From NCBI GenBank assembly GCA_024653215.1, contig JANLFU010000001.1, positions 269,492 through 333,491 on the forward strand: a stretch of 64,000 nucleotides of DNA, read 5' to 3'. The stretch comes from Candidatus Saccharicenans sp. (lineage in GTDB: Bacteria > Acidobacteriota > Aminicenantia > Aminicenantales > Saccharicenantaceae). Positions 1 to 64,000 of this stretch are shown piece after piece (within the stretch, counting starts at the first letter, position 1; each line of letters opens with the position of its first letter). The position numbers were made by a program, and so were the translations under genes. Under the pieces are notes generated by a model. The model ran no database searches. It was not told the origin of the DNA and saw nothing but the letters and a program-made list of their open reading frames with translations.

Positions 1-510
1 GCCGGAAGGTAGGTTACCTTTGGATAATTCCGGCCTTCAATCCGGTAGGGAAGATAATAGAAATAATAATCGGCCGGGGCCTCGGGGGCCTGAAAGATAA
101 AGTCCCCGTAGTCATTATTAACGGCCACCGGGTAAACGTTCTTTATTTCCTTCTGACCGCTGGCGGTCATCACCAGTACCCTTTTTTTATCGGGCTCGGG
201 ATCTGGCCGGCGCCAGGGCAGGCGGACATAGATAGCATCAGCCCGCTGCCGAACCCTGACCACCGCCCGGTGGTTGCCCAGCCCGGAGTCCGGGTCCCAG
301 GAGGCCACCCGGTAGGGGACACCGCTTACCTGCCCGATCATTTCTTCAACTGCCGGGACAGCCGGCCGGGCTGAGAGCCGGATTAGGGCCAGCCAGAGGC
401 AGAGAAAAGCGCCAAAGTATCTTAGCCCGGCCGGTAAAGAATTTCCTGACTTCCTGTTCCCCGCCCGGGTTAATGCCAGAACACTTTCAATTGCCCGCGA
501 CTTTTTCATG
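1..510 (-). CDS. Hypothetical protein, N-terminal fragment; gene continues past the window start
   Basis: Manual minus-strand translation from ATG at 510-508 gives MKKSRAIESVLALTRAGNRK...ADYYFYYLPYRIEGRNYPKVTYLP, an open frame running off the window edge. It is absent from the ORF track because it is truncated. No family recognised. Confidence 0.4.
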
Positions 511-733
511 TTGATCGCTCTTTCTTTTCAATTCATTTTTCGGGTCTGGTGCCTGTGGCCTATGGTCTTAACACGGCCAGCGACCCGCCCGATTATTATT
601 CCAGAAGCTGACAAATATTAAAATACCCCGGGGCCAGAGGCGACGGGCTCCGGGTCCTGAGTCAAGGCGGCTACGGCCAAATTGCCAAAACAGTCTAAGC
701 TGGGGAAGGCAGTCTGGTTGAAGACAGGCTTGT

Positions 734-1210
734 TCAGTCTTTTAAATTCCTGGCGAATTCCACCATCTCTTCTGGTCTGAAACGGGAAACAGACTCCTTG
801 ACCCCGATGAACTTCTTGATGACCAGTTTCTCCAGGAAATTCATCTTCTCAAATGATAATTCGCCGCCGAAGATGGCCCTAGCCCTGGCCGACTGCCGCA
901 GCTCTTCCGGGAAGGCTTCCTGGAACTGTTCTTCGGCTTTCTGGCCATCGTACATGCAGCAGATGAAAAGACCGACTTTTTTCCTGCGCAACAGGTCCAG
1001 GTTCTTCTGGCAGAACTTCTTGACCTCTTTCTGCACCCGGCCGGCATAGATGGAGCCGCCGATGACAATCCAGTCAAAATTCTCCAGGTCGGGACAGCGT
1101 TCTTTTTTTAAGTTACAGATGACGGCTTCACCCAGGTTGTCCTTGATGATGGCCGCGGCCCTGGCCGTGGTTCCGTACCTGGTGGCGTAGGCAATAAGGT
1201 ATCTAGGCAT
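734..1210 (-). CDS. Flavodoxin-like protein (HemG-type short flavodoxin architecture)
   Basis: 158 aa; N-terminal LIAYATRYGTT and DWIVIGGSIYAG segments match the HemG-like flavodoxin pattern; ATG start. Confidence 0.55.
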   Translation of the reverse strand: MPRYLIAYATRYGTTARAAAIIKDNLGEAVICNLKKERCPDLENFDWIVIGGSIYAGRVQKEVKKFCQKNLDLLRRKKVGLFICCMYDGQKAEEQFQEAFPEELRQSARARAIFGGELSFEKMNFLEKLVIKKFIGVKESVSRFRPEEMVEFARNLKD

Positions 1211-1504
1211 TTTCCCTCTCTTTCAGTGCCAATCGTGGTGATTATACTTCATGATCGGCCTGGCTGGCAAAAAGACCGCTTCAGTTGGCGTAATCAGACC
1301 GGTTGATTAACCGCTTATGTTCTTTCTTAAAACCACCGGCTCTCTCTGTCCAAATCAAAAGATGCAGCCGGGAACCGGCCGGTAGAATTGAGGTCTGACC
1401 GGTTGTTAAAGTATTGCGGCTGACCGAATCGCCCGAGAGAGAGCTCCCGCCCAGGTCTGCCTATCTTAACTCTGGAAAGGGACCGGGTTTTGTGGTATTC
1501 AGGT

Positions 1505-1529
1505 CTGGCCGGGATGAAAATCCGGCCAG
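1505..1529 (+). promoter_or_regulatory. 25-bp perfect inverted repeat CTGGCCGG-N9-CCGGCCAG in the BNR gene leader; operator-like
   Basis: 8-bp arms are exact reverse complements with a 9-nt spacer; about 100 nt upstream of the 1628 start; no T-run follows, so it is not a terminator. Confidence 0.3.
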
Positions 1530-1627
1530 GTTCTGGAATGATCAGGATAAAACTGGTGGGGCCGGAAGATTGGCCGGTCGTAATCGTCAAAAATAAAGGA
1601 TTTTTTTGTTTTCAAAAAGGAGGTCAG

Positions 1628-4600
1628 ATGAGATTAAAACCTGTTAGCTGGTTAATGGTAATTCTGCTTCTGGTCGGCCTGCTCCCGCTTCAGGCCCAGA
1701 ATGTTTCCGAGCTGCTGGCCGGCCTGAGGCCACGGAACATAGGCCCGGCCAACATGAGCGGCAGGATCGGGGCAATAGAAGCGGTGGCGGCTGACCCGAG
1801 AATCATCTATGTGGGCGCGGCCGCCGGCGGGGTCTGGAAATCCATTGATGGTGGGCTGACCTGGAAACCCATCTTTGACGACCAGCCGGTGGCTTCAATC
1901 GGGGCCATTGCCGTCTACCAGAAAAATCCGAATATTGTCTGGGTGGGCACGGGCGAGGCGGCCCCCAGAAATTCGGTCAGCGTTGGTCGCGGTGTTTACC
2001 GGTCACTGGACGGCGGCCAGACCTGGCAGCTTATGGGCCTGGAAAAGACGGAAAAGATTGCCGACATCATCATCCATCCCGAGAACCCGGACCTGGTACT
2101 GGTTGGGGCCCTGGGTGCCACCTGGGGTGACAGCCAGGACCGGGGAGTTTACAGGACCACCGACGGCGGCCGGACCTGGAAGAAAGTGCTGTATGTCAAC
2201 GAGAAGACCGGGGTTTCCGATATGGCAGTTGACCCGGCTGACCCCAACCATATCATCGTGGCCATGTGGGAACACCGTCGCTATCCCTGGTTTTTTGTTT
2301 CCGGTGGCCCGGGCAGTGGAATTTATGTCAGCCGTGATGGCGGGGAAACCTGGACCAGGTTGACTGAAAAGAACGGGCTGCCGGCCGGAGAGCTCGGCCG
2401 CTGCGGGTTGGCCTTTGCCCCCAGCCGCCCGAACATAGTCTACGCCCTGGTTGAGGCCAGCAAGAACGGTTTTTACCGTTCAACCGACGGCGGGCAGAAC
2501 TGGACGCTGGTCAACAACGAGGCCGACGTCCACAACCGGCCTTTCTATTACAGCCGGGTCCTGGTCAATCCGGCCAACGAAAACCTTGTCTACCTGCTGC
2601 AGACGCAGCTCCGGGTGAGTGAAGACGGTGGGAAAACTTTCAGGGCCCTGACCGCCTTCAACCAGGCCCATTCTGACTTTCATGCCATGTGGCTCAGCCC
2701 TGATGGCGAGACGCTTTACGTTGGCAACGATGGCGGAGTGGTCATCAGCCATAACCGGGGTCAGAGCTGGCGCTTCGTGGAGAACCTACCCCTTGGCCAG
2801 TTTTACCATATCAATTACGATATGCAGGTGCCCTACAACGTCTACGGGGGCCTTCAGGATAACGGGACCTGGGTCGGTCCGGCCTACGTCCTGAATGAAA
2901 GAAACGTTGCCTTCTACCACTGGAAGACAGTCGGCGGCGGTGATGGCTTTGATGCCGCCCCCGACCCGGAAAAACCGGGCTGCGGCTACGGCATGTCGCA
3001 GGGCGGCAACCTCTATTATTTCGACATTAACTCTGGCACCACCAGGAACATCGTGCCCACGGAATCTGAGGTCAAGCACCGCTATAACTGGAATGCCGGG
3101 TTCGCCGTCGATCCCTTCAATCCGTCTACCATTTACCTGGGCAGCCAGTTTGTCCACCGCAGCCGGGACAAGGGCCGGACCTGGGAAATCATTTCCCCGG
3201 ACCTGACCACCAACGATCCTGAGAAACAGAAACAGAGCGATAGCGGCGGGCTGACCCTGGACGTGTCCAACGCCGAGAATTACTGCACCATCCTGAGCCT
3301 CGCTCCCAGCCCGCTAAGAGAAGGATTGATCTGGGTGGGGACCGATGACGGTAACGTTCAGCTGACCAGAGATGGCGGGAAAAACTGGGAGCTGGTTTCC
3401 AGGACCCTGACCACCGGCAAGAAGCCCCTGGTCCCGGCCGGGGCGGCGGTGCCCCACATCAAGCCAAGTCGATTTGAAGAAGGCACGGCCTACGTGGTTT
3501 TTGATGACCACCGGCGTTCCAATTTTACTCCCTACGTTTTTGTAACCCGGGATTTCGGCAAGACCTGGAAAAGCCTGGCCACTTCTGAAATAGACGGGTT
3601 CTGCATGGCCATCGAGGAAGATCCGGTCAATCGGAACCTTCTCTTCCTGGGCACGGAATTCGGCCTGTTTGTCAGCCTGAACGGCGGCCAGAACTGGACC
3701 AAGTGGACCGGCAGTTTTCCCACCTGCCCGGTCTATGATATTGCCGTTCATCCCCGGGAACACGACCTGATCGTGGCCACCCACGGCCGGGCGGTCTATG
3801 TATTTGATGATATTTCACCGCTCAGGGAACTTTCGGCCGAGGTGATGAAAAAGAAACTCCACCTGTTCAGGGTTAACGATGCCCTGCAATTTCAGACCGG
3901 CCGGATGTCTTCCTACATGAGCCCGGGAGATGGCGAGTACCTGGCCCAGAATAAGCAGACCGGGGCGGTCATCACTTATTTTCTGATTCCTTCCGAAAAG
4001 AAGGCTGCGGATATGGAAACCCCCTCACCGGAAATGGCCCAGATGCAGGAGCGAATGGCCCAGTTTGCGCAGCGCGGCGGTATGGACATGGCCACCATGA
4101 GACAGATGATGGGCCGGGGCCGGGTCCAGGTCACCATAAGCGATGCCCAGGGACGTGTGGTGCGGCAGCTAAATGGGTCTGAGGAGAAGGGAATAAACCG
4201 GGTCTACTGGGATTTTCGCGAGATGGAACCCGTTTCCCCTGGCGAGATGATGTCAGCCCAGGCCGCAGGTCGGGCTGCGGCCGGGTTTTTTGGCGGCCGC
4301 GGCGGGCTGACCGTGCTGCCCGGAACCTATACGGTTAAGGTCAAATACGAAGACCAGGAAGCCAGCCAGACCTTTGAAGTCAAGCCAGATACGAGGGTGC
4401 AGGTTGACCTGGCCATACTCAAGTCAAATTACGAAAAAGGGAAGGAAGCCCAGAAGCTGTCGAGAGCGGTCCAGGCCGTCAGCCAGAGGCTGCAGCAGAC
4501 CCAGAGGGCCCTGCAGACCATAAGAGAATTTGCCCGGGGGCAGAGAAACCAGAAGATGGCGGAGGTGCTGAAGAAGCTGGATGCCGTTGAGAATAAACTC

Positions 4601-4891
4601 AAAGATTTATCTGAAACCCTGAACCCGACTCCTCCCAGGCAGGGCATGGCCGACAGGTCGTCCGGGTTGCTGTCTCAGGTGAACGGTGCCGTCAGCGGAA
4701 TAACTTCTGCCGGTTACGAACCCATCAGCCAGGCGGCCGGGGTCAGGTATGAAAAGGCCAGGGCCAGGCTCGGCGAGTTCTTAAAACAGGTGAATGAGTT
4801 TTATGAGAAGGATGTGGCCGAGCTCAATAAGGCCCTTCAGGATGCCGGTTTTACCCTGCTCCTGAATTATCCACCGGTCAGGATAGATTGA
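1628..4891 (+). CDS. Secreted BNR/Asp-box repeat protein (sortilin/VPS10-like beta-propeller) with a C-terminal Met-rich and coiled-coil region
   Basis: The ORF opens at 1490, but AAGGAGG lies at 1617-1623 just before ATG 1628 and the product starts with a signal peptide (MRLKPVSWLMVILLLVGLLPLQAQ). It carries repeated S/T-x-D-G-G-x-T-W Asp-box motifs (WKSIDGGLTW, YRSLDGGQTW, YRTTDGGRTW, and others). Confidence 0.75.
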   Translation: MRLKPVSWLMVILLLVGLLPLQAQNVSELLAGLRPRNIGPANMSGRIGAIEAVAADPRIIYVGAAAGGVWKSIDGGLTWKPIFDDQPVASIGAIAVYQKNPNIVWVGTGEAAPRNSVSVGRGVYRSLDGGQTWQLMGLEKTEKIADIIIHPENPDLVLVGALGATWGDSQDRGVYRTTDGGRTWKKVLYVNEKTGVSDMAVDPADPNHIIVAMWEHRRYPWFFVSGGPGSGIYVSRDGGETWTRLTEKNGLPAGELGRCGLAFAPSRPNIVYALVEASKNGFYRSTDGGQNWTLVNNEADVHNRPFYYSRVLVNPANENLVYLLQTQLRVSEDGGKTFRALTAFNQAHSDFHAMWLSPDGETLYVGNDGGVVISHNRGQSWRFVENLPLGQFYHINYDMQVPYNVYGGLQDNGTWVGPAYVLNERNVAFYHWKTVGGGDGFDAAPDPEKPGCGYGMSQGGNLYYFDINSGTTRNIVPTESEVKHRYNWNAGFAVDPFNPSTIYLGSQFVHRSRDKGRTWEIISPDLTTNDPEKQKQSDSGGLTLDVSNAENYCTILSLAPSPLREGLIWVGTDDGNVQLTRDGGKNWELVSRTLTTGKKPLVPAGAAVPHIKPSRFEEGTAYVVFDDHRRSNFTPYVFVTRDFGKTWKSLATSEIDGFCMAIEEDPVNRNLLFLGTEFGLFVSLNGGQNWTKWTGSFPTCPVYDIAVHPREHDLIVATHGRAVYVFDDISPLRELSAEVMKKKLHLFRVNDALQFQTGRMSSYMSPGDGEYLAQNKQTGAVITYFLIPSEKKAADMETPSPEMAQMQERMAQFAQRGGMDMATMRQMMGRGRVQVTISDAQGRVVRQLNGSEEKGINRVYWDFREMEPVSPGEMMSAQAAGRAAAGFFGGRGGLTVLPGTYTVKVKYEDQEASQTFEVKPDTRVQVDLAILKSNYEKGKEAQKLSRAVQAVSQRLQQTQRALQTIREFARGQRNQKMAEVLKKLDAVENKLKDLSETLNPTPPRQGMADRSSGLLSQVNGAVSGITSAGYEPISQAAGVRYEKARARLGEFLKQVNEFYEKDVAELNKALQDAGFTLLLNYPPVRID

Positions 4892-4960
4892 CCTGAGGTT
4901 GGCTTATTAAGCGGTCCGGGCTGAATCATTAGGGCCCGGATAGGTGAGATATTAAAAGTG

Positions 4961-4989
4961 GGGGCAACCGCTGGGTTGCCCCTCTTTTT
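4961..4989 (+). terminator. Rho-independent terminator after the BNR gene
   Basis: GGGGCAACC-GCTG-GGTTGCCCC: a 9-bp perfect GC-rich stem followed by TCTTTTT. Confidence 0.6.
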
Positions 4990-5305
4990 ACATTCTCAGA
5001 TTTTTGAGAATTTTTCTGTTCACCGGCTAAAGCCGGGGCGGAGCCCGGGTCCTGGCTGTAGTTTATTCTGTTAAATCCTTTTCTTCGGGGTGGGGGTGGG
5101 TAAAGGCAAGACCCGAAGACTGGTTGACTCCCGGTTCTGCTGTCCGGTCCGGATCCCGGCAAATTTGTCCATGGTCAAACAGAGTAATTACTGTCGGAAA
5201 AATTATGAAAGATAAAATTATCGGGGTGGAGATGATCGCGGGAAAATTTAAAAAAATTACTGGCTGGCTGCTGCCAGCTGTTATTATCCTGTTCCAGGGT
5301 TTATA

Positions 5306-6190
5306 ATGGATGAAATGAAAAAAATAATAGCGGTTTCCGTTCTGCTGGCCTGGCTGGCCGGGGCGCTGTCCGCCTCAGACCTGAAGTTTGTGGTGGTCTC
5401 CGACACCAATCCCGAATTCCTCAACCAGAAGGATTTCTCCCACTTTGAAAAGTTTATCGACCGGATTAATGCCCTGAAACCAGACCTGGTGATCAATCTC
5501 GGGGACCTGATTTACGGCTACGGCCTGCGGAGCACCAGGCCCCAGTGGGAGAGATACCTTGAGGTTATCGGCCGGATCGAGCCCCCCTATTACCAGATCC
5601 CCGGCAATCATGATGTCTTTAATAACCGGGCCAGGCAGATCTACCTGGAATTATTCAGAAAAACCTATATGTCTTTTGACGCGGGCAAATGCCACTTTGT
5701 TCTCCTGGACAACCTGGAAGATGGGGTCTGGGGAAAAATCGGTCCGGAGCAACTGGCCTGGCTGGAAGAGGACCTCAAGCGGCCACGCTGGGAACAGGCA
5801 TTTGTGTTCATCCATGTCCCGGTCTGGGATATGAAGGCCCGAAACGTCAGGCTGGAATGGAGAGAATTCTGGTTTGAAAAAATCCATCCGTTGCTGCTGG
5901 CCGGCCGGGTGAAGGCGGTCTTTGCCGGCCACAGTCACCGTTTCGGACCGACCAGAATCTACGACGGTCTGATTTACTACATTGCCGGGGGAGGCAGTCC
6001 CAGACTTCATAAAGAATATGTCAGGGCCGGGGGTCGCAATTTTTTTCTGCTGGTGGAAGTCACCGAGAATGGATTTAAGGTGAATGTGGTCATGGAGGAC
6101 CGGATAATCTCTGAACAGGAAGCTGATATCCTGAGGGATGTTCTTGGCCCCCATTTTTACCGGCCCGGAGAATCTCAAAACGCCAGATAG
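5306..6190 (+). CDS. Secreted calcineurin-like metallophosphoesterase
   Basis: Signal peptide; the VVVSDTN, LGDLIYGYG and GNHD motifs are typical of the metallophosphatase fold. Confidence 0.75.
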   Translation: MDEMKKIIAVSVLLAWLAGALSASDLKFVVVSDTNPEFLNQKDFSHFEKFIDRINALKPDLVINLGDLIYGYGLRSTRPQWERYLEVIGRIEPPYYQIPGNHDVFNNRARQIYLELFRKTYMSFDAGKCHFVLLDNLEDGVWGKIGPEQLAWLEEDLKRPRWEQAFVFIHVPVWDMKARNVRLEWREFWFEKIHPLLLAGRVKAVFAGHSHRFGPTRIYDGLIYYIAGGGSPRLHKEYVRAGGRNFFLLVEVTENGFKVNVVMEDRIISEQEADILRDVLGPHFYRPGESQNAR

Positions 6191-6259
6191 ACTTTTGACT
6201 TGCGTGGTGATTAAGCCTGATGTTGGCCCAGGATTAAATTTTATTTTAAAGGAGGGCTC

Positions 6260-6514
6260 ATGTCCGAAAAGTCTAGGCTGGTAACTTTTCTTCTGTGCTG
6301 GTTGTTTGGCCTGTTCGGCGGTCACCGCTTTTATGTGGGCAAGACCGGCACCGGCCTGATCTGGCTGTTCACTCTCGGTTGCCTGGGAATCGGGGTGCTG
6401 GTTGACCTGATCATGATTCTGCTGGGAAAGTTCTATGACGCCCAGAACAAGCCGGTCCTGGTCTGGTTCAGAAACTGCGATGCCGAGGGCAGGGTCCTGA
6501 GCTACTCAGTTTAA
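6260..6514 (+). CDS. TM2 domain-containing small membrane protein
   Basis: LFGLFGGHRFYVGKTGTGLIWL matches the TM2 signature; two hydrophobic helices. Confidence 0.7.
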   Translation: MSEKSRLVTFLLCWLFGLFGGHRFYVGKTGTGLIWLFTLGCLGIGVLVDLIMILLGKFYDAQNKPVLVWFRNCDAEGRVLSYSV

Positions 6515-6574
6515 AAAAGAGATGGGAGGGCTGGCGCCCCTCAGCGAAGAAGTTGAGGAAAGAAATCTTTTAAG

Positions 6575-7309
6575 TCAGAAATCGAGCAGGTCCAGGGTCC
6601 GGGGCCTTTCCTCCAGGTGGAAGACGATAATGGCCTGGAAAACCCGGCCCAGCTTCTTCCAGTCGTCCGCTTCGAGTTCCAGGTCTGGAGGAACTTCCGG
6701 CGGATTCTTTTTTATCCAGTCTATGGCCTGAACCAGCCGGGGGCTCAGTTCAAACTTTTTGTCCCGGGCACACCGGTCACACAGGACGCCGTCTTTCTGC
6801 GGCTCCAGCCAGGCGGTGTTAATTATCCTGTGATGGCACTTCTGGCAGGTCCGGAAATCAGGCAGGATACCGTTAATTTTCAGAAACCAGTACTCGAAAT
6901 AGCGAACCAGGTATTCCACCTTTTGCCCGGCCCGGGCGGCCCTGGTCAGGCTCACCAGCAGCCGGTAGAGCTTCTCCTCCCCGGCCCGGTACGGGGAGAA
7001 CTTTTCGGTCAGCTCGGCCAGGTAAGAAAAAAAGCAGGCCATCCGGCGATCACTGAACAGTTCGAAGGCCGACTCCAGCAGGTCGCAGTTGCTGACGGTG
7101 ACCAGGTCCTGCCTCTCCTTTTCATAATAAAAGATCCTGACTATGGAGAACGGCTCCAGACTGCTGCCGAAGCGGTTGTTGAATTTCCTGGCTCCCTTGG
7201 CGATGCCCCGCACCAGCCCCTTCTCCCGGCTGAAAAAGACCACCAGTTTATCCTGTTCGGCAAAACTCTGGGTGCGTAAGATCACGGCCTCGGATTGGTC
7301 TATTGGCAT
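6575..7309 (-). CDS. recO: DNA repair protein RecO
   Basis: N-terminal OB-fold region (AVILRTQSFAEQDKLVVFFSREKGLVRGIAKGARK) and C-terminal Cys4 zinc finger (CQKCHH...CDRCAR). Confidence 0.85.
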   Translation of the reverse strand: MPIDQSEAVILRTQSFAEQDKLVVFFSREKGLVRGIAKGARKFNNRFGSSLEPFSIVRIFYYEKERQDLVTVSNCDLLESAFELFSDRRMACFFSYLAELTEKFSPYRAGEEKLYRLLVSLTRAARAGQKVEYLVRYFEYWFLKINGILPDFRTCQKCHHRIINTAWLEPQKDGVLCDRCARDKKFELSPRLVQAIDWIKKNPPEVPPDLELEADDWKKLGRVFQAIIVFHLEERPRTLDLLDF

Positions 7310-7363
7310 GCTTATCTCTCGCCCGGTAGAGTCGGGAAAGTATCCACTGGGCTTTCCGGTTTT

Positions 7364-8230
7364 TTATTGCGGGCTCTTTTCCCGGTCCAGGAACTGGTCC
7401 AGGTTGTCCCGCGTGATTTTGATATTCTTGACCACCGCCCCGCGTTTGCCGAAGGGTTTGCCGGGCTGACCGTTCAGCCTGAAGCTGACCCCGCCGGCGT
7501 TGCCCAGGTTGATGACCAGCTCCGATTCGGCCCGGACCTGTATCCGGAACCCCTCCAGTTTCAATCCGTCCACCACCAGATTGCCGTCGGCGTAGACCTG
7601 TATCCAGCAGTCTTCGTTGAACTCCAGTTCCAGCTGTAAGCCCAGAATGGCCTGGGGCTGCGGTTCTGGTGCGGCCACCTGCGTCCCGGCCGGTGGCAGC
7701 TGTTCTTCGGCCGGGATGGTCACCTCGGCCTGGATTTTCTGGCTGGCCTTTCTGGCTTCGATATTTTTCCTGGTGGTCTGAATGGAAAGATAGATCAGCA
7801 ATACAAAAAGTGCCAGGACTATAACCGTCAGGGCTATCCAGACTACCCGGTCCAGCCTCGGCTCTCTTTTCCTTTCTTCGGGCTCGGCTCCGGCCTTGTT
7901 TTCCTGGGACGGCAGGTAATATTTGACCTTGTCCACCTGCTGGGGCTTGGGCGGGGGGACGACCTTTTTTCCGGACCCGGGTTCTCTGGCGGGTGGCCTG
8001 AGTTCCGGCCGCTCGTATTTCGGCAACCATTCTTCCGGGTTGAGTCCCAGGGATGAAATGTAGGCCTTTAAGATGTGCCTGGTAAAAAACCCCCCGGGCA
8101 GGAGATCCAGCCGGTCGTTTTCTATGGCCTCCAGGTGTCTGAGGCCGATTTTCGTCTGGAGAGATATGTCTTTTAAGGAGATACCCCGGGCTTCTCTTTC
8201 TTTCTGAAGTTCCTTGCCTATGCTTTCCAT
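7364..8230 (-). CDS. rodZ: RodZ-like cytoskeleton protein (HTH, transmembrane, DUF4115-like C-terminus)
   Basis: N-terminal XRE-type HTH (GISLKDISLQTKIGLRHLEAIE), a Pro-rich linker, one TM helix, and a C-terminal beta-rich domain. The overlapping 331-aa frame at 7248-8243 is a GC-frame artefact. Confidence 0.7.
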   Translation of the reverse strand: MESIGKELQKEREARGISLKDISLQTKIGLRHLEAIENDRLDLLPGGFFTRHILKAYISSLGLNPEEWLPKYERPELRPPAREPGSGKKVVPPPKPQQVDKVKYYLPSQENKAGAEPEERKREPRLDRVVWIALTVIVLALFVLLIYLSIQTTRKNIEARKASQKIQAEVTIPAEEQLPPAGTQVAAPEPQPQAILGLQLELEFNEDCWIQVYADGNLVVDGLKLEGFRIQVRAESELVINLGNAGGVSFRLNGQPGKPFGKRGAVVKNIKITRDNLDQFLDREKSPQ

Positions 8231-8242
8231 CAGACCGCTTCA

Positions 8243-8271
8243 ATTTTAATTAATGCCAGAAGATCAGTCAA
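8243..8271 (-). promoter_or_regulatory. Sigma70-type promoter for rodZ
   Basis: Minus strand reads TTGACT, a 17-bp spacer, then TAAAAT (the -35 box is the complement of 8266-8271 and the -10 box is the complement of 8243-8248); about 12 nt to the ATG. Confidence 0.35.
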
Positions 8272-8516
8272 ACCTTTTCTTCTTTCCGGTTCAACTTGCC
8301 AGGTCATGGGGAAGGGGGGCATCTGGAAGCGCAGTCGGAAGGGAGGCCGTGTTGGTTGTCCCGGGGTCAGCGGGCTGAACCGGGGCAGGGTGATGGCCGT
8401 GGCCTGGACTCAACCTTCCCCTTTCTGAGAGGGCACACCACGGTCAAATTAAAGTGGATGAGTGATGTAGTCGTTAGACGGCAGCCAGATGATTAGCCGG
8501 TGCATGGAGAACCGGC

Positions 8517-9416
8517 CTAAATCTTGAGAAACCGCGAGACCGAGGTGACACTGCCCAGGGTTCCGGTAATCACTCCGCCGGCCACCAGCCAGAGGCCCTG
8601 TTCGGTCGTCAGCGGCCGCAGGGTGAACAGCTCCCGGGCTGCCCCGAGGGAACTGCCGATGTAGATGGGAAAGACCTTTATCAGGATGAACAGTATGAAC
8701 AGCGACACCAGGCTGCCCAGCAGTCCCAGAACGAATCCTTCCAGCAAGAACGGAATTCTTATGAAGGTGTTGGTGGCCCCGACCAGCCGGAGAATTTCTA
8801 TCTCGTTTTTCCTGGCGAAAACGTTCAGCCTGACCACGTTGGAGATTATGAAAAAAGAGGCCAGGATCAGGATGCCACCCAGGAAAAAGCCCACGGCCTG
8901 AACAATCCGGCTGAGGGAGTCCATCTTTTCCACCCAGTCCTGGTTGAACTGGACGTCGATTACACCTTTCAGTCCTTTTATTTTTTCCATGAAGTAGACG
9001 ATGGCCGACAGGCTCAGAATTTTATCTTTGAGCTTGACCTCGTAAGATGGAGGAAAGGGATTGGACTTGAGGTTATCCAGGATCTCCCGCAGCTCGGGGA
9101 AGTTGGCCCGGAAACGGCTCAGGGCATCTTCGGAAGAAACGAAGGTCACCCGGTCCACCAGTTCCGAGGCCAGGATCTGTGATTTGATGTACTCCAGCTC
9201 CGGAGCTTTCAGGTTCTTGTCCAGGAAGAAGGAAATGGCCAGGTTGTTTGATAGCTGCTGGCCAAGGTAGGTCAGGTTATTGGACAGGGCCAGGAAGATG
9301 CCTATTACCAGGAAAGAAAAGCCGATGATCAGGACTGAGACCAGGTTGCGGCCGCGGAAGGTCCACAGGTTGTTGCCCGCGGCCTTGACCAGGTACCAGA
9401 GTTGCCTGAAGATCAC
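8517..9416 (-). CDS. ftsX: Cell division ABC transporter permease FtsX
   Basis: Four-TM FtsX-like topology with a large periplasmic loop; GTG start overlapping the ftsE stop (GTGA). Confidence 0.8.
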   Translation of the reverse strand: MIFRQLWYLVKAAGNNLWTFRGRNLVSVLIIGFSFLVIGIFLALSNNLTYLGQQLSNNLAISFFLDKNLKAPELEYIKSQILASELVDRVTFVSSEDALSRFRANFPELREILDNLKSNPFPPSYEVKLKDKILSLSAIVYFMEKIKGLKGVIDVQFNQDWVEKMDSLSRIVQAVGFFLGGILILASFFIISNVVRLNVFARKNEIEILRLVGATNTFIRIPFLLEGFVLGLLGSLVSLFILFILIKVFPIYIGSSLGAARELFTLRPLTTEQGLWLVAGGVITGTLGSVTSVSRFLKI

Positions 9417-10081
9417 TGTTTTTCTTCCTTGCCGATGATTTTGCCCTTCTGTAAGAAAAAGATCTTATCACCGAAATGACGGATGAGCTCCCGGTCGTGG
9501 CTGCCGATGATGACCGTGGCTCCCTGCTGGTTGATTTCCTTGAAGATGCTCATGATCTCGAAGGCCAGCTCGGGATCTAGGTTGCCGGTCGGTTCGTCGG
9601 CCAGCAGGATGGAAGGGTTGTTAACGATGGCCCGGGCAATGGCCACCCGCTGCTGCTCGCCGTAGGACAGGCGCTGGGGAAAGTCCCACATCTTGTGATG
9701 CAGGTTGACCTGGCGCAGGGCATTGAACACCCGTCGCCTGATTTCCTTGGATGACAGCCCGATAACCTGCAGGGGCACGGCCACGTTGTGAAACACGGAC
9801 TGGTGGAAAAGCAGCCGGAAATCCTGAAAGACGATGCCCATGGTGCGGCGGAGCCGGTAAATCTTATGGTCCGGTATTTTAAGGATGTTAACTCCATCGA
9901 CTAAAATCTGTCCCTCGGTCGGGATGAGCTCGCGGAAGATGATTTTCAACAGGGTGGTCTTACCGGAGCCGCTCGGCCCGGTGATGAAACAGAACTCCCC
10001 GGTTCTGATTTCCAGGGAAATGTCGGACAGGGCCCAGTGCGGTTTCTGGTACTGCTTCCAGACGTGAAATAATTCAATCAT
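9413..10081 (-). CDS. ftsE: Cell division ATP-binding protein FtsE
   Basis: Walker A (GPSGSGKTT), ABC signature (LSYGEQQRVAIARA) and Walker B (ILLADEP) motifs. Confidence 0.9.
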   Translation of the reverse strand: MIELFHVWKQYQKPHWALSDISLEIRTGEFCFITGPSGSGKTTLLKIIFRELIPTEGQILVDGVNILKIPDHKIYRLRRTMGIVFQDFRLLFHQSVFHNVAVPLQVIGLSSKEIRRRVFNALRQVNLHHKMWDFPQRLSYGEQQRVAIARAIVNNPSILLADEPTGNLDPELAFEIMSIFKEINQQGATVIIGSHDRELIRHFGDKIFFLQKGKIIGKEEKQ

Positions 10082-10097
10082 CTGCTGGCATCAGCTT

Positions 10098-11612
10098 CTA
10101 TTTTTTGGCCAGCTTATCCAGGGCCTGGCGCAGCAGGGGTTGCACCCTCTGCGGGTCGGCCTGGCCCTTACTGGCCTTCATCACCTGGCCCAGCAGGAAT
10201 CCCAGGACCTGGACCTTGCCTTCCAGGTATTGTTTTACCGGGCCGGGATTCTTCTCCAGGACCTCTTCTATTATATTCTGCAGGGCCTGTTCGTCGCCGA
10301 TCTTTTTCAAACCGAGTTGCTCGGTGATAACCCGGGGATCGCAAGCGGCTAGTTTTTCTTCAATAGTCGGGACGGGCACCTCCACTGATTTCGGCACTTC
10401 CAGAGATCTCCTGAGCATCTCCGGGAAGACTTTTTCCTTGGCCATGGTTATGGTTATTTCCTGGTTCTCAACCATTTTAATCAACTCGGCCAGGGATTCG
10501 GCCGGAAGCGGGAAGTTTTCCGGGGTCAGGTTTTTTTCCTTGAGATATTGCAAGACCTCGCGCATTATCCAGTTTGAGGCCTGCTTGGGGGAGCCGGAGA
10601 GACTGGCCACCTTCTCAAAATAATCGGCCAGGGCCCGGCTTCCGGTCAGAATCCGGGCATCATAGGCAGGAAGCTGGTAATCCCTGATAAACCGGTCGAT
10701 TTTGGCCTGGGGAAGCTCCGGCAGCCCGGCTGAAATTTCCTTTATCCAGTCTTCGGAGATGATGAGCGGCGGCAGGTCGGGCTCGGGAAAGTAGCGGTAG
10801 TCATGGGCTTCTTCCTTGCTGCGCTGCGGAACCGTCCGGTTGGCCGAAGCATCCCAGCCCCTGGTCTCCTGGATTATCTTTTCGCCTCTCTCCAGGGCCT
10901 CAATCTGGCGGCTGGCCTCGTATTCCAGGGCCCGGGCCAGGAAGCGGAAAGAATTCAGGTTCTTGACCTCGGTCTTGGTTCCGAATTCAGTTGAACCTGC
11001 CGGCCTGACCGACAGATTGGCGTCACAGCGCAGGCTGCCCTCTTCCATGTTGCCGTCACAGATTTCCAGGTACTGGAGAATGGTCCTTAAGTTCTGGACA
11101 AACTCGACCGCTTCTTCCGGCGAGCGCAGGTCGGGCCGGCCGACAATTTCCAGCAGCGGAACGCCGCAGCGGTTGAAATCAAGGTAGGTCTTTTCGGCCG
11201 AATCGGGGAAGCCCTCGTGAAGCGATTTCCCGGCGTCTTCTTCCAGGTTTATCCTCTCGATTCCTATGGCCTTCCTGCTCCCGTTGACTTCGATCAGCAA
11301 CCGGCCGTCTTCGGCCACCGGCAGGTGATACTGGGTAATCTGGTAGCCCTTGGGCAGGTCCGGGTAAAAATAATTCTTGCGGCTGAAGATCGATTTCAGA
11401 TTGATTTTTGCCTCCAGGGCCAGGGCCAGCTTGATGGCCATCCGGACCGCTTCCCGGTTGATGACCGGCAGGCTGCCCGGCAGGCCCAGGCAGACCGGGC
11501 AGGTCAGGGTGTTGGGGGTCTGACCGAATTCGGTGCTGCACCGGCAGAAGAGCTTGGTCCTGGTCAGAAGCTGGGCGTGGATTTCCAGGCCGATGACGGT
11601 TTCGTATTTCAT
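10098..11612 (-). CDS. gatB: Asp/Glu-tRNA(Asn/Gln) amidotransferase subunit B
   Basis: MKYETVIGLEIHAQL...CRCSTEF...CPVCLGLPG is the GatB N-terminal signature; length matches. Confidence 0.95.
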   Translation of the reverse strand: MKYETVIGLEIHAQLLTRTKLFCRCSTEFGQTPNTLTCPVCLGLPGSLPVINREAVRMAIKLALALEAKINLKSIFSRKNYFYPDLPKGYQITQYHLPVAEDGRLLIEVNGSRKAIGIERINLEEDAGKSLHEGFPDSAEKTYLDFNRCGVPLLEIVGRPDLRSPEEAVEFVQNLRTILQYLEICDGNMEEGSLRCDANLSVRPAGSTEFGTKTEVKNLNSFRFLARALEYEASRQIEALERGEKIIQETRGWDASANRTVPQRSKEEAHDYRYFPEPDLPPLIISEDWIKEISAGLPELPQAKIDRFIRDYQLPAYDARILTGSRALADYFEKVASLSGSPKQASNWIMREVLQYLKEKNLTPENFPLPAESLAELIKMVENQEITITMAKEKVFPEMLRRSLEVPKSVEVPVPTIEEKLAACDPRVITEQLGLKKIGDEQALQNIIEEVLEKNPGPVKQYLEGKVQVLGFLLGQVMKASKGQADPQRVQPLLRQALDKLAKK

Positions 11613-11631
11613 GGTCGATTAAAGGAAATTG

Positions 11632-11659
11632 ATTATAACACAATTCATTTTGTGGCCAA
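11632..11659 (-). promoter_or_regulatory. Promoter for gatB, with a consensus -10 box
   Basis: Minus strand reads TTGGCC, a 16-bp spacer, then TATAAT; the leader is short. Confidence 0.35.
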
Positions 11660-11716
11660 AAGATTTATGGTCAGGCAGAAGGTGGTGAAATCAGGTATGT
11701 GTTTAGTCGACTGGTC

Positions 11717-11895
11717 TATTTGACAAAAAGGTACATGAACCAGCCGAAGGCCAGGGAAGCCAGGGTCATTATCAGGAACAGGGTCAGGCCGTAGCGGAGC
11801 CGGCTCTTCAGGTCGGGACGGCGGATCAGGGCCAGCACCAGAGACACTAAGAAGGCGTAGATAATCATGGTGAAGAGGTGACTTTCCAGGATCAT
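11717..11895 (-). CDS. Unannotated 58-aa two-helix hydrophobic small protein
   Basis: Manual translation gives MILESHLFTMIIYAFLVSLVLALIRRPDLKSRLRYGLTLFLIMTLASLAFGWFMYLFVK. Its ATG overlaps the stop of the upstream membrane-protein gene (ATGA at 11892-11895). At under 60 aa it is not in the ORF track. Confidence 0.3.
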
Positions 11896-12260
11896 TGTTT
11901 CTTTCCTCTGGCTATGTCCCAGGCATCCAGGGCCACCAGGTAGTTCAGCAGCCCGGCCCCGGCCAGGTAAGCCGTTCCAAATTCGAAGGATAGTCTTTCC
12001 AGTTCACCCAGGCCAACGGGCAGAAACCTGGAGAGGATATAAAGCAGCCCGTTCCCGAGGTCGGAGAGAAAGGCCAGGAAGGTCAGCGGGTTGTCTGCCT
12101 GCAGCGGATAAATCTTGCCCCCCATGACCAGGCCCATCAGGGACATCAGGGCGATGGCCACCAGAAAAGCCAGGCCCCGCCAGTAGCGGCGAAGGTAGAG
12201 ATGGCCCAGACCCGGAACAAGCCAGGCCAGAATGATTGCGGTAACGGCTTTCTTTTTCAT
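11892..12260 (-). CDS. Small integral membrane protein with a TM2-like GxGHxYxRR motif
   Basis: MKKKAVTAIILAWLVPGLGHLYLRRYWRG; three to four predicted helices. Confidence 0.5.
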   Translation of the reverse strand: MKKKAVTAIILAWLVPGLGHLYLRRYWRGLAFLVAIALMSLMGLVMGGKIYPLQADNPLTFLAFLSDLGNGLLYILSRFLPVGLGELERLSFEFGTAYLAGAGLLNYLVALDAWDIARGKKQ

Positions 12261-12371
12261 AAGGCTTAATATTAATTAAAATGAACCATTAAATCAAGCA
12301 GATTCACCCGAAAACTCTGCAGGCATATTGAGGGTCTTGGCTATTTTCAGCCGGGAAGGTAAAATCGATTC

Positions 12372-13199
12372 ATGCCCGAATTGCCCGAAGTTGAAACCGT
12401 GGTCAGCGGCCTGCGTTCCAGGCTGGAAGGTCGCCGGGTCAGGGACCTGGTCTTCCTGTCGGCCCACCTCGAACGAAAACAGCCCGCCTCTGCCCTCAAT
12501 CCCGTTATTTATCGCGGAAAAACGGTGCAGAAAATATGGCGTCGCGGGAAAATGATAATTTTCAGTTTTTCCGGCGGCTGCGGCCTGTTGATTCACCTCA
12601 AGATGACCGGGCAGCTTTACCTGTGCCCGCCGGAGCAACCACTGGATAAACATACCCATGCCCGGATGACCTTTTACGGGCTGGGCTCTGAGCTCCGCTT
12701 CCGCGATGTCAGAAAATTTGGTTTCTACAACTGTCTGCGGTTGCCGGAAATAATGAGCAGGGTCGAGGCTGAACTCGGGCCTGAACCGCTGGAGCTGGAC
12801 TTTCCAGAATTCCAGCATTTGCTGCAGAAGCATGGAGGCAAGAAAATCAAGGGCTGGCTGCTCGACCAGAAGATCATAGCCGGCATCGGCAACATATATT
12901 CTGACGAGATCCTGTTCCGGTCCGGAATAAGGCCAGACCGCCCGGCTGGCCGCTTGAGCCTGGTTGAAACCAGGAAACTGTACCGGGCCATGAAATCCGT
13001 CCTGAACAAGGCCATTGAGCTCAGGGGGTCATCCATCAGTGACTATGTTGATTCGGCGGGCGAGAAGGGCCAGTTCCAGCAGAAACACCTGGTCTATGAC
13101 CGGGAAGGCCAGCCCTGCCGACGCTGCCGGCAGGCAATTATTGAGAGAAAGAAGATAGCCGGCCGGAGTTCTTTTTTCTGCCCTTACTGCCAGAAGTGA
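12372..13199 (+). CDS. mutM: Formamidopyrimidine-DNA glycosylase
   Basis: Starts MPELPEVETV (catalytic Pro2 and Glu3); H2TH region; C-terminal zinc finger CRRC...CPYC. Confidence 0.9.
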   Translation: MPELPEVETVVSGLRSRLEGRRVRDLVFLSAHLERKQPASALNPVIYRGKTVQKIWRRGKMIIFSFSGGCGLLIHLKMTGQLYLCPPEQPLDKHTHARMTFYGLGSELRFRDVRKFGFYNCLRLPEIMSRVEAELGPEPLELDFPEFQHLLQKHGGKKIKGWLLDQKIIAGIGNIYSDEILFRSGIRPDRPAGRLSLVETRKLYRAMKSVLNKAIELRGSSISDYVDSAGEKGQFQQKHLVYDREGQPCRRCRQAIIERKKIAGRSSFFCPYCQK

Positions 13200-13229
13200 G
13201 CAATTAGGGCCCGGTCCGGCTCTCCCTGA

Positions 13230-13258
13230 TTGAAAAAATCGAGCTGATAAGTTATATT
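13230..13258 (+). promoter_or_regulatory. Near-consensus sigma70 promoter for tRNA-Arg(CCT)
   Basis: TTGAAA at 13230-13235, a 17-bp spacer, TATATT at 13253-13258; the mature tRNA 5' end is 18 nt downstream. Confidence 0.45.
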
Positions 13259-13275
13259 TAGCTCTTGCAAAGAAT

Positions 13276-13350
13276 GCCCCTGTAGCTCAGTATGGATAGA
13301 GCAAGGGATTCCTAATCCCTGTGCCGGGAGTTCGAGTCTCCCCAGGGGCA
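13276..13350 (+). tRNA. tRNA-Arg (anticodon CCT)
   Basis: Full cloverleaf: acceptor GCCCCTG/CAGGGGC, D-stem GCTC/GAGC, anticodon stem AGGGA/TCCCT with loop TTCCTAA, T-stem GGGAG/CTCCC with loop TTCGAGT; no encoded CCA. Confidence 0.85.
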
Positions 13351-13512
13351 TTTGGCTTCATCCGAAAGATGAGCCCAAAAGGGAAGGGTCAGGCAGGTTT
13401 GGTCCTCAGGGGGAGGTTCAGGGCGGGGCAGTCCAATCGCCGGTCAATAAGGGAAAAGTGCTGGCGGTTTTCGGCCCGGCCGAATGAGGGGAGCAGAAAT
13501 CATCTTTTAATT

Positions 13513-13526
13513 CACCTTGAAAGGTG
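13513..13526 (+). promoter_or_regulatory. Perfect palindrome CACCTT-GA-AAGGTG upstream of the orphan 435-aa gene; operator-like
   Basis: Exact 6-bp inverted repeat separated by 2 bp, about 65 nt upstream of ATG 13590; a GGTGA(A/T)A motif recurs at about 13556. Confidence 0.3.
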
Positions 13527-13589
13527 ATAAATTTATGGGCGGAATATTTTATTAAAGGGGTGAAATCGTAGATTTGAAAGGACCGAGCC

Positions 13590-14897
13590 ATGAACAGGGT
13601 CATCCTGCTGGATTTTGAGGATAGGGACAAGGAGTACCTGGAGCAGGAGCAGGTCGATACCTTTCTAATTCACACCTCCGATTTCAGGAATCTGCCGACC
13701 ATCCTGCCCGAGGCCAGGGCCATTTTTTATCAGCTCAACTGGCCGGTGGAGGAGGAGGCTGTTCCGGGCGGGCTGGCGGAGAAGGTCCAGGAAATGGTGG
13801 TGGATGGAGCCAGGGTGGTCTGCTTTGTCGGCAAGGGGCATCTTTACCAGCTGACCGGCGTTATCGGTACCTTCCCGGATATTCATTTTCAGGAATCGAC
13901 CCCGAACGAGGTGCTGCTGGTAACACCGGAAATGCCCTTCAACCTGGTTTTTGAGAAATTTTCCAGCAGCCTGGCCCATATTTACAAGCTGTTGCCCAAC
14001 TCTTTTGGCGCCGACATCTGGGAGGTCCCGGCCAGCCTGAACGAAAGCTGGAAAATTGTGGCCAAGAGCCATGATGGCTATCCGGTTTCCCTGATGATCA
14101 GGAAGGGAAAGGGCTTCATCTGGCTGCTGCCCTGGTTCGGTCAGCACAATATCAAGGTGGTTGATTTCATCCTGAAAGATGTTTTCCCGCTCATGGAAAT
14201 GAAAGGCAAGGAGGTGGAGCAGATGGACTGGATTGACAAGGAAGAATATCTTTTCCCGGAAATCAAGGAATTGTTCCTGAAGAAGGAAGAAGAGAAGAAG
14301 AAATTCGAGGAAAGGTTAAAGGAACTCGACGAACAGATCAGGACCCTGCGGGAAACCCAGCAGGAGGCCTTCAACCGCCTGCTCAAGGCCGAGGGCCCGG
14401 AACTGAAGGCGGCCGTCCTCCAGGCCTTCAAGTATCTGGGCTGGGCCAAGGTGGTGGATGTGGACCAGTACTGGAAGAACGTCATCAGGGACAAGGAGGA
14501 AGACCTGTGGCTCATCGAGAACAATGACCAGCCGGTGGAAGTTTGCCTGCGCAAGGAATTCCTGATACTGGTAGTCATCAGGAGCAGCCGCAACTGGGCT
14601 ACCGATGACGACTGCATCCTGCTGCAGAGGTTCAAGGGCCGCCGCATGCAGGAATTTGACAATACCAGGATGAAGGCCATCCTGGTCGGCAATTACTTCA
14701 ACCTGGTTGAGGCCAAGCTGCGGAACAATCCTTATTCCCAGTTCCAGGTGGAGGAAGCAGAAAAGGACGGGAACGGCCTGCTGACCACCTATGAACTCTT
14801 CCAGGTCATCAAGGCCGAGAAGGAAGGTCTCATCAGCAAAGAGGAAATCAGGAAGCAGATCAAGGAAAAGGCCGGACTGCTGAAGTTCAACTATTAA
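13590..14897 (+). CDS. Uncharacterised 435-aa protein: N-terminal globular domain, charged coiled-coil segment (KEEEKKKFEERLKELDEQIRTLRETQQ), C-terminal globular domain
   Basis: Clean ATG with AAAGGA about 8 nt upstream; no recognisable family motif; monocistronic, between tRNA-Arg and an AT-rich spacer. Confidence 0.6.
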   Translation: MNRVILLDFEDRDKEYLEQEQVDTFLIHTSDFRNLPTILPEARAIFYQLNWPVEEEAVPGGLAEKVQEMVVDGARVVCFVGKGHLYQLTGVIGTFPDIHFQESTPNEVLLVTPEMPFNLVFEKFSSSLAHIYKLLPNSFGADIWEVPASLNESWKIVAKSHDGYPVSLMIRKGKGFIWLLPWFGQHNIKVVDFILKDVFPLMEMKGKEVEQMDWIDKEEYLFPEIKELFLKKEEEKKKFEERLKELDEQIRTLRETQQEAFNRLLKAEGPELKAAVLQAFKYLGWAKVVDVDQYWKNVIRDKEEDLWLIENNDQPVEVCLRKEFLILVVIRSSRNWATDDDCILLQRFKGRRMQEFDNTRMKAILVGNYFNLVEAKLRNNPYSQFQVEEAEKDGNGLLTTYELFQVIKAEKEGLISKEEIRKQIKEKAGLLKFNY

Positions 14898-14954
14898 AAC
14901 CAGCTCGGCCGTACTTTTTTCTGGTTCTTTATTGTTAATTCTCTTACTATCTTG

Positions 14955-14984
14955 TTTATTTTATTCCACTTTATTTTATTCCAT
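14955..14984. repeat. Perfect tandem direct repeat, 2 x TTTATTTTATTCCA (15-bp period)
   Basis: 14955-14968 and 14970-14983 are identical 14-mers separated by a single C; AT-rich, between the orphan gene and the TPR gene. Confidence 0.7.
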
Positions 14985-15045
14985 CCTCCCACTTGGATTT
15001 TATCCAGGAATATGCTAAAAAGAAGTCTTTAAGGAGAGGCCCGAT

Positions 15046-15702
15046 ATGAAGAGAGCGGAGAGAAGACAGCTGAAAGAGAATGAACTGGCCACCGGACTGA
15101 GCCGGTTCGTGCGCTGGGTTAAAAAACACGAGAAGAAATTCATGGCCATAGCCCTGGGCCTGGTGGCCCTGCTGGCCATAATTGTCGGGGTCAGATTCTT
15201 CCTAGACTACCAGAGAAGCCGGGAGGCGGGTTACCTGAGCCAGGTCCTGGCCCTCAAGGCCGAACTGGGACAGAAGCCTGAAAACCTGGCCCGGCTGGAA
15301 ACCCTGGCCCAGAAGAGAAAATACGGACGGATAGCCAGCCTGGCCCTGGCCACTTATTATCTTGAAAAAAACGAACTGGACAAGGCCGAACAGATCCTGG
15401 CCGGGGTCAAGGACCGTGGCCGCGACCTGGTTCACTACCAGATTCTTGATCTCTATGCCCAGGTCCTGTCCAGGAAGGGACAGCCTGACCGGGCGGTTGA
15501 AATTTACCGCCAGATGGAGAAGGAAAAACCGGAAGATTACCCCCTGGACGTGATTCTGTTCCGGCTGGCCGAAACTTATGAGAAGGCGGGACAGAAAGAC
15601 CAGGCGGTCAGCCTCTACCGGGACCTGCAGTCCAATTACCAGAATACCTACTATGGCTACCAGGCGGCCATGAAGGTGATGAAGCTGGAAACCGGTCGGT
15701 AA
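15046..15702 (+). CDS. Membrane-anchored tetratricopeptide-repeat protein (YfgM/UPF0070-like)
   Basis: Short charged N-terminus, a single TM helix (FMAIALGLVALLAIIVGV), then TPR-like helical repeats; AGGAGAGG RBS. Confidence 0.6.
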   Translation: MKRAERRQLKENELATGLSRFVRWVKKHEKKFMAIALGLVALLAIIVGVRFFLDYQRSREAGYLSQVLALKAELGQKPENLARLETLAQKRKYGRIASLALATYYLEKNELDKAEQILAGVKDRGRDLVHYQILDLYAQVLSRKGQPDRAVEIYRQMEKEKPEDYPLDVILFRLAETYEKAGQKDQAVSLYRDLQSNYQNTYYGYQAAMKVMKLETGR

Positions 15703-15714
15703 CCGATAGGAGTA

Positions 15715-15742
15715 TTGTTTATTTAAGGCAGGGGAATATAAT
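15715..15742 (+). promoter_or_regulatory. Promoter for the ferredoxin gene, with a consensus -10 box
   Basis: TTGTTT at 15715-15720, a 16-bp spacer, TATAAT at 15737-15742; followed by a strong AAAGGAGGAAG RBS. Confidence 0.45.
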
Positions 15743-15771
15743 AGAAATAGCATACAGAAAAGGAGGAAGAA

Positions 15772-16020
15772 ATGGCTTATAAGATTACCGAAGACTGCAT
15801 CAACTGTGGAGCCTGCGAACCGGAATGCCCCAACCAGGCTATCTCTCCCGGCGACGAGAGATATGAAATCAACCCGGACAAGTGCACCGAATGCGTGGGC
15901 TTTTTTGATGAGCCCCAGTGCGCCTCGGTCTGTCCCAGCGGAGCCTGCGTTCCCGACCCCGATCACCGGGAAAGACGGGAAGAGCTGGAAGCCAAGGCCC
16001 GTCGCCTTAAGGGCAGCTGA
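15772..16020 (+). CDS. Dicluster 4Fe-4S ferredoxin
   Basis: [12 protein letters not shown] and [18 protein letters not shown] cluster-binding motifs; 82 aa. Confidence 0.85.
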
Positions 16021-16037
16021 ACATTTCTCGAATTTAG

Positions 16038-16070
16038 CAGGAGTGCGGCGGCACTCCTGTTTTATTTTTT
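16038..16070 (+). terminator. Rho-independent terminator after the ferredoxin gene
   Basis: CAGGAGTGC-GGCG-GCACTCCTG stem-loop followed by TTTTATTTTTT. Confidence 0.65.
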
Positions 16071-16078
16071 AACCTGTC

Positions 16079-16987
16079 ATGTTGTCTGGCAAGAGGTGGT
16101 TAAACCTTGTTCTTTTTATCCTGACCATACTATCGACCTATTTTGTCGGCTACCTCTGGGGGATAAATTATCTCTGGGCCGGACAGGATCCCAATAATAT
16201 TTCTGGAGCTCTCAGTCTATCCCTGTTCCTGGAGCCGGCCCTGATCAAGCTCAGCCTGATCTATTCTATCTCTCTGCTGGTCATTCTGCTTGGCCATGAA
16301 CTGGGCCACTACCTGACCTGCCGCCGTTATCGGGTCCAGGCCAGCCTGCCCTTTTTTATTCCCGCTCCTACCCTGATCGGAACTCTGGGTGCCTTCATCA
16401 GGATTAAATCCCCCCTGGCCAGGCGGGAAGAACTGTTTGACGTCGGGGCCAACGGGCCGTTAACCGGTTTCTTACTATCGGTTCCGGCGCTCTATGCCGG
16501 CCTGCAGTTATCCCGGCTGATACCGGCTCTGCCCCGGGAAAGCTCGATCTTATTCGGAGAGCCGCTGCTTCTCAAGCTGTTCGTCAGACTGACCTTCGGG
16601 CCGGTGGCTCAGAACCAGGACCTGATTCTGCACCCCCTGGCCGTGGCCGGCTGGGTCGGGTTGCTGGTCACCTCATTCAATCTATTCCCCGTGGGGCAGC
16701 TTGATGGTGGACACATCCTGTACGCCCTGTTCGGGGAAAAAATGAGGAGACTGGCTCCAGGGATCATTCTGATTCTACTGGTGCTGGGCATTTTTTACTG
16801 GGCCGGCTGGCTCATCTGGGCGGTTCTCATCTCGGTCATGGGCCTCAGGCATCCGGCCGTGGCCGATTCTGGACAGAGATTTTCCAGGAAAAGAATATTT
16901 CTCAGCCTGGCCGTGGCTCTGATTTTTGTTCTGTCTTTTATACCCGCGCCCATTTCCGGGAACAGCCTGCTTGACCTTCTGAAATAG
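16079..16987 (+). CDS. Site-2 protease family (M50) membrane metalloprotease
   Basis: HELGHY zinc-binding motif within a TM helix; multi-pass membrane protein; LDGG motif downstream. Confidence 0.75.
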   Translation: MLSGKRWLNLVLFILTILSTYFVGYLWGINYLWAGQDPNNISGALSLSLFLEPALIKLSLIYSISLLVILLGHELGHYLTCRRYRVQASLPFFIPAPTLIGTLGAFIRIKSPLARREELFDVGANGPLTGFLLSVPALYAGLQLSRLIPALPRESSILFGEPLLLKLFVRLTFGPVAQNQDLILHPLAVAGWVGLLVTSFNLFPVGQLDGGHILYALFGEKMRRLAPGIILILLVLGIFYWAGWLIWAVLISVMGLRHPAVADSGQRFSRKRIFLSLAVALIFVLSFIPAPISGNSLLDLLK

Positions 16988-17189
16988 TCTGAACGAGCAG
17001 CCGTTTGGTTTCCGGCCAGATATTCACAATTTTTGTGGAAAAGCCTGTGCAAAAAGCCCGTGGGTTCTGGCTCAAATGTGTTGAGTCTGCGTAAGATATA
17101 ACTAACTGCACAAAAATTAGGCACCTGATATTTGTCTCCGAAACTTGCTAAAATGCTTCTTTCCAGATAAATTTATTTAGGGTGTTCAC

Positions 17190-17984
17190 ATGCTGGACAG
17201 ACGTTTTCGGGCGGTGGAAGCGAGTTTCTATCAACTGAGCAAGCAGTTCAGGCGCGGCGACCTGAGCCGGGACCAGTATGCCGAAGCCCTGAAGAAGCTG
17301 AGGCTGGTGGACGGCGAGGGACGTTGCTGGATGATCGGGGCCCAGACCGGCCGCTGGTATTATTACGACGGCCAGCAGTGGATCCAGTCAGAGCCGCCCG
17401 AGGACGGGGGCGAATCCATTCTCTGTCCGAGCTGCTACCATCAAAACGAGCCGGAGGCCAGGAACTGCGAGGCCTGCGGGGCAGCCCTGGTTAAGACTCC
17501 GACCAAAATTGTCTGCGTTGGGTGTGGAAACCTGATTGACCAGAACCTGAAAACCTGTCCCTTCTGCGGGGCGGGTCTTTACGGCCAGGCAGAGGAAGCC
17601 ATTTCCGAAAAAAAAGTCGAGACCACCCGGCTGGAACAGAAACCGGCTGAAGGCGGAACCATCTACCTGCGGTCGGTTGACCAGGTTTCGTTCCTGCTAT
17701 TTTCGGGTGGACTGGGAATTTTCCTGGGAATTCTGTTCGGGCTGGTGCTGGGTTCCACTGAGTTTTTACCGGGGCTGGTGTCTGTCCTGCCCGCTTTTCT
17801 GAAAGACTTGCAGGGCAAGTTAATGGGAGGCTTAATTTTCAGCCTGCTGGGCGGCGTGTTTGGCTTTGTCCTGGCGGCCGCTTCTGGCTTCCTGCTGGCC
17901 CTGCTAATCAACGCGGCCATCTACTTTTTTGGGGAGCCCGGTTTCAGGCTGGAAAAAAGCCGGAGAAGAATTACCCTCAAGTAG
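17190..17984 (+). CDS. Double zinc-ribbon protein with a C-terminal Gly-rich transmembrane bundle
   Basis: Two CxxC...CxxC ribbons (CPSCYH...CEACGA and CVGCGN...CPFCGA), then hydrophobic helices; a possible extended -10 box TGCTAAAAT lies at 17146-17154. Confidence 0.55.
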   Translation: MLDRRFRAVEASFYQLSKQFRRGDLSRDQYAEALKKLRLVDGEGRCWMIGAQTGRWYYYDGQQWIQSEPPEDGGESILCPSCYHQNEPEARNCEACGAALVKTPTKIVCVGCGNLIDQNLKTCPFCGAGLYGQAEEAISEKKVETTRLEQKPAEGGTIYLRSVDQVSFLLFSGGLGIFLGILFGLVLGSTEFLPGLVSVLPAFLKDLQGKLMGGLIFSLLGGVFGFVLAAASGFLLALLINAAIYFFGEPGFRLEKSRRRITLK

Positions 17985-18010
17985 AAAGCTCCCACAATCA
18001 GACCCTGGAA

Positions 18011-20287
18011 TCAAACCTGTCCACGTTTTACTCGGTTAAGAGCATAGGCAATCTGGCCCAGGGACAGGGATTCATCCCCCGGAGAGTAAAAGACAGGTCT
18101 GAGGACTTCAAACCCATTTTTCCTCAGTACCATCTCCGTTTGTTCGGTCAGGAGGCGATTCAGGAAAACTCCACCGGTCAGGACCACCCGGTTCAGGCCA
18201 TGCTCCTTGCGGGCCAGGACAGACATTTCCAGGATGAGTTGAACCAGGGTCAGGTGGAATTTACAGGCGGCCAGTTCGGGCCGCACTTTTTCCTTCAGGT
18301 CAAGAACCAGTTCGTTTATAGTCTGGCTGAAATCAACCCGGTAGGGCCGGCTGTCCCTTCTGACCGAAAAAGAATAGCCCTGATTCCGTTTAGACCTGAC
18401 TCTTGAAGCAGCCGCTTCCAGGCGGGAGGGGGCTTCGGCTTCATATTCCACCCGGGCCGGGGCCAGGCCGCAGATATAAGCCACGGCATCAAAAAGCCGG
18501 CCGGCGCTTGAAGTCAGCGGGCTGTTGATTTTCCTTTCTATCATCAACCGTACCGGACGCAACCTGCTTTCCGGGATGGCGGCCAGTGGTCGGAGGCGGG
18601 GTAATTTTTCTCCAAAGGCCCGGTAAAGATAAGCCAGGGCCATCCTCCAGGGTTCCCGGGCAGCGGCGTCTCCTCCCGGCAATGGGACATAATCAAAATG
18701 GGCGTATCTTTCGTACCCGTCATAATCGGCCAGCAGGAACTCGCCGCCCCAGGCCTGTCCGTCATCGCCGTAACCGAATCCATCCCAGCTCACCCCGAGG
18801 AATTTTTCGCCAGGAGGTAGTTGATGCTCGATGAGGGGGGCCAGGCTGTGGGCAAAGTGATGCTGCACCTGGAGATGCGGTATTTTCAGGCTGCGGGCAA
18901 AGCGGGTGCTCCAGAAATCGGGGTGGAGGTCGCTGACCACCAGCTCGGGACGGAAGCTGAACAATTTTTTCAGGTGGGCCAGGGTCTCTTCGAAGTATCG
19001 GAAGTTCTCGTAATCATCCAGGTCGCCCAGGAACTGTGAGGTTACTATATATCCATTCTTATAGATGGAGATGGTGTTTTTCAGCTCGCCGCCCACGGCC
19101 AGGATCTGAACCGGGCTCTGGAGACTTTCAGGAACAGCCTGTGGGAAGGGAACAAAGCCCCGTGCCCGGCGGAGAAAGACGGGTTTTCCGTTGACCACCT
19201 TGATGACCGAATCATCGGCCCGCATGGCGATTTCCCGGTTGTGGGTCAGGATGTAATCGCATAGCTCGGGGCCAATGAGAGAATCGTCCTTGATGATCGG
19301 GGCATCTTTCCGGTTGGAGCTGGTGGCCACGATGAGCGACAGGTCCTTGAGCAGGAGGTGATGTAGAGGGGTGTAGGGCAGCATGATGCCCACCGTATCG
19401 ATGAAAGGAGCTATGCCCGGCAGCTCCCTTTTCTTTTTAAGAAGGACTATCGGCCGGGCCGGTGAAGTCAGCCAGCTCTTTTCGTCAGAAGTGATTTGCA
19501 CGTACCTTCTGGCCGTCTTGATGTCCCTGGCCATCAGGGCCAGGGGCTTGGTCTGCCTCTTTTTGATCTGCCGCAGCCTTCTTATTGCCTTGGGATTGGT
19601 GGCCAGGCAGACCAGGTGAAATCCCCCCAGTCCCTTGACCGCCAGCACTTTGCCATTTCTGATGAACCTGACCGCTTGCTCCAGTCCGCCTGGTAGCTTG
19701 CGACCCGTCCTGGCCTCTAGCAGGCTGAGTTCCGGGCCGCAGCGGGGGCAGGCAATCGGCTGGGCATGATAGCGCCGGTCAAGTGGGTCCTGGTATTCAC
19801 GGCGGCAGTCCCGACACATCCTGAAACCCGACATGGTCGTCTGGCGCCGGTCATAGGGCAGTTGCCTGACTATGGTATAGCGGGGGCCGCAATTGGTGCA
19901 ATTTGTGAATGGGTAACGATACCGTCTTTCCTCCGGGTCTTCGATCTCGCTCAGGCAGTCCGGGCAGGTGGCGATATCCGGAGAGATAAAAACGAACGAC
20001 TTCTCCTGGCTGGACCGGTCTATTTCAAACCCCGACCGGCCGAGCGGTTCAACCGGCTGATAATCAACCCCCTCAATTCTGGCCAGGGGAGGGGCTTCAT
20101 CTCGCAGGGATTCCAGGAATTCTTCAAGCTCGCCCCCTTCTTTTTCCAGGTATATTTCCACTCCTTCCCCGATGTTTCTGACGAAACCGGAAAAACCCAG
20201 GCGGCTGGCCAGGCGGTAAATAAAGGGGCGGAAACCAACTCCCTGGACGGTTCCCCGGACGATCAGTCTGAAAGCCTTCCGGGTCAT
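18011..20287 (-). CDS. hypF: [NiFe]-hydrogenase maturation carbamoyltransferase HypF
   Basis: Acylphosphatase domain (VQGVGFRPF), two CxxC zinc-finger pairs, a YrdC-like domain and a Kae1-like domain. The ORF opens at 20323, but an ATG at 20287 overlaps the queH stop (ATGA), so that is the likelier start. Confidence 0.88.
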   Translation of the reverse strand: MTRKAFRLIVRGTVQGVGFRPFIYRLASRLGFSGFVRNIGEGVEIYLEKEGGELEEFLESLRDEAPPLARIEGVDYQPVEPLGRSGFEIDRSSQEKSFVFISPDIATCPDCLSEIEDPEERRYRYPFTNCTNCGPRYTIVRQLPYDRRQTTMSGFRMCRDCRREYQDPLDRRYHAQPIACPRCGPELSLLEARTGRKLPGGLEQAVRFIRNGKVLAVKGLGGFHLVCLATNPKAIRRLRQIKKRQTKPLALMARDIKTARRYVQITSDEKSWLTSPARPIVLLKKKRELPGIAPFIDTVGIMLPYTPLHHLLLKDLSLIVATSSNRKDAPIIKDDSLIGPELCDYILTHNREIAMRADDSVIKVVNGKPVFLRRARGFVPFPQAVPESLQSPVQILAVGGELKNTISIYKNGYIVTSQFLGDLDDYENFRYFEETLAHLKKLFSFRPELVVSDLHPDFWSTRFARSLKIPHLQVQHHFAHSLAPLIEHQLPPGEKFLGVSWDGFGYGDDGQAWGGEFLLADYDGYERYAHFDYVPLPGGDAAAREPWRMALAYLYRAFGEKLPRLRPLAAIPESRLRPVRLMIERKINSPLTSSAGRLFDAVAYICGLAPARVEYEAEAPSRLEAAASRVRSKRNQGYSFSVRRDSRPYRVDFSQTINELVLDLKEKVRPELAACKFHLTLVQLILEMSVLARKEHGLNRVVLTGGVFLNRLLTEQTEMVLRKNGFEVLRPVFYSPGDESLSLGQIAYALNRVKRGQV

Positions 20288-20832
20288 GGCGAGGCTGGCC
20301 TCCGGCTGTACAGACAACCGCAATAATTCTGCCGGTACAGGCCTAACTCCCGGCTTAGCCGGACGCTGCGGTTGAAGCCATCTTTCTTCTTGAAATCGGC
20401 TTCCAGGAATTTGAGTCCGTATTTTCTGGCGGTCATCCTGCCAATTCTGTTAAGGACCGCGCTGTTCTTCCAGGGGCTGACGCTCATGATGGTGGTGAAA
20501 AGAGGAAAACCGGCTTCCAGGGCTTTCCTGGCGGTTCGTTCCAGCCGCCAGGCAAAGCAGATATTACAGCGGCGGCCTTTCTCAGGCTCTGATTTGAATT
20601 TTTCGGTCAGCCGGAACCAGGTCTCGGGGTCGTAAATATCCTCGATCAACTTGAATTGCAGGTGCTCGGCTACCCTCCGGGCTTCAGCCAATCGCAGCCG
20701 GTATTCTTCTTCCGGGTGGATGTTGGGGTTATAAAACAGGCCAACCACTTCGTATTCAGCCTGGAGCAGTCCGACTACATAAAGGGCATCTGGTGCGCAG
20801 CACAGGTGGGCCAGGATCGGGCTTTTGTTCAT
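20284..20832 (-). CDS. queH: Epoxyqueuosine reductase QueH (DUF208 family)
   Basis: LAHLCCAPD...C...C motif pattern and the 182-aa length are typical of QueH. Confidence 0.75.
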   Translation of the reverse strand: MNKSPILAHLCCAPDALYVVGLLQAEYEVVGLFYNPNIHPEEEYRLRLAEARRVAEHLQFKLIEDIYDPETWFRLTEKFKSEPEKGRRCNICFAWRLERTARKALEAGFPLFTTIMSVSPWKNSAVLNRIGRMTARKYGLKFLEADFKKKDGFNRSVRLSRELGLYRQNYCGCLYSRRPASP

Positions 20833-20925
20833 GCGTCTATTTTAGCCCTGCCGGGTGGCCGGGTAAAGGCTGGTTTTAAGATGGTCTGTCGCTCAGAAGC
20901 GAACCGTTACTGCGGCCTACCGGAA

Positions 20926-21603
20926 CTACAGTTTTTCCAGCCGGGCCTTGAGCTCGCGGATCTTGCTTTCCAGGGAGTCTATCTGGAAATAGAGAAAGGC
21001 CAGGTCCTCGCGGTCAGGCCTTAAACTGTACATGATATGGCCGATGGTCTTATGGTATGGTTCCAGTTGCTCGTCGGTGGCCAGGATGCTGGCCTGGACC
21101 TGCTTCAGTTCTTTTTCCATGCTGGCAATCTTATTATCCAGCTCGGCCTGCCTGGCCTTAAAATTATCGTCTGGAACCGGGGAGGACATCAGCCTGGTTT
21201 TCTCCTGCCTCAGGTTTTCCAGCTGCTTGTATATCCGGTGCCACTCGACCTGCAGGCCGGTATTTTTTTCTTCCAGGGCCTTGATTTCCCTGGAAATGTC
21301 TTCTATTTCCGGCAGGTCGGGCCACTGGATGGAGGTCAATTCCCCCAGCCGTTTCAGCAGCTCCGACTTCTTGTTTTCTTCCCGTTTCAGCAGGGCCTCG
21401 ATTCTCAGCCGGGAAAACCGACGGCGGGGACCGGCCAGGACATAGCTGATTCTCTGGCGGAGGTCTTTTTTCTGGAGAAAATTAATAAAAATCAGGAGTA
21501 AGATGACGCTCAGAAGAAGGTAAAACACCCAGAAAGGAAGTCCACCTTTCTGAAGCTCTGGCGTCGATAGAAGGCTGAGATGGCTTGCGGCGGTACTATC
21601 CAC
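20926..21603 (-). CDS. Membrane-anchored coiled-coil protein, function unknown
   Basis: N-terminal TM helix (FWVFYLLLSVILLLIFINFL) then about 150 aa of heptad-rich sequence. GTG start with GGAAGGAGA upstream, sharing 1 nt with the M14 gene stop. Confidence 0.5.
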   Translation of the reverse strand: MDSTAASHLSLLSTPELQKGGLPFWVFYLLLSVILLLIFINFLQKKDLRQRISYVLAGPRRRFSRLRIEALLKREENKKSELLKRLGELTSIQWPDLPEIEDISREIKALEEKNTGLQVEWHRIYKQLENLRQEKTRLMSSPVPDDNFKARQAELDNKIASMEKELKQVQASILATDEQLEPYHKTIGHIMYSLRPDREDLAFLYFQIDSLESKIRELKARLEKL

Positions 21604-22961
21604 TACCTGCTCTCCTTCCCCTTGAAAGCAGCACCCGCTCTGTCTTTTATCATAATTTCATGTTTTTTTTCAAGTTCTCTTCTCAATAAGGGGAAGGCCC
21701 GGGCTCCCTTGCTAACATAGGAGGCTATAGCCCACTCTATTAGGTAAAGGGCGGCCGGCAGGTTCTCCCGGAAGATCGGTTCTATGTCGCTTTCCGAATT
21801 TAGGAAGCCTCCCTGGACCAGGTCTACCGGGGGAAGTTCTATGGTAAAGGCGGGTATCCGGAAAAAGCCGTAGGCCCAGTCAGCAAAGTCGCCGTTGGTC
21901 AGGTAAAGAGAAGTTGCAGCCCGGCCGGTCTGGTAAACCCGGCCGTTTACCTGCGAAATCAACCCGGCCATTTCTTGGGCCAGGCTCTGAAGCAGGGCTT
22001 CGTCCTCCGTGGGCTGGTCGAGGTAGCCCCAGGGATAAAGGATTAGCTGGGAAAAACTGTGGTAGGAGATGGCGGCCGATATCCGCTGGTTCTGGAAAAG
22101 TTTTCTGATGGCTTCGGTCTCTGGCTCGGAAAAGGGACCCGTTCCCCGGAAAACGGCCGAGGAGGGTTCGGGGCTTGAACCGATATCATCATAGGCCCAT
22201 TCGTAGGAATAATTACGGTTGAGGTCCACCCCGTAAGAACCGTCCTGGTTCAGGCGTCTATTCTTTCTCCACAGCCGGTAATTAAGTATCGAGTATTCCA
22301 GTCCGTCAGGGTTGACCATGGGTATGATCCAGACCTCGGCCGAATTGACCAGAGCCCTGACCCGGTCTTCACGGCTGTAATTTTCTAGAAGATAACGGCC
22401 AATGAGAAGAGGCACCTCCACTGAAATCCATTCCCGGGCGTGGTGGCCCCCCAGGAGTGCTATTCCCGGTTCATCTTCACTCAGGCCTGGATTATCGCTG
22501 ATCTTGAGAGCGTAAATATTTCTGTTTTCCAGGCTCTGGCCGGGCACATAAAGCCTGGCCAGGGTCGGGTATGAGGTAGCCAGGGATTTGAGCTCGGAGG
22601 CCAGTTCCCGGTATGAATGGTAGGCTCCATTAAGTCCCCCCGTCCCTTCCGCCTGAGGACGCAGAGATTTTTCACCTTTATGTTGGAAGCACCCGGTCTC
22701 AATGGTAAACACATAGCCCGCTTCCTGGATGGAGTCGAGGTACTTTCTTTCAACTAGGAAATAAACCTTCAGGCCATCGGTCAGAAGCGGGTCAAGGGGG
22801 AAGTTGAGCCTTAACGTTCTCAAGTCCTGGCGCGAGTCAAGGGCAATGACCTCCAGGCTTCCGGTTTCATTTTCGGAAAGGCTGAAGGGCCAGAGGCCGT
22901 ACAGCGCGGCTGATAGCAGAATCAGGATGATTAAAATCTGGATGATTTTGGTCTTTTTCAT
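21603..22961 (-). CDS. Secreted M14-family zinc carboxypeptidase
   Basis: Signal peptide; M14 family-level segments GGHHAREWIS, VNPDG and YHSFSQLILYPWGY. Confidence 0.8.
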   Translation of the reverse strand: MKKTKIIQILIILILLSAALYGLWPFSLSENETGSLEVIALDSRQDLRTLRLNFPLDPLLTDGLKVYFLVERKYLDSIQEAGYVFTIETGCFQHKGEKSLRPQAEGTGGLNGAYHSYRELASELKSLATSYPTLARLYVPGQSLENRNIYALKISDNPGLSEDEPGIALLGGHHAREWISVEVPLLIGRYLLENYSREDRVRALVNSAEVWIIPMVNPDGLEYSILNYRLWRKNRRLNQDGSYGVDLNRNYSYEWAYDDIGSSPEPSSAVFRGTGPFSEPETEAIRKLFQNQRISAAISYHSFSQLILYPWGYLDQPTEDEALLQSLAQEMAGLISQVNGRVYQTGRAATSLYLTNGDFADWAYGFFRIPAFTIELPPVDLVQGGFLNSESDIEPIFRENLPAALYLIEWAIASYVSKGARAFPLLRRELEKKHEIMIKDRAGAAFKGKESR

Positions 22962-24220
22962 TTTATTTTCCTGGCATCCTTCTTCAGCTCAGGGTGAAAG
23001 TCAAGGGTTATAGCTAATTTGTGCCTCTTCAGGGTATGACCTGAACCGCTCTCCAGTCCCAGGGCGGTGGAGAAGCTTAAACCGAATAGTTCGTTTTTCA
23101 AGCCTGAGCCAAATGTCAGTAAATAATAAGTCGACCTGACTTCCAGGTCGGGCTGGGAATCGACCGCCAGGCCCAGATAATAGGGCGAGGCCCAGGTCCG
23201 CCCCAGGAACCTGAACCTGGTCCGGTATTCCAGTCCAGCCCCGATTCTGACTGTATCGCCAAAGTTTCGTAGCTGGTCTTCCCCGAAGTAAGAAAAGCGG
23301 TAGCGCTTCCAGCCAAAGTAGAGGATATCCAGGTAAGCGTCCAGGTGTTGAGTGATGACCAGCTTGCCCCCGAAGCCCGCGATCAGCGGTCTTTTTATCC
23401 GGTCAGAGGCCTGGCTCCTGGTCTCAATTTCGGTCAGGGGAGTAATATAGGTAAGGCTGCTCTCTCCTTTAACTTTACGGATGTACGGCGGGCTCAGGCT
23501 CAACCCCAGGGACAGGCGGTTACTGATTTCATAGCCCAGCCCAGCCACCACTCTGAAACCTGTAATCTTCTGGTATCGATAGTCGAGCAACTGAATCTCT
23601 TCCTGGGTCCAGAATTCATCCAGGCTCCTTTCGAGGTAACCGCGCTCGTAGATTAGGCTGGCCCCGAGACTCATCTTCTGGGTTAACCTGCTTGCCAGGC
23701 TGATGGCATAGCCGGACAGGTGTCCCACCTGCCAGATCTGCATCTGGTTATAGACCACCTGGTTATAAACATAACGATATTCAAGTCCGGGTCTCCCGTA
23801 GTTCTCGGTCAGAGCTACCCCCAGTCCGATCGTCCAGCGGCCTACCCGCCAGGATAGGCCAAGGTGGTCCAACTGCCAGGCTCTGGCGGTCAGGTTGCCC
23901 CGGGTGGAAATTACTCCGGTATTGACCAGCCAGTAGCTGAAGAGCTGGGTCTGGTTGAAGCTTGAGCTCAGGCTGAAGGTAAGGGCTGGCAGCTGGGTAA
24001 GGAGAGCCGGGTTGGAATAGATGACTTCCCCCGAAGTAATCCTGGCCAGCCGGCAGAAACCTGAGCCCAGGCCCGCCGCGGTGTCTGGACCGAGAATATT
24101 CCAGCTACCCAGGGGCGCTTCTTCCGTGTACTGGCCCGGCCTGGTCTGGGCCAGAAGGGTTGGAATAATGAGAAAATAAATAATGATTATAAGCAGGTAT
24201 TTAAGAGTCCATCTCCTCAT
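22958..24220 (-). CDS. Secreted protein with outer-membrane beta-barrel-like features, function unknown
   Basis: Signal peptide (MRRWTLKYLLIIIIYFLIIPTLLAQ); alternating hydrophobic, aromatic and Gly-rich strands; ATGA overlap with the downstream M14 gene. Confidence 0.5.
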   Translation of the reverse strand: MRRWTLKYLLIIIIYFLIIPTLLAQTRPGQYTEEAPLGSWNILGPDTAAGLGSGFCRLARITSGEVIYSNPALLTQLPALTFSLSSSFNQTQLFSYWLVNTGVISTRGNLTARAWQLDHLGLSWRVGRWTIGLGVALTENYGRPGLEYRYVYNQVVYNQMQIWQVGHLSGYAISLASRLTQKMSLGASLIYERGYLERSLDEFWTQEEIQLLDYRYQKITGFRVVAGLGYEISNRLSLGLSLSPPYIRKVKGESSLTYITPLTEIETRSQASDRIKRPLIAGFGGKLVITQHLDAYLDILYFGWKRYRFSYFGEDQLRNFGDTVRIGAGLEYRTRFRFLGRTWASPYYLGLAVDSQPDLEVRSTYYLLTFGSGLKNELFGLSFSTALGLESGSGHTLKRHKLAITLDFHPELKKDARKIK

Positions 24221-24311
24221 TTCAAGCTACCCGGGCAGCCCTATTTTACCACCCCCGTCTTTATTTTTGAAAACGAAATGGGTATGATAGAAAATCATCA
24301 GGAGTGCGCTC

Positions 24312-25304
24312 ATGGTTAAGAAGGACAGAAGGATTAAGATTAGAAGTCTGGGGATTTACCTCCCCGAAAAAGTCCTGACCAATCTTGACCTGGAAAAAAT
24401 GGTTGAGACTTCAGACGAATGGATTACCACCCGGACCGGGATCAAGGAGAGAAGGATAGCAGCCGAGGACCAGGTAACCTCCGACCTGGGCGTGGCCGCC
24501 GCCAGGCAGGCCCTGGACCGGGCCGGTCTCAAGCCCGAAGATATTGACCTGATCCTGGTGGCCACCAACAGCCCGGACACCCTGTTTCCTTCAACCGCCT
24601 GCTGGATCCAGAAGAAGCTGGGTACCAGGGAAATGCCTGCCTTTGACCTCCAGGCCGGCTGCACCGGTGTTCTCTATGGCTTGATCGTGGCCGAGGGATT
24701 AATCCTTAGCGGGGTCTGCCGCCGGGTGTTATTAATCGGCGTGGATATTCTCTCCAAAATAACCAACTGGGAAGACCGTACCACCTGTGTTCTTTTCGGG
24801 GACGGGGCCGGGGCTTTTATACTGGAAGAGAGTGAGGATGACTCAGGCCTGCTATCCCATTTCTGGGGCGCCGACGGTTCCCTGGGAGAGCTGCTGATAC
24901 TCCCCGGAGGCGGAACACTGCATCCGGCCAGTGAACAGACGGTTAAAGAAAAAATGCATTATATCCACATGAAGGGGAACGATGTTTTCAAGCATGCCGT
25001 CAAGCGCATGGGAGAGTCCATAATGGAAGCCCTGAAGTCAGCCGGGCTGGACAAGCACCAGGTGGATTTCCTGATCCCGCACCAGGCCAACCTCCGGATC
25101 ATAGATGCCATCGGGGAAAGGCTGGACCTGGACCCGGAAAAAGTGGTGGTCAACGTCGATCGCTACGGCAACATGTCAGTGGCCACCATTCCAGTGGCTC
25201 TGTACGAGTTACAGGAAGAGGGCAAGCTTCAGCCGGGGAAAATCGTGGCCATGGTGGCCTTTGGCGCCGGCTTTACCTGGGCCTCAGCCGTCTACCGCTG
25301 GTAG
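24312..25304 (+). CDS. fabH: 3-oxoacyl-ACP synthase III
   Basis: Catalytic triad context (Cys in LQAGCTGVLYG, His in LIPHQANLRI, Asn in VDRYGNMSVATI), 330 aa. Confidence 0.9.
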   Translation: MVKKDRRIKIRSLGIYLPEKVLTNLDLEKMVETSDEWITTRTGIKERRIAAEDQVTSDLGVAAARQALDRAGLKPEDIDLILVATNSPDTLFPSTACWIQKKLGTREMPAFDLQAGCTGVLYGLIVAEGLILSGVCRRVLLIGVDILSKITNWEDRTTCVLFGDGAGAFILEESEDDSGLLSHFWGADGSLGELLILPGGGTLHPASEQTVKEKMHYIHMKGNDVFKHAVKRMGESIMEALKSAGLDKHQVDFLIPHQANLRIIDAIGERLDLDPEKVVVNVDRYGNMSVATIPVALYELQEEGKLQPGKIVAMVAFGAGFTWASAVYRW

Positions 25305-25372
25305 TTTCCTTTCCGGACGTGCCGGCCATCATCAGCAACCTCGGCCGGTTCTGCCCTGGATATGCTTTCTTA

Positions 25373-25894
25373 TTATTCTTTTTCCAGTTCTTCAAAGATC
25401 CGGACCAGGTCCTTCTTGGCCAGCTGGCCTACATGCTTGTACCTGAGGCGCCCGTTCCGGTCGATAAAGATGGAAGTTGGTATGTACTGACCGGGCCTGA
25501 AAGCCGAAACGATGTCCTGGCCGACCAGGGCCACCGGGTAGTTCATCTTGGCCTTGGTCACGAAGGACTTAAGCTCGGCTTCCGGCATGTCATCAACCGA
25601 AAAACCCAGGATTTCCAGTCCCCGGTCCTTGAGCTCAGTATAGGCCTCTATAAACTCGGGAATCTCGGCCCGGCAGGGTGGACACCAGGTGGCCCAGAAG
25701 TTAACCAGGATTACCTTCCCCTTGAGCGAGGCCAGGCTCAGTTGCTGGCCATCCAGGCTGATGACTGAAAAATCCGGGGCCGGTTCGGCCTTGGCAGACG
25801 CTTCCACGGCTGAGCCGCCGCCTTTTTCGTTGAAACAGGCCAGGCCGGTCAGCAAAAGCGCTGCCAGAATGGCCAGGAGAAAAATTTTTTTCAT
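25373..25894 (-). CDS. TlpA/ResA-like thiol-disulfide oxidoreductase; thioredoxin fold, lipoprotein-type signal peptide
   Basis: WATWCPPC active site; N-terminal signal peptide ending LTGLAC. Confidence 0.8.
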   Translation of the reverse strand: MKKIFLLAILAALLLTGLACFNEKGGGSAVEASAKAEPAPDFSVISLDGQQLSLASLKGKVILVNFWATWCPPCRAEIPEFIEAYTELKDRGLEILGFSVDDMPEAELKSFVTKAKMNYPVALVGQDIVSAFRPGQYIPTSIFIDRNGRLRYKHVGQLAKKDLVRIFEELEKE

Positions 25895-25922
25895 GTTATT
25901 TTCCTTTCTTCAATCGGCCGGG

Positions 25923-26819
25923 TCACAGGCCGCAATGCTTGAGGATCCTGGCCCAGCGGGCGTCGACCTCCTGCTGGATCAGGGCAATCTCTTCTTCCTT
26001 GAGATGGCGGAAGCGGCCCTGCAGCTTCAGGTACTCGGCTATTGGTTTTCTTTCCTTAACTTTCAGGTTCAGGGTCCATTTTTCCCCGTCTTCTATTTCG
26101 TAAAGCGGAAAGTAGCCCGTCTGAACCGCCAGCCTGGCCAGCTTCACTGTGTCCTCCGGACGACTTTTCCAGCCGGCCGGGCAGGGAGCGAAGACGTGGA
26201 TGAACCGCGTTCCCTTGATTTCCCTGGCTTTCTTGAATTTTTTAACCATGTCTTCTGGATAGGCCACGCTGGCCGTGGCGATGTAAGGGATCCCGTGGGC
26301 GGCCATGATGCCGATGATGTCTTTCTTCCGCTCTTTCTTATAGTGCTTGACGGGGGTGGTAGTGGTCCAGGCTCCAATCGGGGTGGCTGAACTCCGCTGG
26401 ATACCGGTATTCATGTAGGCTTCATTGTCATAGCAGGTATAGATGATATCGTCATTTCTCTCGGCTGCACCGGACAGGGCCTGGAGCCCGATGTCAAAGG
26501 TTCCGCCGTCGCCGGCCCAGGCCAGGACAGTGGTCTCGGTGTCGCCCACCATGTCCAGCCCGGCCCTGACTCCCGAGGCAGAGGAAGCTGCGGTTTCAAA
26601 GGCGCAGTGGTAGATCGGTATGTCCAGAGAAGAATGGGGGAAGGGACCATCGATCACCGCCCAGCAGCAGGCCGGGATGCAGACTATGGTTTTCTGCCCG
26701 AGGCCTTTAAGGGCCAGGCGCATGGCCAAGGAGGCTCCGCAGCCCTGGCAGGCCAGGTGGCCCGGACTCATGTATTCTTCCCGGGGTATGGTTAGGGTCA
26801 TTTTTCTTTCTTTGCTCAT
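25923..26819 (-). CDS. porB: 2-oxoacid:ferredoxin oxidoreductase beta subunit (TPP-binding)
   Basis: TPP-binding GDG...N motif region (AWAGDGGTFDIG); gene order G-D-A-B. Confidence 0.85.
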   Translation of the reverse strand: MSKERKMTLTIPREEYMSPGHLACQGCGASLAMRLALKGLGQKTIVCIPACCWAVIDGPFPHSSLDIPIYHCAFETAASSASGVRAGLDMVGDTETTVLAWAGDGGTFDIGLQALSGAAERNDDIIYTCYDNEAYMNTGIQRSSATPIGAWTTTTPVKHYKKERKKDIIGIMAAHGIPYIATASVAYPEDMVKKFKKAREIKGTRFIHVFAPCPAGWKSRPEDTVKLARLAVQTGYFPLYEIEDGEKWTLNLKVKERKPIAEYLKLQGRFRHLKEEEIALIQQEVDARWARILKHCGL

Positions 26820-27970
26820 TTTTTCACTCCTATCCAGACAATTTCTTCCTCGGCTCTATTTTTGCTCAGGGTGTATTCGGCAATTTCCTGGAAAGAATCC
26901 CTGGTGATGTCGCGGCCGCCGAGTCCGGCGATGAAGCCGAAGACGAGCGGAGAGGAAGGCTGGCCGTACAGGGCCGATTTCACTTCCTGGTAGAAGATTC
27001 CGTGGTGGCCGTAGGATATATTGCGGTCAAGGACGGCCACTTTCGGCACCCGGGACAGGATGGCCCTGACCTTTTCGAAGGGGAAGGGACGGAAGAGCTT
27101 GATCCTGAGGTTACCGGCCTTGATTCCCTTTTGCCTGAGCTCATCCACGGCCACCCTGGCCGTGTAACCGGCAGTACCCGAGGTAACAAAGACCAGCTCG
27201 GCGTCAGCGCAGAGGTATTCTTCCACCTGACCCAGGTAGCGGCCAAATAACTTTTCATATTCCTTTCCTGTTTCTTCCACCAGGGCCGGGACCTTCTCCA
27301 TGTCTTTCTGCAGCTTGTAGCGAAGCTCCATGTAGTGGTCGGGTGAGGTCAGGCCACCGAAGGCATGGGGGTCAGCTGGAGTCAGGCGCCAGGGTGGATT
27401 GAAGGGCGGCAGGAACTGGTCAACCCTGGCCTGCTCGGGAATTTCCACCACCTCGTAGGTATGGGAGAGGGCAAAGGCATCAAGAATGATCATGCTGGGA
27501 ATCATCAATTTTTCCGAGACTTTAAAAGCCTGGATGACGGTGTCCAGAACTTCCTGGTTGGAAGAGCAATAAAACTGTATCCAGCCGGTATCCCTTTCCG
27601 ACAGGCTGTCGTTCTGGTCGGCCCAGATGCTCCAGCCCGGGGCCATGGCCCGGTTGATGTTGCCCATGACCACCGGCATCCGTCCCCCGGATGCCCAGTG
27701 CAGCATCTCGTGCATCAGGGCCAAGCCCTGGGCCGAGGTGGCGGTAAAAGTCCTGGCCCCGGCCAGGGAAGCTCCCAGGCAGGCGGCCATGGCCGAATGC
27801 TCGGATTCGACCTTTATGAACTTGGCGTTGAGGGTGCCGTCGGCGCACATTTCGGACAGCAGCTCCACCACCTGGGTCTGGGGGGTGATGGGATAGGCGG
27901 CTATGACCTGAGCCCTGGACAGCATGGCTCCGTAAGACAGGGCGTGATTTCCCATTATTACTTTCTTCAT
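26816..27970 (-). CDS. porA: 2-oxoacid:ferredoxin oxidoreductase alpha subunit
   Basis: The ORF opens at 28021, but an ATG at 27970 (MKKVIMGNHALSYGA) follows AGGAGGAAAA and overlaps the porD stop (ATGA); classic PorA N-terminus. Confidence 0.85.
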   Translation of the reverse strand: MKKVIMGNHALSYGAMLSRAQVIAAYPITPQTQVVELLSEMCADGTLNAKFIKVESEHSAMAACLGASLAGARTFTATSAQGLALMHEMLHWASGGRMPVVMGNINRAMAPGWSIWADQNDSLSERDTGWIQFYCSSNQEVLDTVIQAFKVSEKLMIPSMIILDAFALSHTYEVVEIPEQARVDQFLPPFNPPWRLTPADPHAFGGLTSPDHYMELRYKLQKDMEKVPALVEETGKEYEKLFGRYLGQVEEYLCADAELVFVTSGTAGYTARVAVDELRQKGIKAGNLRIKLFRPFPFEKVRAILSRVPKVAVLDRNISYGHHGIFYQEVKSALYGQPSSPLVFGFIAGLGGRDITRDSFQEIAEYTLSKNRAEEEIVWIGVKK

Positions 27971-28266
27971 TTTTCCTCCTCGACCATGGCGATGCATTTT
28001 TGCGGGCATTCTTCGGCACACAGACCGCAGCCCTTGCAGTAGACATAATTTATCTGCGGCCAGTCATCGACGATGTCGATGGAAGCATCGGGGCAGAATT
28101 TCCAGCAGATGCCGCACTTGATGCACCTGGACAGGTCTATGACCGGCTTGATGTTGCGCCAGGCCCCGGTCTTGTTGTAGAGCATCGAGCCCAGCGACAT
28201 GGGCACGGCCGGCATTTCTTTTTCCGATTCGAAAACGATTTTCTTGGCTTCTTTCTTCTTGCTCAT
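27967..28266 (-). CDS. porD: 2-oxoacid:ferredoxin oxidoreductase delta subunit (2x[4Fe-4S] ferredoxin)
   Basis: CIKCGICWKFCP and CKGCGLCAEECP motifs; 99 aa. Confidence 0.85.
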   Translation of the reverse strand: MSKKKEAKKIVFESEKEMPAVPMSLGSMLYNKTGAWRNIKPVIDLSRCIKCGICWKFCPDASIDIVDDWPQINYVYCKGCGLCAEECPQKCIAMVEEEK

Positions 28267-28276
28267 AGCTCCTCCT

Positions 28277-28819
28277 TCAGGCCCGTTCGTAGGCCTCGAT
28301 GGCTGCCTTGACGTTGTCTTCCGGCTTGATCGGGATGCCTTCCCTGATGGCTTCCACCAGCGACTCCAGCCTGGTCAGGTTGAGGATCTTGACCACGGCC
28401 CCGGTGATGGCCGTGTTGACGATGGGTGCGGCCAGTGTGCCCAGCCGGTGCTTGACCGCTATCTCGGTGGCGTCAATGGTAAAGACCTTGAACTTCGGGG
28501 GAAACTTGAAGTGTTCCGGCGGGTTGTTGCTGTTGATGATGATGTAGCCGCCTTCTTTAAGTCCTTCGGTTACATCGATGGCTTCGACCAGCGTCGGATC
28601 AACCACCACCACGTGGTCCGGGTTATAAATCTTGCTCTTGTCATAGATGGGCTTGTTGTCGATCCGGATGAAGGCAAAGACCGGCGCGCCACGCCGCTCC
28701 ACCCCGAACTCCGGATAGGCCTGGACATAGTTGCCCTCTTTGGCCAGGGCGTCAGCCAGTATCTTGGAAGCTACCACCGTTCCCTGGCCGCCTCGTCCAT
28801 GGAAGCGAATCTCAATCAT
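28277..28819 (-). CDS. porG: 2-oxoacid:ferredoxin oxidoreductase gamma subunit
   Basis: MIEIRFHGRGGQGTVVASKILA is the canonical gamma-subunit N-terminus. Confidence 0.85.
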   Translation of the reverse strand: MIEIRFHGRGGQGTVVASKILADALAKEGNYVQAYPEFGVERRGAPVFAFIRIDNKPIYDKSKIYNPDHVVVVDPTLVEAIDVTEGLKEGGYIIINSNNPPEHFKFPPKFKVFTIDATEIAVKHRLGTLAAPIVNTAITGAVVKILNLTRLESLVEAIREGIPIKPEDNVKAAIEAYERA

Positions 28820-29040
28820 CTGCTTCTCCTTTTCCGTGAGATATTCTCAGAAGTGCATATAAGGTTTAATGCCCCGGTGAAATCAGGGCAGGTGGCTGTC
28901 GGCCCCAGTTTCAGACCCCGAAATCTCGGTCCAGCCGGAAAGATCGCCTTGACGGAGAAAGGAAAAAAATTCCGGCCATCTGCGGCGACTATGTTTGAGT
29001 CCATCTGGTTAAAATAAATAGATTAAAAAGATTAGGATTC

Positions 29041-29069
29041 AGTTTATTCTTAACCCTATTGCATGTCAA
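29041..29069 (-). promoter_or_regulatory. Sigma70-type promoter upstream of the por operon, implying a long leader
   Basis: Minus strand reads TTGACA (complement of 29064-29069), a 17-bp spacer, then TAAACT (complement of 29041-29046); about 215 nt upstream of the porG ATG. Confidence 0.35.
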
Positions 29070-29134
29070 GAATAACCTGCGAGGAAAGCTGATCCCAATC
29101 GGGTTCGGAACGGTGACAGCAGAAGAGGTCCGGT

Positions 29135-30007
29135 TCAGGTCTGATGCCCGGAATCTATTCTCTTTTCTTTAAGGTTATGGTAGAGGTTTTTGAGCATCAG
29201 GGCATCGGTTTCAAGGGAAGGACTTTCACAGATTATAGTGCCGGCTACTCCGGCGTCATCCAGGGCCTGCAGCCATTCATCGAAGCGGAATTCTGCCTCC
29301 TGTAGGTTCAGGTGCTTGAGTTCGCCGGTCTGGTTATATTTAACGCCGGAAATGTGAATATGAGCGCTCTTAAGGGCCGAGCGGCCCAGCTTCTTTTCCA
29401 CCTTTTTAATGACCTGGAGGAAATCCCGGTAAGAGTTGACCCTCCCTTCCCGGGCAAAGATATGGGCGAAATCCAGGCAGGGGAGAAGGCCGTCGAGCTC
29501 CCGGCAGAGTGACAGCACCTCGTCCAGGCTGCCAAATTGTTTTCTCTTGCCCATTGTTTCCAGCCTCAGCCGGGCAGGAATTTTTTCCGACCTGGCGATC
29601 GACAGGACTTCCTTGAGCGAGTTCTTGATATTCTGATAGGTTTCTTCCGGGCTCTTCAGGCCGTAATAGCCGGCGTGGAAGACCAGGTCGCCGGCCCCGG
29701 CGGCCGCGGCCAGGCGCAGGGAATTCAGCAGCAGGTCCTGGCTCTGCATTCTCTTGCCCCGGTCCTCGGCATTCAGGTTGATGAAATAAGGAGCATGAGC
29801 GCTGAGTTTGACCCGATGGTTGCGGGCGGCCAGCCTGATCCGGGCGGCAGTTTCCGGTCCCATCTTGAGTCCCTGGACGAATTCCAGCTCCAGGGCTTCC
29901 AGCCCCATCTGTTGAACCAGCTCCACCGCTTTAAGGGAAGAATCCTCTGGGCAGGAATGGGGAATGCCGGCCACGCCGAAAAGCAGGCCTTCAGGAACAG
30001 GAGTCAT
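29135..30007 (-). CDS. nfo: Endonuclease IV-like AP endonuclease (TIM-barrel, xylose-isomerase-like fold)
   Basis: HAPYFINL, FHAGYYG, RLETMG, CLDFAHIFA and TIICESP segments align with the Nfo metal-binding positions. The ORF opens with GTG at 30019; an ATG at 30007 preceded by GGAGAGG is preferred. Either start overlaps the thiC 3' end. Confidence 0.6.
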   Translation of the reverse strand: MTPVPEGLLFGVAGIPHSCPEDSSLKAVELVQQMGLEALELEFVQGLKMGPETAARIRLAARNHRVKLSAHAPYFINLNAEDRGKRMQSQDLLLNSLRLAAAAGAGDLVFHAGYYGLKSPEETYQNIKNSLKEVLSIARSEKIPARLRLETMGKRKQFGSLDEVLSLCRELDGLLPCLDFAHIFAREGRVNSYRDFLQVIKKVEKKLGRSALKSAHIHISGVKYNQTGELKHLNLQEAEFRFDEWLQALDDAGVAGTIICESPSLETDALMLKNLYHNLKEKRIDSGHQT

Positions 30008-31295
30008 CAGCCTCTCCACCGTTCAGGAATTCGCTGACAATCTTCATGGCGCAGAATTCGCCACACATGGAGCAGGCTCTGGTCTTTGATTTCCGCCTCC
30101 GGCGGACCTCGGCAAATTTATCCGGGTCCAAACAGAGTTTTGCCTGGCGGTCCCAGTCCAGCTTTTTCCTGGCCCGGGAAATTTCGGCATCCCGGTCGAT
30201 GGCCCCCGGATAACCCTTGACGATATCGGCGGCATGAGCGGCAATCCGGGAGGCGATCAGGCCTTCCTTAACGTCTTCGACGGTCGGCAGCCCGAGGTGT
30301 TCGGCCGGGGTCACGTAGCAGAGAAAATCGGCTCCGGCCGAGGCGGCCACCGCCCCGCCTATGGCTGACACAATGTGGTCATAGCCGGGAGCGATGTCAG
30401 TCACCAGCGGTCCCAGAACATAGAAGGGAGCTTCCTGGCACAGGCGTTTCTGGAGCTTCATGTTCATGGCCACCTGGTCGAGAGGCACGTGCCCGGGACC
30501 CTCAACCATGGCCTGGACTCCAGCCTCCCTGGCCTGTTCTACCAGTTCTCCCAGGGTCATCAGCTCTTCTATCTGGGGCCGGTCGGTGGCATCCAGCACC
30601 GAGCCGGGCCTCAGGCCATCTCCCAGGCTCAGGGTAAAATCATATTTTCTGGCCAGTTCCAGAAGGCGGTCAAACCTGGCATAGAGGGGGTTTTCTTTCT
30701 CGTTGTGAAGCATCCAGGCCAGGTGAAAAGCCCCACCCCTGGAAACGATGTCGGCAATCCGCCCCTGCTTTTTCAGTCGTTCCACTGCTTTTAGGGTCAG
30801 GCCGCAATGAACGGTCATGAAATCTACGCCTTCCCGGGCCTGGGCCTCGATGACCGAGAATAGGTCGTCTTCGGTCATCCGGACAATTGAGCCTCTCCTG
30901 AGGATGGCTTCAATTGCCGCCTGGTAGACGGGAACCGTCCCCAGAGGTAGTGGTGAATGCGACAGCAGTTTCTTTCTTATAGCTCTGATATCCCCGCCGG
31001 TGCTGAGGTCCATGACCGCGTCAGCTCCGTATTTCACGCTTATTTTCAGCTTGGAAATTTCGGTCTCGAGGTCGGGATAATCTCTGGAGGTACCCAGGTT
31101 GACGTTGACCTTGGTGCGCATTTTTAGCCCGATGGCGGCCGGTCTTCGCGGTGAATGGTTCCGGTTGTAGGGGATGACCACCCGGCCCCGGGCCACCAGC
31201 GATAGCAATTCCTCAGGGGATATTTTCTCTTCCCTGGCCAGTTTTTTTATCAGGGGGGAAGAAAATCCTTTTCTGGCCCGGTCTATAAGGGTCAT
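29991..31295 (-). CDS. thiC: Phosphomethylpyrimidine synthase ThiC
   Basis: Full-length ThiC with the C-terminal radical-SAM cluster motif CSMCGEFCAMK. Confidence 0.95.
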   Translation of the reverse strand: MTLIDRARKGFSSPLIKKLAREEKISPEELLSLVARGRVVIPYNRNHSPRRPAAIGLKMRTKVNVNLGTSRDYPDLETEISKLKISVKYGADAVMDLSTGGDIRAIRKKLLSHSPLPLGTVPVYQAAIEAILRRGSIVRMTEDDLFSVIEAQAREGVDFMTVHCGLTLKAVERLKKQGRIADIVSRGGAFHLAWMLHNEKENPLYARFDRLLELARKYDFTLSLGDGLRPGSVLDATDRPQIEELMTLGELVEQAREAGVQAMVEGPGHVPLDQVAMNMKLQKRLCQEAPFYVLGPLVTDIAPGYDHIVSAIGGAVAASAGADFLCYVTPAEHLGLPTVEDVKEGLIASRIAAHAADIVKGYPGAIDRDAEISRARKKLDWDRQAKLCLDPDKFAEVRRRRKSKTRACSMCGEFCAMKIVSEFLNGGEADDSCS

Positions 31296-31464
31296 GGGTT
31301 TGACTTTCTTTCGAGAGTAATATCAAGAACTCAGTATAGTTTACACCCCATACCCTGTCAAGGAAACCGGCCGGCTGAACCTGGCAGTCTGTTCAGACAG
31401 GTGGCGAAAACTTGTAGTCTTGATAAATTTACAAACGGGACGAATGCTGATAGCATTTTAGTCA

Positions 31465-32064
31465 ATGAAGAAAAGATCCTGGATAGCGTTTCTCACCCTG
31501 GTCCTGTTCTGCCTGGTTCTGTTCCCCGGGCTGAGTCTGGCAGTCACCGGGTCGCCTCGAGACCTGGAGATACAGGACAGGACAGATGAACTGGACGATG
31601 TTCTCAGGATAATCAATTTTCTGGAAGAGGCAGCCAGCTTATGGCGGGAGAAAGGTCATTTCCAGGGACTGGTGGCTGAATTTTCACAGGAGCAGGTGAG
31701 CGCTTTTTTTAAGCATTTGTTCTCGGAGGAGAACCCAACCCTGAAATCATTGAGGTTGAAGCTCGCCCCGGGCAACCGGGTGGAGGGCTGGGTCATTCTG
31801 GACCTGGCTTCCCAGGGGCTATCCGGAGATCGCAACCTGTATTTCGCGGCCCGGGTGGAACAGCAGGGGCGGCGGGTCAGGTTGAATTTCAGCAGCCTTT
31901 TCCTGGAGACACAGCGGGTCCAGCCGGAGATTGTTAATGCCCTGATTGACCTGGTGGCCAGGGTCCGGGGGCTGGAAGCCCGGCACCTGGACGACTGGTA
32001 TGACCTCCCGGAAGGAATTGCCCGGGTGGAAACCGGGCCGGGAAGCCTTCTGATTTATTATTGA
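31465..32064 (+). CDS. Secreted hypothetical protein
   Basis: Signal peptide (MKKRSWIAFLTLVLFCLVLFPGLSLA); no family recognised; its stop overlaps the rsmD region. Confidence 0.5.
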   Translation: MKKRSWIAFLTLVLFCLVLFPGLSLAVTGSPRDLEIQDRTDELDDVLRIINFLEEAASLWREKGHFQGLVAEFSQEQVSAFFKHLFSEENPTLKSLRLKLAPGNRVEGWVILDLASQGLSGDRNLYFAARVEQQGRRVRLNFSSLFLETQRVQPEIVNALIDLVARVRGLEARHLDDWYDLPEGIARVETGPGSLLIYY

Positions 32065-32075
32065 GGTTTGAAAAA

Positions 32076-32669
32076 ATGATCAGGATTATCGGTGGTCGAT
32101 TCAAGGGAAGAAAGCTGAGGATGGTGCCCAGCCCGGCGGTTCGGCCACTTCCGGCCAAGCTCCGGGGTTCTCTTTTCAACATTCTTCAGTCCAGGGTGAT
32201 CGATGCCTTTTTCCTGGACGGCTTTGCCGGGACGGGTTCGGTCGGGATTGAAGCCCTGAGCCGGGGGGCCAGCCGGGCCGTGTTCATCGAGGAATTGCCC
32301 CAGGCCGCCAGAATAATAGAGGCCAACCTGGCCAAATGCCAGGCCGAGGACCTCGGCCTGGTCCTCAACCAGGAGTTCAACCGGGCCATAATCGAACTCG
32401 GAAAGAAGGGAGTAAAGTTTGACCTGATTTTCCTGGACCCGCCTTACAAGTTGCTGGAAGAAAGAAACCCGCTCAAGGTCATCAGGAAACGCGGCGTCCT
32501 GAAGCCAGCCGGGCTCCTCATCATCAGGCATCACCGCCACTATCAACCCTCGCGCCAGGATTTTAAGCTGCTCCGCCAGGTTGATTTTGGAGACGATATT
32601 TTTTCCTTTTATTCCGGGGAAGAGGTGTCTGGCTCCGGGCCCGGGGATAATTCGGCCGACGGCGATTGA
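32076..32669 (+). CDS. rsmD: 16S rRNA (guanine966-N2)-methyltransferase RsmD
   Basis: Begins MIRIIGGRFKGRKL, with DGFAGTGSVGIEALSRGA and DPPY motifs. The ORF opens with TTG at 32061; an ATG at 32076 follows GAGG. Confidence 0.8.
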   Translation: MIRIIGGRFKGRKLRMVPSPAVRPLPAKLRGSLFNILQSRVIDAFFLDGFAGTGSVGIEALSRGASRAVFIEELPQAARIIEANLAKCQAEDLGLVLNQEFNRAIIELGKKGVKFDLIFLDPPYKLLEERNPLKVIRKRGVLKPAGLLIIRHHRHYQPSRQDFKLLRQVDFGDDIFSFYSGEEVSGSGPGDNSADGD

Positions 32670-32723
32670 ATTGAGCCTGATAATTTTATAGAATGTCTTA
32701 AAAGTGTGCCGGTTCGGTGATAG

Positions 32724-33587
32724 ATGACCAAGAGCGATCGCAAGATTGAACCATTCTGGGAAAAAGAACCAGTCCTTAAAGACGAAGAAATGTTTTCCGG
32801 GCTGGGACCGTCCCGGGGGTCGTTGCTCTTCCTCGGCCGTTATACCCTGAAGGAAGTCATGGCCGTTCTGGCCAAGAAAAGCTTTTTCCGGGAAGCCAGG
32901 AAAAAGAACCTCTGGCCGATTAAGTACCGGATGGACTCTTCCGATTACCCGGTGCAGAGGCTTCTTATTTACTGGGAGGAAGAACACCCGGACCGGATGA
33001 TCGTCGACCTAAAGATCAGGGAAGCCGAGGTCCGGTTTGCCGCCCCAAAAAAGCATGGCTACAGGTTGCCTCCCCAGCACTGCCTGCTGTTTGAGTGGCT
33101 GACCCTGCAGAACCCGCGCCTGAGCTTTGACGACAGACATCCGCCGCTTCCCGGGCAGAATAAACCCGGTCTCAGCCTTTCCAAGAAAATACTGGAAATT
33201 TTTCTGCACCTGGGCCGGCTGATCAACCTCGATGCCCTGGTGGCCTTTCCGGCTTACTTTCATAACGCCCTGCTCTTTTCGAGGTATTTTCAGTTCGTCG
33301 ACCCCATAAAACAGGGTGAAATCAAGGCCATCAGGAAGCAATTCAGCCATGTTCCTTTCAGGCAGCTGGCCTGGGCCGTCTACCTGGGATGCCTAAAGGA
33401 CGAGGATGGCCGGGTGTACGAATGGCAGGCCGAGGAACAGGTGGTGGCCCTGAGCGAAGACCTCAGAAACTACCTGGAATCAAGAGTTTACCGGGAGATA
33501 TCAAGACACGTGGAAAAAACTGCGGTCTTCAGCCTGGACTGGGACCTCTTCCAGCAGAAGTGCCAGGAACAGCGCATCCTTTACTGA
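32724..33587 (+). CDS. Hypothetical cytoplasmic protein, 287 aa
   Basis: Open frame with an ATG start; no motif recognised. Confidence 0.5.
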   Translation: MTKSDRKIEPFWEKEPVLKDEEMFSGLGPSRGSLLFLGRYTLKEVMAVLAKKSFFREARKKNLWPIKYRMDSSDYPVQRLLIYWEEEHPDRMIVDLKIREAEVRFAAPKKHGYRLPPQHCLLFEWLTLQNPRLSFDDRHPPLPGQNKPGLSLSKKILEIFLHLGRLINLDALVAFPAYFHNALLFSRYFQFVDPIKQGEIKAIRKQFSHVPFRQLAWAVYLGCLKDEDGRVYEWQAEEQVVALSEDLRNYLESRVYREISRHVEKTAVFSLDWDLFQQKCQEQRILY

Positions 33588-33640
33588 CCGCCCAAAACCT
33601 GCTATAATCAATCCCCTTAAGAGTAAGAGGAGACGAGCTC

Positions 33641-33850
33641 ATGAAAAAAGGCATCCATCCAGAATACCAGGAATGCACCGTTATCTGCGCCTGTGGTAAT
33701 ACTTTTAAGACCAGGTCCACCAAGAAAGAAATAAGGGTGGAAATCTGCTCCCAGTGCCATCCCTTCTTCACCGGAAAACAGAGAATTGTGGATACCGCCG
33801 GCCGGGTCGAAAAATTCAGGAAGAAATATGCCACCAAGACCAAAAAATAA
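33641..33850 (+). CDS. rpmE: 50S ribosomal protein L31
   Basis: [22 protein letters not shown]...[10 protein letters not shown]: zinc-ribbon type L31. Confidence 0.9.
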
Positions 33851-33855
33851 ACCAT

Positions 33856-34959
33856 ATGCTTCAGGAATTAAGGGTCTTAGAAGACAAGTATAAGCAGATT
33901 ACTGCCCTCCTGTCCGACCCCAACATTTCCTCCAATCCCCAGAAAATAAAGGAATTGGCCAGGGAGAGGTCTGAGCTTGAGCCGGTCGTCAGAAAATATG
34001 ACGAGTATAAAAAGGTGGTAAGGGAGCTCAGGGAGACCGAGTCCATGCTATCTGACGGCCAGGCAGACCCCGACCTGAAACGCCTGGCCGAAGCCGAGCT
34101 CAACCAGCTCAAGGAAAAGAAGGACCTGCTGGAACAGGAACTGAAAAGGCTGTTGCTCCCCAAGGACCCCAACGACGAAAAGAACGTCATCCTGGAAATC
34201 AGGGCCGGGGCCGGGGGAGACGAGGCTTCTCTTTTTGCCCAGGACCTGCTGCGGATGTATACCCGTTATGCCGAGCATAAGGGCTGGAAGTGGGAGCTGA
34301 TGGACGTCAGCTATTCGCCGATAGGGGGAATCAAGGAGGCCATAGTCAACATCCAGGGGAAAAGGGTTTATTCCTTCTTGAAATATGAGAGCGGGGTGCA
34401 CCGGGTGCAGCGAGTCCCCAAAACCGAAGCCTCGGGGCGAATTCATACCTCGACGGCCACGGTGGCCGTCCTGCCCGAGGCCGAAGAAATTGACCTGAAG
34501 CTGGACCCCAAGGACCTGAAGATTGAGGCCTTCGGAGCCTCCGGGCCGGGCGGGCAGAATGTTAACCGCAACTACACCGCCATCAGGGTGACCCACAGGC
34601 CATCGGGAATAGTCGTTTCCTGCCAGGATGAAAAGTCCCAGCACCGGAATAAAGAGAAGGCGCTCAAGATTCTCAGGACCAGGCTCCTGGACATTGCCCG
34701 CCAGGAGCAGATGAGCAAGATTTCCCAGGACAGAAGGAAGCAGGTAGGTACGGGTGAAAGAAGCGAGAAAATCAGGACCTACAATTTTCCCCAGTCCCGG
34801 ATAACCGACCACCGCCTGAATGAAAATTTTCATAACGTGGAAAGCATCATGGACGGGGAACTCGATGAGCTCATTGACAAACTGGTCATCCACTTCCAGA
34901 CCAGGGCCCTAGAAGAGAATAAATCAGGCTTGTCCCCGGACCGGCAAGTTGAGATATAA
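33856..34959 (+). CDS. prfA: Peptide chain release factor 1
   Basis: PKT tripeptide (the RF1 PxT motif) and GGQ motif (SGPGGQNVN). The ORF opens at 33754 inside rpmE; an ATG at 33856 (MLQELRVLEDKY) lies immediately after the rpmE stop. Confidence 0.92.
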   Translation: MLQELRVLEDKYKQITALLSDPNISSNPQKIKELARERSELEPVVRKYDEYKKVVRELRETESMLSDGQADPDLKRLAEAELNQLKEKKDLLEQELKRLLLPKDPNDEKNVILEIRAGAGGDEASLFAQDLLRMYTRYAEHKGWKWELMDVSYSPIGGIKEAIVNIQGKRVYSFLKYESGVHRVQRVPKTEASGRIHTSTATVAVLPEAEEIDLKLDPKDLKIEAFGASGPGGQNVNRNYTAIRVTHRPSGIVVSCQDEKSQHRNKEKALKILRTRLLDIARQEQMSKISQDRRKQVGTGERSEKIRTYNFPQSRITDHRLNENFHNVESIMDGELDELIDKLVIHFQTRALEENKSGLSPDRQVEI

Positions 34960-35797
34960 GAACCTGGACCAGCTTTTCCGGCAAACTGCCGGAAGACTTT
35001 CCTTTTCATCCTGCCCCTTCATAGAGGCCCGCCTGTTGATCCAGAAGGTCGCCGGCTGGGACGAAGCGGAGTTTTTCCGCCGCCTGAATTCCCGGGTATC
35101 CCCCGGGCTGGTCAGACGACTATCCGCACTGGTTAGAAAAAGGCGGAGCGGCTGGCCCATGGCCTATCTCCTGGGCTGGAAAGAATTCTGGAGCCTGCCC
35201 TTCAGGGTCAACCGGCTGGTGTTGATACCCAGGCCGGAAACGGAACTGCTGGTGGAGAAAGTCCTGTCGCTGCCGCTGCCGGAGCGACCGCGTCTTCTTG
35301 ACGTTGGCACCGGCTGTGGAAACATTGCCATGGCCCTGGCGAAAGAAAAACCTCTGGCCAGAGTGGTGGCTTCGGACATCTCAAGAAGGGCCCTGGCTCT
35401 GGCCGCCTGGAACGCCAGAAATAATGGGGTCACCAACATTTCCTTTGTTCACAGCGACCTGCTCCAGCATTTTATTGAGAGAAAGCAAAAATTTGAGGTG
35501 ATAGTCAGCAACCCGCCCTACGTTTCCGCCGCTGACTGGGAAAAGCTCGACCGGCCGGTGCGGGATTTTGAACCGCGGACGGCCCTGGTGGCCGGGCCAA
35601 CCGGGCTGGAGGTAATCCAAAAGCTGATCAGCCAGTCCTGGTCATGTCTTAAGCCCGGCGGGTTTCTGGTATTTGAATTCGGAGCCGGCCAGGAGAATGA
35701 AATCCGCAAGCTCCTGGACCGGAGATGGTCCGAGCCGGAAATCCTGTCTGACTATTCGGGCTTTCCCCGGGTGATGACGGTTAAGAAGCCTGGTTAA
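34949..35797 (+). CDS. prmC: Release factor glutamine N5-methyltransferase PrmC (HemK)
   Basis: NPPY motif, SAM-binding DVGTGCGNIA; overlaps the prfA 3' end as usual. Confidence 0.85.
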   Translation: MRYKNLDQLFRQTAGRLSFSSCPFIEARLLIQKVAGWDEAEFFRRLNSRVSPGLVRRLSALVRKRRSGWPMAYLLGWKEFWSLPFRVNRLVLIPRPETELLVEKVLSLPLPERPRLLDVGTGCGNIAMALAKEKPLARVVASDISRRALALAAWNARNNGVTNISFVHSDLLQHFIERKQKFEVIVSNPPYVSAADWEKLDRPVRDFEPRTALVAGPTGLEVIQKLISQSWSCLKPGGFLVFEFGAGQENEIRKLLDRRWSEPEILSDYSGFPRVMTVKKPG

Positions 35798-35798
35798 G

Positions 35799-35814
35799 GC
35801 CGGGTAGCACCGGC
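35799..35814. terminator. Short hairpin GCCGG-GTAGCA-CCGGC between the convergent prmC and HD-GYP stops; possible weak bidirectional terminator
   Basis: 5-bp GC stem and 6-nt loop, TTT on the plus side; weak. Confidence 0.25.
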
Positions 35815-35815
35815 T

Positions 35816-36943
35816 TTACTGAGGCTGCCTGTTTCTTCTGGCCAGCAGCCGGTGATAGTCCTCGAATGAGGGCAGCAGCTTGGTAGTTTCGAAACGGATT
35901 CTTTCCCAGCGGTCGATGTCCAGGGCACAGAAAGCTTCAACCACCACCGGGTCAAACTGGGTGCCGGAATTCTTGATGATTTCCTGCCGGGCGGTCAGGA
36001 AATCCTGTTCTGGCCGGTAGGGCCGGTGGGAGGTAATGGCATCCAGGGCGTCGGCCAGGGCGAAGATCCTGGCCTCCAGTGGAATTTCATCTTTCTTCAA
36101 CCCTCGCGGGTAACCCGTGCCGTCGTATTTCTCGTGATGATAAAGAATGATGTTGCCGACTTCCTTCAGCAGTTTCATTTCTTTTATCAGACCGTAGCCC
36201 AGTGTCGGATGCATCTTGATTTTTTCCCATTCTTCAGGCGTCAGTGGCCCGGGCTTCTTGAGGATGGAATCGGGGATGGCAATTTTCCCGATGTCGTGGA
36301 GCAGGGCCCCTTTCCTGATGTGGTCAAGGGTGGGCTGGTCCTTGAGGCCCAGGACCTCGGCCAGGACCTGGCTGTACTTGGAGACCGTGCGCGAATGTCC
36401 GAAGGTTTCCACGTCTCTCAGGTCCAGGGCGGTCATCAGGTTTTCCACCGTGGTGTCGTATATTTCTTCAAGTTCCAGAAGCTTGCGGATATGACGGGAT
36501 TGTTCCAGCTTGAGCTTGGTCAGGTTCCTCAGGTAGTACTCGTTTTCCTGCTTCAGTTGCCGCCGCTGGATTTCGGACCTCAGGGCCGAGAAGATGGCTG
36601 GAAGGTTATTCCGGGGACAGACAAAATCCAGAAGATTGTCCTCCAGTGGTTTCAGGAACTCGATGGCCTCAGCCGGGGGAGTCAGCAGTATCAGGCTCAA
36701 ACGCGGGTAGGACTTCTTCATTTGTTTGAGCCAAGCCGATATTTTCCGGCTATTAACCGACTCGCTGGAAAAAACCAGGATGGCATTTTTCAGGTTGTTG
36801 GTGGAAAGGTCAGGCAGGCCGGAGGTTTCCTCAAGCCCGACCTGTAACTGGCCGCAGAGTTCAACCAGCTGCCGCCGCAGCCTGCCCTCGGGAATAGCCA
36901 GAATGATTTTCAGGTGATGGTTATGGTTAGCTCCGCCGCTCAT
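35816..36943 (-). CDS. HD-GYP c-di-GMP phosphodiesterase with an N-terminal degenerate receiver-like domain
   Basis: LLHDIGK (HD) and HHEKYDGTGYPRGL (GYP) motifs; the N-terminal roughly 150 aa is REC-like without a clear phospho-acceptor context. Confidence 0.8.
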   Translation of the reverse strand: MSGGANHNHHLKIILAIPEGRLRRQLVELCGQLQVGLEETSGLPDLSTNNLKNAILVFSSESVNSRKISAWLKQMKKSYPRLSLILLTPPAEAIEFLKPLEDNLLDFVCPRNNLPAIFSALRSEIQRRQLKQENEYYLRNLTKLKLEQSRHIRKLLELEEIYDTTVENLMTALDLRDVETFGHSRTVSKYSQVLAEVLGLKDQPTLDHIRKGALLHDIGKIAIPDSILKKPGPLTPEEWEKIKMHPTLGYGLIKEMKLLKEVGNIILYHHEKYDGTGYPRGLKKDEIPLEARIFALADALDAITSHRPYRPEQDFLTARQEIIKNSGTQFDPVVVEAFCALDIDRWERIRFETTKLLPSFEDYHRLLARRNRQPQ

Positions 36944-37152
36944 ATTTACTTAATCCTGTATACATCAAATCTGAACTCAAGGCAAGTGTTTTTGAAAAAA
37001 TTGCCGTTAAATTGTTCTGGTTTCTGACAGCCAGACAGACCGACCCGCGGCCGGCGGGGTGATTTTTTGGCTTCCGGCTCGCCGCTGGTGGTTAATTCCT
37101 TTCCCCCCGGCCGATAGAATAATTCCCCGACAGGCTCACCCGCTTTTATCCT

Positions 37153-37181
37153 TGACAGGCGAATCGGGTTGATTTTAGAAT
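37153..37181 (+). promoter_or_regulatory. Sigma70-type promoter for the coiled-coil gene
   Basis: TTGACA at 37153-37158, a 17-bp spacer, TAGAAT at 37176-37181. Confidence 0.4.
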
Positions 37182-37220
37182 AGCCTTGCCAGGGCCGAAT
37201 AACAGGCAAAGGAACGGGCA

Positions 37221-38528
37221 ATGAATGAAGACAGCCACTTGATAAAAAAACCTGTATCCATCATCCAGGAAATCGAGAATCAACTGGAAGACTATCTCCG
37301 CCGGCAGAGGGAAGAAATTGAAAAATCCCTTGAAGAGAGAATTCAAAAGGAGAGAGAACTGGCCAGGCAGCAGCTGGCCGAGATTGAGCAGGCAGTTAAA
37401 AGGGAATGGCTGGCCCTGGAAGAGTATGGCCGGGTCTGGGAGCAATTTGAAGACAGAAGGCAGGAAATTCTTAGAAAAATCAAAGAGTGCCTGGAAAGAA
37501 TTGCTGACCGGCAGCAGGAAATTGAAAAACTCACCCGGGCCACTTCCGAGGATGTTCGGGCCATAAGTCAGCTGCACGAGGAACTGGAAGAGCTAAGGCG
37601 GCAGTCGCTGGAACAGGCCGAAGTTCTTAAGAAAGGACTGGAGGAGAAATTCGGACTGAGGGCTGAAATACCGAGGCCGGCAGAAGCGGAAAGGCCGGAA
37701 CTGGACCTGACGCCTGAGCTGGAAAAGCTACGTAAAGTCAAGGAACTTCTGCTGCTGGAAAGCGGGATAACCCAACCCCAGCCATCCAAAGAAGCGGAAG
37801 AGCAGGTCGGCCAGGCGGTGGAAACGGTTGAACCGCAACCAGCGGTGGAGCCGGTGACCGAGCCGGAGAAACCGGAGGAAGCCAGGCCCTTCACCGTAAC
37901 TGAAGAAGTAGCAGAGCCTACCCTGGAAGATAAACTGGCTGAAGAGATCAGGAAGACCATAGCCGGCCGGCTGGAATCCTTGCAGGCCGAGGGAACGGGA
38001 GAGGTGGCTTCTACCGCGCCCTCTGCCGAGAGCCTGGAGATGATCACCAGGAAAGACCTGGAAGAATTTTACCGGGAAGAGCCGGCCAACGGCTCCAGCC
38101 CGATCGGCTTTTACCAGAAGGGCAAGAAAAACATACTGGAAGCAGAAGAATTATTGACCAGGCTGAGGGAAGCGATCGAGGAGGCCCGTAAATTGAATTA
38201 CAAGATGGCCTTTGTCACCGCGGCCAAGGAGCAATTTTATCTGAAACAGGAAATCATCAGCCTGCAGGAGGGTATAAGGCGGTACCTGCTTCGGGTTGTC
38301 TTTCTGGCTAACAAGAAAAATTTCCGCTTTCCGGCCCTGACCCAGGATATCCTGAACCAGCAGGTGCTGGAAGAGCTTTCCGACCAGCTGGCGGTTCAGA
38401 ACTGGAGTTCGGCTGATGACCTGTCTCGCTTCGAGCAGAGAATAATCGACCTGACCGCTTCCTTTAAGGCCAGGACCACCCCGGCCTCAATTTACTACGG
38501 TGCCCTGAAAAAAGAACTGGAAGCCTGA
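37221..38528 (+). CDS. Long coiled-coil protein (E/R/Q/L-rich) with a C-terminal globular region; unknown function
   Basis: AAAGGAACGGGCA then ATG; heptad-rich N-terminal half, a Pro/Glu-rich linker, and a C-terminal roughly 150 aa of higher complexity. Confidence 0.5.
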   Translation: MNEDSHLIKKPVSIIQEIENQLEDYLRRQREEIEKSLEERIQKERELARQQLAEIEQAVKREWLALEEYGRVWEQFEDRRQEILRKIKECLERIADRQQEIEKLTRATSEDVRAISQLHEELEELRRQSLEQAEVLKKGLEEKFGLRAEIPRPAEAERPELDLTPELEKLRKVKELLLLESGITQPQPSKEAEEQVGQAVETVEPQPAVEPVTEPEKPEEARPFTVTEEVAEPTLEDKLAEEIRKTIAGRLESLQAEGTGEVASTAPSAESLEMITRKDLEEFYREEPANGSSPIGFYQKGKKNILEAEELLTRLREAIEEARKLNYKMAFVTAAKEQFYLKQEIISLQEGIRRYLLRVVFLANKKNFRFPALTQDILNQQVLEELSDQLAVQNWSSADDLSRFEQRIIDLTASFKARTTPASIYYGALKKELEA

Positions 38529-38552
38529 AGATAAGGGCCGGTCCCCCCGCCA

Positions 38553-40571
38553 TCAATTAAACGTTTCCTTCTGAACCTCTTTGAAATAATTCTCCAGGAC
38601 CTGGAAATCGTCTCCGCTTAGTTCCTTAAATCTCAGGCCGGTGTAAAAAGTGCCGGCATCAGGGCTGGCCTTTTCCGAATAGACCACCTCTCCCTTCAGC
38701 GGGTGGGCTTTCTTGCCCAGAATCAGGATGACATCCATAGTCCGGGAGGCGGGCAGGGGTCTCTCCGAGAGAACCTTGGCTCCCCCCAGGCTGAGGTTGA
38801 TGGTCTTGCAGACCCGCAGCTGGCCGTCGTCCCGGTACATCATGATGGTGGACGTGTAATGCCGCTGGAAATGGCGTTTTTCGCGGAACAGCTTTTCCTG
38901 GTAGGTGACCGTCGGGCGGAGATGGTTTTCTCTTTCCCAGTCGCGGGAATAGGCCACCACCGTGTTCTTGGTGGCCGGCCTGGTTTGCGCCTCCGAGGGT
39001 GGCAGGCGCCAGGTTTCCTTTCCCTTGGCTTCGGCCAGGGCCAGGTCGCATTCGTGCACCAGGTGTTTCAGGTCTTCCCGGGTCAGCTGGCCATCGTCTT
39101 CTATTTTCTTGCGGGGGAAGACGGTGACCCCGAAGGACATGGTCAGGTTGTTCCGGGGCTGAAACTCTTCGTAGGGGAAATAGTGGTCTTCGATGTTCTT
39201 CCTGATTCTTTCGGTGAGCAGGCAGGCTTCTTCCAGGGTGGTGACCCCGCTCAGGAAGAACAGAAATTCTTCGCCCCCGTATCGGCAGATCAAATCATTT
39301 TCCCGGACCGATTGCTTCAGGATCGAGGCCAGTTCCTGCAACAGCCGGTTGCCGGCTTCATGGCCGTTGCGGTCGTTGTAATGCTTGAACCAGTCCACGT
39401 CGCCCATGACCATGGCGAAGGCCCCTTCTTCGATTTTTCTCTTGCTCATGGAGTTAACTTTCTGGAGGATGCGGTCGAAGAAGGGTTCGGCCCGCAGCAG
39501 CCCGGTCAGGGCGTCGTATTGAATCAGGTTGAGCTTGGTCATGGCGATGCCGATGTGTTCCGACAGCCCCCTCAGGATCTGCTGGTCTTCGCGGCTGAAG
39601 CCCTCCGGCAACGGGCTGTCCATAAAATGCTTGTTATAGAGTTCGATAACTCCGATGACCTGTTCTTCGTAGGTGATGGGCACGGCCAGGATGCTCTTCA
39701 AGGGGAACTTCAGGTTGTGCTGGTAGCGCAGCGAAAAGCGCTTGTCGTAGGTCAGGTCGCTGATGTTGACTTCCTGCCCGTGGCGGGCCACGGCCGCGGC
39801 AAAATCAGGGGCTTCCAGCCGGGCCACGTACTTGAAAGTTTCCGGGTGGGTGATGAAGGTATCGTCCCAGATGATGGGTTTCAGGTGCTTGCCCAGGGTC
39901 TCACTTTCTTCTATCAGGTAGATGGTCAGGCCCTGGGCCTGGAGCAGGTCTTTAATATCCGGGACCACACCCAGCAGGCTGCTGACGTCGTTGGCTGAAT
40001 AGATTTTGCGGACGATGTTTTCGATTTTCCATCTTTCCCGCTGGGACCAGACATAGCGGGCTTCCAGGGAAATTCTTCTTTCCAGCTCCCGCAGGTAATT
40101 CTCGTTGATTAACCTTTTAATTTCGGCAATTTCCTTGAAGACCTCCCGGGCGCTGGCCGAGTTCAGGGCCACGGTCTGCTGCAGCTGGGCCCACTCCCTT
40201 TTTATCCGGCTGTGATGGATGGCGATTTTAAGGATCTGGCCCAGGATCGGTTCCAAAGGTTGATTCTCTGTTTCCAGGACGTATTCCAGGTGATGGTGAG
40301 CCGGCCAGGTCAGCAGGCTCCGGTAGACTTCGGTTTCATCCCGTCCCAGGATGATAACCGAGCAATCCGGGCTGATGATGTCCTTCCAGCGGTCGTAATC
40401 GGCCGAACCGGAGTCGATAATGGCCGCCCAGCAATCATAGTTTTTTAAGAGCGGAGGGACCTCGTCAAAAGAATTGGCCACCACCGGCAGGTATTCTTTT
40501 TCGCAGAGCCGGACCACCTTCAGGGCCTGTTCGACACTGGAAACATAGACCAGAATATTTATCTGCGCCAT
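38553..40571 (-). CDS. Diguanylate cyclase with REC-like N-terminus, GAF domain, GGDEF domain (active, with I-site) and a C-terminal PilZ domain
   Basis: RENDLICRYGGEEF holds the I-site RxxD and an active GGEEF. The C-terminus has RHFQR (RxxxR) and NLSLGG (D/NxSxGG), which are PilZ signatures. Confidence 0.8.
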   Translation of the reverse strand: MAQINILVYVSSVEQALKVVRLCEKEYLPVVANSFDEVPPLLKNYDCWAAIIDSGSADYDRWKDIISPDCSVIILGRDETEVYRSLLTWPAHHHLEYVLETENQPLEPILGQILKIAIHHSRIKREWAQLQQTVALNSASAREVFKEIAEIKRLINENYLRELERRISLEARYVWSQRERWKIENIVRKIYSANDVSSLLGVVPDIKDLLQAQGLTIYLIEESETLGKHLKPIIWDDTFITHPETFKYVARLEAPDFAAAVARHGQEVNISDLTYDKRFSLRYQHNLKFPLKSILAVPITYEEQVIGVIELYNKHFMDSPLPEGFSREDQQILRGLSEHIGIAMTKLNLIQYDALTGLLRAEPFFDRILQKVNSMSKRKIEEGAFAMVMGDVDWFKHYNDRNGHEAGNRLLQELASILKQSVRENDLICRYGGEEFLFFLSGVTTLEEACLLTERIRKNIEDHYFPYEEFQPRNNLTMSFGVTVFPRKKIEDDGQLTREDLKHLVHECDLALAEAKGKETWRLPPSEAQTRPATKNTVVAYSRDWERENHLRPTVTYQEKLFREKRHFQRHYTSTIMMYRDDGQLRVCKTINLSLGGAKVLSERPLPASRTMDVILILGKKAHPLKGEVVYSEKASPDAGTFYTGLRFKELSGDDFQVLENYFKEVQKETFN

Positions 40572-40633
40572 TGGATCCGGGGTTCCTTTCCCTGTGCCCT
40601 CCGATAAAACCTTGGCTTAGCTCGCTCACCGAT

Positions 40634-40662
40634 AATTTACTCAAATAATTTCTCTCAGTCAA
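40634..40662 (-). promoter_or_regulatory. Sigma70-type promoter for the GGDEF-PilZ gene, with an AT-rich UP-like tract
   Basis: Minus strand reads TTGACT, a 17-bp spacer, then TAAATT, preceded by ATAAAAATAAAAAAATTTG. Confidence 0.4.
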
Positions 40663-40732
40663 CAAATTTTTTTATTTTTATAATCGGGCCAAATCCGGCA
40701 TCATCTTCGGCTTCATCAGGCCCCGAGGCTTT

Positions 40733-40761
40733 TTGAATATCGGTTCCGGCTGTGATATATT
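40733..40761 (+). promoter_or_regulatory. Sigma70-type promoter for gltX
   Basis: TTGAAT at 40733-40738, a 17-bp spacer, TATATT at 40756-40761. Confidence 0.4.
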
Positions 40762-40801
40762 TTTAGCCTGGAAATCAACCTGGAAAGAGATAATAAGAAT
40801 T

Positions 40802-42241
40802 ATGGTCAGAGTAAGATTTGCCCCCAGCCCGACGGGGCACCTGCACGTGGGCGCCCTGAGAACGGCCCTGTTCAACTGGCTTTTTGCCCGGCATCATCAT
40901 GGAACTTTTGTCCTGAGGATAGAGGATACCGACGTGGCCCGTTCCTCAGAAGAAATGAGCCGTTCAATACTCGAAGCCCTGAGCTGGGTGGGCCTGGACT
41001 GGGATGAAGGACCAATCTACCAGTCACAGCGCTTTGAAATCTACCGCCGGGCGGCCCGGACCCTGGTTGACCGGGGGCTGGCCTACTATTGCTTCTGTTC
41101 ACCCGAAGAAATTGAAAAACGCCGGCAGGAAACCCAGGCCAGGGGAGAGCACTGGAAGTATGACCGGCACTGCCTGAACCTGAGCGAAAAAGAAAAACAG
41201 GACCTGAGGGAAAAAGGAGTGGCCGCCGCCATCCGTTTCCTGGTGCCCGAAGGGGTGACTGAATTCGACGACCTGGTGCATGGCCATATTTCCGTCGACC
41301 ACAGGAACCTGGAGGACTTTGTCCTGCTGCGTGGCGATGGTTTCCCCACTTACCACCTGTCGGTGGTGGTGGACGATATCGATACCGGGATTACCCATGT
41401 CATCCGGGGAGATGACCATATCTCCAACACGCCCAAGCAGATACTTCTCTATCGGGCCCTGGGCGCTCCGGTGCCTCAGTTCGCCCATCTTCCGTTGATT
41501 CTCGGCCCGGACCGGAAAAAGCTCAGCAAGCGGCACGGCGATACCTCGGTCCTTAATTTCCGGGACAAGGGCTATCTGCCGCTGGCTTTTTTCAACTTCA
41601 TGGCCCAGCTCAGCTGGTCGCCCGGCAACGAGGAAAAAATTTATTCCATCGAGGAGATGGTCAGGGAATTTTCCTTGGAGCGCATCAGCAAGGGCAGCCC
41701 GGTCTTTGACCTAAACAAGCTGGAATGGCTTAACAGCCGCCTGATCAACGAACTGCCGCTGGCCGAGCTCATTGCCCAGCTCAGACCCTGGCTGGAGAAG
41801 GCTGGCCTGTGGTCGGATGAACTGGTGACCACGAGGAGAGACTGGTTTGAAAGGCTGGTCAACCTGACCCGCAGCCGGAGCCGGACCCTGGTTGACCTGA
41901 GCGGGATGATTGCTCCATTCATTTCCGATAGGTTCAGCTATGACCCGGAAGCTGTGCGCAAGCACCTGCTGAACGGGGAACTGGACCGGGTGCTACCACT
42001 GCTTCAGGACGATTTCCAGAAGCTGGAAAATTTTTCTGCCCAGGAAATAGAAAGAACTCTCAGGGAAAGAGCAGAAAAAGAAGGAATCAAGGCGGCCATT
42101 CTGATTCATGCCCTGAGGGTCCTGGTACTGGGACGGGCGGTCAGCCCGGGCCTGTTTGAAGTCCTGGAGCTGATGGGCCGGGAACAGACCCTGGCCAGGA
42201 TGGGAAAGCTGTCCGAGGTCAGGAAAATGATAGAAAACTGA
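40802..42241 (+). CDS. gltX: Glutamyl-tRNA synthetase, probably non-discriminating since gatB is present
   Basis: HIGH motif ([10 protein letters not shown]) and KMSKS-type (KLSKRHG); the ORF opens at 40733; an ATG at 40802 ([10 protein letters not shown]) follows GGAAAGAG. Confidence 0.9.
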
Positions 42242-42254
42242 GGGAGGAGCGAAG

Positions 42255-43937
42255 ATGAACAGCCAGGAAAAGACTGCTTATAAACCGGTCAGAGCTCCCC
42301 GCGGGAGCCGGCTTCACACCAGGGGCTGGTCCCAGGAAGGAGCGCTGCGGATGTTGATGAATAATCTGGACCCGGAGGTAGCCGAGAAACCACAGGAACT
42401 CATCGTTTATGGCGGCACGGGCAAGGCGGCCCGCAACTGGGATTGTTTCCGGGCCATCGTCAGCAGCCTGAAGAAACTGGAAAATGACGAGACCCTGCTT
42501 GTCCAGTCCGGCAAACCGGTCGGCATTTTTAAGACCCAGGCCGACGCTCCCAGGGTCTTGATTTCCAACGCCATGGTGGTACCGAAGTGGGCTACCTGGG
42601 ACGAGTTCCGGCGCCTGGAAGCCCTGGGCCTGACCATGTACGGGCAGATGACCGCCGGCAGCTGGATTTACATCGGAACGCAGGGAATTTTGCAGGGCAC
42701 CTACGAAACCCTGGCCGCCGTCGCCCGGAAACATTTTGGCGGCAGTCTCCGGGGACGGCTGGTGGTGACCGCCGGCCTGGGCGGTATGGGCGGAGCCCAG
42801 CCGCTGGCGGTGACCATGAATGACGGCGTGGCCATCGTGGTGGAGGTGGACCCGGACCGCATCAGGAGAAGGCTGGAAACAAAGTATGTGGATACCATGA
42901 CCACCAGCCTGGACGAAGCACTGAGGATGGCCGGGGAGGCCTGCCGTAAGGGCCAGCCCCTGTCCATAGCCCTGCTGGGCAATGCAGCCGATGTCCTGCC
43001 GGAACTGGTGCGCCGCGGCTTGACTCCCGATGTCCTGACCGACCAGACTTCAGCCCACGATGAACTGAACGGCTACGTGCCTCGGGGTATTCCTTATGCC
43101 GAGGCCCTGGAACTCAGGAAGAAAGACCCGCAGAAATACATAGCCATGGCCTATGAATCCATGGCCGCCCAGGTTGAGGCCATGCTGGAGCTGCAAAAAA
43201 GGGGAGCCCGGACCTTCGATTACGGCAATAATATTCGCGGCCAGGCCCAGAAGGCCGGGGTGGCCAAGGCCTTTGACATCCCGGGTTTTGTCCAGGAATA
43301 CATCCGGCCTCTTTTCTGCATCGGCAAGGGGCCGTTCCGCTGGGCCGCTCTGTCCGGAAAACCAAAGGACATATATGTCACCGACGAGGCCGTCCTGAAG
43401 ACTTTTCCCGAAGACGAGGCCCTGGCCCGCTGGATCAGGAAGGCCCAGAAGCAGGTTAAGTTCCAGGGGCTGCCGGCCCGAATCTGCTGGCTGGGTTACG
43501 GGGAGAGGGCTCTCTTCGGTGATGTCATAAATACCCTGGTCAAAAAGGGCAAGATCAGCGCCCCGATCGTCATCGGCCGCGACCACCTGGATACCGGCTC
43601 GGTGGCTTCTCCCAACCGGGAAACCGAAAAGATGAAGGACGGTTCCGATGCCATCGCCGACTGGCCGGTGCTAAACGCCCTCCTGAACGCTGTCTGCGGC
43701 GCTTCCTGGGTATCGGTTCACCACGGAGGCGGAGTGGGCATCGGTTTTTCAATTCACGCCGGCATGGTGATTGTGGCCGACGGCAGTGCGGCCATGGCCC
43801 GGAGGCTGCAGAGAGTGCTGACCGTGGACCCGGGCCTGGGAGTTGTGCGCCACGCCGACGCCGGTTACGAAGAAGCCATAGCCTGCGCCCGGAAGAATAA
43901 AATCAAGATCCCGATGCTGCCGAAGGCCAGGGCCTGA
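42255..43937 (+). CDS. hutU: Urocanate hydratase
   Basis: 560 aa; NAD-binding [10 protein letters not shown] and conserved urocanase blocks; strong GAGGGAGGAG RBS. Confidence 0.9.
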
Positions 43938-43948
43938 GAAGAAACCCG

Positions 43949-44644
43949 ATGTTTTTTCTACCGGTAATTCTTCTTTTTTTGGTTTTCTATTTTTTTCTCC
44001 TGGGCGGGTTATTCTTTTTTCTAAAGCTGGGACTTATTTCCCTGGCTTTCCAACGACTGGGCCTGCCCCCGGACCTGGTTTTTATCCTGCTGCTATTAAG
44101 TCTGCTCGGTAGTGGCCTGAATATACCGGTCAGGCGTCTCCGCAGCCAAAGATTGCTGACCGAACAGGTGGTGGACTTCTTCGGCTGGAAATTCCGTATC
44201 CCGTCGGCTGCCGCCAGCGATATCACGGTTCTGGCCGTAAACGTGGGTGGAGCGGTTATACCCGGAATACTGAGTCTGTACCTGATCTGGCGCTGGGCTT
44301 CTTTGGGCTTGCTTTTTATTATGGCCACGCTTGTGGTAACCGTCATGGTCAACAGGGTTGCCCGGCCGGTCAGGGGGCTGGGAATTGCCACTCCGGCCCT
44401 GTTTCCGCCGCTGGTGGCCGCTCTGACTGCTTTGCTGTTTTCTGCTTTCTCTCCTGCCGGCCTTCAGGTGGCCCCGGTGATTGCCTATGTTGCCGGCACC
44501 CTGGGGACCTTGATTGGAGCTGACCTGTTGAATCTTAACAAGATCGCCGACCTGGGAGCCCCAGTAGCTTCAATTGGAGGGGCCGGGACTTTTGATGGGG
44601 TTTTTCTTACCGGGATAATCGCCGTGGCCCTGACTTCAATTTGA
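43949..44644 (+). CDS. Polytopic membrane protein (DUF1614-like), unknown function
   Basis: Six or more hydrophobic helices with Gly-rich loops; the DUF assignment is from memory of the family and is tentative. Confidence 0.45.
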   Translation: MFFLPVILLFLVFYFFLLGGLFFFLKLGLISLAFQRLGLPPDLVFILLLLSLLGSGLNIPVRRLRSQRLLTEQVVDFFGWKFRIPSAAASDITVLAVNVGGAVIPGILSLYLIWRWASLGLLFIMATLVVTVMVNRVARPVRGLGIATPALFPPLVAALTALLFSAFSPAGLQVAPVIAYVAGTLGTLIGADLLNLNKIADLGAPVASIGGAGTFDGVFLTGIIAVALTSI

Positions 44645-44676
44645 TGATTGCCAGTGCCAGGGAGTCCGGGACGTAT

Positions 44677-47600
44677 TCAGGTTAATTCAGCTTTCTTTTT
44701 CCTGTACCTGGTCTTGACCTGTTCCACGAAAGCCTCCAGCCGGCTCCGGGTGCTGACCGTTTCGGTTTCGCCGTAAACCAGGGTGGGCAGGGGCAGGTTG
44801 CCAAAATCTTTTTTAATCCTCCGGGAGATGGCGGCCGAGGTGGTGCCCAGCATGCAGTTGAAGCAGATGACGTTGATGATGCCGTCGGCTCCCCGGCGGG
44901 CCAGGTCCACCATCCTGGCCACGTTCAGGAAAAGGCTCTGGTTGTTATTGTAATTAAGGTAGGCCAGGGTGGAGCGCAGGAGCTCTTCAAAGCGTGGTTC
45001 TTTAAGTTTCAGTTCCGAAAACTCCAGTTTCTTCCTGACCTGGGCCAGGTTGATCTCCCGGACCAGGTTCAGCCCGGCATACTTGACAGTTTCCAGCAGG
45101 TTACCCTCGGACAGCTTTTCGTAGAAGCCGCGGCTGAAGCTGAAGTCGATTTCATCCACCAGGAAGGGCGAGGGCCAGACTTCGCAGCCAAGTTCTTCCA
45201 GCTGTTCAAACAGCCGGTTGTTGGCAAATGAGTTCTGGCGGGTATAGATGTCCCCGGCGATTCCGATCAGTGGCCTTTCCTCCGGGCAAACCTTGATCTG
45301 ACTGAAGCTGGACCTGATTTTTTCCAGGGCCTCAGCCAGGCGGTCTGAGGCCAGTCCCTCTTCAATCAGCTTCAGGCCTTCCTGGAAAGCCCGGTTGACT
45401 TCACCCCGCTTGACCTCGTAAGGCCTGAGCTGGCAGGAGATTCTGGTCAGGTGGTCCACGGCCACCAGGCCCTGGTAAAGGGCCTTCAGGCCATCAAAGC
45501 CGATTAACTGCCAGAAATAATCAAGGGTCGGGGTCAGCAGCAGGACCCGCTGATTATCAAGTTCATGGAGCAGCTGGCGCATGGCCGGGCCGTACTGCTG
45601 CAACAAGCAGGAATATCTGGCCCCGGGGAAAAAGAAAATGAGTGGCTCGGCGGGTTTTTCGTCCAGGGTCAATTTCAGCAGGTCTCCCAGGAGGAAGGAA
45701 TAAGCGTGGCACTCCTTGCCCGAAGAATACTTTTCACCCAGTTCCAGGCTGCGCTCGTCGGGCGGGGGCAGGACCTCGGCCCGCAGGCCTGACTTTTTTA
45801 GAGCTCCGGCAAAGGCCCGGGCGTGGTCGGCAAAGTAGGGAAGGACGAACGGAATTTTTTTGACCCGTTCCACCGGCCAGGTTTCCGGGTTTTCTGCCTT
45901 TTTCAGCCTGGCGGCCGGGCGGTTTCCGGCGCGGTGCTGGCTGACCTCATCGTCGAAGGCTTCCAGCCTGGTAATCAGCCCGGCTTCTCCCCGGTGTTCG
46001 TCAAACTCGAGAAAGAGATGGGGGATGCTCTCCACCAGGCTCTTACACTGTTTCAGACAGAAGGCATCCGGCCCGCAGCCGTAAAATGAAAGAAAAACCG
46101 GATAGACGCCATGATGTTTTCTCGACCAGGCCGCGGCCTCAAGCATTTTCCTTGGATATCTCCAGGGCGGCACGGCCGAGCCTTCCAGGATTTCTCCGGC
46201 CAGCTCGACATCTTCCAGCTCCAGGTAATCCGCCGGGATGGCGATCAGTTTCAATTTTTCCAGGTGTGACCAGAAATTCAGGTTGACAAAGCTATCGTAG
46301 AGCAGGTAGGGACGCCCGGAAATCAACCAGACCGGTCTTTTGCTCTGAAAACTCCTTTTGAGCAACTGCTGGCCCTGCTCTTTAAGTTTCCGGTCGAATT
46401 CCATCTGGACCTGCCAGGCCTCGGTCCAGGCCCGGGCAATTGTCTCTTCGGGTTCCTTTAGAAGGCCGGCCAGGTTCTGCCAGCTCAATTTCTGGCTGTC
46501 TTCAACCGGTTCCAGGTAGACGGAGGTGGTCAGCAATTTTTCCCTGACTGTTTCGGGAATCATATGGGGCAGGTTCTCGGTATAGGGGCAAAAATAGAAA
46601 GATTCTCTTCGGTTCTGATGCCGGTCGACCAGGCTGGGCAGGAAGACCAGGTCCACCTCCGGGTCATCCTGCAGGAACTTAAGATGACCGATGGCCACTT
46701 TAACCGGCAGGCAGGTCTCGGCCGGCTGGAGTTTTATTCCAGCCTCCATGATTTCAGGACTGGTTTCGGGGGAAACCTTGACTCTGTAACCGAGCCGGGA
46801 AAAGAAGGCCAGCCAGAAAGGCAGAAATTCCAGGAAAACAGAGGCCCGGGGCAAACCGATGGTCGGGCCCTCAGCCGGTTTCTGAAGTTTAAAGTCGTCC
46901 AGCAGTTTTTTTCTGAAGGCCAGGGGGTTATGCCCATCGGCAGATGATAGCTCCAGGCGCGAGTCCGAAGTGTAGCGTTCGCAGATGTCGCCGAAATAGA
47001 CCCGTTCCTGGCCTGACTCCACCGCCACCACCTGGCAGCGGTTGGCACAATGTCGGCACTCGAAATGGGTCAGCTTGAAGGATTGAAAAAGCTGGTTTCT
47101 GATGTCGTCCAGGCCTAATGACTTCTTGCCCGATTTCCTGACCACCTCCCTAGCTTCCAGGGCCGCGCCGATGGCCCCGGAAATCCGGTGGTAGGGATGA
47201 ACCTTGATTTCCTTTCCCAGCAGGATGGAAAATGCTCTGACCACGGCCTGGTTGGAAGCCACCCCGCCCTGGAAAACTATGTTCTGACCGATGGGTCTTC
47301 TTTCCACCACCTTTTCCAGGTAATTCCGGGCAATAGAATAGGCCAGGCCGGCTACCAGGTCGGGCAGGGGCTGTCCCCGGGCGGCCTCGTTCAGAAGCTC
47401 TGATTCCATGAAGACGGTGCAGCGGCTGCCCAGGTCGGAAGGCTGCCGTGAAACCGAAGCCAGAACGGCAAAATCTTTCTCTACCCGGAAACCCATCTGG
47501 GCGGCCTGTTCTTCCAGAAAGGAACCGGTCCCGGCAGCACAGATCTTGTTCAAATTAAAATCGACCACCCGGCCGTTATCGACCTGAATGTACTTGGAGT

Positions 47601-48867
47601 CCTGACCTCCGATCTCAAAGATGGTATCGACTTCCGGAAAATAGTAACAGGCGCTGCGCATCTGGCAGGTTATCTCGTTCTTGATGAGGTCAGCCCGCAG
47701 CAACCGCCCGACCAGGTAGCGGCCGCTGCCGGTAGTACCTATGCCCAGGATTTCCAGCCCGGCCGGGAACCTGGAGAAAAGTTCCAGAAGTCCTTCCTTC
47801 AGCACCTCGAGTGGCCGGCCCCTGGTTGGCAGGTAGACTCCGCTCAGAACCTGGCTGGCTTCATCGACAATGACCAGATTGGTGCTGACCGAACCTATGT
47901 CAATTCCCAGGTATCCCCGGGCGGGGAAGTTTACCCTGTCCACGGGTTCGGAAGCCGGGCTGGCCCGGAGCTCCCCCAGCGGCTGCAGGCTGGAAAACTT
48001 GTGGTCAGCTGTCGGCCGGATTCTACCAGGAAGGTCTTCAGCGGTCAGGAAGCGTTTCTCCTCTTTCCTGGCGATGACCAGGCTGGCCGCTCCGATGGCC
48101 GGAAGATACGGTGATAAATCTGAATACAGCAGCCTTTCCGGACCGGCTTTTAAGACTTCCTGGAAGGCCCTGAGGACGCCGGCATTCTTGATGATGTTGC
48201 CGGCCAGGACCAGCGGCCAGGAAATATCCTTTCCCTTGAGCAGGGAAGAAGTCACCGATCTGACCAGGGCCAGGCAGACACCGTAAGCGATCTCTTCGGC
48301 CGGGGTGCCCTTCTGCTGGAGGTGAATCATGTCCGACTTGGCGAAGACACTGCAACGACCGGCAATGGTCGCTCCCTTCCTGGCCCGGGCGGCCAGGGAA
48401 GAAAAATCTTCTATCGACAGGCGCAATCGGTAGGCCTGCTGTTCCAGAAAGAGTCCAGTGCCGGCGGCGCATCTTTCATTGAGGGCGAAATCAACCACTT
48501 CCGGGAAGATGTCTCCGGCGGAGACTTTCCCCAGTTCCAGCCAGCGGGAACTTTCGGCCCCGATGTCAAAAACCGACCTGGCCCCGGGAAAAACCAGCCC
48601 GACCCCGGCGGCCAGGGCTGAAATCTCGTTGACCTTGAAAACCTCACCCGGGAAATCCAGACTGTTCCGGCCAGCCCCGGTGGCTGAGATTAGAAGTTTC
48701 TGGCCCGAGAGCGTAGATAGGTTTCGGCGGAGGATGGTCTCCAGGGCTGAGAAGAAATTGCCTTTGACCTCCTGGCTGTCCCTGAATATAAGCTGTCGCT
48801 GAGGGGAAAGAACCACCAGCTTTACCGATTGGACCCCGAGGTCAAGTCCCACGGCCAGGAAGCTCAT
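44677..48867 (-). CDS. 1396-aa fusion protein: two BadF/BcrA/HgdC-type (ASKHA-fold) ATPase 'activase' modules plus HgdB/BcrC-like dehydratase/reductase-type modules (CoA-substrate-specific enzyme activase family)
   Basis: N-terminal VGLDLGVQSVK and second GIDIGSVSTN ASKHA phosphate-1 motifs; ICAAGTGSFLEEQA-type cluster-bridging Cys; the remaining roughly 900 aa is Cys-containing alpha/beta. Confidence 0.7.
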   Translation of the reverse strand: MSFLAVGLDLGVQSVKLVVLSPQRQLIFRDSQEVKGNFFSALETILRRNLSTLSGQKLLISATGAGRNSLDFPGEVFKVNEISALAAGVGLVFPGARSVFDIGAESSRWLELGKVSAGDIFPEVVDFALNERCAAGTGLFLEQQAYRLRLSIEDFSSLAARARKGATIAGRCSVFAKSDMIHLQQKGTPAEEIAYGVCLALVRSVTSSLLKGKDISWPLVLAGNIIKNAGVLRAFQEVLKAGPERLLYSDLSPYLPAIGAASLVIARKEEKRFLTAEDLPGRIRPTADHKFSSLQPLGELRASPASEPVDRVNFPARGYLGIDIGSVSTNLVIVDEASQVLSGVYLPTRGRPLEVLKEGLLELFSRFPAGLEILGIGTTGSGRYLVGRLLRADLIKNEITCQMRSACYYFPEVDTIFEIGGQDSKYIQVDNGRVVDFNLNKICAAGTGSFLEEQAAQMGFRVEKDFAVLASVSRQPSDLGSRCTVFMESELLNEAARGQPLPDLVAGLAYSIARNYLEKVVERRPIGQNIVFQGGVASNQAVVRAFSILLGKEIKVHPYHRISGAIGAALEAREVVRKSGKKSLGLDDIRNQLFQSFKLTHFECRHCANRCQVVAVESGQERVYFGDICERYTSDSRLELSSADGHNPLAFRKKLLDDFKLQKPAEGPTIGLPRASVFLEFLPFWLAFFSRLGYRVKVSPETSPEIMEAGIKLQPAETCLPVKVAIGHLKFLQDDPEVDLVFLPSLVDRHQNRRESFYFCPYTENLPHMIPETVREKLLTTSVYLEPVEDSQKLSWQNLAGLLKEPEETIARAWTEAWQVQMEFDRKLKEQGQQLLKRSFQSKRPVWLISGRPYLLYDSFVNLNFWSHLEKLKLIAIPADYLELEDVELAGEILEGSAVPPWRYPRKMLEAAAWSRKHHGVYPVFLSFYGCGPDAFCLKQCKSLVESIPHLFLEFDEHRGEAGLITRLEAFDDEVSQHRAGNRPAARLKKAENPETWPVERVKKIPFVLPYFADHARAFAGALKKSGLRAEVLPPPDERSLELGEKYSSGKECHAYSFLLGDLLKLTLDEKPAEPLIFFFPGARYSCLLQQYGPAMRQLLHELDNQRVLLLTPTLDYFWQLIGFDGLKALYQGLVAVDHLTRISCQLRPYEVKRGEVNRAFQEGLKLIEEGLASDRLAEALEKIRSSFSQIKVCPEERPLIGIAGDIYTRQNSFANNRLFEQLEELGCEVWPSPFLVDEIDFSFSRGFYEKLSEGNLLETVKYAGLNLVREINLAQVRKKLEFSELKLKEPRFEELLRSTLAYLNYNNNQSLFLNVARMVDLARRGADGIINVICFNCMLGTTSAAISRRIKKDFGNLPLPTLVYGETETVSTRSRLEAFVEQVKTRYRKKKAELT

Positions 48868-48907
48868 GACCTTAACTCTCCAGCCGATAAAGTTTCACAT
48901 CTGACTA

Positions 48908-49864
48908 TCAGGAAAGGAGTTTTAGCAACCGGTACTCGGGTTCAAACTTTAATTTCTTTGGTTGAATGGCAATTTCCAGGGGCACCAGTTCGAGGCTATC
49001 GTTCTTAAGAGAAACGCACTTATCGGTCTCACCGGCCATCAGGTATTCGACGGCGGCGTTTCCCAGCCTGGCCGCCAGAATCCGGTCGAAGGCTGTCGGC
49101 CGGCCTCCCCGCTGGATATGACCGAGAACAGCTATCCTGGTTTCCAGACCGGTCAGGCCGGTGATGGCCGCGGCCACGTCCCGGGCTGTGGCCCGTCCTT
49201 CGGCCACGATCACAATCCAGCTGACCTTGCCGCGGGCGTTTCCGGCCTCTATTTCCCGGCAGATTTCTTCCAGCGAAAAGTCCTGTTCTGGCAGCAGGAC
49301 ATCCTCGCAACCGCCGGCCAGGGCCACCTTCATGGCCAGGTAACCGCAATCGCGGCCCATGACTTCCACCACGAAAATTCTTTCCAGGCTGGTGGCCGTG
49401 TCCCTGATTTTATCCAGGGCATCGAGGGCCACGTTGACGGCCGTGTCCGCTCCCAGGCAGAAATCAACGCCGTTGACGTCATTGTCGATGGTGGCCGGGA
49501 TTCCCATCACCCTGATTCCGTACTTGGTGGCCAGCAGGTGGGCCCCGCTCAGGGAACCGTTTCCACCTATGACCACCAGGCCGTCCAGTCCGTGCTCGCG
49601 GATGGTTTTAAGGGCCTGTTGCTGGCCGGCCGCGGTCAGGAACCTTTCCGAGCGGGCCGATTTCAGAATGGTTCCACCCAGGTTGATGATGCCGGAAACC
49701 GACCGCCGGTCCAGAACCGTCAGGTTGCCATCTATGAGTCCATCGTAACCCCGGATTATCCCCAGGACTTCAAGGTTGTGGCTGGCCGCGGTTCTGACCA
49801 GGGCCCTCAGGGCCGCATTCACCCCGGCGCAATCCCTGGTGATGACTCCAATTCTTCTCAACAT
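48908..49864 (-). CDS. pfkA: 6-phosphofructokinase (ATP- or PPi-dependent PFK family)
   Basis: GGDGS-type motif (VIGGNGSLSGA), MGR motif (VMGRDCG), 318 aa. Confidence 0.85.
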   Translation of the reverse strand: MLRRIGVITRDCAGVNAALRALVRTAASHNLEVLGIIRGYDGLIDGNLTVLDRRSVSGIINLGGTILKSARSERFLTAAGQQQALKTIREHGLDGLVVIGGNGSLSGAHLLATKYGIRVMGIPATIDNDVNGVDFCLGADTAVNVALDALDKIRDTATSLERIFVVEVMGRDCGYLAMKVALAGGCEDVLLPEQDFSLEEICREIEAGNARGKVSWIVIVAEGRATARDVAAAITGLTGLETRIAVLGHIQRGGRPTAFDRILAARLGNAAVEYLMAGETDKCVSLKNDSLELVPLEIAIQPKKLKFEPEYRLLKLLS

Positions 49865-49908
49865 TGTCTGAGCCCTGTCTTAGGTTTTGATATTATCAGA
49901 GTTAACCT

Positions 49909-50235
49909 TCAGTTTAAAGACCGCCCGCAGTATGGACAGAAACGGAAACCGGGCTCCAGATGACGGCCACAAGCCGGGCAGGTTCCAGTCGCCCTTGAAT
50001 CCTGGACTTCTGGCCGGTGGGGCCAGGTATCGTGCTCTGCAATTTCCAGCCCGCAGTTTTCACAGAGCTTGACAGGTCGTCCTTTTTTGACCGGGAAAAG
50101 CGGGATGAAAAAGAGGTTGAGGTAGTGGTCAACCCTGACCAGGTACAGGGTTGACAATCCGCAGCCAGGGCAAATTCCGGGGAGCTCATCCAGCTTCTTG
50201 ATTCGCGGGCTGATACCACCTATGAAGAAAAACAT
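49909..50235 (-). CDS. Double zinc-ribbon small protein
   Basis: CPGCG...CENCG...CPACG...CPYCG: four CxxC pairs in 108 aa. Confidence 0.45.
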   Translation of the reverse strand: MFFFIGGISPRIKKLDELPGICPGCGLSTLYLVRVDHYLNLFFIPLFPVKKGRPVKLCENCGLEIAEHDTWPHRPEVQDSRATGTCPACGRHLEPGFRFCPYCGRSLN

Positions 50236-50253
50236 GTTAAGAACCCGGACCGC

Positions 50254-51741
50254 TCAATTAAGTCCCTTCATGTATCGCATGTATTCTTCCACCCTATCAG
50301 GTGGCCGGGTAGAGAGGCTGACCAGAACAACCGCCAGGAAGGACAGGATGAAGGCCGGGACCCACTCGGCCACCAGGGCCTTGAGCGATGGAATAAGATA
50401 CCAGACAATTTCGGTGAGAGAGCCGACCAGGATGCCGGCGATAACTCCTTCCTTGGTGGTCTTTTCCCAGTAAAGCGACAGCAGGACGGCCGGTCCGAAG
50501 GCCGCTCCCAGTCCTCCCCAGGCAAACAGCACCAGGTAGAAGACCAGCTTGTTGGCATAGGCCGCAAACAACAGGGCCACCACGGCCACCAGCAGGGTAA
50601 AGACACGGCTGATCAATACCAGCTTCTTTTCCGGTATCTTTTTCTGGCTGGCGATAATCTTCTGGTAGGCATCCCGGACCACGGCCGAGGAGGCCACCAG
50701 CAACTGGGAAGAAGCGGTGGACATGATGGCCGCAAAGATGGCCGCTATGGTTAACCCGAAAAGAAAGGGATGAAGGTGCTGGGAACCGAGCAGGGGATAG
50801 ACGTTTTCCGGGTCTTTCCCGGGCAGGTTGGCCACGTCCTGGTACAGGGCTCTTCCGGCCAGCCCGATGAAGATGGCCCCCCAGGCCATCAGGACGTTCC
50901 AGACAGTTCCGATGAGGCCGGTCCTGTTCAATTTTTCTGGCTCTTCGATGCTCATGTATTTATTAAGGATATGGGGATTGCCGGGTGAGCCGAAACCGAT
51001 GCCGACAAAGCCCAGCCAGGCTCCGAAGCTGATGGAGAAAGTGTCGAGGTAGCCCGGGGAAATACCGCCGAGGACGGAGAACATCCGGCCCAGGCCACCG
51101 AAATGAATAATGGCGATGACCGGAAGTATCATCAGGGCAAAGATCATGAACATGGCCTGGAGGGTATCAGTCCAGCAGACGGCCATGAATCCGCCCAGGA
51201 CCGTGTAGAAAATCACGATGGCCGCGGTTATCAGGATTCCCTGGAGCGGGGTCAGGTTGAAACTGGCCGCCAGAGATTTGCCGCCGGCATTGAACTGGGC
51301 GGCCACATAAGCCGTCATGAAAATCAGGATTGGAATCAGGGCAAACAGCCGCAGCAGGTGCCGGTTGTCTTCAAACCTTGACTCCAGGTAATCGGGAATG
51401 GTGATGTCGCCCATCTTCCCGGTGAAATAGCGCAGGCGCTTCCCCGGAAAGATGAACATGAACAGCTCGACCAGGATGTATCCGACCACGGCCCAGACGG
51501 CCGAGACCCCTCGGGTGAAGGCCATCCCGGAAACGCCGATGAGCAGCCAGGCCGAACGGCCGGAAGTCACCGCGGCCAGGGCCACCACAAAGGACTTCAT
51601 TTTTCTTCCGCCCAGGAAAAATTCTCCTATGCCGCGGGAAGAAAACCTGGCGGTGATGATTCCGACCGAAACCATCATTACCACATATAAAATAAATGCG
51701 GCCAGGGCCCAGGGATTGGTATGAATGCTCAGAGTGTTCAT
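50254..51741 (-). CDS. Sodium:solute symporter (SSS) family transporter
   Basis: 13 or more TM helices with SSS-family architecture. The ORF opens at 51912, but an ATG at 51741 (MNTLSIHTNPWALAAFILY) follows GGAGGAAAGAA and starts directly with TM1. Confidence 0.8.
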   Translation of the reverse strand: MNTLSIHTNPWALAAFILYVVMMVSVGIITARFSSRGIGEFFLGGRKMKSFVVALAAVTSGRSAWLLIGVSGMAFTRGVSAVWAVVGYILVELFMFIFPGKRLRYFTGKMGDITIPDYLESRFEDNRHLLRLFALIPILIFMTAYVAAQFNAGGKSLAASFNLTPLQGILITAAIVIFYTVLGGFMAVCWTDTLQAMFMIFALMILPVIAIIHFGGLGRMFSVLGGISPGYLDTFSISFGAWLGFVGIGFGSPGNPHILNKYMSIEEPEKLNRTGLIGTVWNVLMAWGAIFIGLAGRALYQDVANLPGKDPENVYPLLGSQHLHPFLFGLTIAAIFAAIMSTASSQLLVASSAVVRDAYQKIIASQKKIPEKKLVLISRVFTLLVAVVALLFAAYANKLVFYLVLFAWGGLGAAFGPAVLLSLYWEKTTKEGVIAGILVGSLTEIVWYLIPSLKALVAEWVPAFILSFLAVVLVSLSTRPPDRVEEYMRYMKGLN

Positions 51742-51830
51742 TTCTTTCCTCCCTTCCTGAGGCCCAGAACCAGGGCCAGGACCAGGATCAGGCCGGGCAT
51801 GATGAACAGGCCGAAGTAAGTTGACAGCAT
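51738..51830 (-). CDS. Unannotated 30-aa hydrophobic micro-protein translationally coupled to the SSS transporter; candidate small accessory subunit
   Basis: Manual translation gives MLSTYFGLFIMPGLILVLALVLGLRKGGKK. Strong RBS (GGAGGTAGCC then ATG); its TGA overlaps the transporter ATG (ATGA at 51738-51741). Confidence 0.3.
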   Translation of the reverse strand: MLSTYFGLFIMPGLILVLALVLGLRKGGKK

Positions 51831-51963
51831 GGCTACCTCCTTCAGATGGCATAAAATACCACAGCCCGGCCCGGTCTTCAATTTTCTTTATTCCCTTTAT
51901 TCTCTGGAACAATTCTTCCGGTTGTGCTATGTATAAAGTCTCAAATCCCTCATGGAGGCTCCG

Positions 51964-54102
51964 ATGACCAAGGGCAAAATGGCAATCATGGTCTTATTTA
52001 CCTGTGCTATGATTATTCTGGTGGCGGCTTCGGCCTGCCGGAAGGCGGAGGAAAAAATTATCTATCCCCAGACCAGGAAAGTGGATCAAGTTGATGATTA
52101 TTTCGGCACCAGGGTGGCCGACCCCTACCGCTGGCTGGAAGACGACAATTCCGAAGAAACCAGGAAATGGGTGGAAGAACAGAACCGGGTAACCTTCGCT
52201 TACCTGGAAAAAATTCCTTACCGTGAAAAAATTCGCGAACGTCTTAGAGACATATACAACTATCCACGCATGGGACAGCCCATCCGGGCCGGTGAGTACT
52301 ATTTCTTCTACAAGAACGATGGCCTGCAGAACCAGTCTGTAATTTACATCCAGAAGGGCCTGGACGGGCAGCCTGAAGTCTTCATCGACCCCAACCAGCT
52401 TTCGCCGGATGGAACGGTCAGGATTGGCCTGGCCGGTTTTTCTACCGATTTCCGGTACGTGGCCATCAACCGCTCCGAGGCTGGCTCTGATTGGTCGGAG
52501 CTGAGGGTGATGGAGATCGCCACCCGGAAGGAGCTTCCGGACATAATCCGGTGGGTTAAGTTTTCTGGCGCGGCCTGGTACAAAGATGGCTTTTTCTACA
52601 GCGGCTATGATCAGCCCGCCCCGGGCCAGGAACTGAGTGCTCGCAACGAGTTCCAGAAGGTTTTTTATCATAAGCTGGGAGATCCGCAGGAGAAAGATAT
52701 CCTCATCTACCAGGACCCGAAAAATCCGCTGCGATACTTCAACCTGGGAGTGACCGAGGACCAGAAGTATGCCATTCTTGATATCTCGGCCGGGACCTCC
52801 GGCAATGAACTCTACTGGAAGGACCTGACCGCCAAAAAATCTGAGTTCCAGCTCCTCATCCCCGGTTTCGACCACGACAGCGAGGTCATAGATAACCTGG
52901 GCGATAAGTTCCTGGTCAGGACCAACCTAGGGGCCGCAAATTTCCGCCTGGTCCTGGTCGACCCCAGGAACCCGTCCCCGGACAGATGGCAGGAAATCCT
53001 GCCCGAAAAACCTGAAGTCCTGGTCTCGGCCAGCATGGCTGGCGGCTATCTGTTCGCTTCCTACCTCCAGGATGCCCGGACCAGGGTTTACCAGCACCGG
53101 CCCAGCGGCGAGCTCATCAAGGAAGTGGAACTGCCGACCATCGGCACGGCCTCGGGCTTTGGCGGCTGGCGGGACGACAGGGTCATTTTTTACACCTTTC
53201 AATCCTTCAATTATCCGCCAACCATCTATAAGTATGACCTGGCCAGCGGCCAGTCTGAGGTCTTTGTCCGGCAGCAGGTAAAATTCAACCCGGAAGATTT
53301 CGAGGTCAAGCAGGTCTTCTATAACAGCAAGGATGGAACCAGGGTGCCGATGTTTATCGTCCACAAAAGGGGACTGGTTCTGGATGGCAAGAATCCGACC
53401 TGGCTGACGGCTTACGGAGGCTTTAATGTCAGCCTGACCCCGGGTTTTAACCCGACGATCTTGATCATCCTGGAAAACGGTGGAGTCTATGCCCAGCCCA
53501 ACCTGAGGGGCGGAGGCGAGTACGGAGAAAAATGGCACCGGGCCGGGATGCTGGAAAACAAGCAGAATGTCTTTGACGACTTCATAGCGGCCGCCGAGTA
53601 TCTGATCAGCGAAAAGTATACCTCGCCCAAATACCTGGCTATCTCCGGCGCTTCCAACGGCGGCTTGCTGGTGGGCGCGGTCATGACCCAGAGGCCAGAG
53701 CTTTTCGGCGTGGCCTTCCCGGCGGTGGGAGTCATGGATATGCTGCGCTACCACAAGTTTACCGTGGGCTGGGGCTGGGTGGTGGAGTACGGTTCTAGCG
53801 ACAGGGAAGATCAGTTCCGTTACCTTTTTAAGTACTCGCCGCTGCACAATATCCGGGATGGGGTCTGCTATCCGGCCACCATGGTGACCACGGCCGACCA
53901 CGACGACCGGGTGGTGCCGGCCCATTCCTTCAAGTTTGCGGCCACCCTGCAGGAAAAGCAGGCCTGCAACCGTCCGGTGCTGATCCGGATTGAAACCCGC
54001 TCCGGGCACGGCTCCAGCAACGTCACCAAGGCCATAGATGAGCTGACGGACAAGTATTCTTTCATGTTCCGGGTAATGGGCCTGAAGCCGATTTACCGTT
54101 GA
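51964..54102 (+). CDS. Prolyl oligopeptidase (S9A), secreted or lipoprotein
   Basis: Beta-propeller N-terminus plus an alpha/beta-hydrolase C-terminus with catalytic Ser in GGSNGGLL. The ORF opens at 51952; an ATG at 51964 follows GGAGG with a 5-nt spacer. Signal peptide ends AASAC. Confidence 0.88.
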   Translation: MTKGKMAIMVLFTCAMIILVAASACRKAEEKIIYPQTRKVDQVDDYFGTRVADPYRWLEDDNSEETRKWVEEQNRVTFAYLEKIPYREKIRERLRDIYNYPRMGQPIRAGEYYFFYKNDGLQNQSVIYIQKGLDGQPEVFIDPNQLSPDGTVRIGLAGFSTDFRYVAINRSEAGSDWSELRVMEIATRKELPDIIRWVKFSGAAWYKDGFFYSGYDQPAPGQELSARNEFQKVFYHKLGDPQEKDILIYQDPKNPLRYFNLGVTEDQKYAILDISAGTSGNELYWKDLTAKKSEFQLLIPGFDHDSEVIDNLGDKFLVRTNLGAANFRLVLVDPRNPSPDRWQEILPEKPEVLVSASMAGGYLFASYLQDARTRVYQHRPSGELIKEVELPTIGTASGFGGWRDDRVIFYTFQSFNYPPTIYKYDLASGQSEVFVRQQVKFNPEDFEVKQVFYNSKDGTRVPMFIVHKRGLVLDGKNPTWLTAYGGFNVSLTPGFNPTILIILENGGVYAQPNLRGGGEYGEKWHRAGMLENKQNVFDDFIAAAEYLISEKYTSPKYLAISGASNGGLLVGAVMTQRPELFGVAFPAVGVMDMLRYHKFTVGWGWVVEYGSSDREDQFRYLFKYSPLHNIRDGVCYPATMVTTADHDDRVVPAHSFKFAATLQEKQACNRPVLIRIETRSGHGSSNVTKAIDELTDKYSFMFRVMGLKPIYR

Positions 54103-54369
54103 TGAGTTAAGACCAGGCTGGCGGCCTGATCCAGCCGGATTGAATGATTCGGGCGGCGGGCATAGCCTGGTCGGTACCGGGGTGAACTGGTTTCTGACTG
54201 ATCTGTGTCAGGCTTGAAATCGGCTCGGTCCAGACATCCGGGTTGCCCCCTGGTTAAGCCCGAGAACCAGTCTGAAACCCGGTTAGGACCGTAAGCTCTT
54301 CATTTACACCCCGGTCATCAGCAGCCAGGGTTCCTTTTCTCCTGTTACGGGGATTATCCTGTCTTCCGC

Positions 54370-55980
54370 TCAGTCTTTGATCTCATGCTGTTCCAGCAGG
54401 GCTCTCCATTTCTCCATCAGGTCCCGGTTGATGTCCAGAGGGGGAGTGGCCTCCGGTGGCAGGAAGGATTTATATGAATGGGTCTTCATATGTTCTTCAA
54501 ATTCGGCCTTAATCTTATTTAATGTCTCTGGACCCGTCAGCAGGTCGAGAGCGGTCAGGGCCATGGCCTTAGCCCCGGCGTTCAATCCTTTCCAGGCAAT
54601 TGAGCCGTAGACCGAAGCCACGGTTGACCAGTGATGGCCGATGGCCCCGGGGACGTTGGACGGGAAACGAACCGTGGCCGTTGGGGCCACCAGGGTCACC
54701 TCGCCCACGTCGGTGGAGCCGCCGCCGATGAATGAATCTCTCGGCTCACGAAGCGGGTTGACCTCCCTTTTCAAGCCTTTTTCTTCCGACTTAAGTTCCT
54801 GCTGCAGGGCCTGGGCAAACTCTTCTTCTTCCTTGTCCCAGACCGGCATCCCGGCCAGCTCGATGTTCTTCTGAAGGAGCTCGGCCAGGGTCCTGTTTCC
54901 GTGGAACTGGTGGGTGGCGCTCAGCACCCTGACTTCGGCCAGTTCGGTCCCGGTGGCCAGGGCCGCGGCTCTGGCGCAGTTCGCCACCCGTTCAAACATC
55001 GCTTCCAGCTCGTCGTCGGTATTCCGGACGTAATACCAGACCGAAGCTTTGTCGGGGACCACGTTGGGAGCCTGTCCGCCTTCAAGGATGATGTAATGGA
55101 GTCGATGGGCGGGGTTCAGGTGTTCCCGGAGGTAATTGGTGGCTACGTTCATCAGTTCCACCGCGTCCAGGGCGCTGCGTCCGGCCCATGGCGCCCCGGC
55201 GCTATGGGCCGTTTTTCCCCTGAAGGTAAAGATGGCGGAAATCACCGCGTTACCCGAGACGCCGTAAGCCGTGCCGAAATCGCTGGAGCTGTGGTTGTCA
55301 ATGACGGCATCCACGTCTCTGAACAGACCGGCCCGGACCATGTATGGCCGGCTGGCCAGAATTTCTTCGGCCGGCGAGCCAAAGACCTTGATCGTTCCCT
55401 TGATTCCAAATTTTTCCATGGCCTTCCTGGTGGCTATGGCCGCAGCCACCGCCGCCGTGCCCATGGTATTGTGGCCGCAGCCGTGACCCGGGGCGCCTTC
55501 TATGACCGGGTCCTTCCTGGGCACCCGTCCTTTCTGGGAAAGCATGGGCAGGGCGTCAAATTCGCCCAGGAATCCGATGACCGGCTTTCCCTCCCCGTAG
55601 CTGGCCACGAAGCAGGTCGGCATGCCGGCCAGCCCCCGCTCCACCTTGAACCCGGCCTGCTCCAGGGTATCGGCCAGAAGTTTTGAAGACTTGAACTCCT
55701 GCAGGCCCAGCTCGGCATAGGACCAGATGCGGTCGGAGATGCGGCCAAAAAATTCCAGTTGCTCTTTCTCCCCCAGCCAGTCCAGAATGAATCTCTTTTC
55801 CTTTCCGATTTTTACTGTTGCTTTTTTCTTTGCGGCCTGGGTGTTTTCCGGTCCGGCGGCAAGCCCTGGCCGGTAGCAAAGCAGGGCGGCCAGCAGCAGC
55901 AGGGGCAGCAGTCTCCAGAATCTGGTTTTGGGACTTTGGCCGGGACTGACGATTTCTTCAGGCAGCCCGGAGTGATTCAT
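54370..55980 (-). CDS. Secreted M20-family metallopeptidase/amidohydrolase (AbgB-like M20D)
   Basis: GHGCGHN metal-binding motif; signal peptide after a roughly 20-aa n-region. Confidence 0.78.
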   Translation of the reverse strand: MNHSGLPEEIVSPGQSPKTRFWRLLPLLLLAALLCYRPGLAAGPENTQAAKKKATVKIGKEKRFILDWLGEKEQLEFFGRISDRIWSYAELGLQEFKSSKLLADTLEQAGFKVERGLAGMPTCFVASYGEGKPVIGFLGEFDALPMLSQKGRVPRKDPVIEGAPGHGCGHNTMGTAAVAAAIATRKAMEKFGIKGTIKVFGSPAEEILASRPYMVRAGLFRDVDAVIDNHSSSDFGTAYGVSGNAVISAIFTFRGKTAHSAGAPWAGRSALDAVELMNVATNYLREHLNPAHRLHYIILEGGQAPNVVPDKASVWYYVRNTDDELEAMFERVANCARAAALATGTELAEVRVLSATHQFHGNRTLAELLQKNIELAGMPVWDKEEEEFAQALQQELKSEEKGLKREVNPLREPRDSFIGGGSTDVGEVTLVAPTATVRFPSNVPGAIGHHWSTVASVYGSIAWKGLNAGAKAMALTALDLLTGPETLNKIKAEFEEHMKTHSYKSFLPPEATPPLDINRDLMEKWRALLEQHEIKD

Positions 55981-55981
55981 G

Positions 55982-57331
55982 TCATTTCTCCTTTTCCCTT
56001 TTTCTGAATTTTTCCAGCAACTCCGTATAGCGGTTGCTCAGGTCCACCTCCCGGCCTTCAATGAATACCTTTTCAATCCGGGTGCCGAGTTCCAGCAGGT
56101 CGCCGTCGGCCAGGACGATGTTGGCCTGTTTCCCGGCCTCCAGGCTGCCCATGAGCTTATCCACTCCGAATATTTCAGCCGGGTAGATGGTTACTGCTTT
56201 CAGGGCTTCCAGCCGGTCAAGTCCGAAGGCCGCCGCCTTGGCCGCATGGTAGGGAAGGTCCTTGGCCGCGCTGGAGCTGGAGGAGGAGAAGGCGATTTTC
56301 ACCCCGGCCTGGTTGAGCAGCACCGGGTTCATAAACAGTGAGTCATAGCCGTCTTCCCACACCGGCGGCTGGTCATAGAGCGAACCGATGAGGCAGGGAA
56401 TGCCAGCTTTCTTGATTTCCCCGGCCACCTTGTAACCCTGGTGGACCCCATAGAATATGGCCTTAATCTTTTCTTCCTGAACGAAGCGTATGGTCTGCAG
56501 GATGTCCTTGTCGGCCTGGACTGAAAAGATAACCGGCAGTTCTCCCCTGACCACCGGCAGCAGGCAGTGGCTGGTTTCGTCGAAATCGGGCCTGGGTAGC
56601 AGAAGGTTTTTCGCAGCCTGTTCTCTTCTTATCTCGTACATTCTGGCCCGGTGAAACAATTCTTTAAGCTCGGCCAGGGCCCGGTCGGTGGAGACGGCTG
56701 CCTGCTGGGTGCCCATGCCCATGAATCCTCGCCTTCCACCCCTTATGCCCGGAAGCTCAACCACCAGGGCCAGGCTTTCCTTGATTACCATTTCCCGGTT
56801 GGTCCAGCCGTCGAGCTTGACCAGGGTGCTCTGCCCGGCTATCAAGCCGCCGGAGGGGGCCACCACCGCGGCCACGATTCCGTTGGCCCGGGCGATTGGT
56901 ATGTGCATGGAGTCGTACTTCAGGGCTTCGATGGCCTTGACCTGGGGGTTGATGCGCCCGGTTTCCCGGTTATCAACCGTGGCCGAAACGCCGCTTATCT
57001 CAACCAGCCCCAGGGAAGAATAACCGTCGATCATTCCCGGGTAAGCGGTCAGGCCCCGGGCCTCTATGATTCTGGCTCCGGCTGGAATTTCCAGGTTGGC
57101 TCCAAGGGCCTTTATTTTCCCGTTCTCAACCAGGATGGTTCCCGAGGGAATTTCCTGGCCGACGACCGGGACAATACGGACGTTGACGATGGCCTGCAAA
57201 GCTGACCCAGGACCGCTATTTTCTGTGTCTGTCCGGGCTTCTGCCGGCGACAACAGCCAGGTGGTTAAAAGTAAAATTAACAGGAATGACAGCGGCAGAT
57301 ATTTCTTAAAGCAAATTATTCTGCTGAACAT
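55982..57331 (-). CDS. Secreted amidohydrolase-superfamily protein (prolidase-like subfamily), lacking the HxH motif
   Basis: Signal peptide. The beta-strand-1 motif reads PGMIDGYSSLGL at about 57010-57045 (expected PGxIDxHxH). The C-terminal GSLEAGKQANIVL block is conserved among the three paralogues. Confidence 0.75.
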   Translation of the reverse strand: MFSRIICFKKYLPLSFLLILLLTTWLLSPAEARTDTENSGPGSALQAIVNVRIVPVVGQEIPSGTILVENGKIKALGANLEIPAGARIIEARGLTAYPGMIDGYSSLGLVEISGVSATVDNRETGRINPQVKAIEALKYDSMHIPIARANGIVAAVVAPSGGLIAGQSTLVKLDGWTNREMVIKESLALVVELPGIRGGRRGFMGMGTQQAAVSTDRALAELKELFHRARMYEIRREQAAKNLLLPRPDFDETSHCLLPVVRGELPVIFSVQADKDILQTIRFVQEEKIKAIFYGVHQGYKVAGEIKKAGIPCLIGSLYDQPPVWEDGYDSLFMNPVLLNQAGVKIAFSSSSSSAAKDLPYHAAKAAAFGLDRLEALKAVTIYPAEIFGVDKLMGSLEAGKQANIVLADGDLLELGTRIEKVFIEGREVDLSNRYTELLEKFRKREKEK

Positions 57332-58638
57332 CAGTTTCCTCCTTTCCTGGCCGCCTCTTCTCTTTCCTTGATTACCTGCTGCCGGTCGAAGTAAACCTCG
57401 CCTTCAATTATGGTCAGGTCGCAGCGGGTATAGGCGCTCATCGGGTGTTCGTTGAACAGGGCCAGGTCGGCCTGTTTCCCCACCTCGATGCTTCCCACCA
57501 GGCGATCAACCCCCAGCTGGCGGGCGGCGTTGATGGTTACCATCTTCAGGGCTTCATCCGGGGTCAGGCCGTACTTGACCGCCTTGCCGGCTTCATTGAA
57601 CAGGCGGCGCACCCTTTCCGAGCTGTCGGAGTTGATGGAGACCAGGACCCCTCTTTGAGTGCAATAGGAAGCATTGTAGGCAATTCCCTCGGCCGCCTCC
57701 ATCTTGTAGGCCCAGCTATCTATGAACACCGAGATTCCAACCCCGGCGGCCAGCAGCTCATCGGTGATCTTGTAGGCTTCCCAGGCATGTTCGAAAGCTC
57801 CTATCTTGAACCCGAATTCTTTAGCCAGGTTAAGAAATTCCACCATCTCGGTAGCCACGTAGGCATGGCAGCGGGCATAAAGCTTGCCGCGCAGCAGGTC
57901 AGCCAGGGTTTCCAGCCTGAGGTCCTTTTTGGGAGGCAGGAGGTTTTCGGGCGGGTTTTTGGAATTCCTTAATTTTTCATACCTGTCCCACTCGGCCAGG
58001 TAATCTCTGGCCCGCAGCAGTTCCCTCCTGATGATGGCGTTGGCTCCCATCCTGGTGGCCGGGTAACGCTGCGGACGGCCGGGGAGAAGAGTGCGGTTGG
58101 ACTGCTTGACGTTTTCACCGAGGGCGAACTTCAGGGTGGGGTAGGCTTCCCTGACCACCAGCTTTTCCGAGGGCTGACCCCATTTCATCTTCAGCACGAC
58201 GTTGACCCCGCCGATGACGTTGGCGCTGCCGTGCATGGTGTGAACCATGGTCACTCCGCCGCTCAGGGCAGTGAAAATGGCCGGGTCGTCGGGATTGATG
58301 ACCTCGGCCATGTTGACTTCGGGGGTGATGGCCTCGGTACCCTCGTTGGTGCCGGACAGGGCCAGGTGGGTATGGGTGTCGATGATGCCTGGAATCAGGT
58401 ATTTGCCCTGGGCCTCGATGATTCTGGTGCCCGGGGGTGCGGTCAGGTTCCGACCAATCTGTTTAATGATTCCATTAGTTACCAGGACATCTCCGCCGGT
58501 GATGGGTGGGCCGGTGACCGGAAGAATGGTGGCGTTCTTGATCAGAAGGTTGCCGGCGGCCAGCAGCCAGCTGGCCGAGCCGGCCAGCATTATAACCAGA
58601 AGCAGTATGAAAATTGGGAGACGAGTCAGATTTTTCAT
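57331..58638 (-). CDS. Secreted amidohydrolase-superfamily protein (prolidase-like), canonical
   Basis: PGIIDTHTHLAL HxH motif; C-terminal GSIEVGKQADLAL; ATGA overlaps with both neighbours. Confidence 0.8.
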   Translation of the reverse strand: MKNLTRLPIFILLLVIMLAGSASWLLAAGNLLIKNATILPVTGPPITGGDVLVTNGIIKQIGRNLTAPPGTRIIEAQGKYLIPGIIDTHTHLALSGTNEGTEAITPEVNMAEVINPDDPAIFTALSGGVTMVHTMHGSANVIGGVNVVLKMKWGQPSEKLVVREAYPTLKFALGENVKQSNRTLLPGRPQRYPATRMGANAIIRRELLRARDYLAEWDRYEKLRNSKNPPENLLPPKKDLRLETLADLLRGKLYARCHAYVATEMVEFLNLAKEFGFKIGAFEHAWEAYKITDELLAAGVGISVFIDSWAYKMEAAEGIAYNASYCTQRGVLVSINSDSSERVRRLFNEAGKAVKYGLTPDEALKMVTINAARQLGVDRLVGSIEVGKQADLALFNEHPMSAYTRCDLTIIEGEVYFDRQQVIKEREEAARKGGN

Positions 58639-59975
58639 TGGCCCTTCTCCTCGTAATTAAAGAGAATTCCGTCGACCAGCACCCTGACCACTTTGGTCTT
58701 TTCTCCGAACAGGTCACCCCTGGTCAGGATGAGGTTGGCGATCTTTCCGGGTTCCAGGGTGCCCAGTTGCCGGTCGAGTCCCAGGATCCGGGCCGGTTCC
58801 ACGGTCAGGGCCCGGAGGGCGGCCTGGGGCTCAAGCCCGGCCTTGATGGCGGCCTGCAGATTCCTGGCGAAGCTTGACTCGGACAGTCCAAAGCTGGTCA
58901 GGGCAAAGGTGATATTTTCTTTTAGCAGGGTGGCGGCGTTGGCCGGATAGATTTCAGCCTCGGCCTTTTTTCGGACGGCTTCGCCCTGCTGATTGTAAAT
59001 GCTGGCATTGGGAGGCCTGAAGTCGAGAGCCACCAGCAGGGGAACCCGGGCCTTCTTCAGATGTTCAGCGGCTCTCCAGGCCTCGTTGCAGCCGGTGAGA
59101 ACCGCGTTCAGCTTGAATTCTTCTATCAGGCGCAGCGCCCTCTTGATATCCTCCTGGTTGTTGCACTGGAAGACGACCGGTCTTTTATCAACCACAAAGG
59201 GTACCAGGGCTTCCAGGAAGGGGTCGTATTCGGGTCTTTTTAAGAAGCGCGGCGAGGACTGGTATTTTTTCTGGTGGAGGGCATAGTGGCTGGCATCATA
59301 GAATTTCTGCCGGATGAAGGCTACCGTTCCCATCAGGCTCGAGGGGTAGACTCCGCCCCTTTCGGTGGTGAAGTTGACATGCAGAGCCCAGGGCTGTTTC
59401 AGGACCATGCTGTTTGGCTGGTCACCATTGAGGTTAAGAACAACGCTCTGTCCCTGGAAAATTCCACGGTTCGGAGCCACCACCACCGTGGTTACTCCGG
59501 CCCGGTGCCAGGCTTCAACCGTCTGCTTCTTGGGCTTTATTTCCTTGAAGACCTGGAGCTCGGGAAACTGCTGGGGAGTGGCTGCCTGGGTATAGGCACC
59601 CAGGAAGTCTTCAGCCGTCTGGGGTTGTTCCTGTTCCCTGGTTTCCAGGAAAAGGTTGGTGTGGGCTGAAATCAGCCCGGGGTAGACGGTCAGCCCCCCG
59701 GCCTCAATCACTTCCGCGTCTGCCGGGACTGTAATCTTATCAGCGGGGCCCAGGGCTTCAATCAAACCGTCCCGGACGATGATGGTGCCTTTTTCAATGG
59801 GCGGGCTGGAAACCGGGACCAGACGACAATTTACCAGGGCGTAAACCGGTTTGACTTCGGTTGCTGCGGCCGGGAGGGCGAGAACCATGGCCACTCCCAG
59901 CATAAGCAGAATCAGAAGCGGCAACCATTTCTTCTGTGGCCAGGGCTGATGTTGCTTCCGCAGTTTTTGTTTCAT
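58635..59975 (-). CDS. Secreted amidohydrolase-superfamily protein (prolidase-like), HxH reduced to AHTN
   Basis: The ORF opens at 60014; an ATG at 59975 (MKQKLRKQHQPW...LLILLMLGVAMVLALPAAA) follows GGAAGGAGG. The motif reads PGLISAHTNLF at about 59651-59686. Confidence 0.75.
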   Translation of the reverse strand: MKQKLRKQHQPWPQKKWLPLLILLMLGVAMVLALPAAATEVKPVYALVNCRLVPVSSPPIEKGTIIVRDGLIEALGPADKITVPADAEVIEAGGLTVYPGLISAHTNLFLETREQEQPQTAEDFLGAYTQAATPQQFPELQVFKEIKPKKQTVEAWHRAGVTTVVVAPNRGIFQGQSVVLNLNGDQPNSMVLKQPWALHVNFTTERGGVYPSSLMGTVAFIRQKFYDASHYALHQKKYQSSPRFLKRPEYDPFLEALVPFVVDKRPVVFQCNNQEDIKRALRLIEEFKLNAVLTGCNEAWRAAEHLKKARVPLLVALDFRPPNASIYNQQGEAVRKKAEAEIYPANAATLLKENITFALTSFGLSESSFARNLQAAIKAGLEPQAALRALTVEPARILGLDRQLGTLEPGKIANLILTRGDLFGEKTKVVRVLVDGILFNYEEKGQ

Positions 59976-60504
59976 ATGCCTCCTTCCTTGTCGGGCTTCA
60001 GGCCGTACCCGCAACCACGTTGGTGGCCGAGGTGGAGATTGAATTTGATCGAGGCTATATAACTGTGGCCAGAGCCATAAAAATCAAGGCGAATTAACGA
60101 TGGTAATAGCAGCGGGGCAAAGCCGGAAGCCGCGGTTTTAATCTTTTTATTCAAAATATCCGCCAGGCCAGTCGGAAAAATTCTTTAGAAAAAATATCTT
60201 ATATCTGGAAAATTTGATGTCAACAAGAATATTTTTTTCAGGTTAGATTATTTTATCTGGGCAAGATAGCCTGAATTGGCGGGGCTGGTGCAGATGGACA
60301 GATTTGGTCGGGGCATAGGATCCACAGCCTCCATCTGAGCATTTCTTAAAGAAGCGGTCTTATGGCCTTAAAAGTCTGGCGGGGTTTTTAAAATAAAAAA
60401 GATAACGATGTGAAAATAAAGACAGGCCCGATTTATCTGTTACTTATTGCGGTTTCTGTTCAGTGATTCTGGCTGTCGAGGTAAGCCCGGAAGTTGTCCT
60501 TTCC

Positions 60505-60533
60505 TTGTCTTGAGTTCAAAAATGTAATAGAAT
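60505..60533 (+). promoter_or_regulatory. Candidate promoter for the small OMP gene
   Basis: TTGTCT at 60505-60510, a 17-bp spacer, TAGAAT at 60528-60533. Confidence 0.3.
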
Positions 60534-60587
60534 TAATGACTAAACTGTGGGTTGGAAACATTTCATAATATATATAAGGAGTATGAG

Positions 60588-61043
60588 ATGAAAAAAATTG
60601 CCATCCTGTTGGTTATGGTCCTGGTTCTGATGATGGCAGTTCCGGGCCAGGCCCAGCAGAAAAAGTTCGGCCTGGGTATCATTCTGGGCGAGCCAACGGG
60701 CCTCATCGCCAAGTACTGGACCAGCCGGACCACGGCCTTTGATATAGCCGGTTCCTGGTCTTTTGCCGGTGAAGATTCGTTCCACCTGCATGCCGATTAC
60801 CTGTTTCACAGCTTCAATATCTTCAAGGTGGATAAGGGCCAGCTGCCCCTTTATTACGGAATCGGGGCCAGGCTGAGCCTTCAGGATCAGACCAGGTTCG
60901 GCATCCGTATCCCCGTAGGCCTGAGCTACATGTTTGACAAAACCCCCATTGATATCTTTGTTGAAATAGGTCCGGTGATGGATGTCGTCCCGGCCACCGA
61001 GCTGCACATTCTCGGTTTCATCGGCTTCCGCTATTATTTCTAA
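60588..61043 (+). CDS. Small outer-membrane beta-barrel protein (OmpW/OmpA-like 8-strand class)
   Basis: The ORF opens at 60552; an ATG at 60588 follows AAGGAG. Signal peptide MKKIAILLVMVLVLMMAVPGQAQ; amphipathic strands; C-terminal FRYYF aromatic terminus. Confidence 0.65.
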   Translation: MKKIAILLVMVLVLMMAVPGQAQQKKFGLGIILGEPTGLIAKYWTSRTTAFDIAGSWSFAGEDSFHLHADYLFHSFNIFKVDKGQLPLYYGIGARLSLQDQTRFGIRIPVGLSYMFDKTPIDIFVEIGPVMDVVPATELHILGFIGFRYYF

Positions 61044-61499
61044 TCATGTCAATTCGGGGTAGGCTGGGGTGCCCGGAATTATCCGGGCCTAGCTCCCGGT
61101 GCTTTTGATGCCTGGTCGTTAACCCTGAGACTGACCAGCATTTCTGATTTAAGGCTGCGGTTTAAGTCTGGTTTTAATCGCTGTGGGGCCAGGAGGTCAG
61201 AGTCAGTCTGGACAGCCAGGAGCGGAATCAAGGTCGCCGAGATGATGAATATAATGGTATCCATCTTTGATGGCCTTAAAAGGATAACGATAGACCGGCT
61301 ATTACCCACACCCTTTTTCTTGGTCCGGCCTTCCACCACGAAAGAAGCCTCCGGGTTTCCTTTTTACTCGCCCGGGAGGCCGGCAGCCTGGCCTTGAGAT
61401 GTGGTAACCGGCGATCCGCCCCCTGGGAAAACAGTGGAAATTGGCTACAAAATGCTTAAAATCTTATAAGATATTATGGCCGTCTAGAGGAGACGCGAG

Positions 61500-63551
61500 G
61501 TGCTGACCCTGGCCGAAAAAATTATTTTGACCATTCTTATACTGGCAACTTTTATCCTTTTCTTTTTCCCGGTTGTAAAACGGGTGCTGATCCTGGCCCG
61601 TCTCCAGGCTGCAGCCCGGTTTGATTCCCTGCTCAGGAGATTCTTTTACACCGTCTCCCGGGTTTTCCTGCAGCTCTGCACCCTGAAAAATGAAAGGCCG
61701 TGGAGCGGTGCGGCCCATCTCCTGATTTTTTACGGGGCCCTGGCCTTTGACACCATGACCATTAACCATGTCATCGAGGGTTACGTTGATGGCTTTTACC
61801 TTTTCGGACAGTCCTGGCTGGGCCGGCTTTTTTCAGCCTCGGTTGACCTTTTTTCCATAACCGTCCTGGCCGGCGTGACCTTTTTTGCCATTAAGCGGTT
61901 TGTGATCAGGCCACGGGCCTATGATACCGGTGCCCGGGATTCGGCCCTGATCTATCTTTTTATTTTCCTGGCCGTCAGCACCTTCCTGCTGTTCAACCTG
62001 TTTTCCGTGGCTCTCCATCCGGGAAGCCAGACCTGGGCTTTCCTCAGCCGCTTTCTGGCCGAAAAATTCCTGCCGGCCTCAGTGTCCACTATCACCCTGG
62101 AGCATAACCTGAAACTGGCCTACTGGCTCCATGCCCTGGCCGTCTTTTCCTTTATTTCCTATGTGCCGCATTCCAAGTATTTTCACCTGTTTGCCGGACC
62201 GGTCAACCTGTTTTTCCGGAGAAACCGGCCCACCGGTCAGATGCCTCCCCTGAACCTGGAAACAGCCGAAACTTTCGGGGCAGAAAAGGCCACCGATTTC
62301 AGCTGGAAGGATGGCCTGGACGCCCTGGCCTGTGTCGAGTGCGGCCGTTGCCAGGATGTCTGTCCGGCCTTTCAGAGCGGAAAGGCTCTTTCGCCAAAGA
62401 TGGTCATCCTGAACCTGGAAAAGCATCTGCTGGCGGAATACAAGAACATCAAAAAAGGCGGGGAAAACCTGCCGGCCCTGGTGCCGGGCGTCTTCTCCGA
62501 GGAGGAGATCTGGGCCTGCACCACCTGCGGGGCCTGCCTTCACGTCTGTCCCTTTGACATAGAACATCCGGATAAGTTGTTGAGCCTGCGCCAGAACCTG
62601 GTGCTGGCCCGGGGACGTTTTCCGGGAGAGTTGCGCAAATTTTTCCACAACCTGGAAACCTATGGCAATCCCTGGGGTTTGCCCGTCTCCAGGAGGGCTG
62701 AACTGCTCCGGGAACTCGGGGTGAAAACTCTTGATGAGTACCCCGAGGCCGAGTACTTGCTGTGGCTTGGCTGTTTTGGCACTTTTGATGACCGGGGCCG
62801 CCAAATTGCCGGGGCCATGGTCAGGATAATGAAGTCGGCCGGCCTCAGGTTTGCAGTCCTGGGAGAGGAGGAGCGCTGCTGCGGCGATTCAGCCCGTCGC
62901 CTGGGAAACGAGTATCTCTTTCAGACGCTGGCTTCGGCCAACATCAAGAGCCTGGCCCGTTTCAGGCTGAAGGGCCTGGTTACCTTCTGCCCCCATGGCT
63001 ATAACGTTTTTAAGAACGATTATCCGGCCCTGCTGGAAGTTCTCAGCGATTTGAGCCCCGAGGCAAAGGAAAGAATCCGCTCCCTGCGGGTCCTTTCTCA
63101 TCTGGAGTTACTGTCCAGCCTGATTGAACGGAAAAGGCTTCCGCTTCAAAGACCGGATGAATCAGGAACCGGGGGCTCTTTTACCATTCATGATTCCTGC
63201 TATTACGGCCGCCACAACAGACTGCTGGCTGAGCCCAGGAAAATTCTCGGTGCCGTCCTGGGCGAAAACCTGCGGGAACTGAAGAATTCAGGGGAACACA
63301 GCTTTTGTTGCGGGGCCGGGGGCGGGTTGATGTGGACAGAAGAGAAGGCTGGGAGACGGGTCAACCACCTGCGGAGCGATGAGATAATCAGGAATGGCAG
63401 CCGCCTGGTGGCCACTTCCTGTCCTTTCTGCCTGACCATGCTCCAGGACGGCCTTCGCGACCGTGGCGCCGACGAATTCCGGGTGCTGGACGTGGCCGAG
63501 ATTCTGGCCGCGGCCCTGCAGGATTCTGGCCCGGACACTACCAGGTCTTGA
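61500..63551 (+). CDS. Membrane-bound Hdr-like protein: N-terminal NarI/HdrE/DsrM-like multi-TM domain fused to an HdrD/DsrK-like domain (2x[4Fe-4S] plus two CCG domains)
   Basis: Six TM helices with conserved His residues; CVECGRCQDVCP and CTTCGACLHVCP ferredoxin motifs; two Cys-rich CCG repeats (CFGTF...ERCCGD and CYYG...FCCGAGGG). GTG start per the ORF track. Confidence 0.7.
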   Translation: MLTLAEKIILTILILATFILFFFPVVKRVLILARLQAAARFDSLLRRFFYTVSRVFLQLCTLKNERPWSGAAHLLIFYGALAFDTMTINHVIEGYVDGFYLFGQSWLGRLFSASVDLFSITVLAGVTFFAIKRFVIRPRAYDTGARDSALIYLFIFLAVSTFLLFNLFSVALHPGSQTWAFLSRFLAEKFLPASVSTITLEHNLKLAYWLHALAVFSFISYVPHSKYFHLFAGPVNLFFRRNRPTGQMPPLNLETAETFGAEKATDFSWKDGLDALACVECGRCQDVCPAFQSGKALSPKMVILNLEKHLLAEYKNIKKGGENLPALVPGVFSEEEIWACTTCGACLHVCPFDIEHPDKLLSLRQNLVLARGRFPGELRKFFHNLETYGNPWGLPVSRRAELLRELGVKTLDEYPEAEYLLWLGCFGTFDDRGRQIAGAMVRIMKSAGLRFAVLGEEERCCGDSARRLGNEYLFQTLASANIKSLARFRLKGLVTFCPHGYNVFKNDYPALLEVLSDLSPEAKERIRSLRVLSHLELLSSLIERKRLPLQRPDESGTGGSFTIHDSCYYGRHNRLLAEPRKILGAVLGENLRELKNSGEHSFCCGAGGGLMWTEEKAGRRVNHLRSDEIIRNGSRLVATSCPFCLTMLQDGLRDRGADEFRVLDVAEILAAALQDSGPDTTRS

Positions 63552-63581
63552 GCTTCGCGGTCGTTTAAGGGCACCAGCTCC

Positions 63582-63610
63582 TTGCCAGATGGACGGAAAT
63601 CGGCTATAAA
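63582..63610 (+). promoter_or_regulatory. Near-consensus sigma70 promoter for tRNA-Arg(CCG)
   Basis: TTGCCA at 63582-63587, a 17-bp spacer, TATAAA at 63605-63610; the tRNA starts 9 nt downstream. Confidence 0.45.
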
Positions 63611-63619
63611 TAAAGCAGT

Positions 63620-63693
63620 GCGCCTGTAGCTCAGTTGGATAGAGCGACGGACTCCGGATCCGTAGGTCGCGCGTTCGAATCGCGCCAGGCGTA
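63620..63693 (+). tRNA. tRNA-Arg (anticodon CCG)
   Basis: Cloverleaf: acceptor GCGCCTG/CAGGCGT (G1-U72 wobble), D-arm GCTCAGTTGGATAGAGC, anticodon stem ACGGA/TCCGT with loop CTCCGGA, T-arm GCGCG-TTCGAAT-CGCGC. Coordinates may be off by 1 nt. Confidence 0.75.
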
Positions 63694-63710
63694 CTCTTGC
63701 TTTAAGAGTC

Positions 63711-64000
63711 ATGCTGGTCAGACGAGGGGCGGTTATCAAACATAAACTGGTTTCCTGGCCAAGACTTCAGGCTTTTATCAAGGCCCGTGGTTATGCTTCT
63801 TGCTTTCTGTTAGTTCTTTTTATCCTGGCGGCCAGTGCCCCGGCTTTGATTGATGGGGCTGGTGCAGGCGATCTTGATGGAGTCCCGCCTTTTTATTCTT
63901 CTTCTGTTTTGTCCACTGCAAACCGGGCTGACCAGCCCGGGCCGAGACCAGAAAGCCGGTTCCTCCGGGTATTGAGGGTGATAGACGGCGACAGCCTGGA
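63711..64000 (+). CDS. Membrane-anchored thermonuclease (SNase-like) family protein, 5' fragment; gene continues past the window end
   Basis: Manual translation from ATG 63711 gives MLVRRGAVIKHKLVSWPRLQAFIKARGYASCFLLVLFILAASAPA...RVLRVIDGDSL. It has an N-terminal TM anchor and the RVIDGD(T/S) motif characteristic of staphylococcal-nuclease homologues. Confidence 0.5.
   Translation, partial: MLVRRGAVIKHKLVSWPRLQAFIKARGYASCFLLVLFILAASAPALIDGAGAGDLDGVPPFYSSSVLSTANRADQPGPRPESRFLRVLRVIDGDSL

Follow-up and report, generated by a model that had tools for sequence, protein, structure and literature searches.

The micro-ORF at positions 51738..51830 of the window (the whole stretch of 64,000 nucleotides that was analyzed) probably encodes an inner-membrane peptide of 30 residues with a single membrane pass, co-produced with a PutP-like transporter of the sodium:solute symporter (SSS) family, for which it serves as a small accessory subunit. 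A coupled single-pass micro-protein working with the transporter had been proposed in the first-pass annotation, and comparative evidence now supports that proposal: the conservation of the micro-ORF, selection on its peptide, co-occurrence with residue Trp287 of the transporter and the lack of RNA structure at the locus. The Trp287 co-occurrence is new, and the micro-protein very likely represents a small subunit that had not been described.

The micro-ORF and the transporter gene

Both genes lie on the minus strand. The micro-ORF consists of 30 codons and a stop, with the ATG start codon at 51830-51828 and the TGA stop codon at 51740-51738; its product is MLSTYFGLFIMPGLILVLALVLGLRKGGKK. A Shine-Dalgarno (SD) sequence, GGAGG (51836..51840, minus strand), precedes the ATG with a spacer of 5 nt, and GGAGG or GGGAGG stands at an equal distance in nearly all Aminicenantes-type loci (those with a transporter at least 65% identical to that of the window). 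The stop codon of the micro-ORF overlaps the start codon of the transporter in an ATGA (51738..51741, minus strand). Thus the near-perfect SD sequence, the overlap and the 30-codon frame described at first pass were all verified in the sequence.

The distance from the micro-ORF stop to the transporter start was −4 in 45 of 93 loci, +5 in 19, −8 in 9 and −1 in 7, and between 0 and +15 in the remaining 13. Since the stop overlaps or abuts the transporter start, the two genes are translationally coupled. The SD sequence of the transporter, GGGAGG (51748..51753, minus strand), lies inside the tail of the micro-ORF, in codons K26-G27-G28. In other lineages the tail is also purine-rich and SD-like (AAAGAAGAGGGGGAA, encoding KEEGE), and in SD-less lineages a ATGGATGA overlap takes the place of the SD-like tail. 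The C-terminal RKGGKK had been read as a membrane anchor. Most of it is accounted for by the transporter SD sequence (K-G-G being GGGAGG), and the tail varies within the family, other lineages ending in KEEGE or KNGRHNG; what stands of the anchor is a basic residue, at least one K or R being found just after the helix in 95% of 175 distinct peptides.

The close spacing (overlapping or at most 15 nt apart in every locus) and a peptide tail shaped by the ribosome-binding site of the transporter are also what a cis-acting leader ORF would show, in which translation matters only for bringing ribosomes to the transporter start codon or for exposing that codon, while the peptide itself is functionless. 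A weak possible pairing of codons 17-19 (CCUGGCC) with the transporter SD sequence, found with RNAalifold, points the same way. This explanation is nevertheless held to be improbable, on grounds of selection and of co-occurrence given below. Translational coupling and a function of the peptide are compatible with each other.

Upstream of the pair, a −35-like hexamer, TTGAAG (51876..51881, minus strand; sequence verified), is followed 17 nt downstream by an extended −10-like element, TGGTATTTT (51853..51861, minus strand), recognized in the alignment of upstream regions. In the 16 aligned sequences TG-n-TATTTT or TAATTT is conserved, and the TTG of the hexamer is kept in most Saccharicenans-type loci. 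A simple scan of positions 49800-52100 returned no sigma-70 promoter; TTGAAG-17-TGGTATTTT matches at 8 of 12 positions, below the threshold of the scanner, and is accordingly called promoter-like only. A conserved promoter-like element thus precedes the micro-ORF/transporter pair, with a transcription start predicted near 51846.

The same TTG is the start codon of a public gene call. In the closest genome, Ca. Saccharicenans subterraneus, the micro-ORF is recorded as the 47-aa "hypothetical protein OP8BY_1726" (RFT16548.1), with a TTG start, and unnamed 30-aa calls are present in the Logan, JGI and NCBI-derived sets. Public records of the micro-protein are "hypothetical", begin at the wrong start or miss the gene. 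The description of the micro-protein as unannotated held insofar as it is unnamed and belongs to no family model, and did not hold insofar as these calls exist.

The transporter (495 aa; 50254..51741, minus strand) was assigned to the SSS family with PF00474 (E 4.5e-84; 283 bits, cutoff 22.8) and TIGR00813 (272 bits, cutoff 184). The AF2 model (pLDDT 89.3) has 13 TM helices, with helix breaks at residues 60-62 and 252-255, like those of core TM1 and TM6 of the LeuT fold. Scores against the PutP equivalog models were below the cutoffs (TIGR02121, 400 bits against 515.5; NF011948, 304 bits against 955), as were those against the PanF model TIGR02119 (214 bits against 328) and against TIGR03648 (110 bits against 320.75); the ActP models gave 72-86 bits. 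Identity was 37% to E. coli PutP and 29% to E. coli PanF. By these sequence measures the transporter is PutP-like, yet neither a PutP nor a PanF equivalog.

In a pairwise alignment, D55-M56-S57 of PutP falls on G61-R62-S63 of the transporter, a triplet invariant in the subfamily, and S340/T341 of PutP are retained as S341/T342. Asp55, in TM2 of E. coli PutP, is essential according to the mutagenesis literature on that protein. Because Gly61-Arg62 replaces Asp55-Met56, neither the substrate nor the ion coupling can be transferred from PutP. Homology and the neighboring peptidase genes suggest proline, or else another amino acid, as the probable substrate, a suggestion made uncertain by the Gly61-Arg62 replacement.

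Conservation of the micro-protein and selection on its sequence

Relatives of the transporter were collected from 106 sources, all of them metagenome-derived genomes; 93 had the micro-ORF, 11 did not and 2 could not be assessed. A homologous ORF of 26-38 aa was thus found directly upstream in 93 of 104 assessable cases, beside transporters of 53-97% identity, in Aminicenantes, KSB1 and unclassified lineages; it was present in 15 of 15 genome relatives. Conservation had been named at first pass as a check to make, and its absence as a ground for rejecting the micro-ORF; the frame and its hydrophobicity were indeed kept beside orthologous symporters as little as 53% identical. At the 93 sites the family HMM scored 32-62 bits, always directly upstream and on the transporter strand. 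The family was not found elsewhere when 643 kb were searched with the HMM in six frames, the best of 18,003 other segments reaching 9.4 bits. As a non-circular test, an HMM was built from 13 Saccharicenans peptides alone; with it, all 44 micro-ORFs beside transporters of less than 60% identity outranked every decoy.

The dN/dS ratio of the micro-ORF was 0.17-0.19 in its own frame and 0.64-2.9 in the other two frames (0.06 for the transporter), and variation in the region fell mostly at third codon positions. These substitution patterns indicate that the peptide is under purifying selection, in its own frame only, across transporters diverged to 53% identity. Selection on the amino-acid sequence in this one frame is not what a functionless leader would leave; invariant residues and a helix of TM length are moreover kept despite differing codon usage, with or without an SD sequence.

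Two readings would deny that a peptide is made. In one, the micro-ORF arose by chance in the 5′ leader, or translation of the transporter begins upstream at 51912 and the micro-ORF is an out-of-frame artefact; in the window no stop interrupts the transporter frame as far back as a TTG at 51912, and some public calls lengthen the transporter (P0035, 555 aa). Several relatives have in-frame stops 0-3 nt before the transporter ATG (e.g. L002, L012, L028, L032, L041 and L058), so that the upstream start, which the first-pass annotation had given as a ground for rejecting the micro-ORF, fails; an upstream extension would also cross the conserved promoter-like element, and at 93 loci the ORF has been kept, with substitutions of the coding type. 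As far as comparative data can do so, this reading is already refuted, and its probability is put at next to nothing. In the other, a structured RNA leader (riboswitch or attenuator) mimics the conservation of an ORF, as its location in the 5′ leader of a transporter gene would allow. No Rfam family was found at E≤1, folding was no better than that of shuffled sequences (z-score +0.62), the consensus structure had −1.08 kcal/mol with essentially no covariation, and most variation is held by third codon positions; such a leader is exceedingly improbable. The same non-significant RNA structure speaks against the cis-acting leader ORF.

The encoded peptide has the size and topology of known single-TM micro-proteins (≤50 aa, one TM helix), at 30 aa with a helix at residues 2-25. 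In agreement with the single TM helix predicted at first pass, residues 4-24 are hydrophobic and without charge, and AlphaFold2 (AF2; 25-sequence alignment, pLDDT 85.7) gave one helix, kinked at Pro12, with a break just before this residue (H2-8 and H10-25). Trypsin would release from it a single peptide, a hydrophobic stretch of 25 residues, which would make detection by proteomics difficult. Pro12 and Ile15 are invariant in the 175 distinct peptides. The N-terminal two-thirds are the most conserved part (F9, L11, P12, I15, I16, A/S19 and L22, on one helix face), and the periodicity of conservation has its maximum at 100-110 degrees (shuffle p=0.018), as for one helix face.

No Pfam or NCBIfam family was found for the window peptide at E≤10, and divergent variants (22 against NCBIfam, 10 against Pfam) gave only sub-threshold matches to the unrelated models FixS, YldA, CtaJ, FtsL and CGP-CTERM. 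The same scans gave no match to DUF4212 (PF13937/TIGR03647), and the Pfam scans none to DUF485 (PF04341) or DUF997 (PF06196). When 1.84 billion representatives were searched exhaustively with HMMER, 160 hits were returned, all of 24-107 aa; in the longer ones the match is the C-terminal end, and fusion with other domains was not found among the 160. A word-indexed profile search, whose query alignment was headed by the 47-aa public call, returned 222 clusters, none of them named. The family thus amounts to 160 or more clusters, as defined at 50% identity, in Aminicenantes, KSB1 and other uncultured lineages, unnamed and with no Pfam or NCBIfam model.

An origin of the peptide by the splitting of an N-terminal helix from the transporter was considered and rejected: no fused form occurred among the 1.84 billion representatives, and the predicted topologies do not join, since the C-terminus of the peptide would be inside and the N-terminus of the transporter outside. 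The NCBI product name "symporter small accessory protein" is not claimed for the peptide, as no paper using the name was found in the literature searched and no NCBIfam model matched.

Co-occurrence with Trp287 of the transporter

The genes upstream of the micro-ORF vary between loci (NDK, GDH, a protein kinase, a sensor histidine kinase, peptidase M24), and the pairing with the transporter holds throughout, so that the association is independent of other neighbors. Operon linkage, as in other transporter-associated single-TM micro-proteins, was found at 93 of 104 assessable loci and at five further ones. This bears on the suggestion that the peptide is an independent small membrane protein that shares the operon without binding the transporter (a stress- or lipid-interacting peptide, or the partner of another protein). 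Co-transcription with unrelated genes is common among the small membrane proteins of bacteria, and some lineages run the transporter without the peptide. At each of the 98 loci in which it was identified (the 93 and the five further), though, the micro-ORF lies immediately upstream of one transporter subfamily, whatever the other neighbors, and nowhere else in the loci fetched did the peptide turn up. With the residue-level co-occurrence described next, these results make an independent protein unlikely.

Trp287 (codon at 50881..50883, minus strand, verified) lies in the transporter helix 268-299, which is TM8 in PutP numbering. All 88 distinct transporters that have the micro-ORF carry this residue, and none of the 13 ingroup homologues without the micro-ORF does. 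Among 104 distinct transporters, 88 had both, 15 had neither (the 13 ingroup homologues and E. coli PutP and PanF), none was mixed and one was unscorable (L079, whose upstream sequence is absent). Parsimony on a neighbor-joining (NJ) tree gave 7 changes, identical for the micro-ORF and for Trp287, and 6-8 over 25 bootstraps; all trees were NJ only. On these trees the micro-ORF and Trp287 appear to have been gained or lost together in 6-8 independent co-transitions.

The rule was then applied prospectively to five new loci, and was right for 5 of 5: three Trp-less transporters were without the micro-ORF (best scores 2.3-4.3 bits), and two Trp-containing controls had it (23.6 and 41.3 bits). A cis-acting leader gives no reason why the transporter should lose a Trp at each loss of the ORF; the co-occurrence points to a trans-acting peptide that packs on the transporter, rather than to a mere leader ORF.

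A weaker co-occurrence was seen for Val85 (codon at 51487..51489, minus strand, verified), in helix 63-97 (TM3 in PutP numbering). Val was found in 83 of 83 distinct micro-ORF-bearing transporters scored; it was changed in 9 of 10 micro-ORF-less transporters of the first set and in 10 of 13 ingroup ones, L064, L117 and L118 keeping Val. A mutual-information/APC scan of peptide against transporter columns (81 pairs) gave no enriched helix and no localized signal. About 12% of the homologous transporters are without the peptide, which is therefore not indispensable for the transporter fold.

Residue-level phylogenetic profiling of this kind can tie a micro-protein to its partner without experiment, and the Trp287 rule offers a one-residue predictor of partner need and a precise target for mutagenesis.

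Related small subunits and the proposed role

A close parallel in layout is YhdT (DUF997) of E. coli, a small membrane protein whose gene immediately precedes that of the pantothenate symporter PanF, a transporter of the PutP/PanF branch of the SSS family. The two genes overlap, by 11 nt in E. coli, and are translationally coupled like the micro-ORF pair. Unlike the micro-protein, YhdT has 80 aa and two predicted TM helices, and the sequences are unrelated: hhalign of the 44-sequence family alignment against E. coli YhdT gave a probability of 0.3%. E. coli ymdG was set aside as a relative: its 8 codons are too few for a TM helix, and it lies 160 nt upstream of putP rather than next to it.

DUF4212 proteins (TIGR03647, "sodium/substrate symporter small subunit", VC_2705-type) are about 80-90 aa long and resemble the micro-protein in being hydrophobic, small and in a conserved position upstream of the SSS large subunit; their partner transporters form an SSS subfamily (TIGR03648) other than that of the window transporter. 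Small membrane subunits of the DUF4212 and DUF485 types are genetically required for other SSS transporters (Price et al., 10.1101/072470), with cofitness data showing DUF4212 to be required for transport and YjcH (DUF485), an inner-membrane protein co-transcribed and cofit with the SSS permease ActP, proposed as a transporter component (10.1101/072470). YjcH differs from the micro-protein in its length (about 100 aa), its two TM helices and its partner subfamily; DUF485 was compared by its Pfam model. DUF4212-type partners had been mentioned at first pass, where a 30-aa one was not recognized; by the Pfam/NCBIfam and hhalign comparisons the micro-protein is not related to DUF4212, DUF485 or DUF997.

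KdpF, AcrZ and CydX, to which the micro-ORF had been likened at first pass, and MgtS are, like the micro-protein, of ≤50 aa with a single TM helix and are usually operon partners of their complex. Their partners are of other kinds (a P-type ATPase, an RND pump, cytochrome bd and PitA/MgtA), and there is no sequence similarity. In a 2025 review of bacterial micro-proteins none is given for SSS symporters (PMC12648545).

In humans, MAP17 (PDZK1IP1) binds SGLT2, of the eukaryotic SSS family SLC5, and is needed for its robust activity and expression, but is dispensable for SGLT1 (PMC12605011), which parallels the lineage-specific presence of the micro-protein. Among solved structures, SGLT2 entries such as 7vsi rank with the closest relatives of the window transporter. 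MAP17 is longer, unrelated in sequence and encoded by a separate gene rather than by an operon partner. MAP17 has been reported at the SGLT periphery near TM13, whereas the site suggested for the micro-protein is at TM3/TM8. As DUF4212, DUF485 and MAP17 illustrate, small membrane subunits of secondary transporters are easily missed and can be essential for activity; heterologous "sodium/proline symporters" expressed without the 93-nt upstream ORF may come out inactive or atypical.

For the accessory subunit proposed here, the positive-inside rule would place the N-terminus outside and the C-terminus inside; the tail of the KEEGE-ending group is net acidic, and the topology is less firmly predicted for that group. 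Insertion would be post-translational, since a 30-mer is released before leaving the ribosomal tunnel. The conserved, Pro-kinked face of the peptide may pack on the lipid-exposed outer half of helix 268-299, at Trp287, and may also touch the neighboring helix that carries Val85, a contact suggested by the co-occurrence together with general knowledge of the LeuT fold. We take these helices, TM8 and TM3 in PutP numbering, to be core TM7 and TM2 of the LeuT-fold bundle. Once bound, the peptide would stabilize the transporter or tune its conformational cycle, and lineages that lost it may have exchanged the orphaned Trp for a small residue (A/G/S/V/I).

A bolder version, which we put forward tentatively and regard as rather doubtful, is that the peptide is an obligate regulatory subunit docked on the mobile four-helix bundle through Trp287 (core TM7) and Val85 (core TM2), not on the static periphery as is MAP17, and that it sets the rate or direction of alternating access, or the substrate range, of this uncharacterized Gly-Arg SSS subfamily. 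If true, the peptide would be the first modulator of an SSS transporter in bacteria to consist of a single helix, and would offer a natural handle on the movement of the bundle.

Start sites and coding evidence

The 30-codon micro-ORF (51830-51738, minus strand) lies directly ahead of an SSS transporter gene (51741-50254, minus strand; 495 aa; PF00474, E 4.5e-84). Its ATG (51830-51828) follows the Shine-Dalgarno (SD) sequence GGAGG (51840-51836) at a spacing of 5 nt, its 30 sense codons were translated as MLSTYFGLFIMPGLILVLALVLGLRKGGKK, and its TGA stop (51740-51738) is preceded by the A of the transporter's ATG (51741-51739), giving an ATGA overlap. The SD sequence, the overlap and the symporter identity of the downstream gene were thus as described in the first-pass annotation, which had proposed a small membrane subunit coupled to the transporter.

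Mechanical ORF listing also returned a 47-aa version of the micro-ORF from a TTG at 51881, and an open transporter frame upstream to 51912. The TTG opens a conserved TTGAAG hexamer, and 17 nt further on comes TGGTATTTT; this -35/extended -10-like pair is kept across the window and the Saccharicenans-type loci. It scored 8 of 12, under the threshold of a simple promoter scanner, and is described here as promoter-like only. Since the TTG lies inside this element, the ATG of the 30-aa version is the credible start; no alternative GTG was found two codons 5' of it in the window. A transporter start at 51912, held by the first-pass annotation to be incompatible with its reading, was ruled out by in-frame stops 0-3 nt ahead of the transporter ATG in relatives (loci L002, L012, L028, L032, L041, L058 and others).

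Gene calls in this region are inconsistent (window 51738-51881, minus strand; L110 2345-2497; L112 2374-2520; L119 1390-1497). The micro-ORF had been taken as unannotated, but a 47-aa 'hypothetical' call starting at the TTG within the -35-like box is public (RFT16548.1); it is indeed uncalled in a candidate division KSB1 MAG, in the complete 4.06-Mb chromosome CP070707.1 (labelled only "bacterium") and in a Logan contig, although present in the DNA of the first two. Other public calls of the micro-protein are N-terminally over-extended (43-107 aa), and one transporter record (P0035) is stretched to 555 aa.

The window derives from a relative of Candidatus Saccharicenans (Aminicenantes). When genomes were scanned at one per species, 15 loci proved to encode a transporter of 80-97% identity to that of the window (97% in the best match), and a 29-30 codon ORF with an SD and the same overlap was found at the same position in 15/15. 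A profile of these peptides retrieved 18 small proteins from a 5.8-billion-protein collection. Two of them, divergent proteins of 32 aa (MNFAEIFGLFILPAAIILLSLALYVFFKEEGE), are encoded in a different neighbourhood (NDK upstream), 5 nt ahead of a 500-aa SSF transporter that shares only 56% identity with that of the window. Metagenomes scanned with the transporter alignment yielded 80 more loci (53-93% identity). An HMM of 44 peptide variants was run against six-frame translations of 105 loci and the window (643 kb, 18,003 stop-to-stop segments); all 93 matches (32-62 bits) lay directly upstream of the transporter on the same strand, bearing out the expectation of conservation ahead of orthologous symporters, and the best remaining segment scored 9.4 bits. 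As this HMM had been trained on peptides that it then searched, the search was repeated with an HMM of 13 Saccharicenans-type peptides only, and all 44 micro-ORFs beside transporters of <60% identity (10.6-33.9 bits) scored above every decoy (best 8.9). By the Nei-Gojobori method, dN/dS was 0.17-0.19 when the proposed frame was read (two sequence flavours, treated separately) and 0.64-2.9 when either alternative frame was; the transporter of these genomes gave 0.06. Together, the conservation across loci, the HMM searches and the in-frame dN/dS identify a conserved protein-coding gene, and the micro-ORF is almost certainly real. An RNA element or a chance ORF is excluded by the codon-level analysis, together with an Rfam search, RNA folding and consensus structure.

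Peptide core, tails and distribution

Three micro-protein flavours with a common core were distinguished: (a) M[LF]ST[IY]FGLFIMP...RKGGxK, with the ATGA overlap, from Aminicenantes; (b) MNFAEIFGLFILPAAIILLSL.LY.FFKEEGE, separated from the transporter by 5 nt; and (c) MISFYLIMFVLPALII....KNGRHNG and high-GC relatives, overlapping it by 8 nt or 1 nt. Among 175 distinct peptides, collected with an anchoring pattern that required P..[IV], Pro12 and Ile15 were invariant, Val at position 15 occurring in 0/175 though the pattern permitted it. Phe9 (92%), Leu22 (91%), Ile16 (85%) and Leu11 (83%) were also conserved, and position 19 was Ala or Ser in 97%. Conservation showed helical periodicity (maximum at 100-110 degrees, shuffle p=0.018), and AlphaFold2 modelled one helix with a break before Pro12, in agreement with the single transmembrane helix predicted earlier.

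The tails vary by flavour and mirror the transporter's initiation signal: AAGGGAGGA read as K-G-G in (a), AAAGAAGAGGGGGAA read as K-E-E-G-E in (b), and AATGGATGA, which includes the transporter's ATG, in (c). The "RKGGKK anchor" of the first-pass annotation is therefore largely the transporter SD read as codons; what survives of it, in 95% of the 175 peptides, is one or more Lys or Arg residues directly past the helix. Net charge averaged -0.27 at the N side and +0.69 at the C side, a distribution that fits an N-out/C-in orientation, less clearly for flavour (b).

Flavour (c) lineages lack an SD before either gene. In examples such as L068, L075, L076, L080, L083, L097, L098 and L105, coupling runs through the 8-nt overlap AATGGATGA, the transporter ATG lying inside the peptide's last codons; with the peptide core unchanged, the coupling geometry has thus been re-invented for a different initiation mode. 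Contig names suggest soda-lake and hypersaline sediments as habitats. RNAalifold reported a 7-bp pairing of micro-ORF codons 17-19 (CCUGGCC) with the transporter SD (window ~51762-51770 with 51748-51754, minus strand; alignment A6 columns 71-79 with 97-103). Such a pairing could keep the SD hidden before translation of the micro-ORF, but neither its energy (-1.08 kcal/mol) nor its covariation is strong enough to serve as evidence.

At E<=1 an all-flavour profile matched 222 clusters of the 5.8-billion-protein set; nearly all are 28-33 aa long, and "hypothetical protein" is the only name they carry. Exhaustive HMMER searching of 1.84 billion representatives (50% identity level) gave 160 at E<=0.001, all of 24-107 aa and without fusion to a transporter or another domain; in the longer ones the match is C-terminal, a sign of start calls placed too far upstream. 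Named records comprise Ca. Saccharicenans/Aminicenantes, the KSB1 MAG and CP070707.1.

Trp287 of the transporter and the presence of the micro-ORF

The micro-ORF was absent at 11 assessable loci, six of which share glutamate dehydrogenase (GDH)-upstream synteny with sister loci that have it. When alignment columns were compared between transporters with and without the micro-ORF, one column stood out: Trp287 was found in 83/83 distinct transporters with it, and A, G, V or I in 10/10 without. Val85 was Val in 100% of the former and altered in 9/10 of the latter. E. coli PutP (Ala/Ala) and PanF (Ala/Phe), neither of which has such an ORF, also differ at these positions. Three previously unexamined Trp287-less database transporters (P0076, P0077, P0118) and two Trp-containing controls served as a prediction set; upstream DNA of the former held no micro-ORF (best HMM 2.3-4.3 bits), and both controls had one (23.6 and 41.3 bits). 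The tally for 104 distinct sequences was 88 with micro-ORF and Trp, 15 with neither and 0 mixed, L079 being unscored as its upstream sequence was lacking. On a neighbour-joining tree rooted with PanF, the Trp-less, ORF-less lineages were scattered among the others, and 7 parsimony changes, shared by both characters, were required (6-8 in 25 bootstraps).

The sister groups with GDH directly upstream (L073, L077, L085, L090, L093, L095 versus L083, L087, L089, L098) amount to a clean natural experiment on this dependence. One retains the micro-ORF in a 100-nt gap; in the other it is lost, with Trp287 replaced by Gly/Val and Val85 by Ala/Thr.

In the confident AlphaFold2 transporter model (pLDDT 89.3), Trp287 belongs to helix 268-299 and Val85 to helix 63-97, which we take by homology to be PutP TM8 and TM3 (LeuT-fold core TM7 and TM2). 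Core TM7 and TM2 are adjacent in the four-helix bundle of the LeuT fold. Both residues would lie in the outer half of their helices, and if the peptide is N-out, its conserved N-terminal half would sit at the same level.

The first-pass interpretation holds: the finding is real, its novelty moderate, and the micro-protein very probably works with the transporter; that it makes contact at Trp287 is somewhat favoured. In the mechanism judged most likely, both genes would be transcribed from the promoter-like element, and coupled translation would match their synthesis. Judging by tunnel length, the 30-mer would leave the ribosome before emerging from the exit tunnel, and its insertion would thus be post-translational. 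Its Pro-kinked conserved face could then pack on the TM8/TM3 surface, with Trp287 as a key contact, and stabilise the transporter or tune its cycle; after peptide loss, a small residue would take the place of the exposed Trp. Translational coupling surely plays a part as well, but a leader ORF alone cannot explain the Trp287 pattern or the selection at the amino-acid level. An unrelated co-transcribed peptide is hard to square with the same Trp287 rule and with exclusive linkage to this one transporter subfamily in many different neighbourhoods. The rule makes the small-subunit hypothesis directly testable.

Known small subunits and genomic context

In function the micro-protein resembles the SSS small subunits YhdT/DUF997 (PanF), YjcH/DUF485 (ActP) and DUF4212 (VC_2705-type carriers), the latter two being required by their carriers according to cofitness (10.1101/072470). 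MAP17 with SGLT2 (PMC12605011) and the KdpF/AcrZ/CydX class offer further parallels. It falls outside all these families by HMM, YhdT showing no profile similarity, and has one helix where the SSS small subunits have two, at a third of their size; it therefore represents a known type of component in a new family and with a new architecture. No Pfam or NCBIfam model matched any variant scanned, and in our literature search such a partner for PutP-like transporters was undescribed, including in a 2025 review of bacterial small membrane proteins (PMC12648545). An annotated E. coli ORF in the putP leader, ymdG (MKNSVAEH; L115 21-47, NC_000913.3 1079120-1079146), was considered as a relative and rejected; at 8 codons it is too short for a membrane helix, and it lies about 160 nt upstream of putP rather than adjacent. 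It is probably unrelated.

The window transporter is PutP-like and scores under the PutP and PanF equivalog cutoffs. In alignment with E. coli PutP, Asp55-Met56-Ser57 corresponds to Gly61-Arg62-Ser63 (codons at 51553-51561, minus strand), invariant in the subfamily. Ser341/Thr342, aligned with PutP's Na2-site pair, are retained. With an Arg where the first core helix unwinds, substrate or coupling may differ from PutP's, and public 'proline symporter' names are thus homology guesses. An S9 prolyl oligopeptidase gene (51952-54102, plus strand) diverges from the transporter operon beside an M20 peptidase gene (54370-55980, minus strand), and in CP070707.1 (L112 1128-2312) the genes upstream of the homologous pair encode an M24 peptidase and a PTR2 peptide transporter. 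Such peptide- and proline-catabolism neighbours fit amino-acid uptake, possibly of proline, which is plausible but unproven. The gene at 49909-50235 (minus strand), 18 nt past the transporter stop and ahead of phosphofructokinase (48908-49864), encodes a 108-aa protein with a double zinc ribbon (Zn_ribbon_15) and a hydrophobic stretch; this gene may belong to the transporter's transcript.

Follow-up and report, generated by a model that had tools for sequence, protein, structure and literature searches.

A probable ETF:menaquinone oxidoreductase of the EMO/EtfD family in a Candidatus Saccharicenans-like Aminicenantes bacterium

The EMO/EtfD family is described as a fusion of an HdrE-like cytochrome b with an HdrD (HdrC+HdrB)-like Fe-S module (bioRxiv 10.64898/2026.08.18.745454; PMC13083937), and two of its enzymes have been structurally solved. 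The mycobacterial one (MsEtfD/M. tuberculosis EtfD, MSMEG_0690/Rv0338c; PDB 9OJN) is a single polypeptide with five transmembrane (TM) helices, two cubane clusters, and two CCG/non-cubane (NCB) clusters; EtfD is required for the growth of mycobacteria on fatty acids, and F85 of MsEtfD stacks on a modelled menaquinone. The other is the ETF:methylmenaquinone oxidoreductase of S. aciditrophicus (SaEMO, SYN_02638), for which electron transfer from ETF through EMO to (M)MK has been demonstrated. In the solved EMO structures, the CoM site is taken up by the EMO-specific His, which is a ligand of the proximal cluster. The family members in the EMO alignment include P. aeruginosa PA5399 (bioRxiv 10.64898/2026.08.18.745454). 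Methanogen HdrDE and HdrBC share homologous building blocks (a b-type cytochrome like HdrE, a dicubane domain like HdrC, and a CCG domain like HdrB with non-cubane clusters), but as separate subunits, with catalytic bridging Cys residues and an open CoM/CoB site. A NarI-like cytochrome b is also combined with a Fer4 and CCG protein in DsrMK, HmcEF, and TmcBC of sulfate reducers; these are separate genes inside the dsr, hmc, and tmc operons, whereas the gene analyzed here is a single fusion.

The gene (61500..63551, + strand) was found in a 64-kb window, i.e., the whole stretch of DNA analyzed, and encodes a protein of 683 aa with a GTG start. The ORF is real, as the sequence-only reading had assumed: a Shine-Dalgarno sequence (GAGGAG, 61487-61492, + strand) is read 7 nt 5' of the start, and an orthologue (P0001) with 95% identity is likewise 683 aa long. 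A putative promoter of its own (61435-61462, + strand), with the sigma-70-like hexamers TGGAAA and TAAAAT, reached 9/12 in a consensus scan and is a consensus match only. An exact-sequence look-up returned no identical sequence on record, and the 95%-identical orthologue stood in for the window protein in the locus comparison. The neighbours, an OMP-like gene upstream and a tRNA downstream, are those named from the sequence. The former is a small secreted beta-rich DUF3996/OMP-like gene (60588..61043, + strand; Pfam DUF3996 23.1 bits vs. gathering score 22), 3' of which a terminator-like hairpin was located at 61083-61099 in a scan for such sites; the latter is a tRNA-Arg with the anticodon CCG (63620..63694, + strand; ARAGORN; Rfam tRNA 69.5 bits). 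The Rfam scan detected tRNA only. An OMP-like upstream neighbour is also found in orthologous loci, but no evidence ties this neighbour to the EMO/EtfD system. In Aminicenantales loci, an unannotated gene co-transcribed upstream was considered as a partner and rejected; its product is a secreted, beta-rich, OMP-like protein that matches no Pfam family and has no homologue among the window genes.

The domain architecture expected from the sequence (cytochrome b, two ferredoxin-like cubane motifs, and two CCG stretches) was borne out by Pfam, with CCG at E 1.3e-25 and Fer4 dicluster families at E 1e-11, and by an AlphaFold model (pLDDT 93.8, pTM 0.91) that has five long TM helices in the published EMO helix topology. 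The phmmer search against PDB 9OJN (M. smegmatis EtfD) gave a full-length match (E 7e-104, 352 bits, 38% identity over 624 aligned residues), to which the TM domain contributed 98.5 bits and the soluble part 253 bits. HdrC and HdrB came next among the PDB matches with 20-27 bits, and similarity to Hdr overall lay at 16-27 bits. The model was aligned with 9OJN by Foldseek at TM 0.88/0.82 (rmsd 3.1 A, E 3e-39), while LutA, HdrB, and NarI matched single domains only. MsEtfD is longer (1042 aa), and its disordered C-terminal extension of ~265 aa is missing from the window protein; SaEMO (706 aa) has the same three-domain layout. Five-TM NarI-like cytochrome b, HdrC-like dicubane, and HdrB-like NCB domains are thus present on one polypeptide. 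By sequence and fold, the protein is an ordinary member of a widespread and structurally solved family, EMO/EtfD, and we consider it probable that it acts as an ETF:menaquinone oxidoreductase.

Other families with CCG subunits scored far lower. The NCBIfam scores were 126 bits for TfrB and 111 bits for LdhH (LdhH cut-off 800), each far under its own cut-off and above DsrK (48.5 vs. 400), HmcF (55.9 vs. 750), and TmcB (42.6 vs. 735), and GlpC and GlcF reached 47 (cut-off 278) and 20 (cut-off 333). In Foldseek, LutA (E 5e-7; NCB domain only, TMt 0.80, TMq 0.30) ranked above HdrB (E 5e-4). The HdrD/DsrK assignment made in the sequence-only reading therefore falls, but the lactate- or glycerol-phosphate-type enzyme that had been offered for the case of a better match to GlpC, LutA, or GlcF does not take its place, since EtfD wins widely. 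Neither dsr, hmc, or tmc neighbours of the gene nor GlpAB, GlcDE, or LutBC neighbours were found in the window (Pfam on 40 large ORFs; six-frame phmmer), and the protein belongs neither to the DsrMK (DsrMKJOP)/HmcEF/TmcBC systems nor to the GlpC/GlcF/LutA/LdhH-type subunits.

The membrane cytochrome b domain (aa 1-240; 61500..62219, + strand) has TM helices at residues ~4-33, 67-93, 106-136, 145-172, and 197-224 in the model, with short connecting helices following TM I and TM IV. By alignment to MsEtfD, the proximal haem ligands H73 and H229 correspond to H78 and H241, the distal-site H211 to H223, and the propionate-binding R133, R146, and R283 (the last located in the Fe-S domain) to R137, R150, and R306. 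The same three TM His are conserved in SaEMO (H87/H251 proximal, H233 distal) with an identical 18-residue distal-to-proximal spacing in TM V. They are invariant across 121 clade members, and among 151 diverse representatives His occupies the positions of H73, H211, and H229 in 147, 139, and 151, respectively. The proposed NarI-type dihaem cytochrome b holds at the level of the fold, with NarI chains matching the membrane domain at TMt about 0.5 (Foldseek), and its dihaem part holds partly: NarI binds two haems with four axial His, two each in helices II and V, and the window protein has three of them (H73, H211, and H229). Position 83, by helix spacing probably the site of the fourth (second helix-II) His of NarI, is Phe. 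The Pfam match to NarI/Nitrate_red_gam (PF02665) was weak (19.8 bits, under the gathering score of 22.9), and with three rather than four axial His the protein is not a NarI member. The Aminicenantes clade has Ala80 at a position occupied by Phe in 136/151 representatives (F85 in MsEtfD, Phe94 in SaEMO), Phe218 (F230 in MsEtfD) is conserved, and E6, H90, and H224 are conserved in the clade and rare elsewhere in the family (121 clade members vs. 151 representatives). The quinone site may differ because Ala80 replaces a near-universal Phe and is accompanied by the clade-conserved E6, H90, and H224.

The soluble part begins with an HdrC-like dicubane domain (62283..62669, + strand; Pfam Fer4_8/9/10) carrying two cubane [4Fe-4S] motifs, the eight Cys of which map onto the MsEtfD clusters D4 and D3 and are invariant in 151/151 representatives. 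It is followed by the NCB domain (aa ~418-675; 62751..63524, + strand; Pfam CCG x2) with nine Cys ligands by alignment: C425, C460, C461, and C497 at the distal site, with Gly500 where a fifth Cys would be, and C567, C603, C604, C641, and C644 together with His499 at the proximal site. H499 aligns to H583 of MsEtfD and corresponds to H534 of SaEMO, and His was found here in 151/151 diverse representatives. According to the MsEtfD ligand list of PMC13083937, all cofactor ligands are kept save C584 (Gly500), namely two haem His, three Arg, eight cubane Cys, the remaining NCB Cys, and His583, with all the proximal non-cubane ligands in common; the mapped ligands are invariant in the 121-sequence clade.

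A fused HdrDE/DsrMK-type enzyme, in which the CCG domain would reduce a DsrC-like or CoM/CoB-like disulfide/thiol carrier with quinol, is brought to mind by the resemblance of the architecture to fused HdrE+HdrD and by the weak partial matches to DsrK, HmcF, TmcB, HdrC, and HdrB. However, HdrB scores 22.7 bits (E 6e-4) on the NCB domain, where EtfD reaches 175 bits, the DsrK and HmcF scores are far under their cut-offs, and the whole-chain fold equals that of EtfD. The alignment to HdrB places C78-N-G-C81 against C497-P-H499-G500, so that Gly80 is replaced by H499, which sits where the substrate site is blocked in both solved EMO structures, and the catalytic bridging Cys81, which is displaced by substrate in HdrB, by Gly500. 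The Cys pattern of the CCG domains had been proposed as a check for a catalytic non-cubane site, and the pattern found is not that of the HdrDE/HdrBC heterodisulfide reductases. Given H499/G500 in place of Gly80/Cys81, the NCB clusters look like an electron wire and not like a thiol/disulfide site; judged by alignment, the arrangement matches the non-catalytic one described for SaEMO (H534/G535) and MsEtfD. Genes for DsrC, Qmo, or Hdr were absent, as had been noted earlier, from the window (Pfam on 40 large ORFs; six-frame phmmer) and from the 10 kb around the gene in orthologous contigs. The Hdr/Dsr-type reading is largely refuted and highly improbable, and the undefined disulfide or thiol substrate was probably the wrong question, since the CCG/NCB domain looks non-catalytic.

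The ligand set of the distal cluster (CCG...CPHG) is of the S. aciditrophicus EMO type and also occurs in Syntrophaceae homologues. In the first CCG domain of both SaEMO and the window protein, C-P is followed by the His-Gly pair and the CCG Cys is retained; in SaEMO this set gives a [4Fe-5S] cluster. MsEtfD has Thr539 and Cys584 in place of Cys461 and Gly500; a linear [3Fe-4S] cluster is not expected in the window protein because of these two replacements. A mechanistic variant should be weighed, in which the enzyme is of a SaEMO type coupled to the proton motive force (pmf), with a distal, periplasmic-side twin-haem and quinone site, and either drives a reverse redox loop from ETF through MK to H2/formate or works backwards as enoyl-CoA respiration, as against the uncoupled single-haem mycobacterial type. 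It is suggested by the distal-cluster pattern, the conserved distal His211, and the position of T87, 14 residues past the proximal His, with the spacing of SaEMO A101 (Ser in the HdrE model) beside haem bD2. Also consistent with it are the clade-conserved E6 and H90, which sit where TM I and TM II reach the periplasmic side, like E22 and H109 of SaEMO. The lineage is moreover of an anaerobe type, and the window contains hypF, a gene for hydrogenase maturation. However, MsEtfD binds one haem and SaEMO three with the same three His as in the window protein, and the distal His kept by MsEtfD, which has no distal haem, means that its conservation does not prove one. The equivalences of E6, H90, and T87 rest on spacing; those to SaEMO E22, H109, E187, and A101 are spacing-based guesses, and the published SaEMO residues at their published numbering were found in none of 270 proteins (the 706-aa P0180 included) and were absent, too, from eleven Syntrophaceae, deltaproteobacterial, Thermodesulfobacteriota, and Geobacteraceae loci. 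We regard this coupled variant as possible but doubtful.

The single-polypeptide fusion, taken in the sequence-only reading for an orphan, defines the EMO/EtfD family, which comprises 1,554 cluster representatives at 50% identity (E<=1e-30) in many phyla, with >600 genome matches across many phyla. Within 8 kb of the homologue, etfAB was found in 24/80 loci and any ETF or beta-oxidation marker in 35/80. In deltaproteobacterial, Syntrophaceae, and Geobacteraceae loci, etfB-etfA lies immediately 5' of the homologue, and in Bacillaceae loci thiolase, 3-hydroxyacyl-CoA dehydrogenase, and putative acyl-CoA dehydrogenases are located downstream. Unlike the relatives of S. aciditrophicus, in which etfBA is adjacent, the window gene has no such neighbour: no ETF, acyl-CoA dehydrogenase, or thiolase was detected in the 64-kb window (Pfam on 40 large ORFs; six-frame phmmer of the whole window), nor did any of 14 Aminicenantes-clade loci carry one of these genes at a distance of up to 8-10 kb from the orthologue. 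Markers of ETF or beta-oxidation were missing in 45/80 loci and from the adjacent genes of all 14 Aminicenantes-clade loci, so standing alone is common, and the isolation of the gene from partners is no peculiarity, adjacent etfAB being missing in 56/80 family loci. The etfD gene of M. tuberculosis is, presumably, likewise not adjacent to etfBA.

The same lack of linkage (0/14 Aminicenantes loci) favors a different donor, the protein being then an EMO-family, generic Fe-S/cytochrome b quinone-reducing anchor fed by a non-ETF flavoprotein such as a lactate, glycolate, glycerol-3-phosphate, or amine dehydrogenase. The likeness of the NCB domain to LutA, the partial LdhH, TfrB, and GlpC matches, and the diversity of dehydrogenases served by NCB domains in the literature point the same way. 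That the family includes members such as PA5399 suggests that ETF need not be the sole donor context; PA5399 is presumably linked to other flavoprotein dehydrogenases. However, an alternative dehydrogenase is not adjacent either, in the window or in the orthologous loci, the LutA, LdhH, TfrB, and GlpC matches are at the domain level and far below cut-off against a full-length EtfD match, and unlinked etfAB is common in the family. A non-ETF donor appears quite unlikely. Also unlikely is a broader proposal for the Aminicenantes EMO clade as a whole, marked by SaEMO-type [4Fe-5S] ligands, Ala80, E6, H90, H224, no etfAB link, and a constant position after an OMP-like gene: it would be a pmf-coupled twin-haem enzyme for a syntroph-like reverse redox loop or for enoyl-CoA respiration on amino-acid-derived acyl-CoAs in uncultured 'fermenters', or one using a non-ETF donor.

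The EMO/EtfD-type enzyme most likely hands electrons released in the breakdown of fatty acids and amino acids to the quinone pool of the membrane. As to donor (ETF), acceptor (menaquinone), haem number, and direction of operation in this organism, we infer the following from homology to the two solved enzymes, MsEtfD and SaEMO. Acyl-CoA dehydrogenases would load ETF during the oxidation of fatty acids or amino-acid-derived acyl-CoAs, and reduced ETF would dock on the cytoplasmic NCB domain. Electrons would hop singly via the two non-cubane clusters, distal (C425/C460/C461/C497) and proximal (C567/C603/C604/C641/C644 + H499), cross both cubane [4Fe-4S] clusters, arrive at haem b (H73/H229) and perhaps at a distal haem site at H211, and end on menaquinone in the membrane. 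The reaction would be reversible in principle, from menaquinol through ETF to enoyl-CoA. That nuoA/B/C-type genes lie close to one Aminicenantales orthologue suggests that the clade has a quinone pool and respires through quinones. Among the window ORFs scanned, men or futalosine genes were not identified, and nothing useful was found in the literature on ETF or beta-oxidation in Aminicenantes or Saccharicenans.

The main value of this analysis is the correction of annotation. Public records name the protein 'Fe-S oxidoreductase' or 'heterodisulfide reductase-related'; such names invite an orphan-Hdr reading, and an EMO/EtfD-type ETF:menaquinone oxidoreductase fits better. Anaerobic digesters and the subsurface commonly harbour Saccharicenans-like Aminicenantes, which are usually described as fermenters. 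If the genome contains ETF and acyl-CoA dehydrogenases, these bacteria would deliver the electrons of acyl-CoA oxidation to quinones in the membrane. The cluster signature of the SaEMO type may hint at energy coupling as in syntrophs, which, if true, would bear on their ecological role.

Three minus-strand ORFs lie within or overlap the gene (62079-62804, 61464-61769, and 63203-63739) and are presumably shadow ORFs that arise from GC-rich coding sequence. The gene neighbourhood in this Candidatus Saccharicenans-like Aminicenantes bacterium is of a peptide/amino-acid-degrading character.

The 683-aa ORF at 61500-63551 (+) encodes a homologue of EMO, the EtfD family of ETF:(methyl)menaquinone oxidoreductases. 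The single outstanding match in a sequence search of the PDB was 9OJN chain A ("Iron-sulfur-binding reductase"; E 7e-104, 352 bits), which is M. smegmatis EtfD (MsEtfD; PMC13083937). Membrane domain and soluble part both aligned, at 98.5 and 253 bits, respectively; in the same search, HdrC and HdrB reached only 20-27 bits. The AlphaFold2 model of the protein (input alignment of 49 sequences; pLDDT 93.8, pTM 0.91) reproduced the helix layout published for EMO, in which TM I and TM IV of the five long TM helices are followed by short connecting helices. Using Foldseek against the PDB, 9OJN ranked first (TM-score 0.88/0.82, rmsd 3.1 Å over the whole chain, E 3e-39), and LutA, HdrB, and NarI gave single-domain matches only. 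EMO has also been purified and solved from Syntrophus aciditrophicus (SaEMO; bioRxiv 10.64898/2026.08.18.745454; see also PMC8805022). In EMO/EtfD, one polypeptide combines a NarI/HdrE-like cytochrome b of five helices, two cubane clusters in an HdrC-like domain, and two non-cubane clusters in an HdrB-like "CCG" domain, now termed NCB (PMC13083937; bioRxiv 10.64898/2026.08.18.745454). Pfam detected CCG twice in the window protein (E 1.3e-25), along with several 4Fe-4S dicluster families (E 1.3e-11 at best); the NarI match, at 19.8 bits, stayed below the gathering score of 22.9. The published architecture is exactly the one recognized in the sequence-only reading, where it was taken for an orphan HdrE/HdrD-like (DsrM/DsrK-like) fusion with an undefined disulfide or thiol substrate. 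The functional assignment is corrected here: the protein is an uncharacterized member, from an uncultured phylum, of a known and structurally characterized kind, and its clade-specific features are minor.

The published MsEtfD ligand list (PMC13083937) was carried over by HMMER alignment (38% identity, 624 residues). All ligands are kept except C584, which is Gly500 in the window protein. The haem b axial histidines H78 and H241 correspond to H73 and H229, the distal-site H223 to H211, and the propionate-binding R137, R150, and R306 to R133, R146, and R283. Cubane cluster D4 (C301, C304, C307, and C422) maps to C278, C281, C284, and C350, and D3 (C311, C412, C415, and C418) to C288, C340, C343, and C346. 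The proximal non-cubane cluster (C637, C672, C673, C709, C712, and H583) maps to C567, C603, C604, C641, C644, and H499; at the distal non-cubane site, C503, C538, C581, and C584 correspond to C425, C460, C497, and Gly500, with Cys461 in place of T539 at the Hdr Cys position. The mapped residues were invariant in the 121-sequence Aminicenantes clade, and among 151 diverse 50%-identity family representatives His499 was invariant and the haem histidines nearly so.

The CCG-domain cysteines did not show the Hdr catalytic pattern. HdrB (5ODC) C78-N-G-C81 aligned with C497-P-H499-G500; therefore, the bridging Cys81 displaced by substrate in Hdr is absent. In both solved structures, the EMO histidine serves as the final ligand of the proximal cluster and occupies the CoM site (PMC13083937; bioRxiv 10.64898/2026.08.18.745454), and it is present here as H499. 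A catalytic thiol-disulfide reductase of the Hdr/Dsr type, as the HdrD/DsrK-like assignment implied, is essentially excluded by this ligand pattern and by low scores for DsrK (48.5 vs. a cut-off of 400), HmcF (56 vs. 750), and HdrB (23 bits vs. 175 bits for EtfD over the same domain). A GlpC-, GlcF-, LutA-, or LdhH-type role, part of which had been named as the alternative, was not supported either: the matches were domain-only and far under cut-off, and partner genes were not found.

Rather than being an unusual stand-alone protein, the fusion is how members of a very large family are normally built. With a limit of E<=1e-30, an exhaustive HMMER scan retrieved representatives of 1,554 clusters at 50% identity, the best 150 of which were almost all full-length; a word-indexed search gave >7,000 proteins, and species-representative genomes gave at least 600 matches. 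Among the matches listed were Leptospira, Syntrophaceae, Geobacteraceae, Bacillaceae, Actinomycetes, Chloroflexota, Bacteroidota, Thermoplasmata, and many others. In other lineages, etfB-etfA lie directly 5' of the homologue, or beta-oxidation genes (thiolase, 3-hydroxyacyl-CoA dehydrogenase, and putative acyl-CoA dehydrogenase) directly 3'. The marker seeds for ETF, thiolase, and 3-hydroxyacyl-CoA dehydrogenase were checked by Pfam, those for acyl-CoA dehydrogenase being putative. Among 80 cross-phylum loci (L010-L089), 24 carried etfAB and 35 any ETF or beta-oxidation marker; in the 14 Aminicenantes-clade loci (L001-L014), both counts were zero. Thus, the functional tie of the family to ETF and beta-oxidation is clear, and the unlinked state is common. 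For the window protein, a flavoprotein donor other than ETF is considered improbable. In one Geobacteraceae locus, the EtfA adjoining the homologue (L072:1850-3166; 438 aa, Fer4 + ETF + ETF_alpha) has a 2 x [4Fe-4S] ferredoxin domain at its N terminus, with another ETF-like ORF, the third, ahead of the two genes.

The closest relatives (95-60% identity) belong to Candidatus Saccharicenans and other Aminicenantes; their genomes preserve the local synteny, with no partner genes within 10 kb on either side. Past the window end, their contigs continue with an SNase-like gene, an OB-fold protein, MsrAB, DUF2177, and FakA/DegV. As the sequence-only reading had described, the ORF has exactly the stated coordinates and the expected domains, with an OMP-like gene upstream and a tRNA downstream (tRNA-Arg(CCG), 63620-63694). 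The GTG start is preceded at 7 nt by a Shine-Dalgarno sequence (GAGGAG, read from the sequence) and by a putative sigma-70-like promoter (sequence match, 61435-61462, +). The upstream gene (60588-61043, +) encodes a small secreted beta-rich protein of ~151 aa, narrowly exceeding the DUF3996 threshold in Pfam, and is followed by a terminator-like hairpin. An OMP-like gene lies immediately 5' in both Aminicenantes synteny types: the same ~151-aa DUF3996 protein in the Saccharicenans type, and an unrelated secreted beta-rich protein of 274-319 aa, without a Pfam match, in the Aminicenantales type (L003:7023-7982; L008:7163-7987; homologues in L011, L012, and L013), where it stops 13-18 bp ahead of the EMO start. 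It is possible that these proteins form a channel for hydrophobic substrates.

Genes for ETF, acyl-CoA dehydrogenase, thiolase, Dsr, Qmo, or Hdr were found neither by Pfam in 40 large window ORFs nor by six-frame phmmer over the whole window, which agrees with the earlier statement on missing Dsr, Qmo, and Hdr partners. The surrounding genes suggest breakdown of peptides and amino acids. The window encodes S9, M20, and M14 peptidases, and a cluster for peptide and amino-acid use at 50254-60014 (sodium:solute symporter, S9 prolyl oligopeptidase, M20 peptidase, and three tandem amidohydrolase genes) is syntenic with Saccharicenans contigs L001 and L002. Urocanase (42255-43937) and 2-oxoacid:ferredoxin oxidoreductase subunits (25923-28021) are also present. 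A 1396-aa protein (44677-48867, -) with two BcrAD_BadFG ATPase domains and DUF2229 resembles a fused CoA-enzyme activator of the 2-hydroxyacyl-CoA dehydratase or benzoyl-CoA reductase type. The HypF carbamoyltransferase gene (18011-20323, -), for [NiFe]-hydrogenase maturation, implies that the genome encodes a [NiFe] hydrogenase outside the window. Several ORFs of 272-435 aa had no Pfam match at E<=1e-5: 22958-24220 (-), 37221-38528 (+), 13590-14897 (+), 7248-8243 (-), and 28199-29017 (+).

Family membership and ligand conservation are shown here, and from homology with the characterized enzymes we infer the donor, acceptor, haem stoichiometry, and direction of operation. Reduced ETF would dock via EtfB onto the NCB domain, and electrons would pass through two non-cubane and two cubane clusters to haem b and (methyl)menaquinone, as in the published route (PMC13083937; bioRxiv 10.64898/2026.08.18.745454). 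This hints, testably, that Aminicenantes couple acyl-CoA oxidation to the quinone pool. Of the two known structural types, that of MsEtfD binds one haem and is uncoupled; that of SaEMO binds three, two of them as a distal stacked pair, and runs on the proton-motive force. Residue comparisons lean tentatively towards the SaEMO type: its distal-cluster signature is also that of the window protein, Thr87 would by its spacing correspond to SaEMO A101 (a position held by Ser in the HdrE model), and the clade-conserved E6 and H90 lie at putative periplasmic helix ends. E6, H90, and H224 are conserved in the clade and rare among the 151 representatives. Ala80 (codon 61737-61739), invariant in the clade, is Phe in 136 of 151 representatives; it replaces MsEtfD F85, which stacks on the modelled menaquinone (PMC13083937), and SaEMO F94, which occludes the pocket (bioRxiv 10.64898/2026.08.18.745454), and is a peculiarity of the clade within the proposed quinone pocket.

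At the distal non-cubane site, the window protein differs from MsEtfD (Cys461 for Thr539 and Gly500 for Cys584) and shows the pattern of SaEMO (H534-G535), where it gives a [4Fe-5S] cluster (bioRxiv 10.64898/2026.08.18.745454). The CCG/CPHG signature was also found in two Syntrophaceae homologues, which supports the mapping. The site is variable in the family, the commonest signatures among the 151 representatives being CTG/CPHC (43), CCG/CPHC (41), CCG/CPHG (19), and CNG/CPHC (16), and position 500 is Gly in 22. The Bacillaceae homologues L045, L069, L085, and L087 (Brevibacillus, Peribacillus, Neobacillus, and Metabacillus) carry NSG/DPHA at the first CCG domain, where three of the four distal-cluster Cys positions examined are replaced and the hallmark His is kept; they probably do not hold a distal non-cubane cluster. 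Genes for thiolase, 3-hydroxyacyl-CoA dehydrogenase, and two putative acyl-CoA dehydrogenases lie 3' of these homologues.
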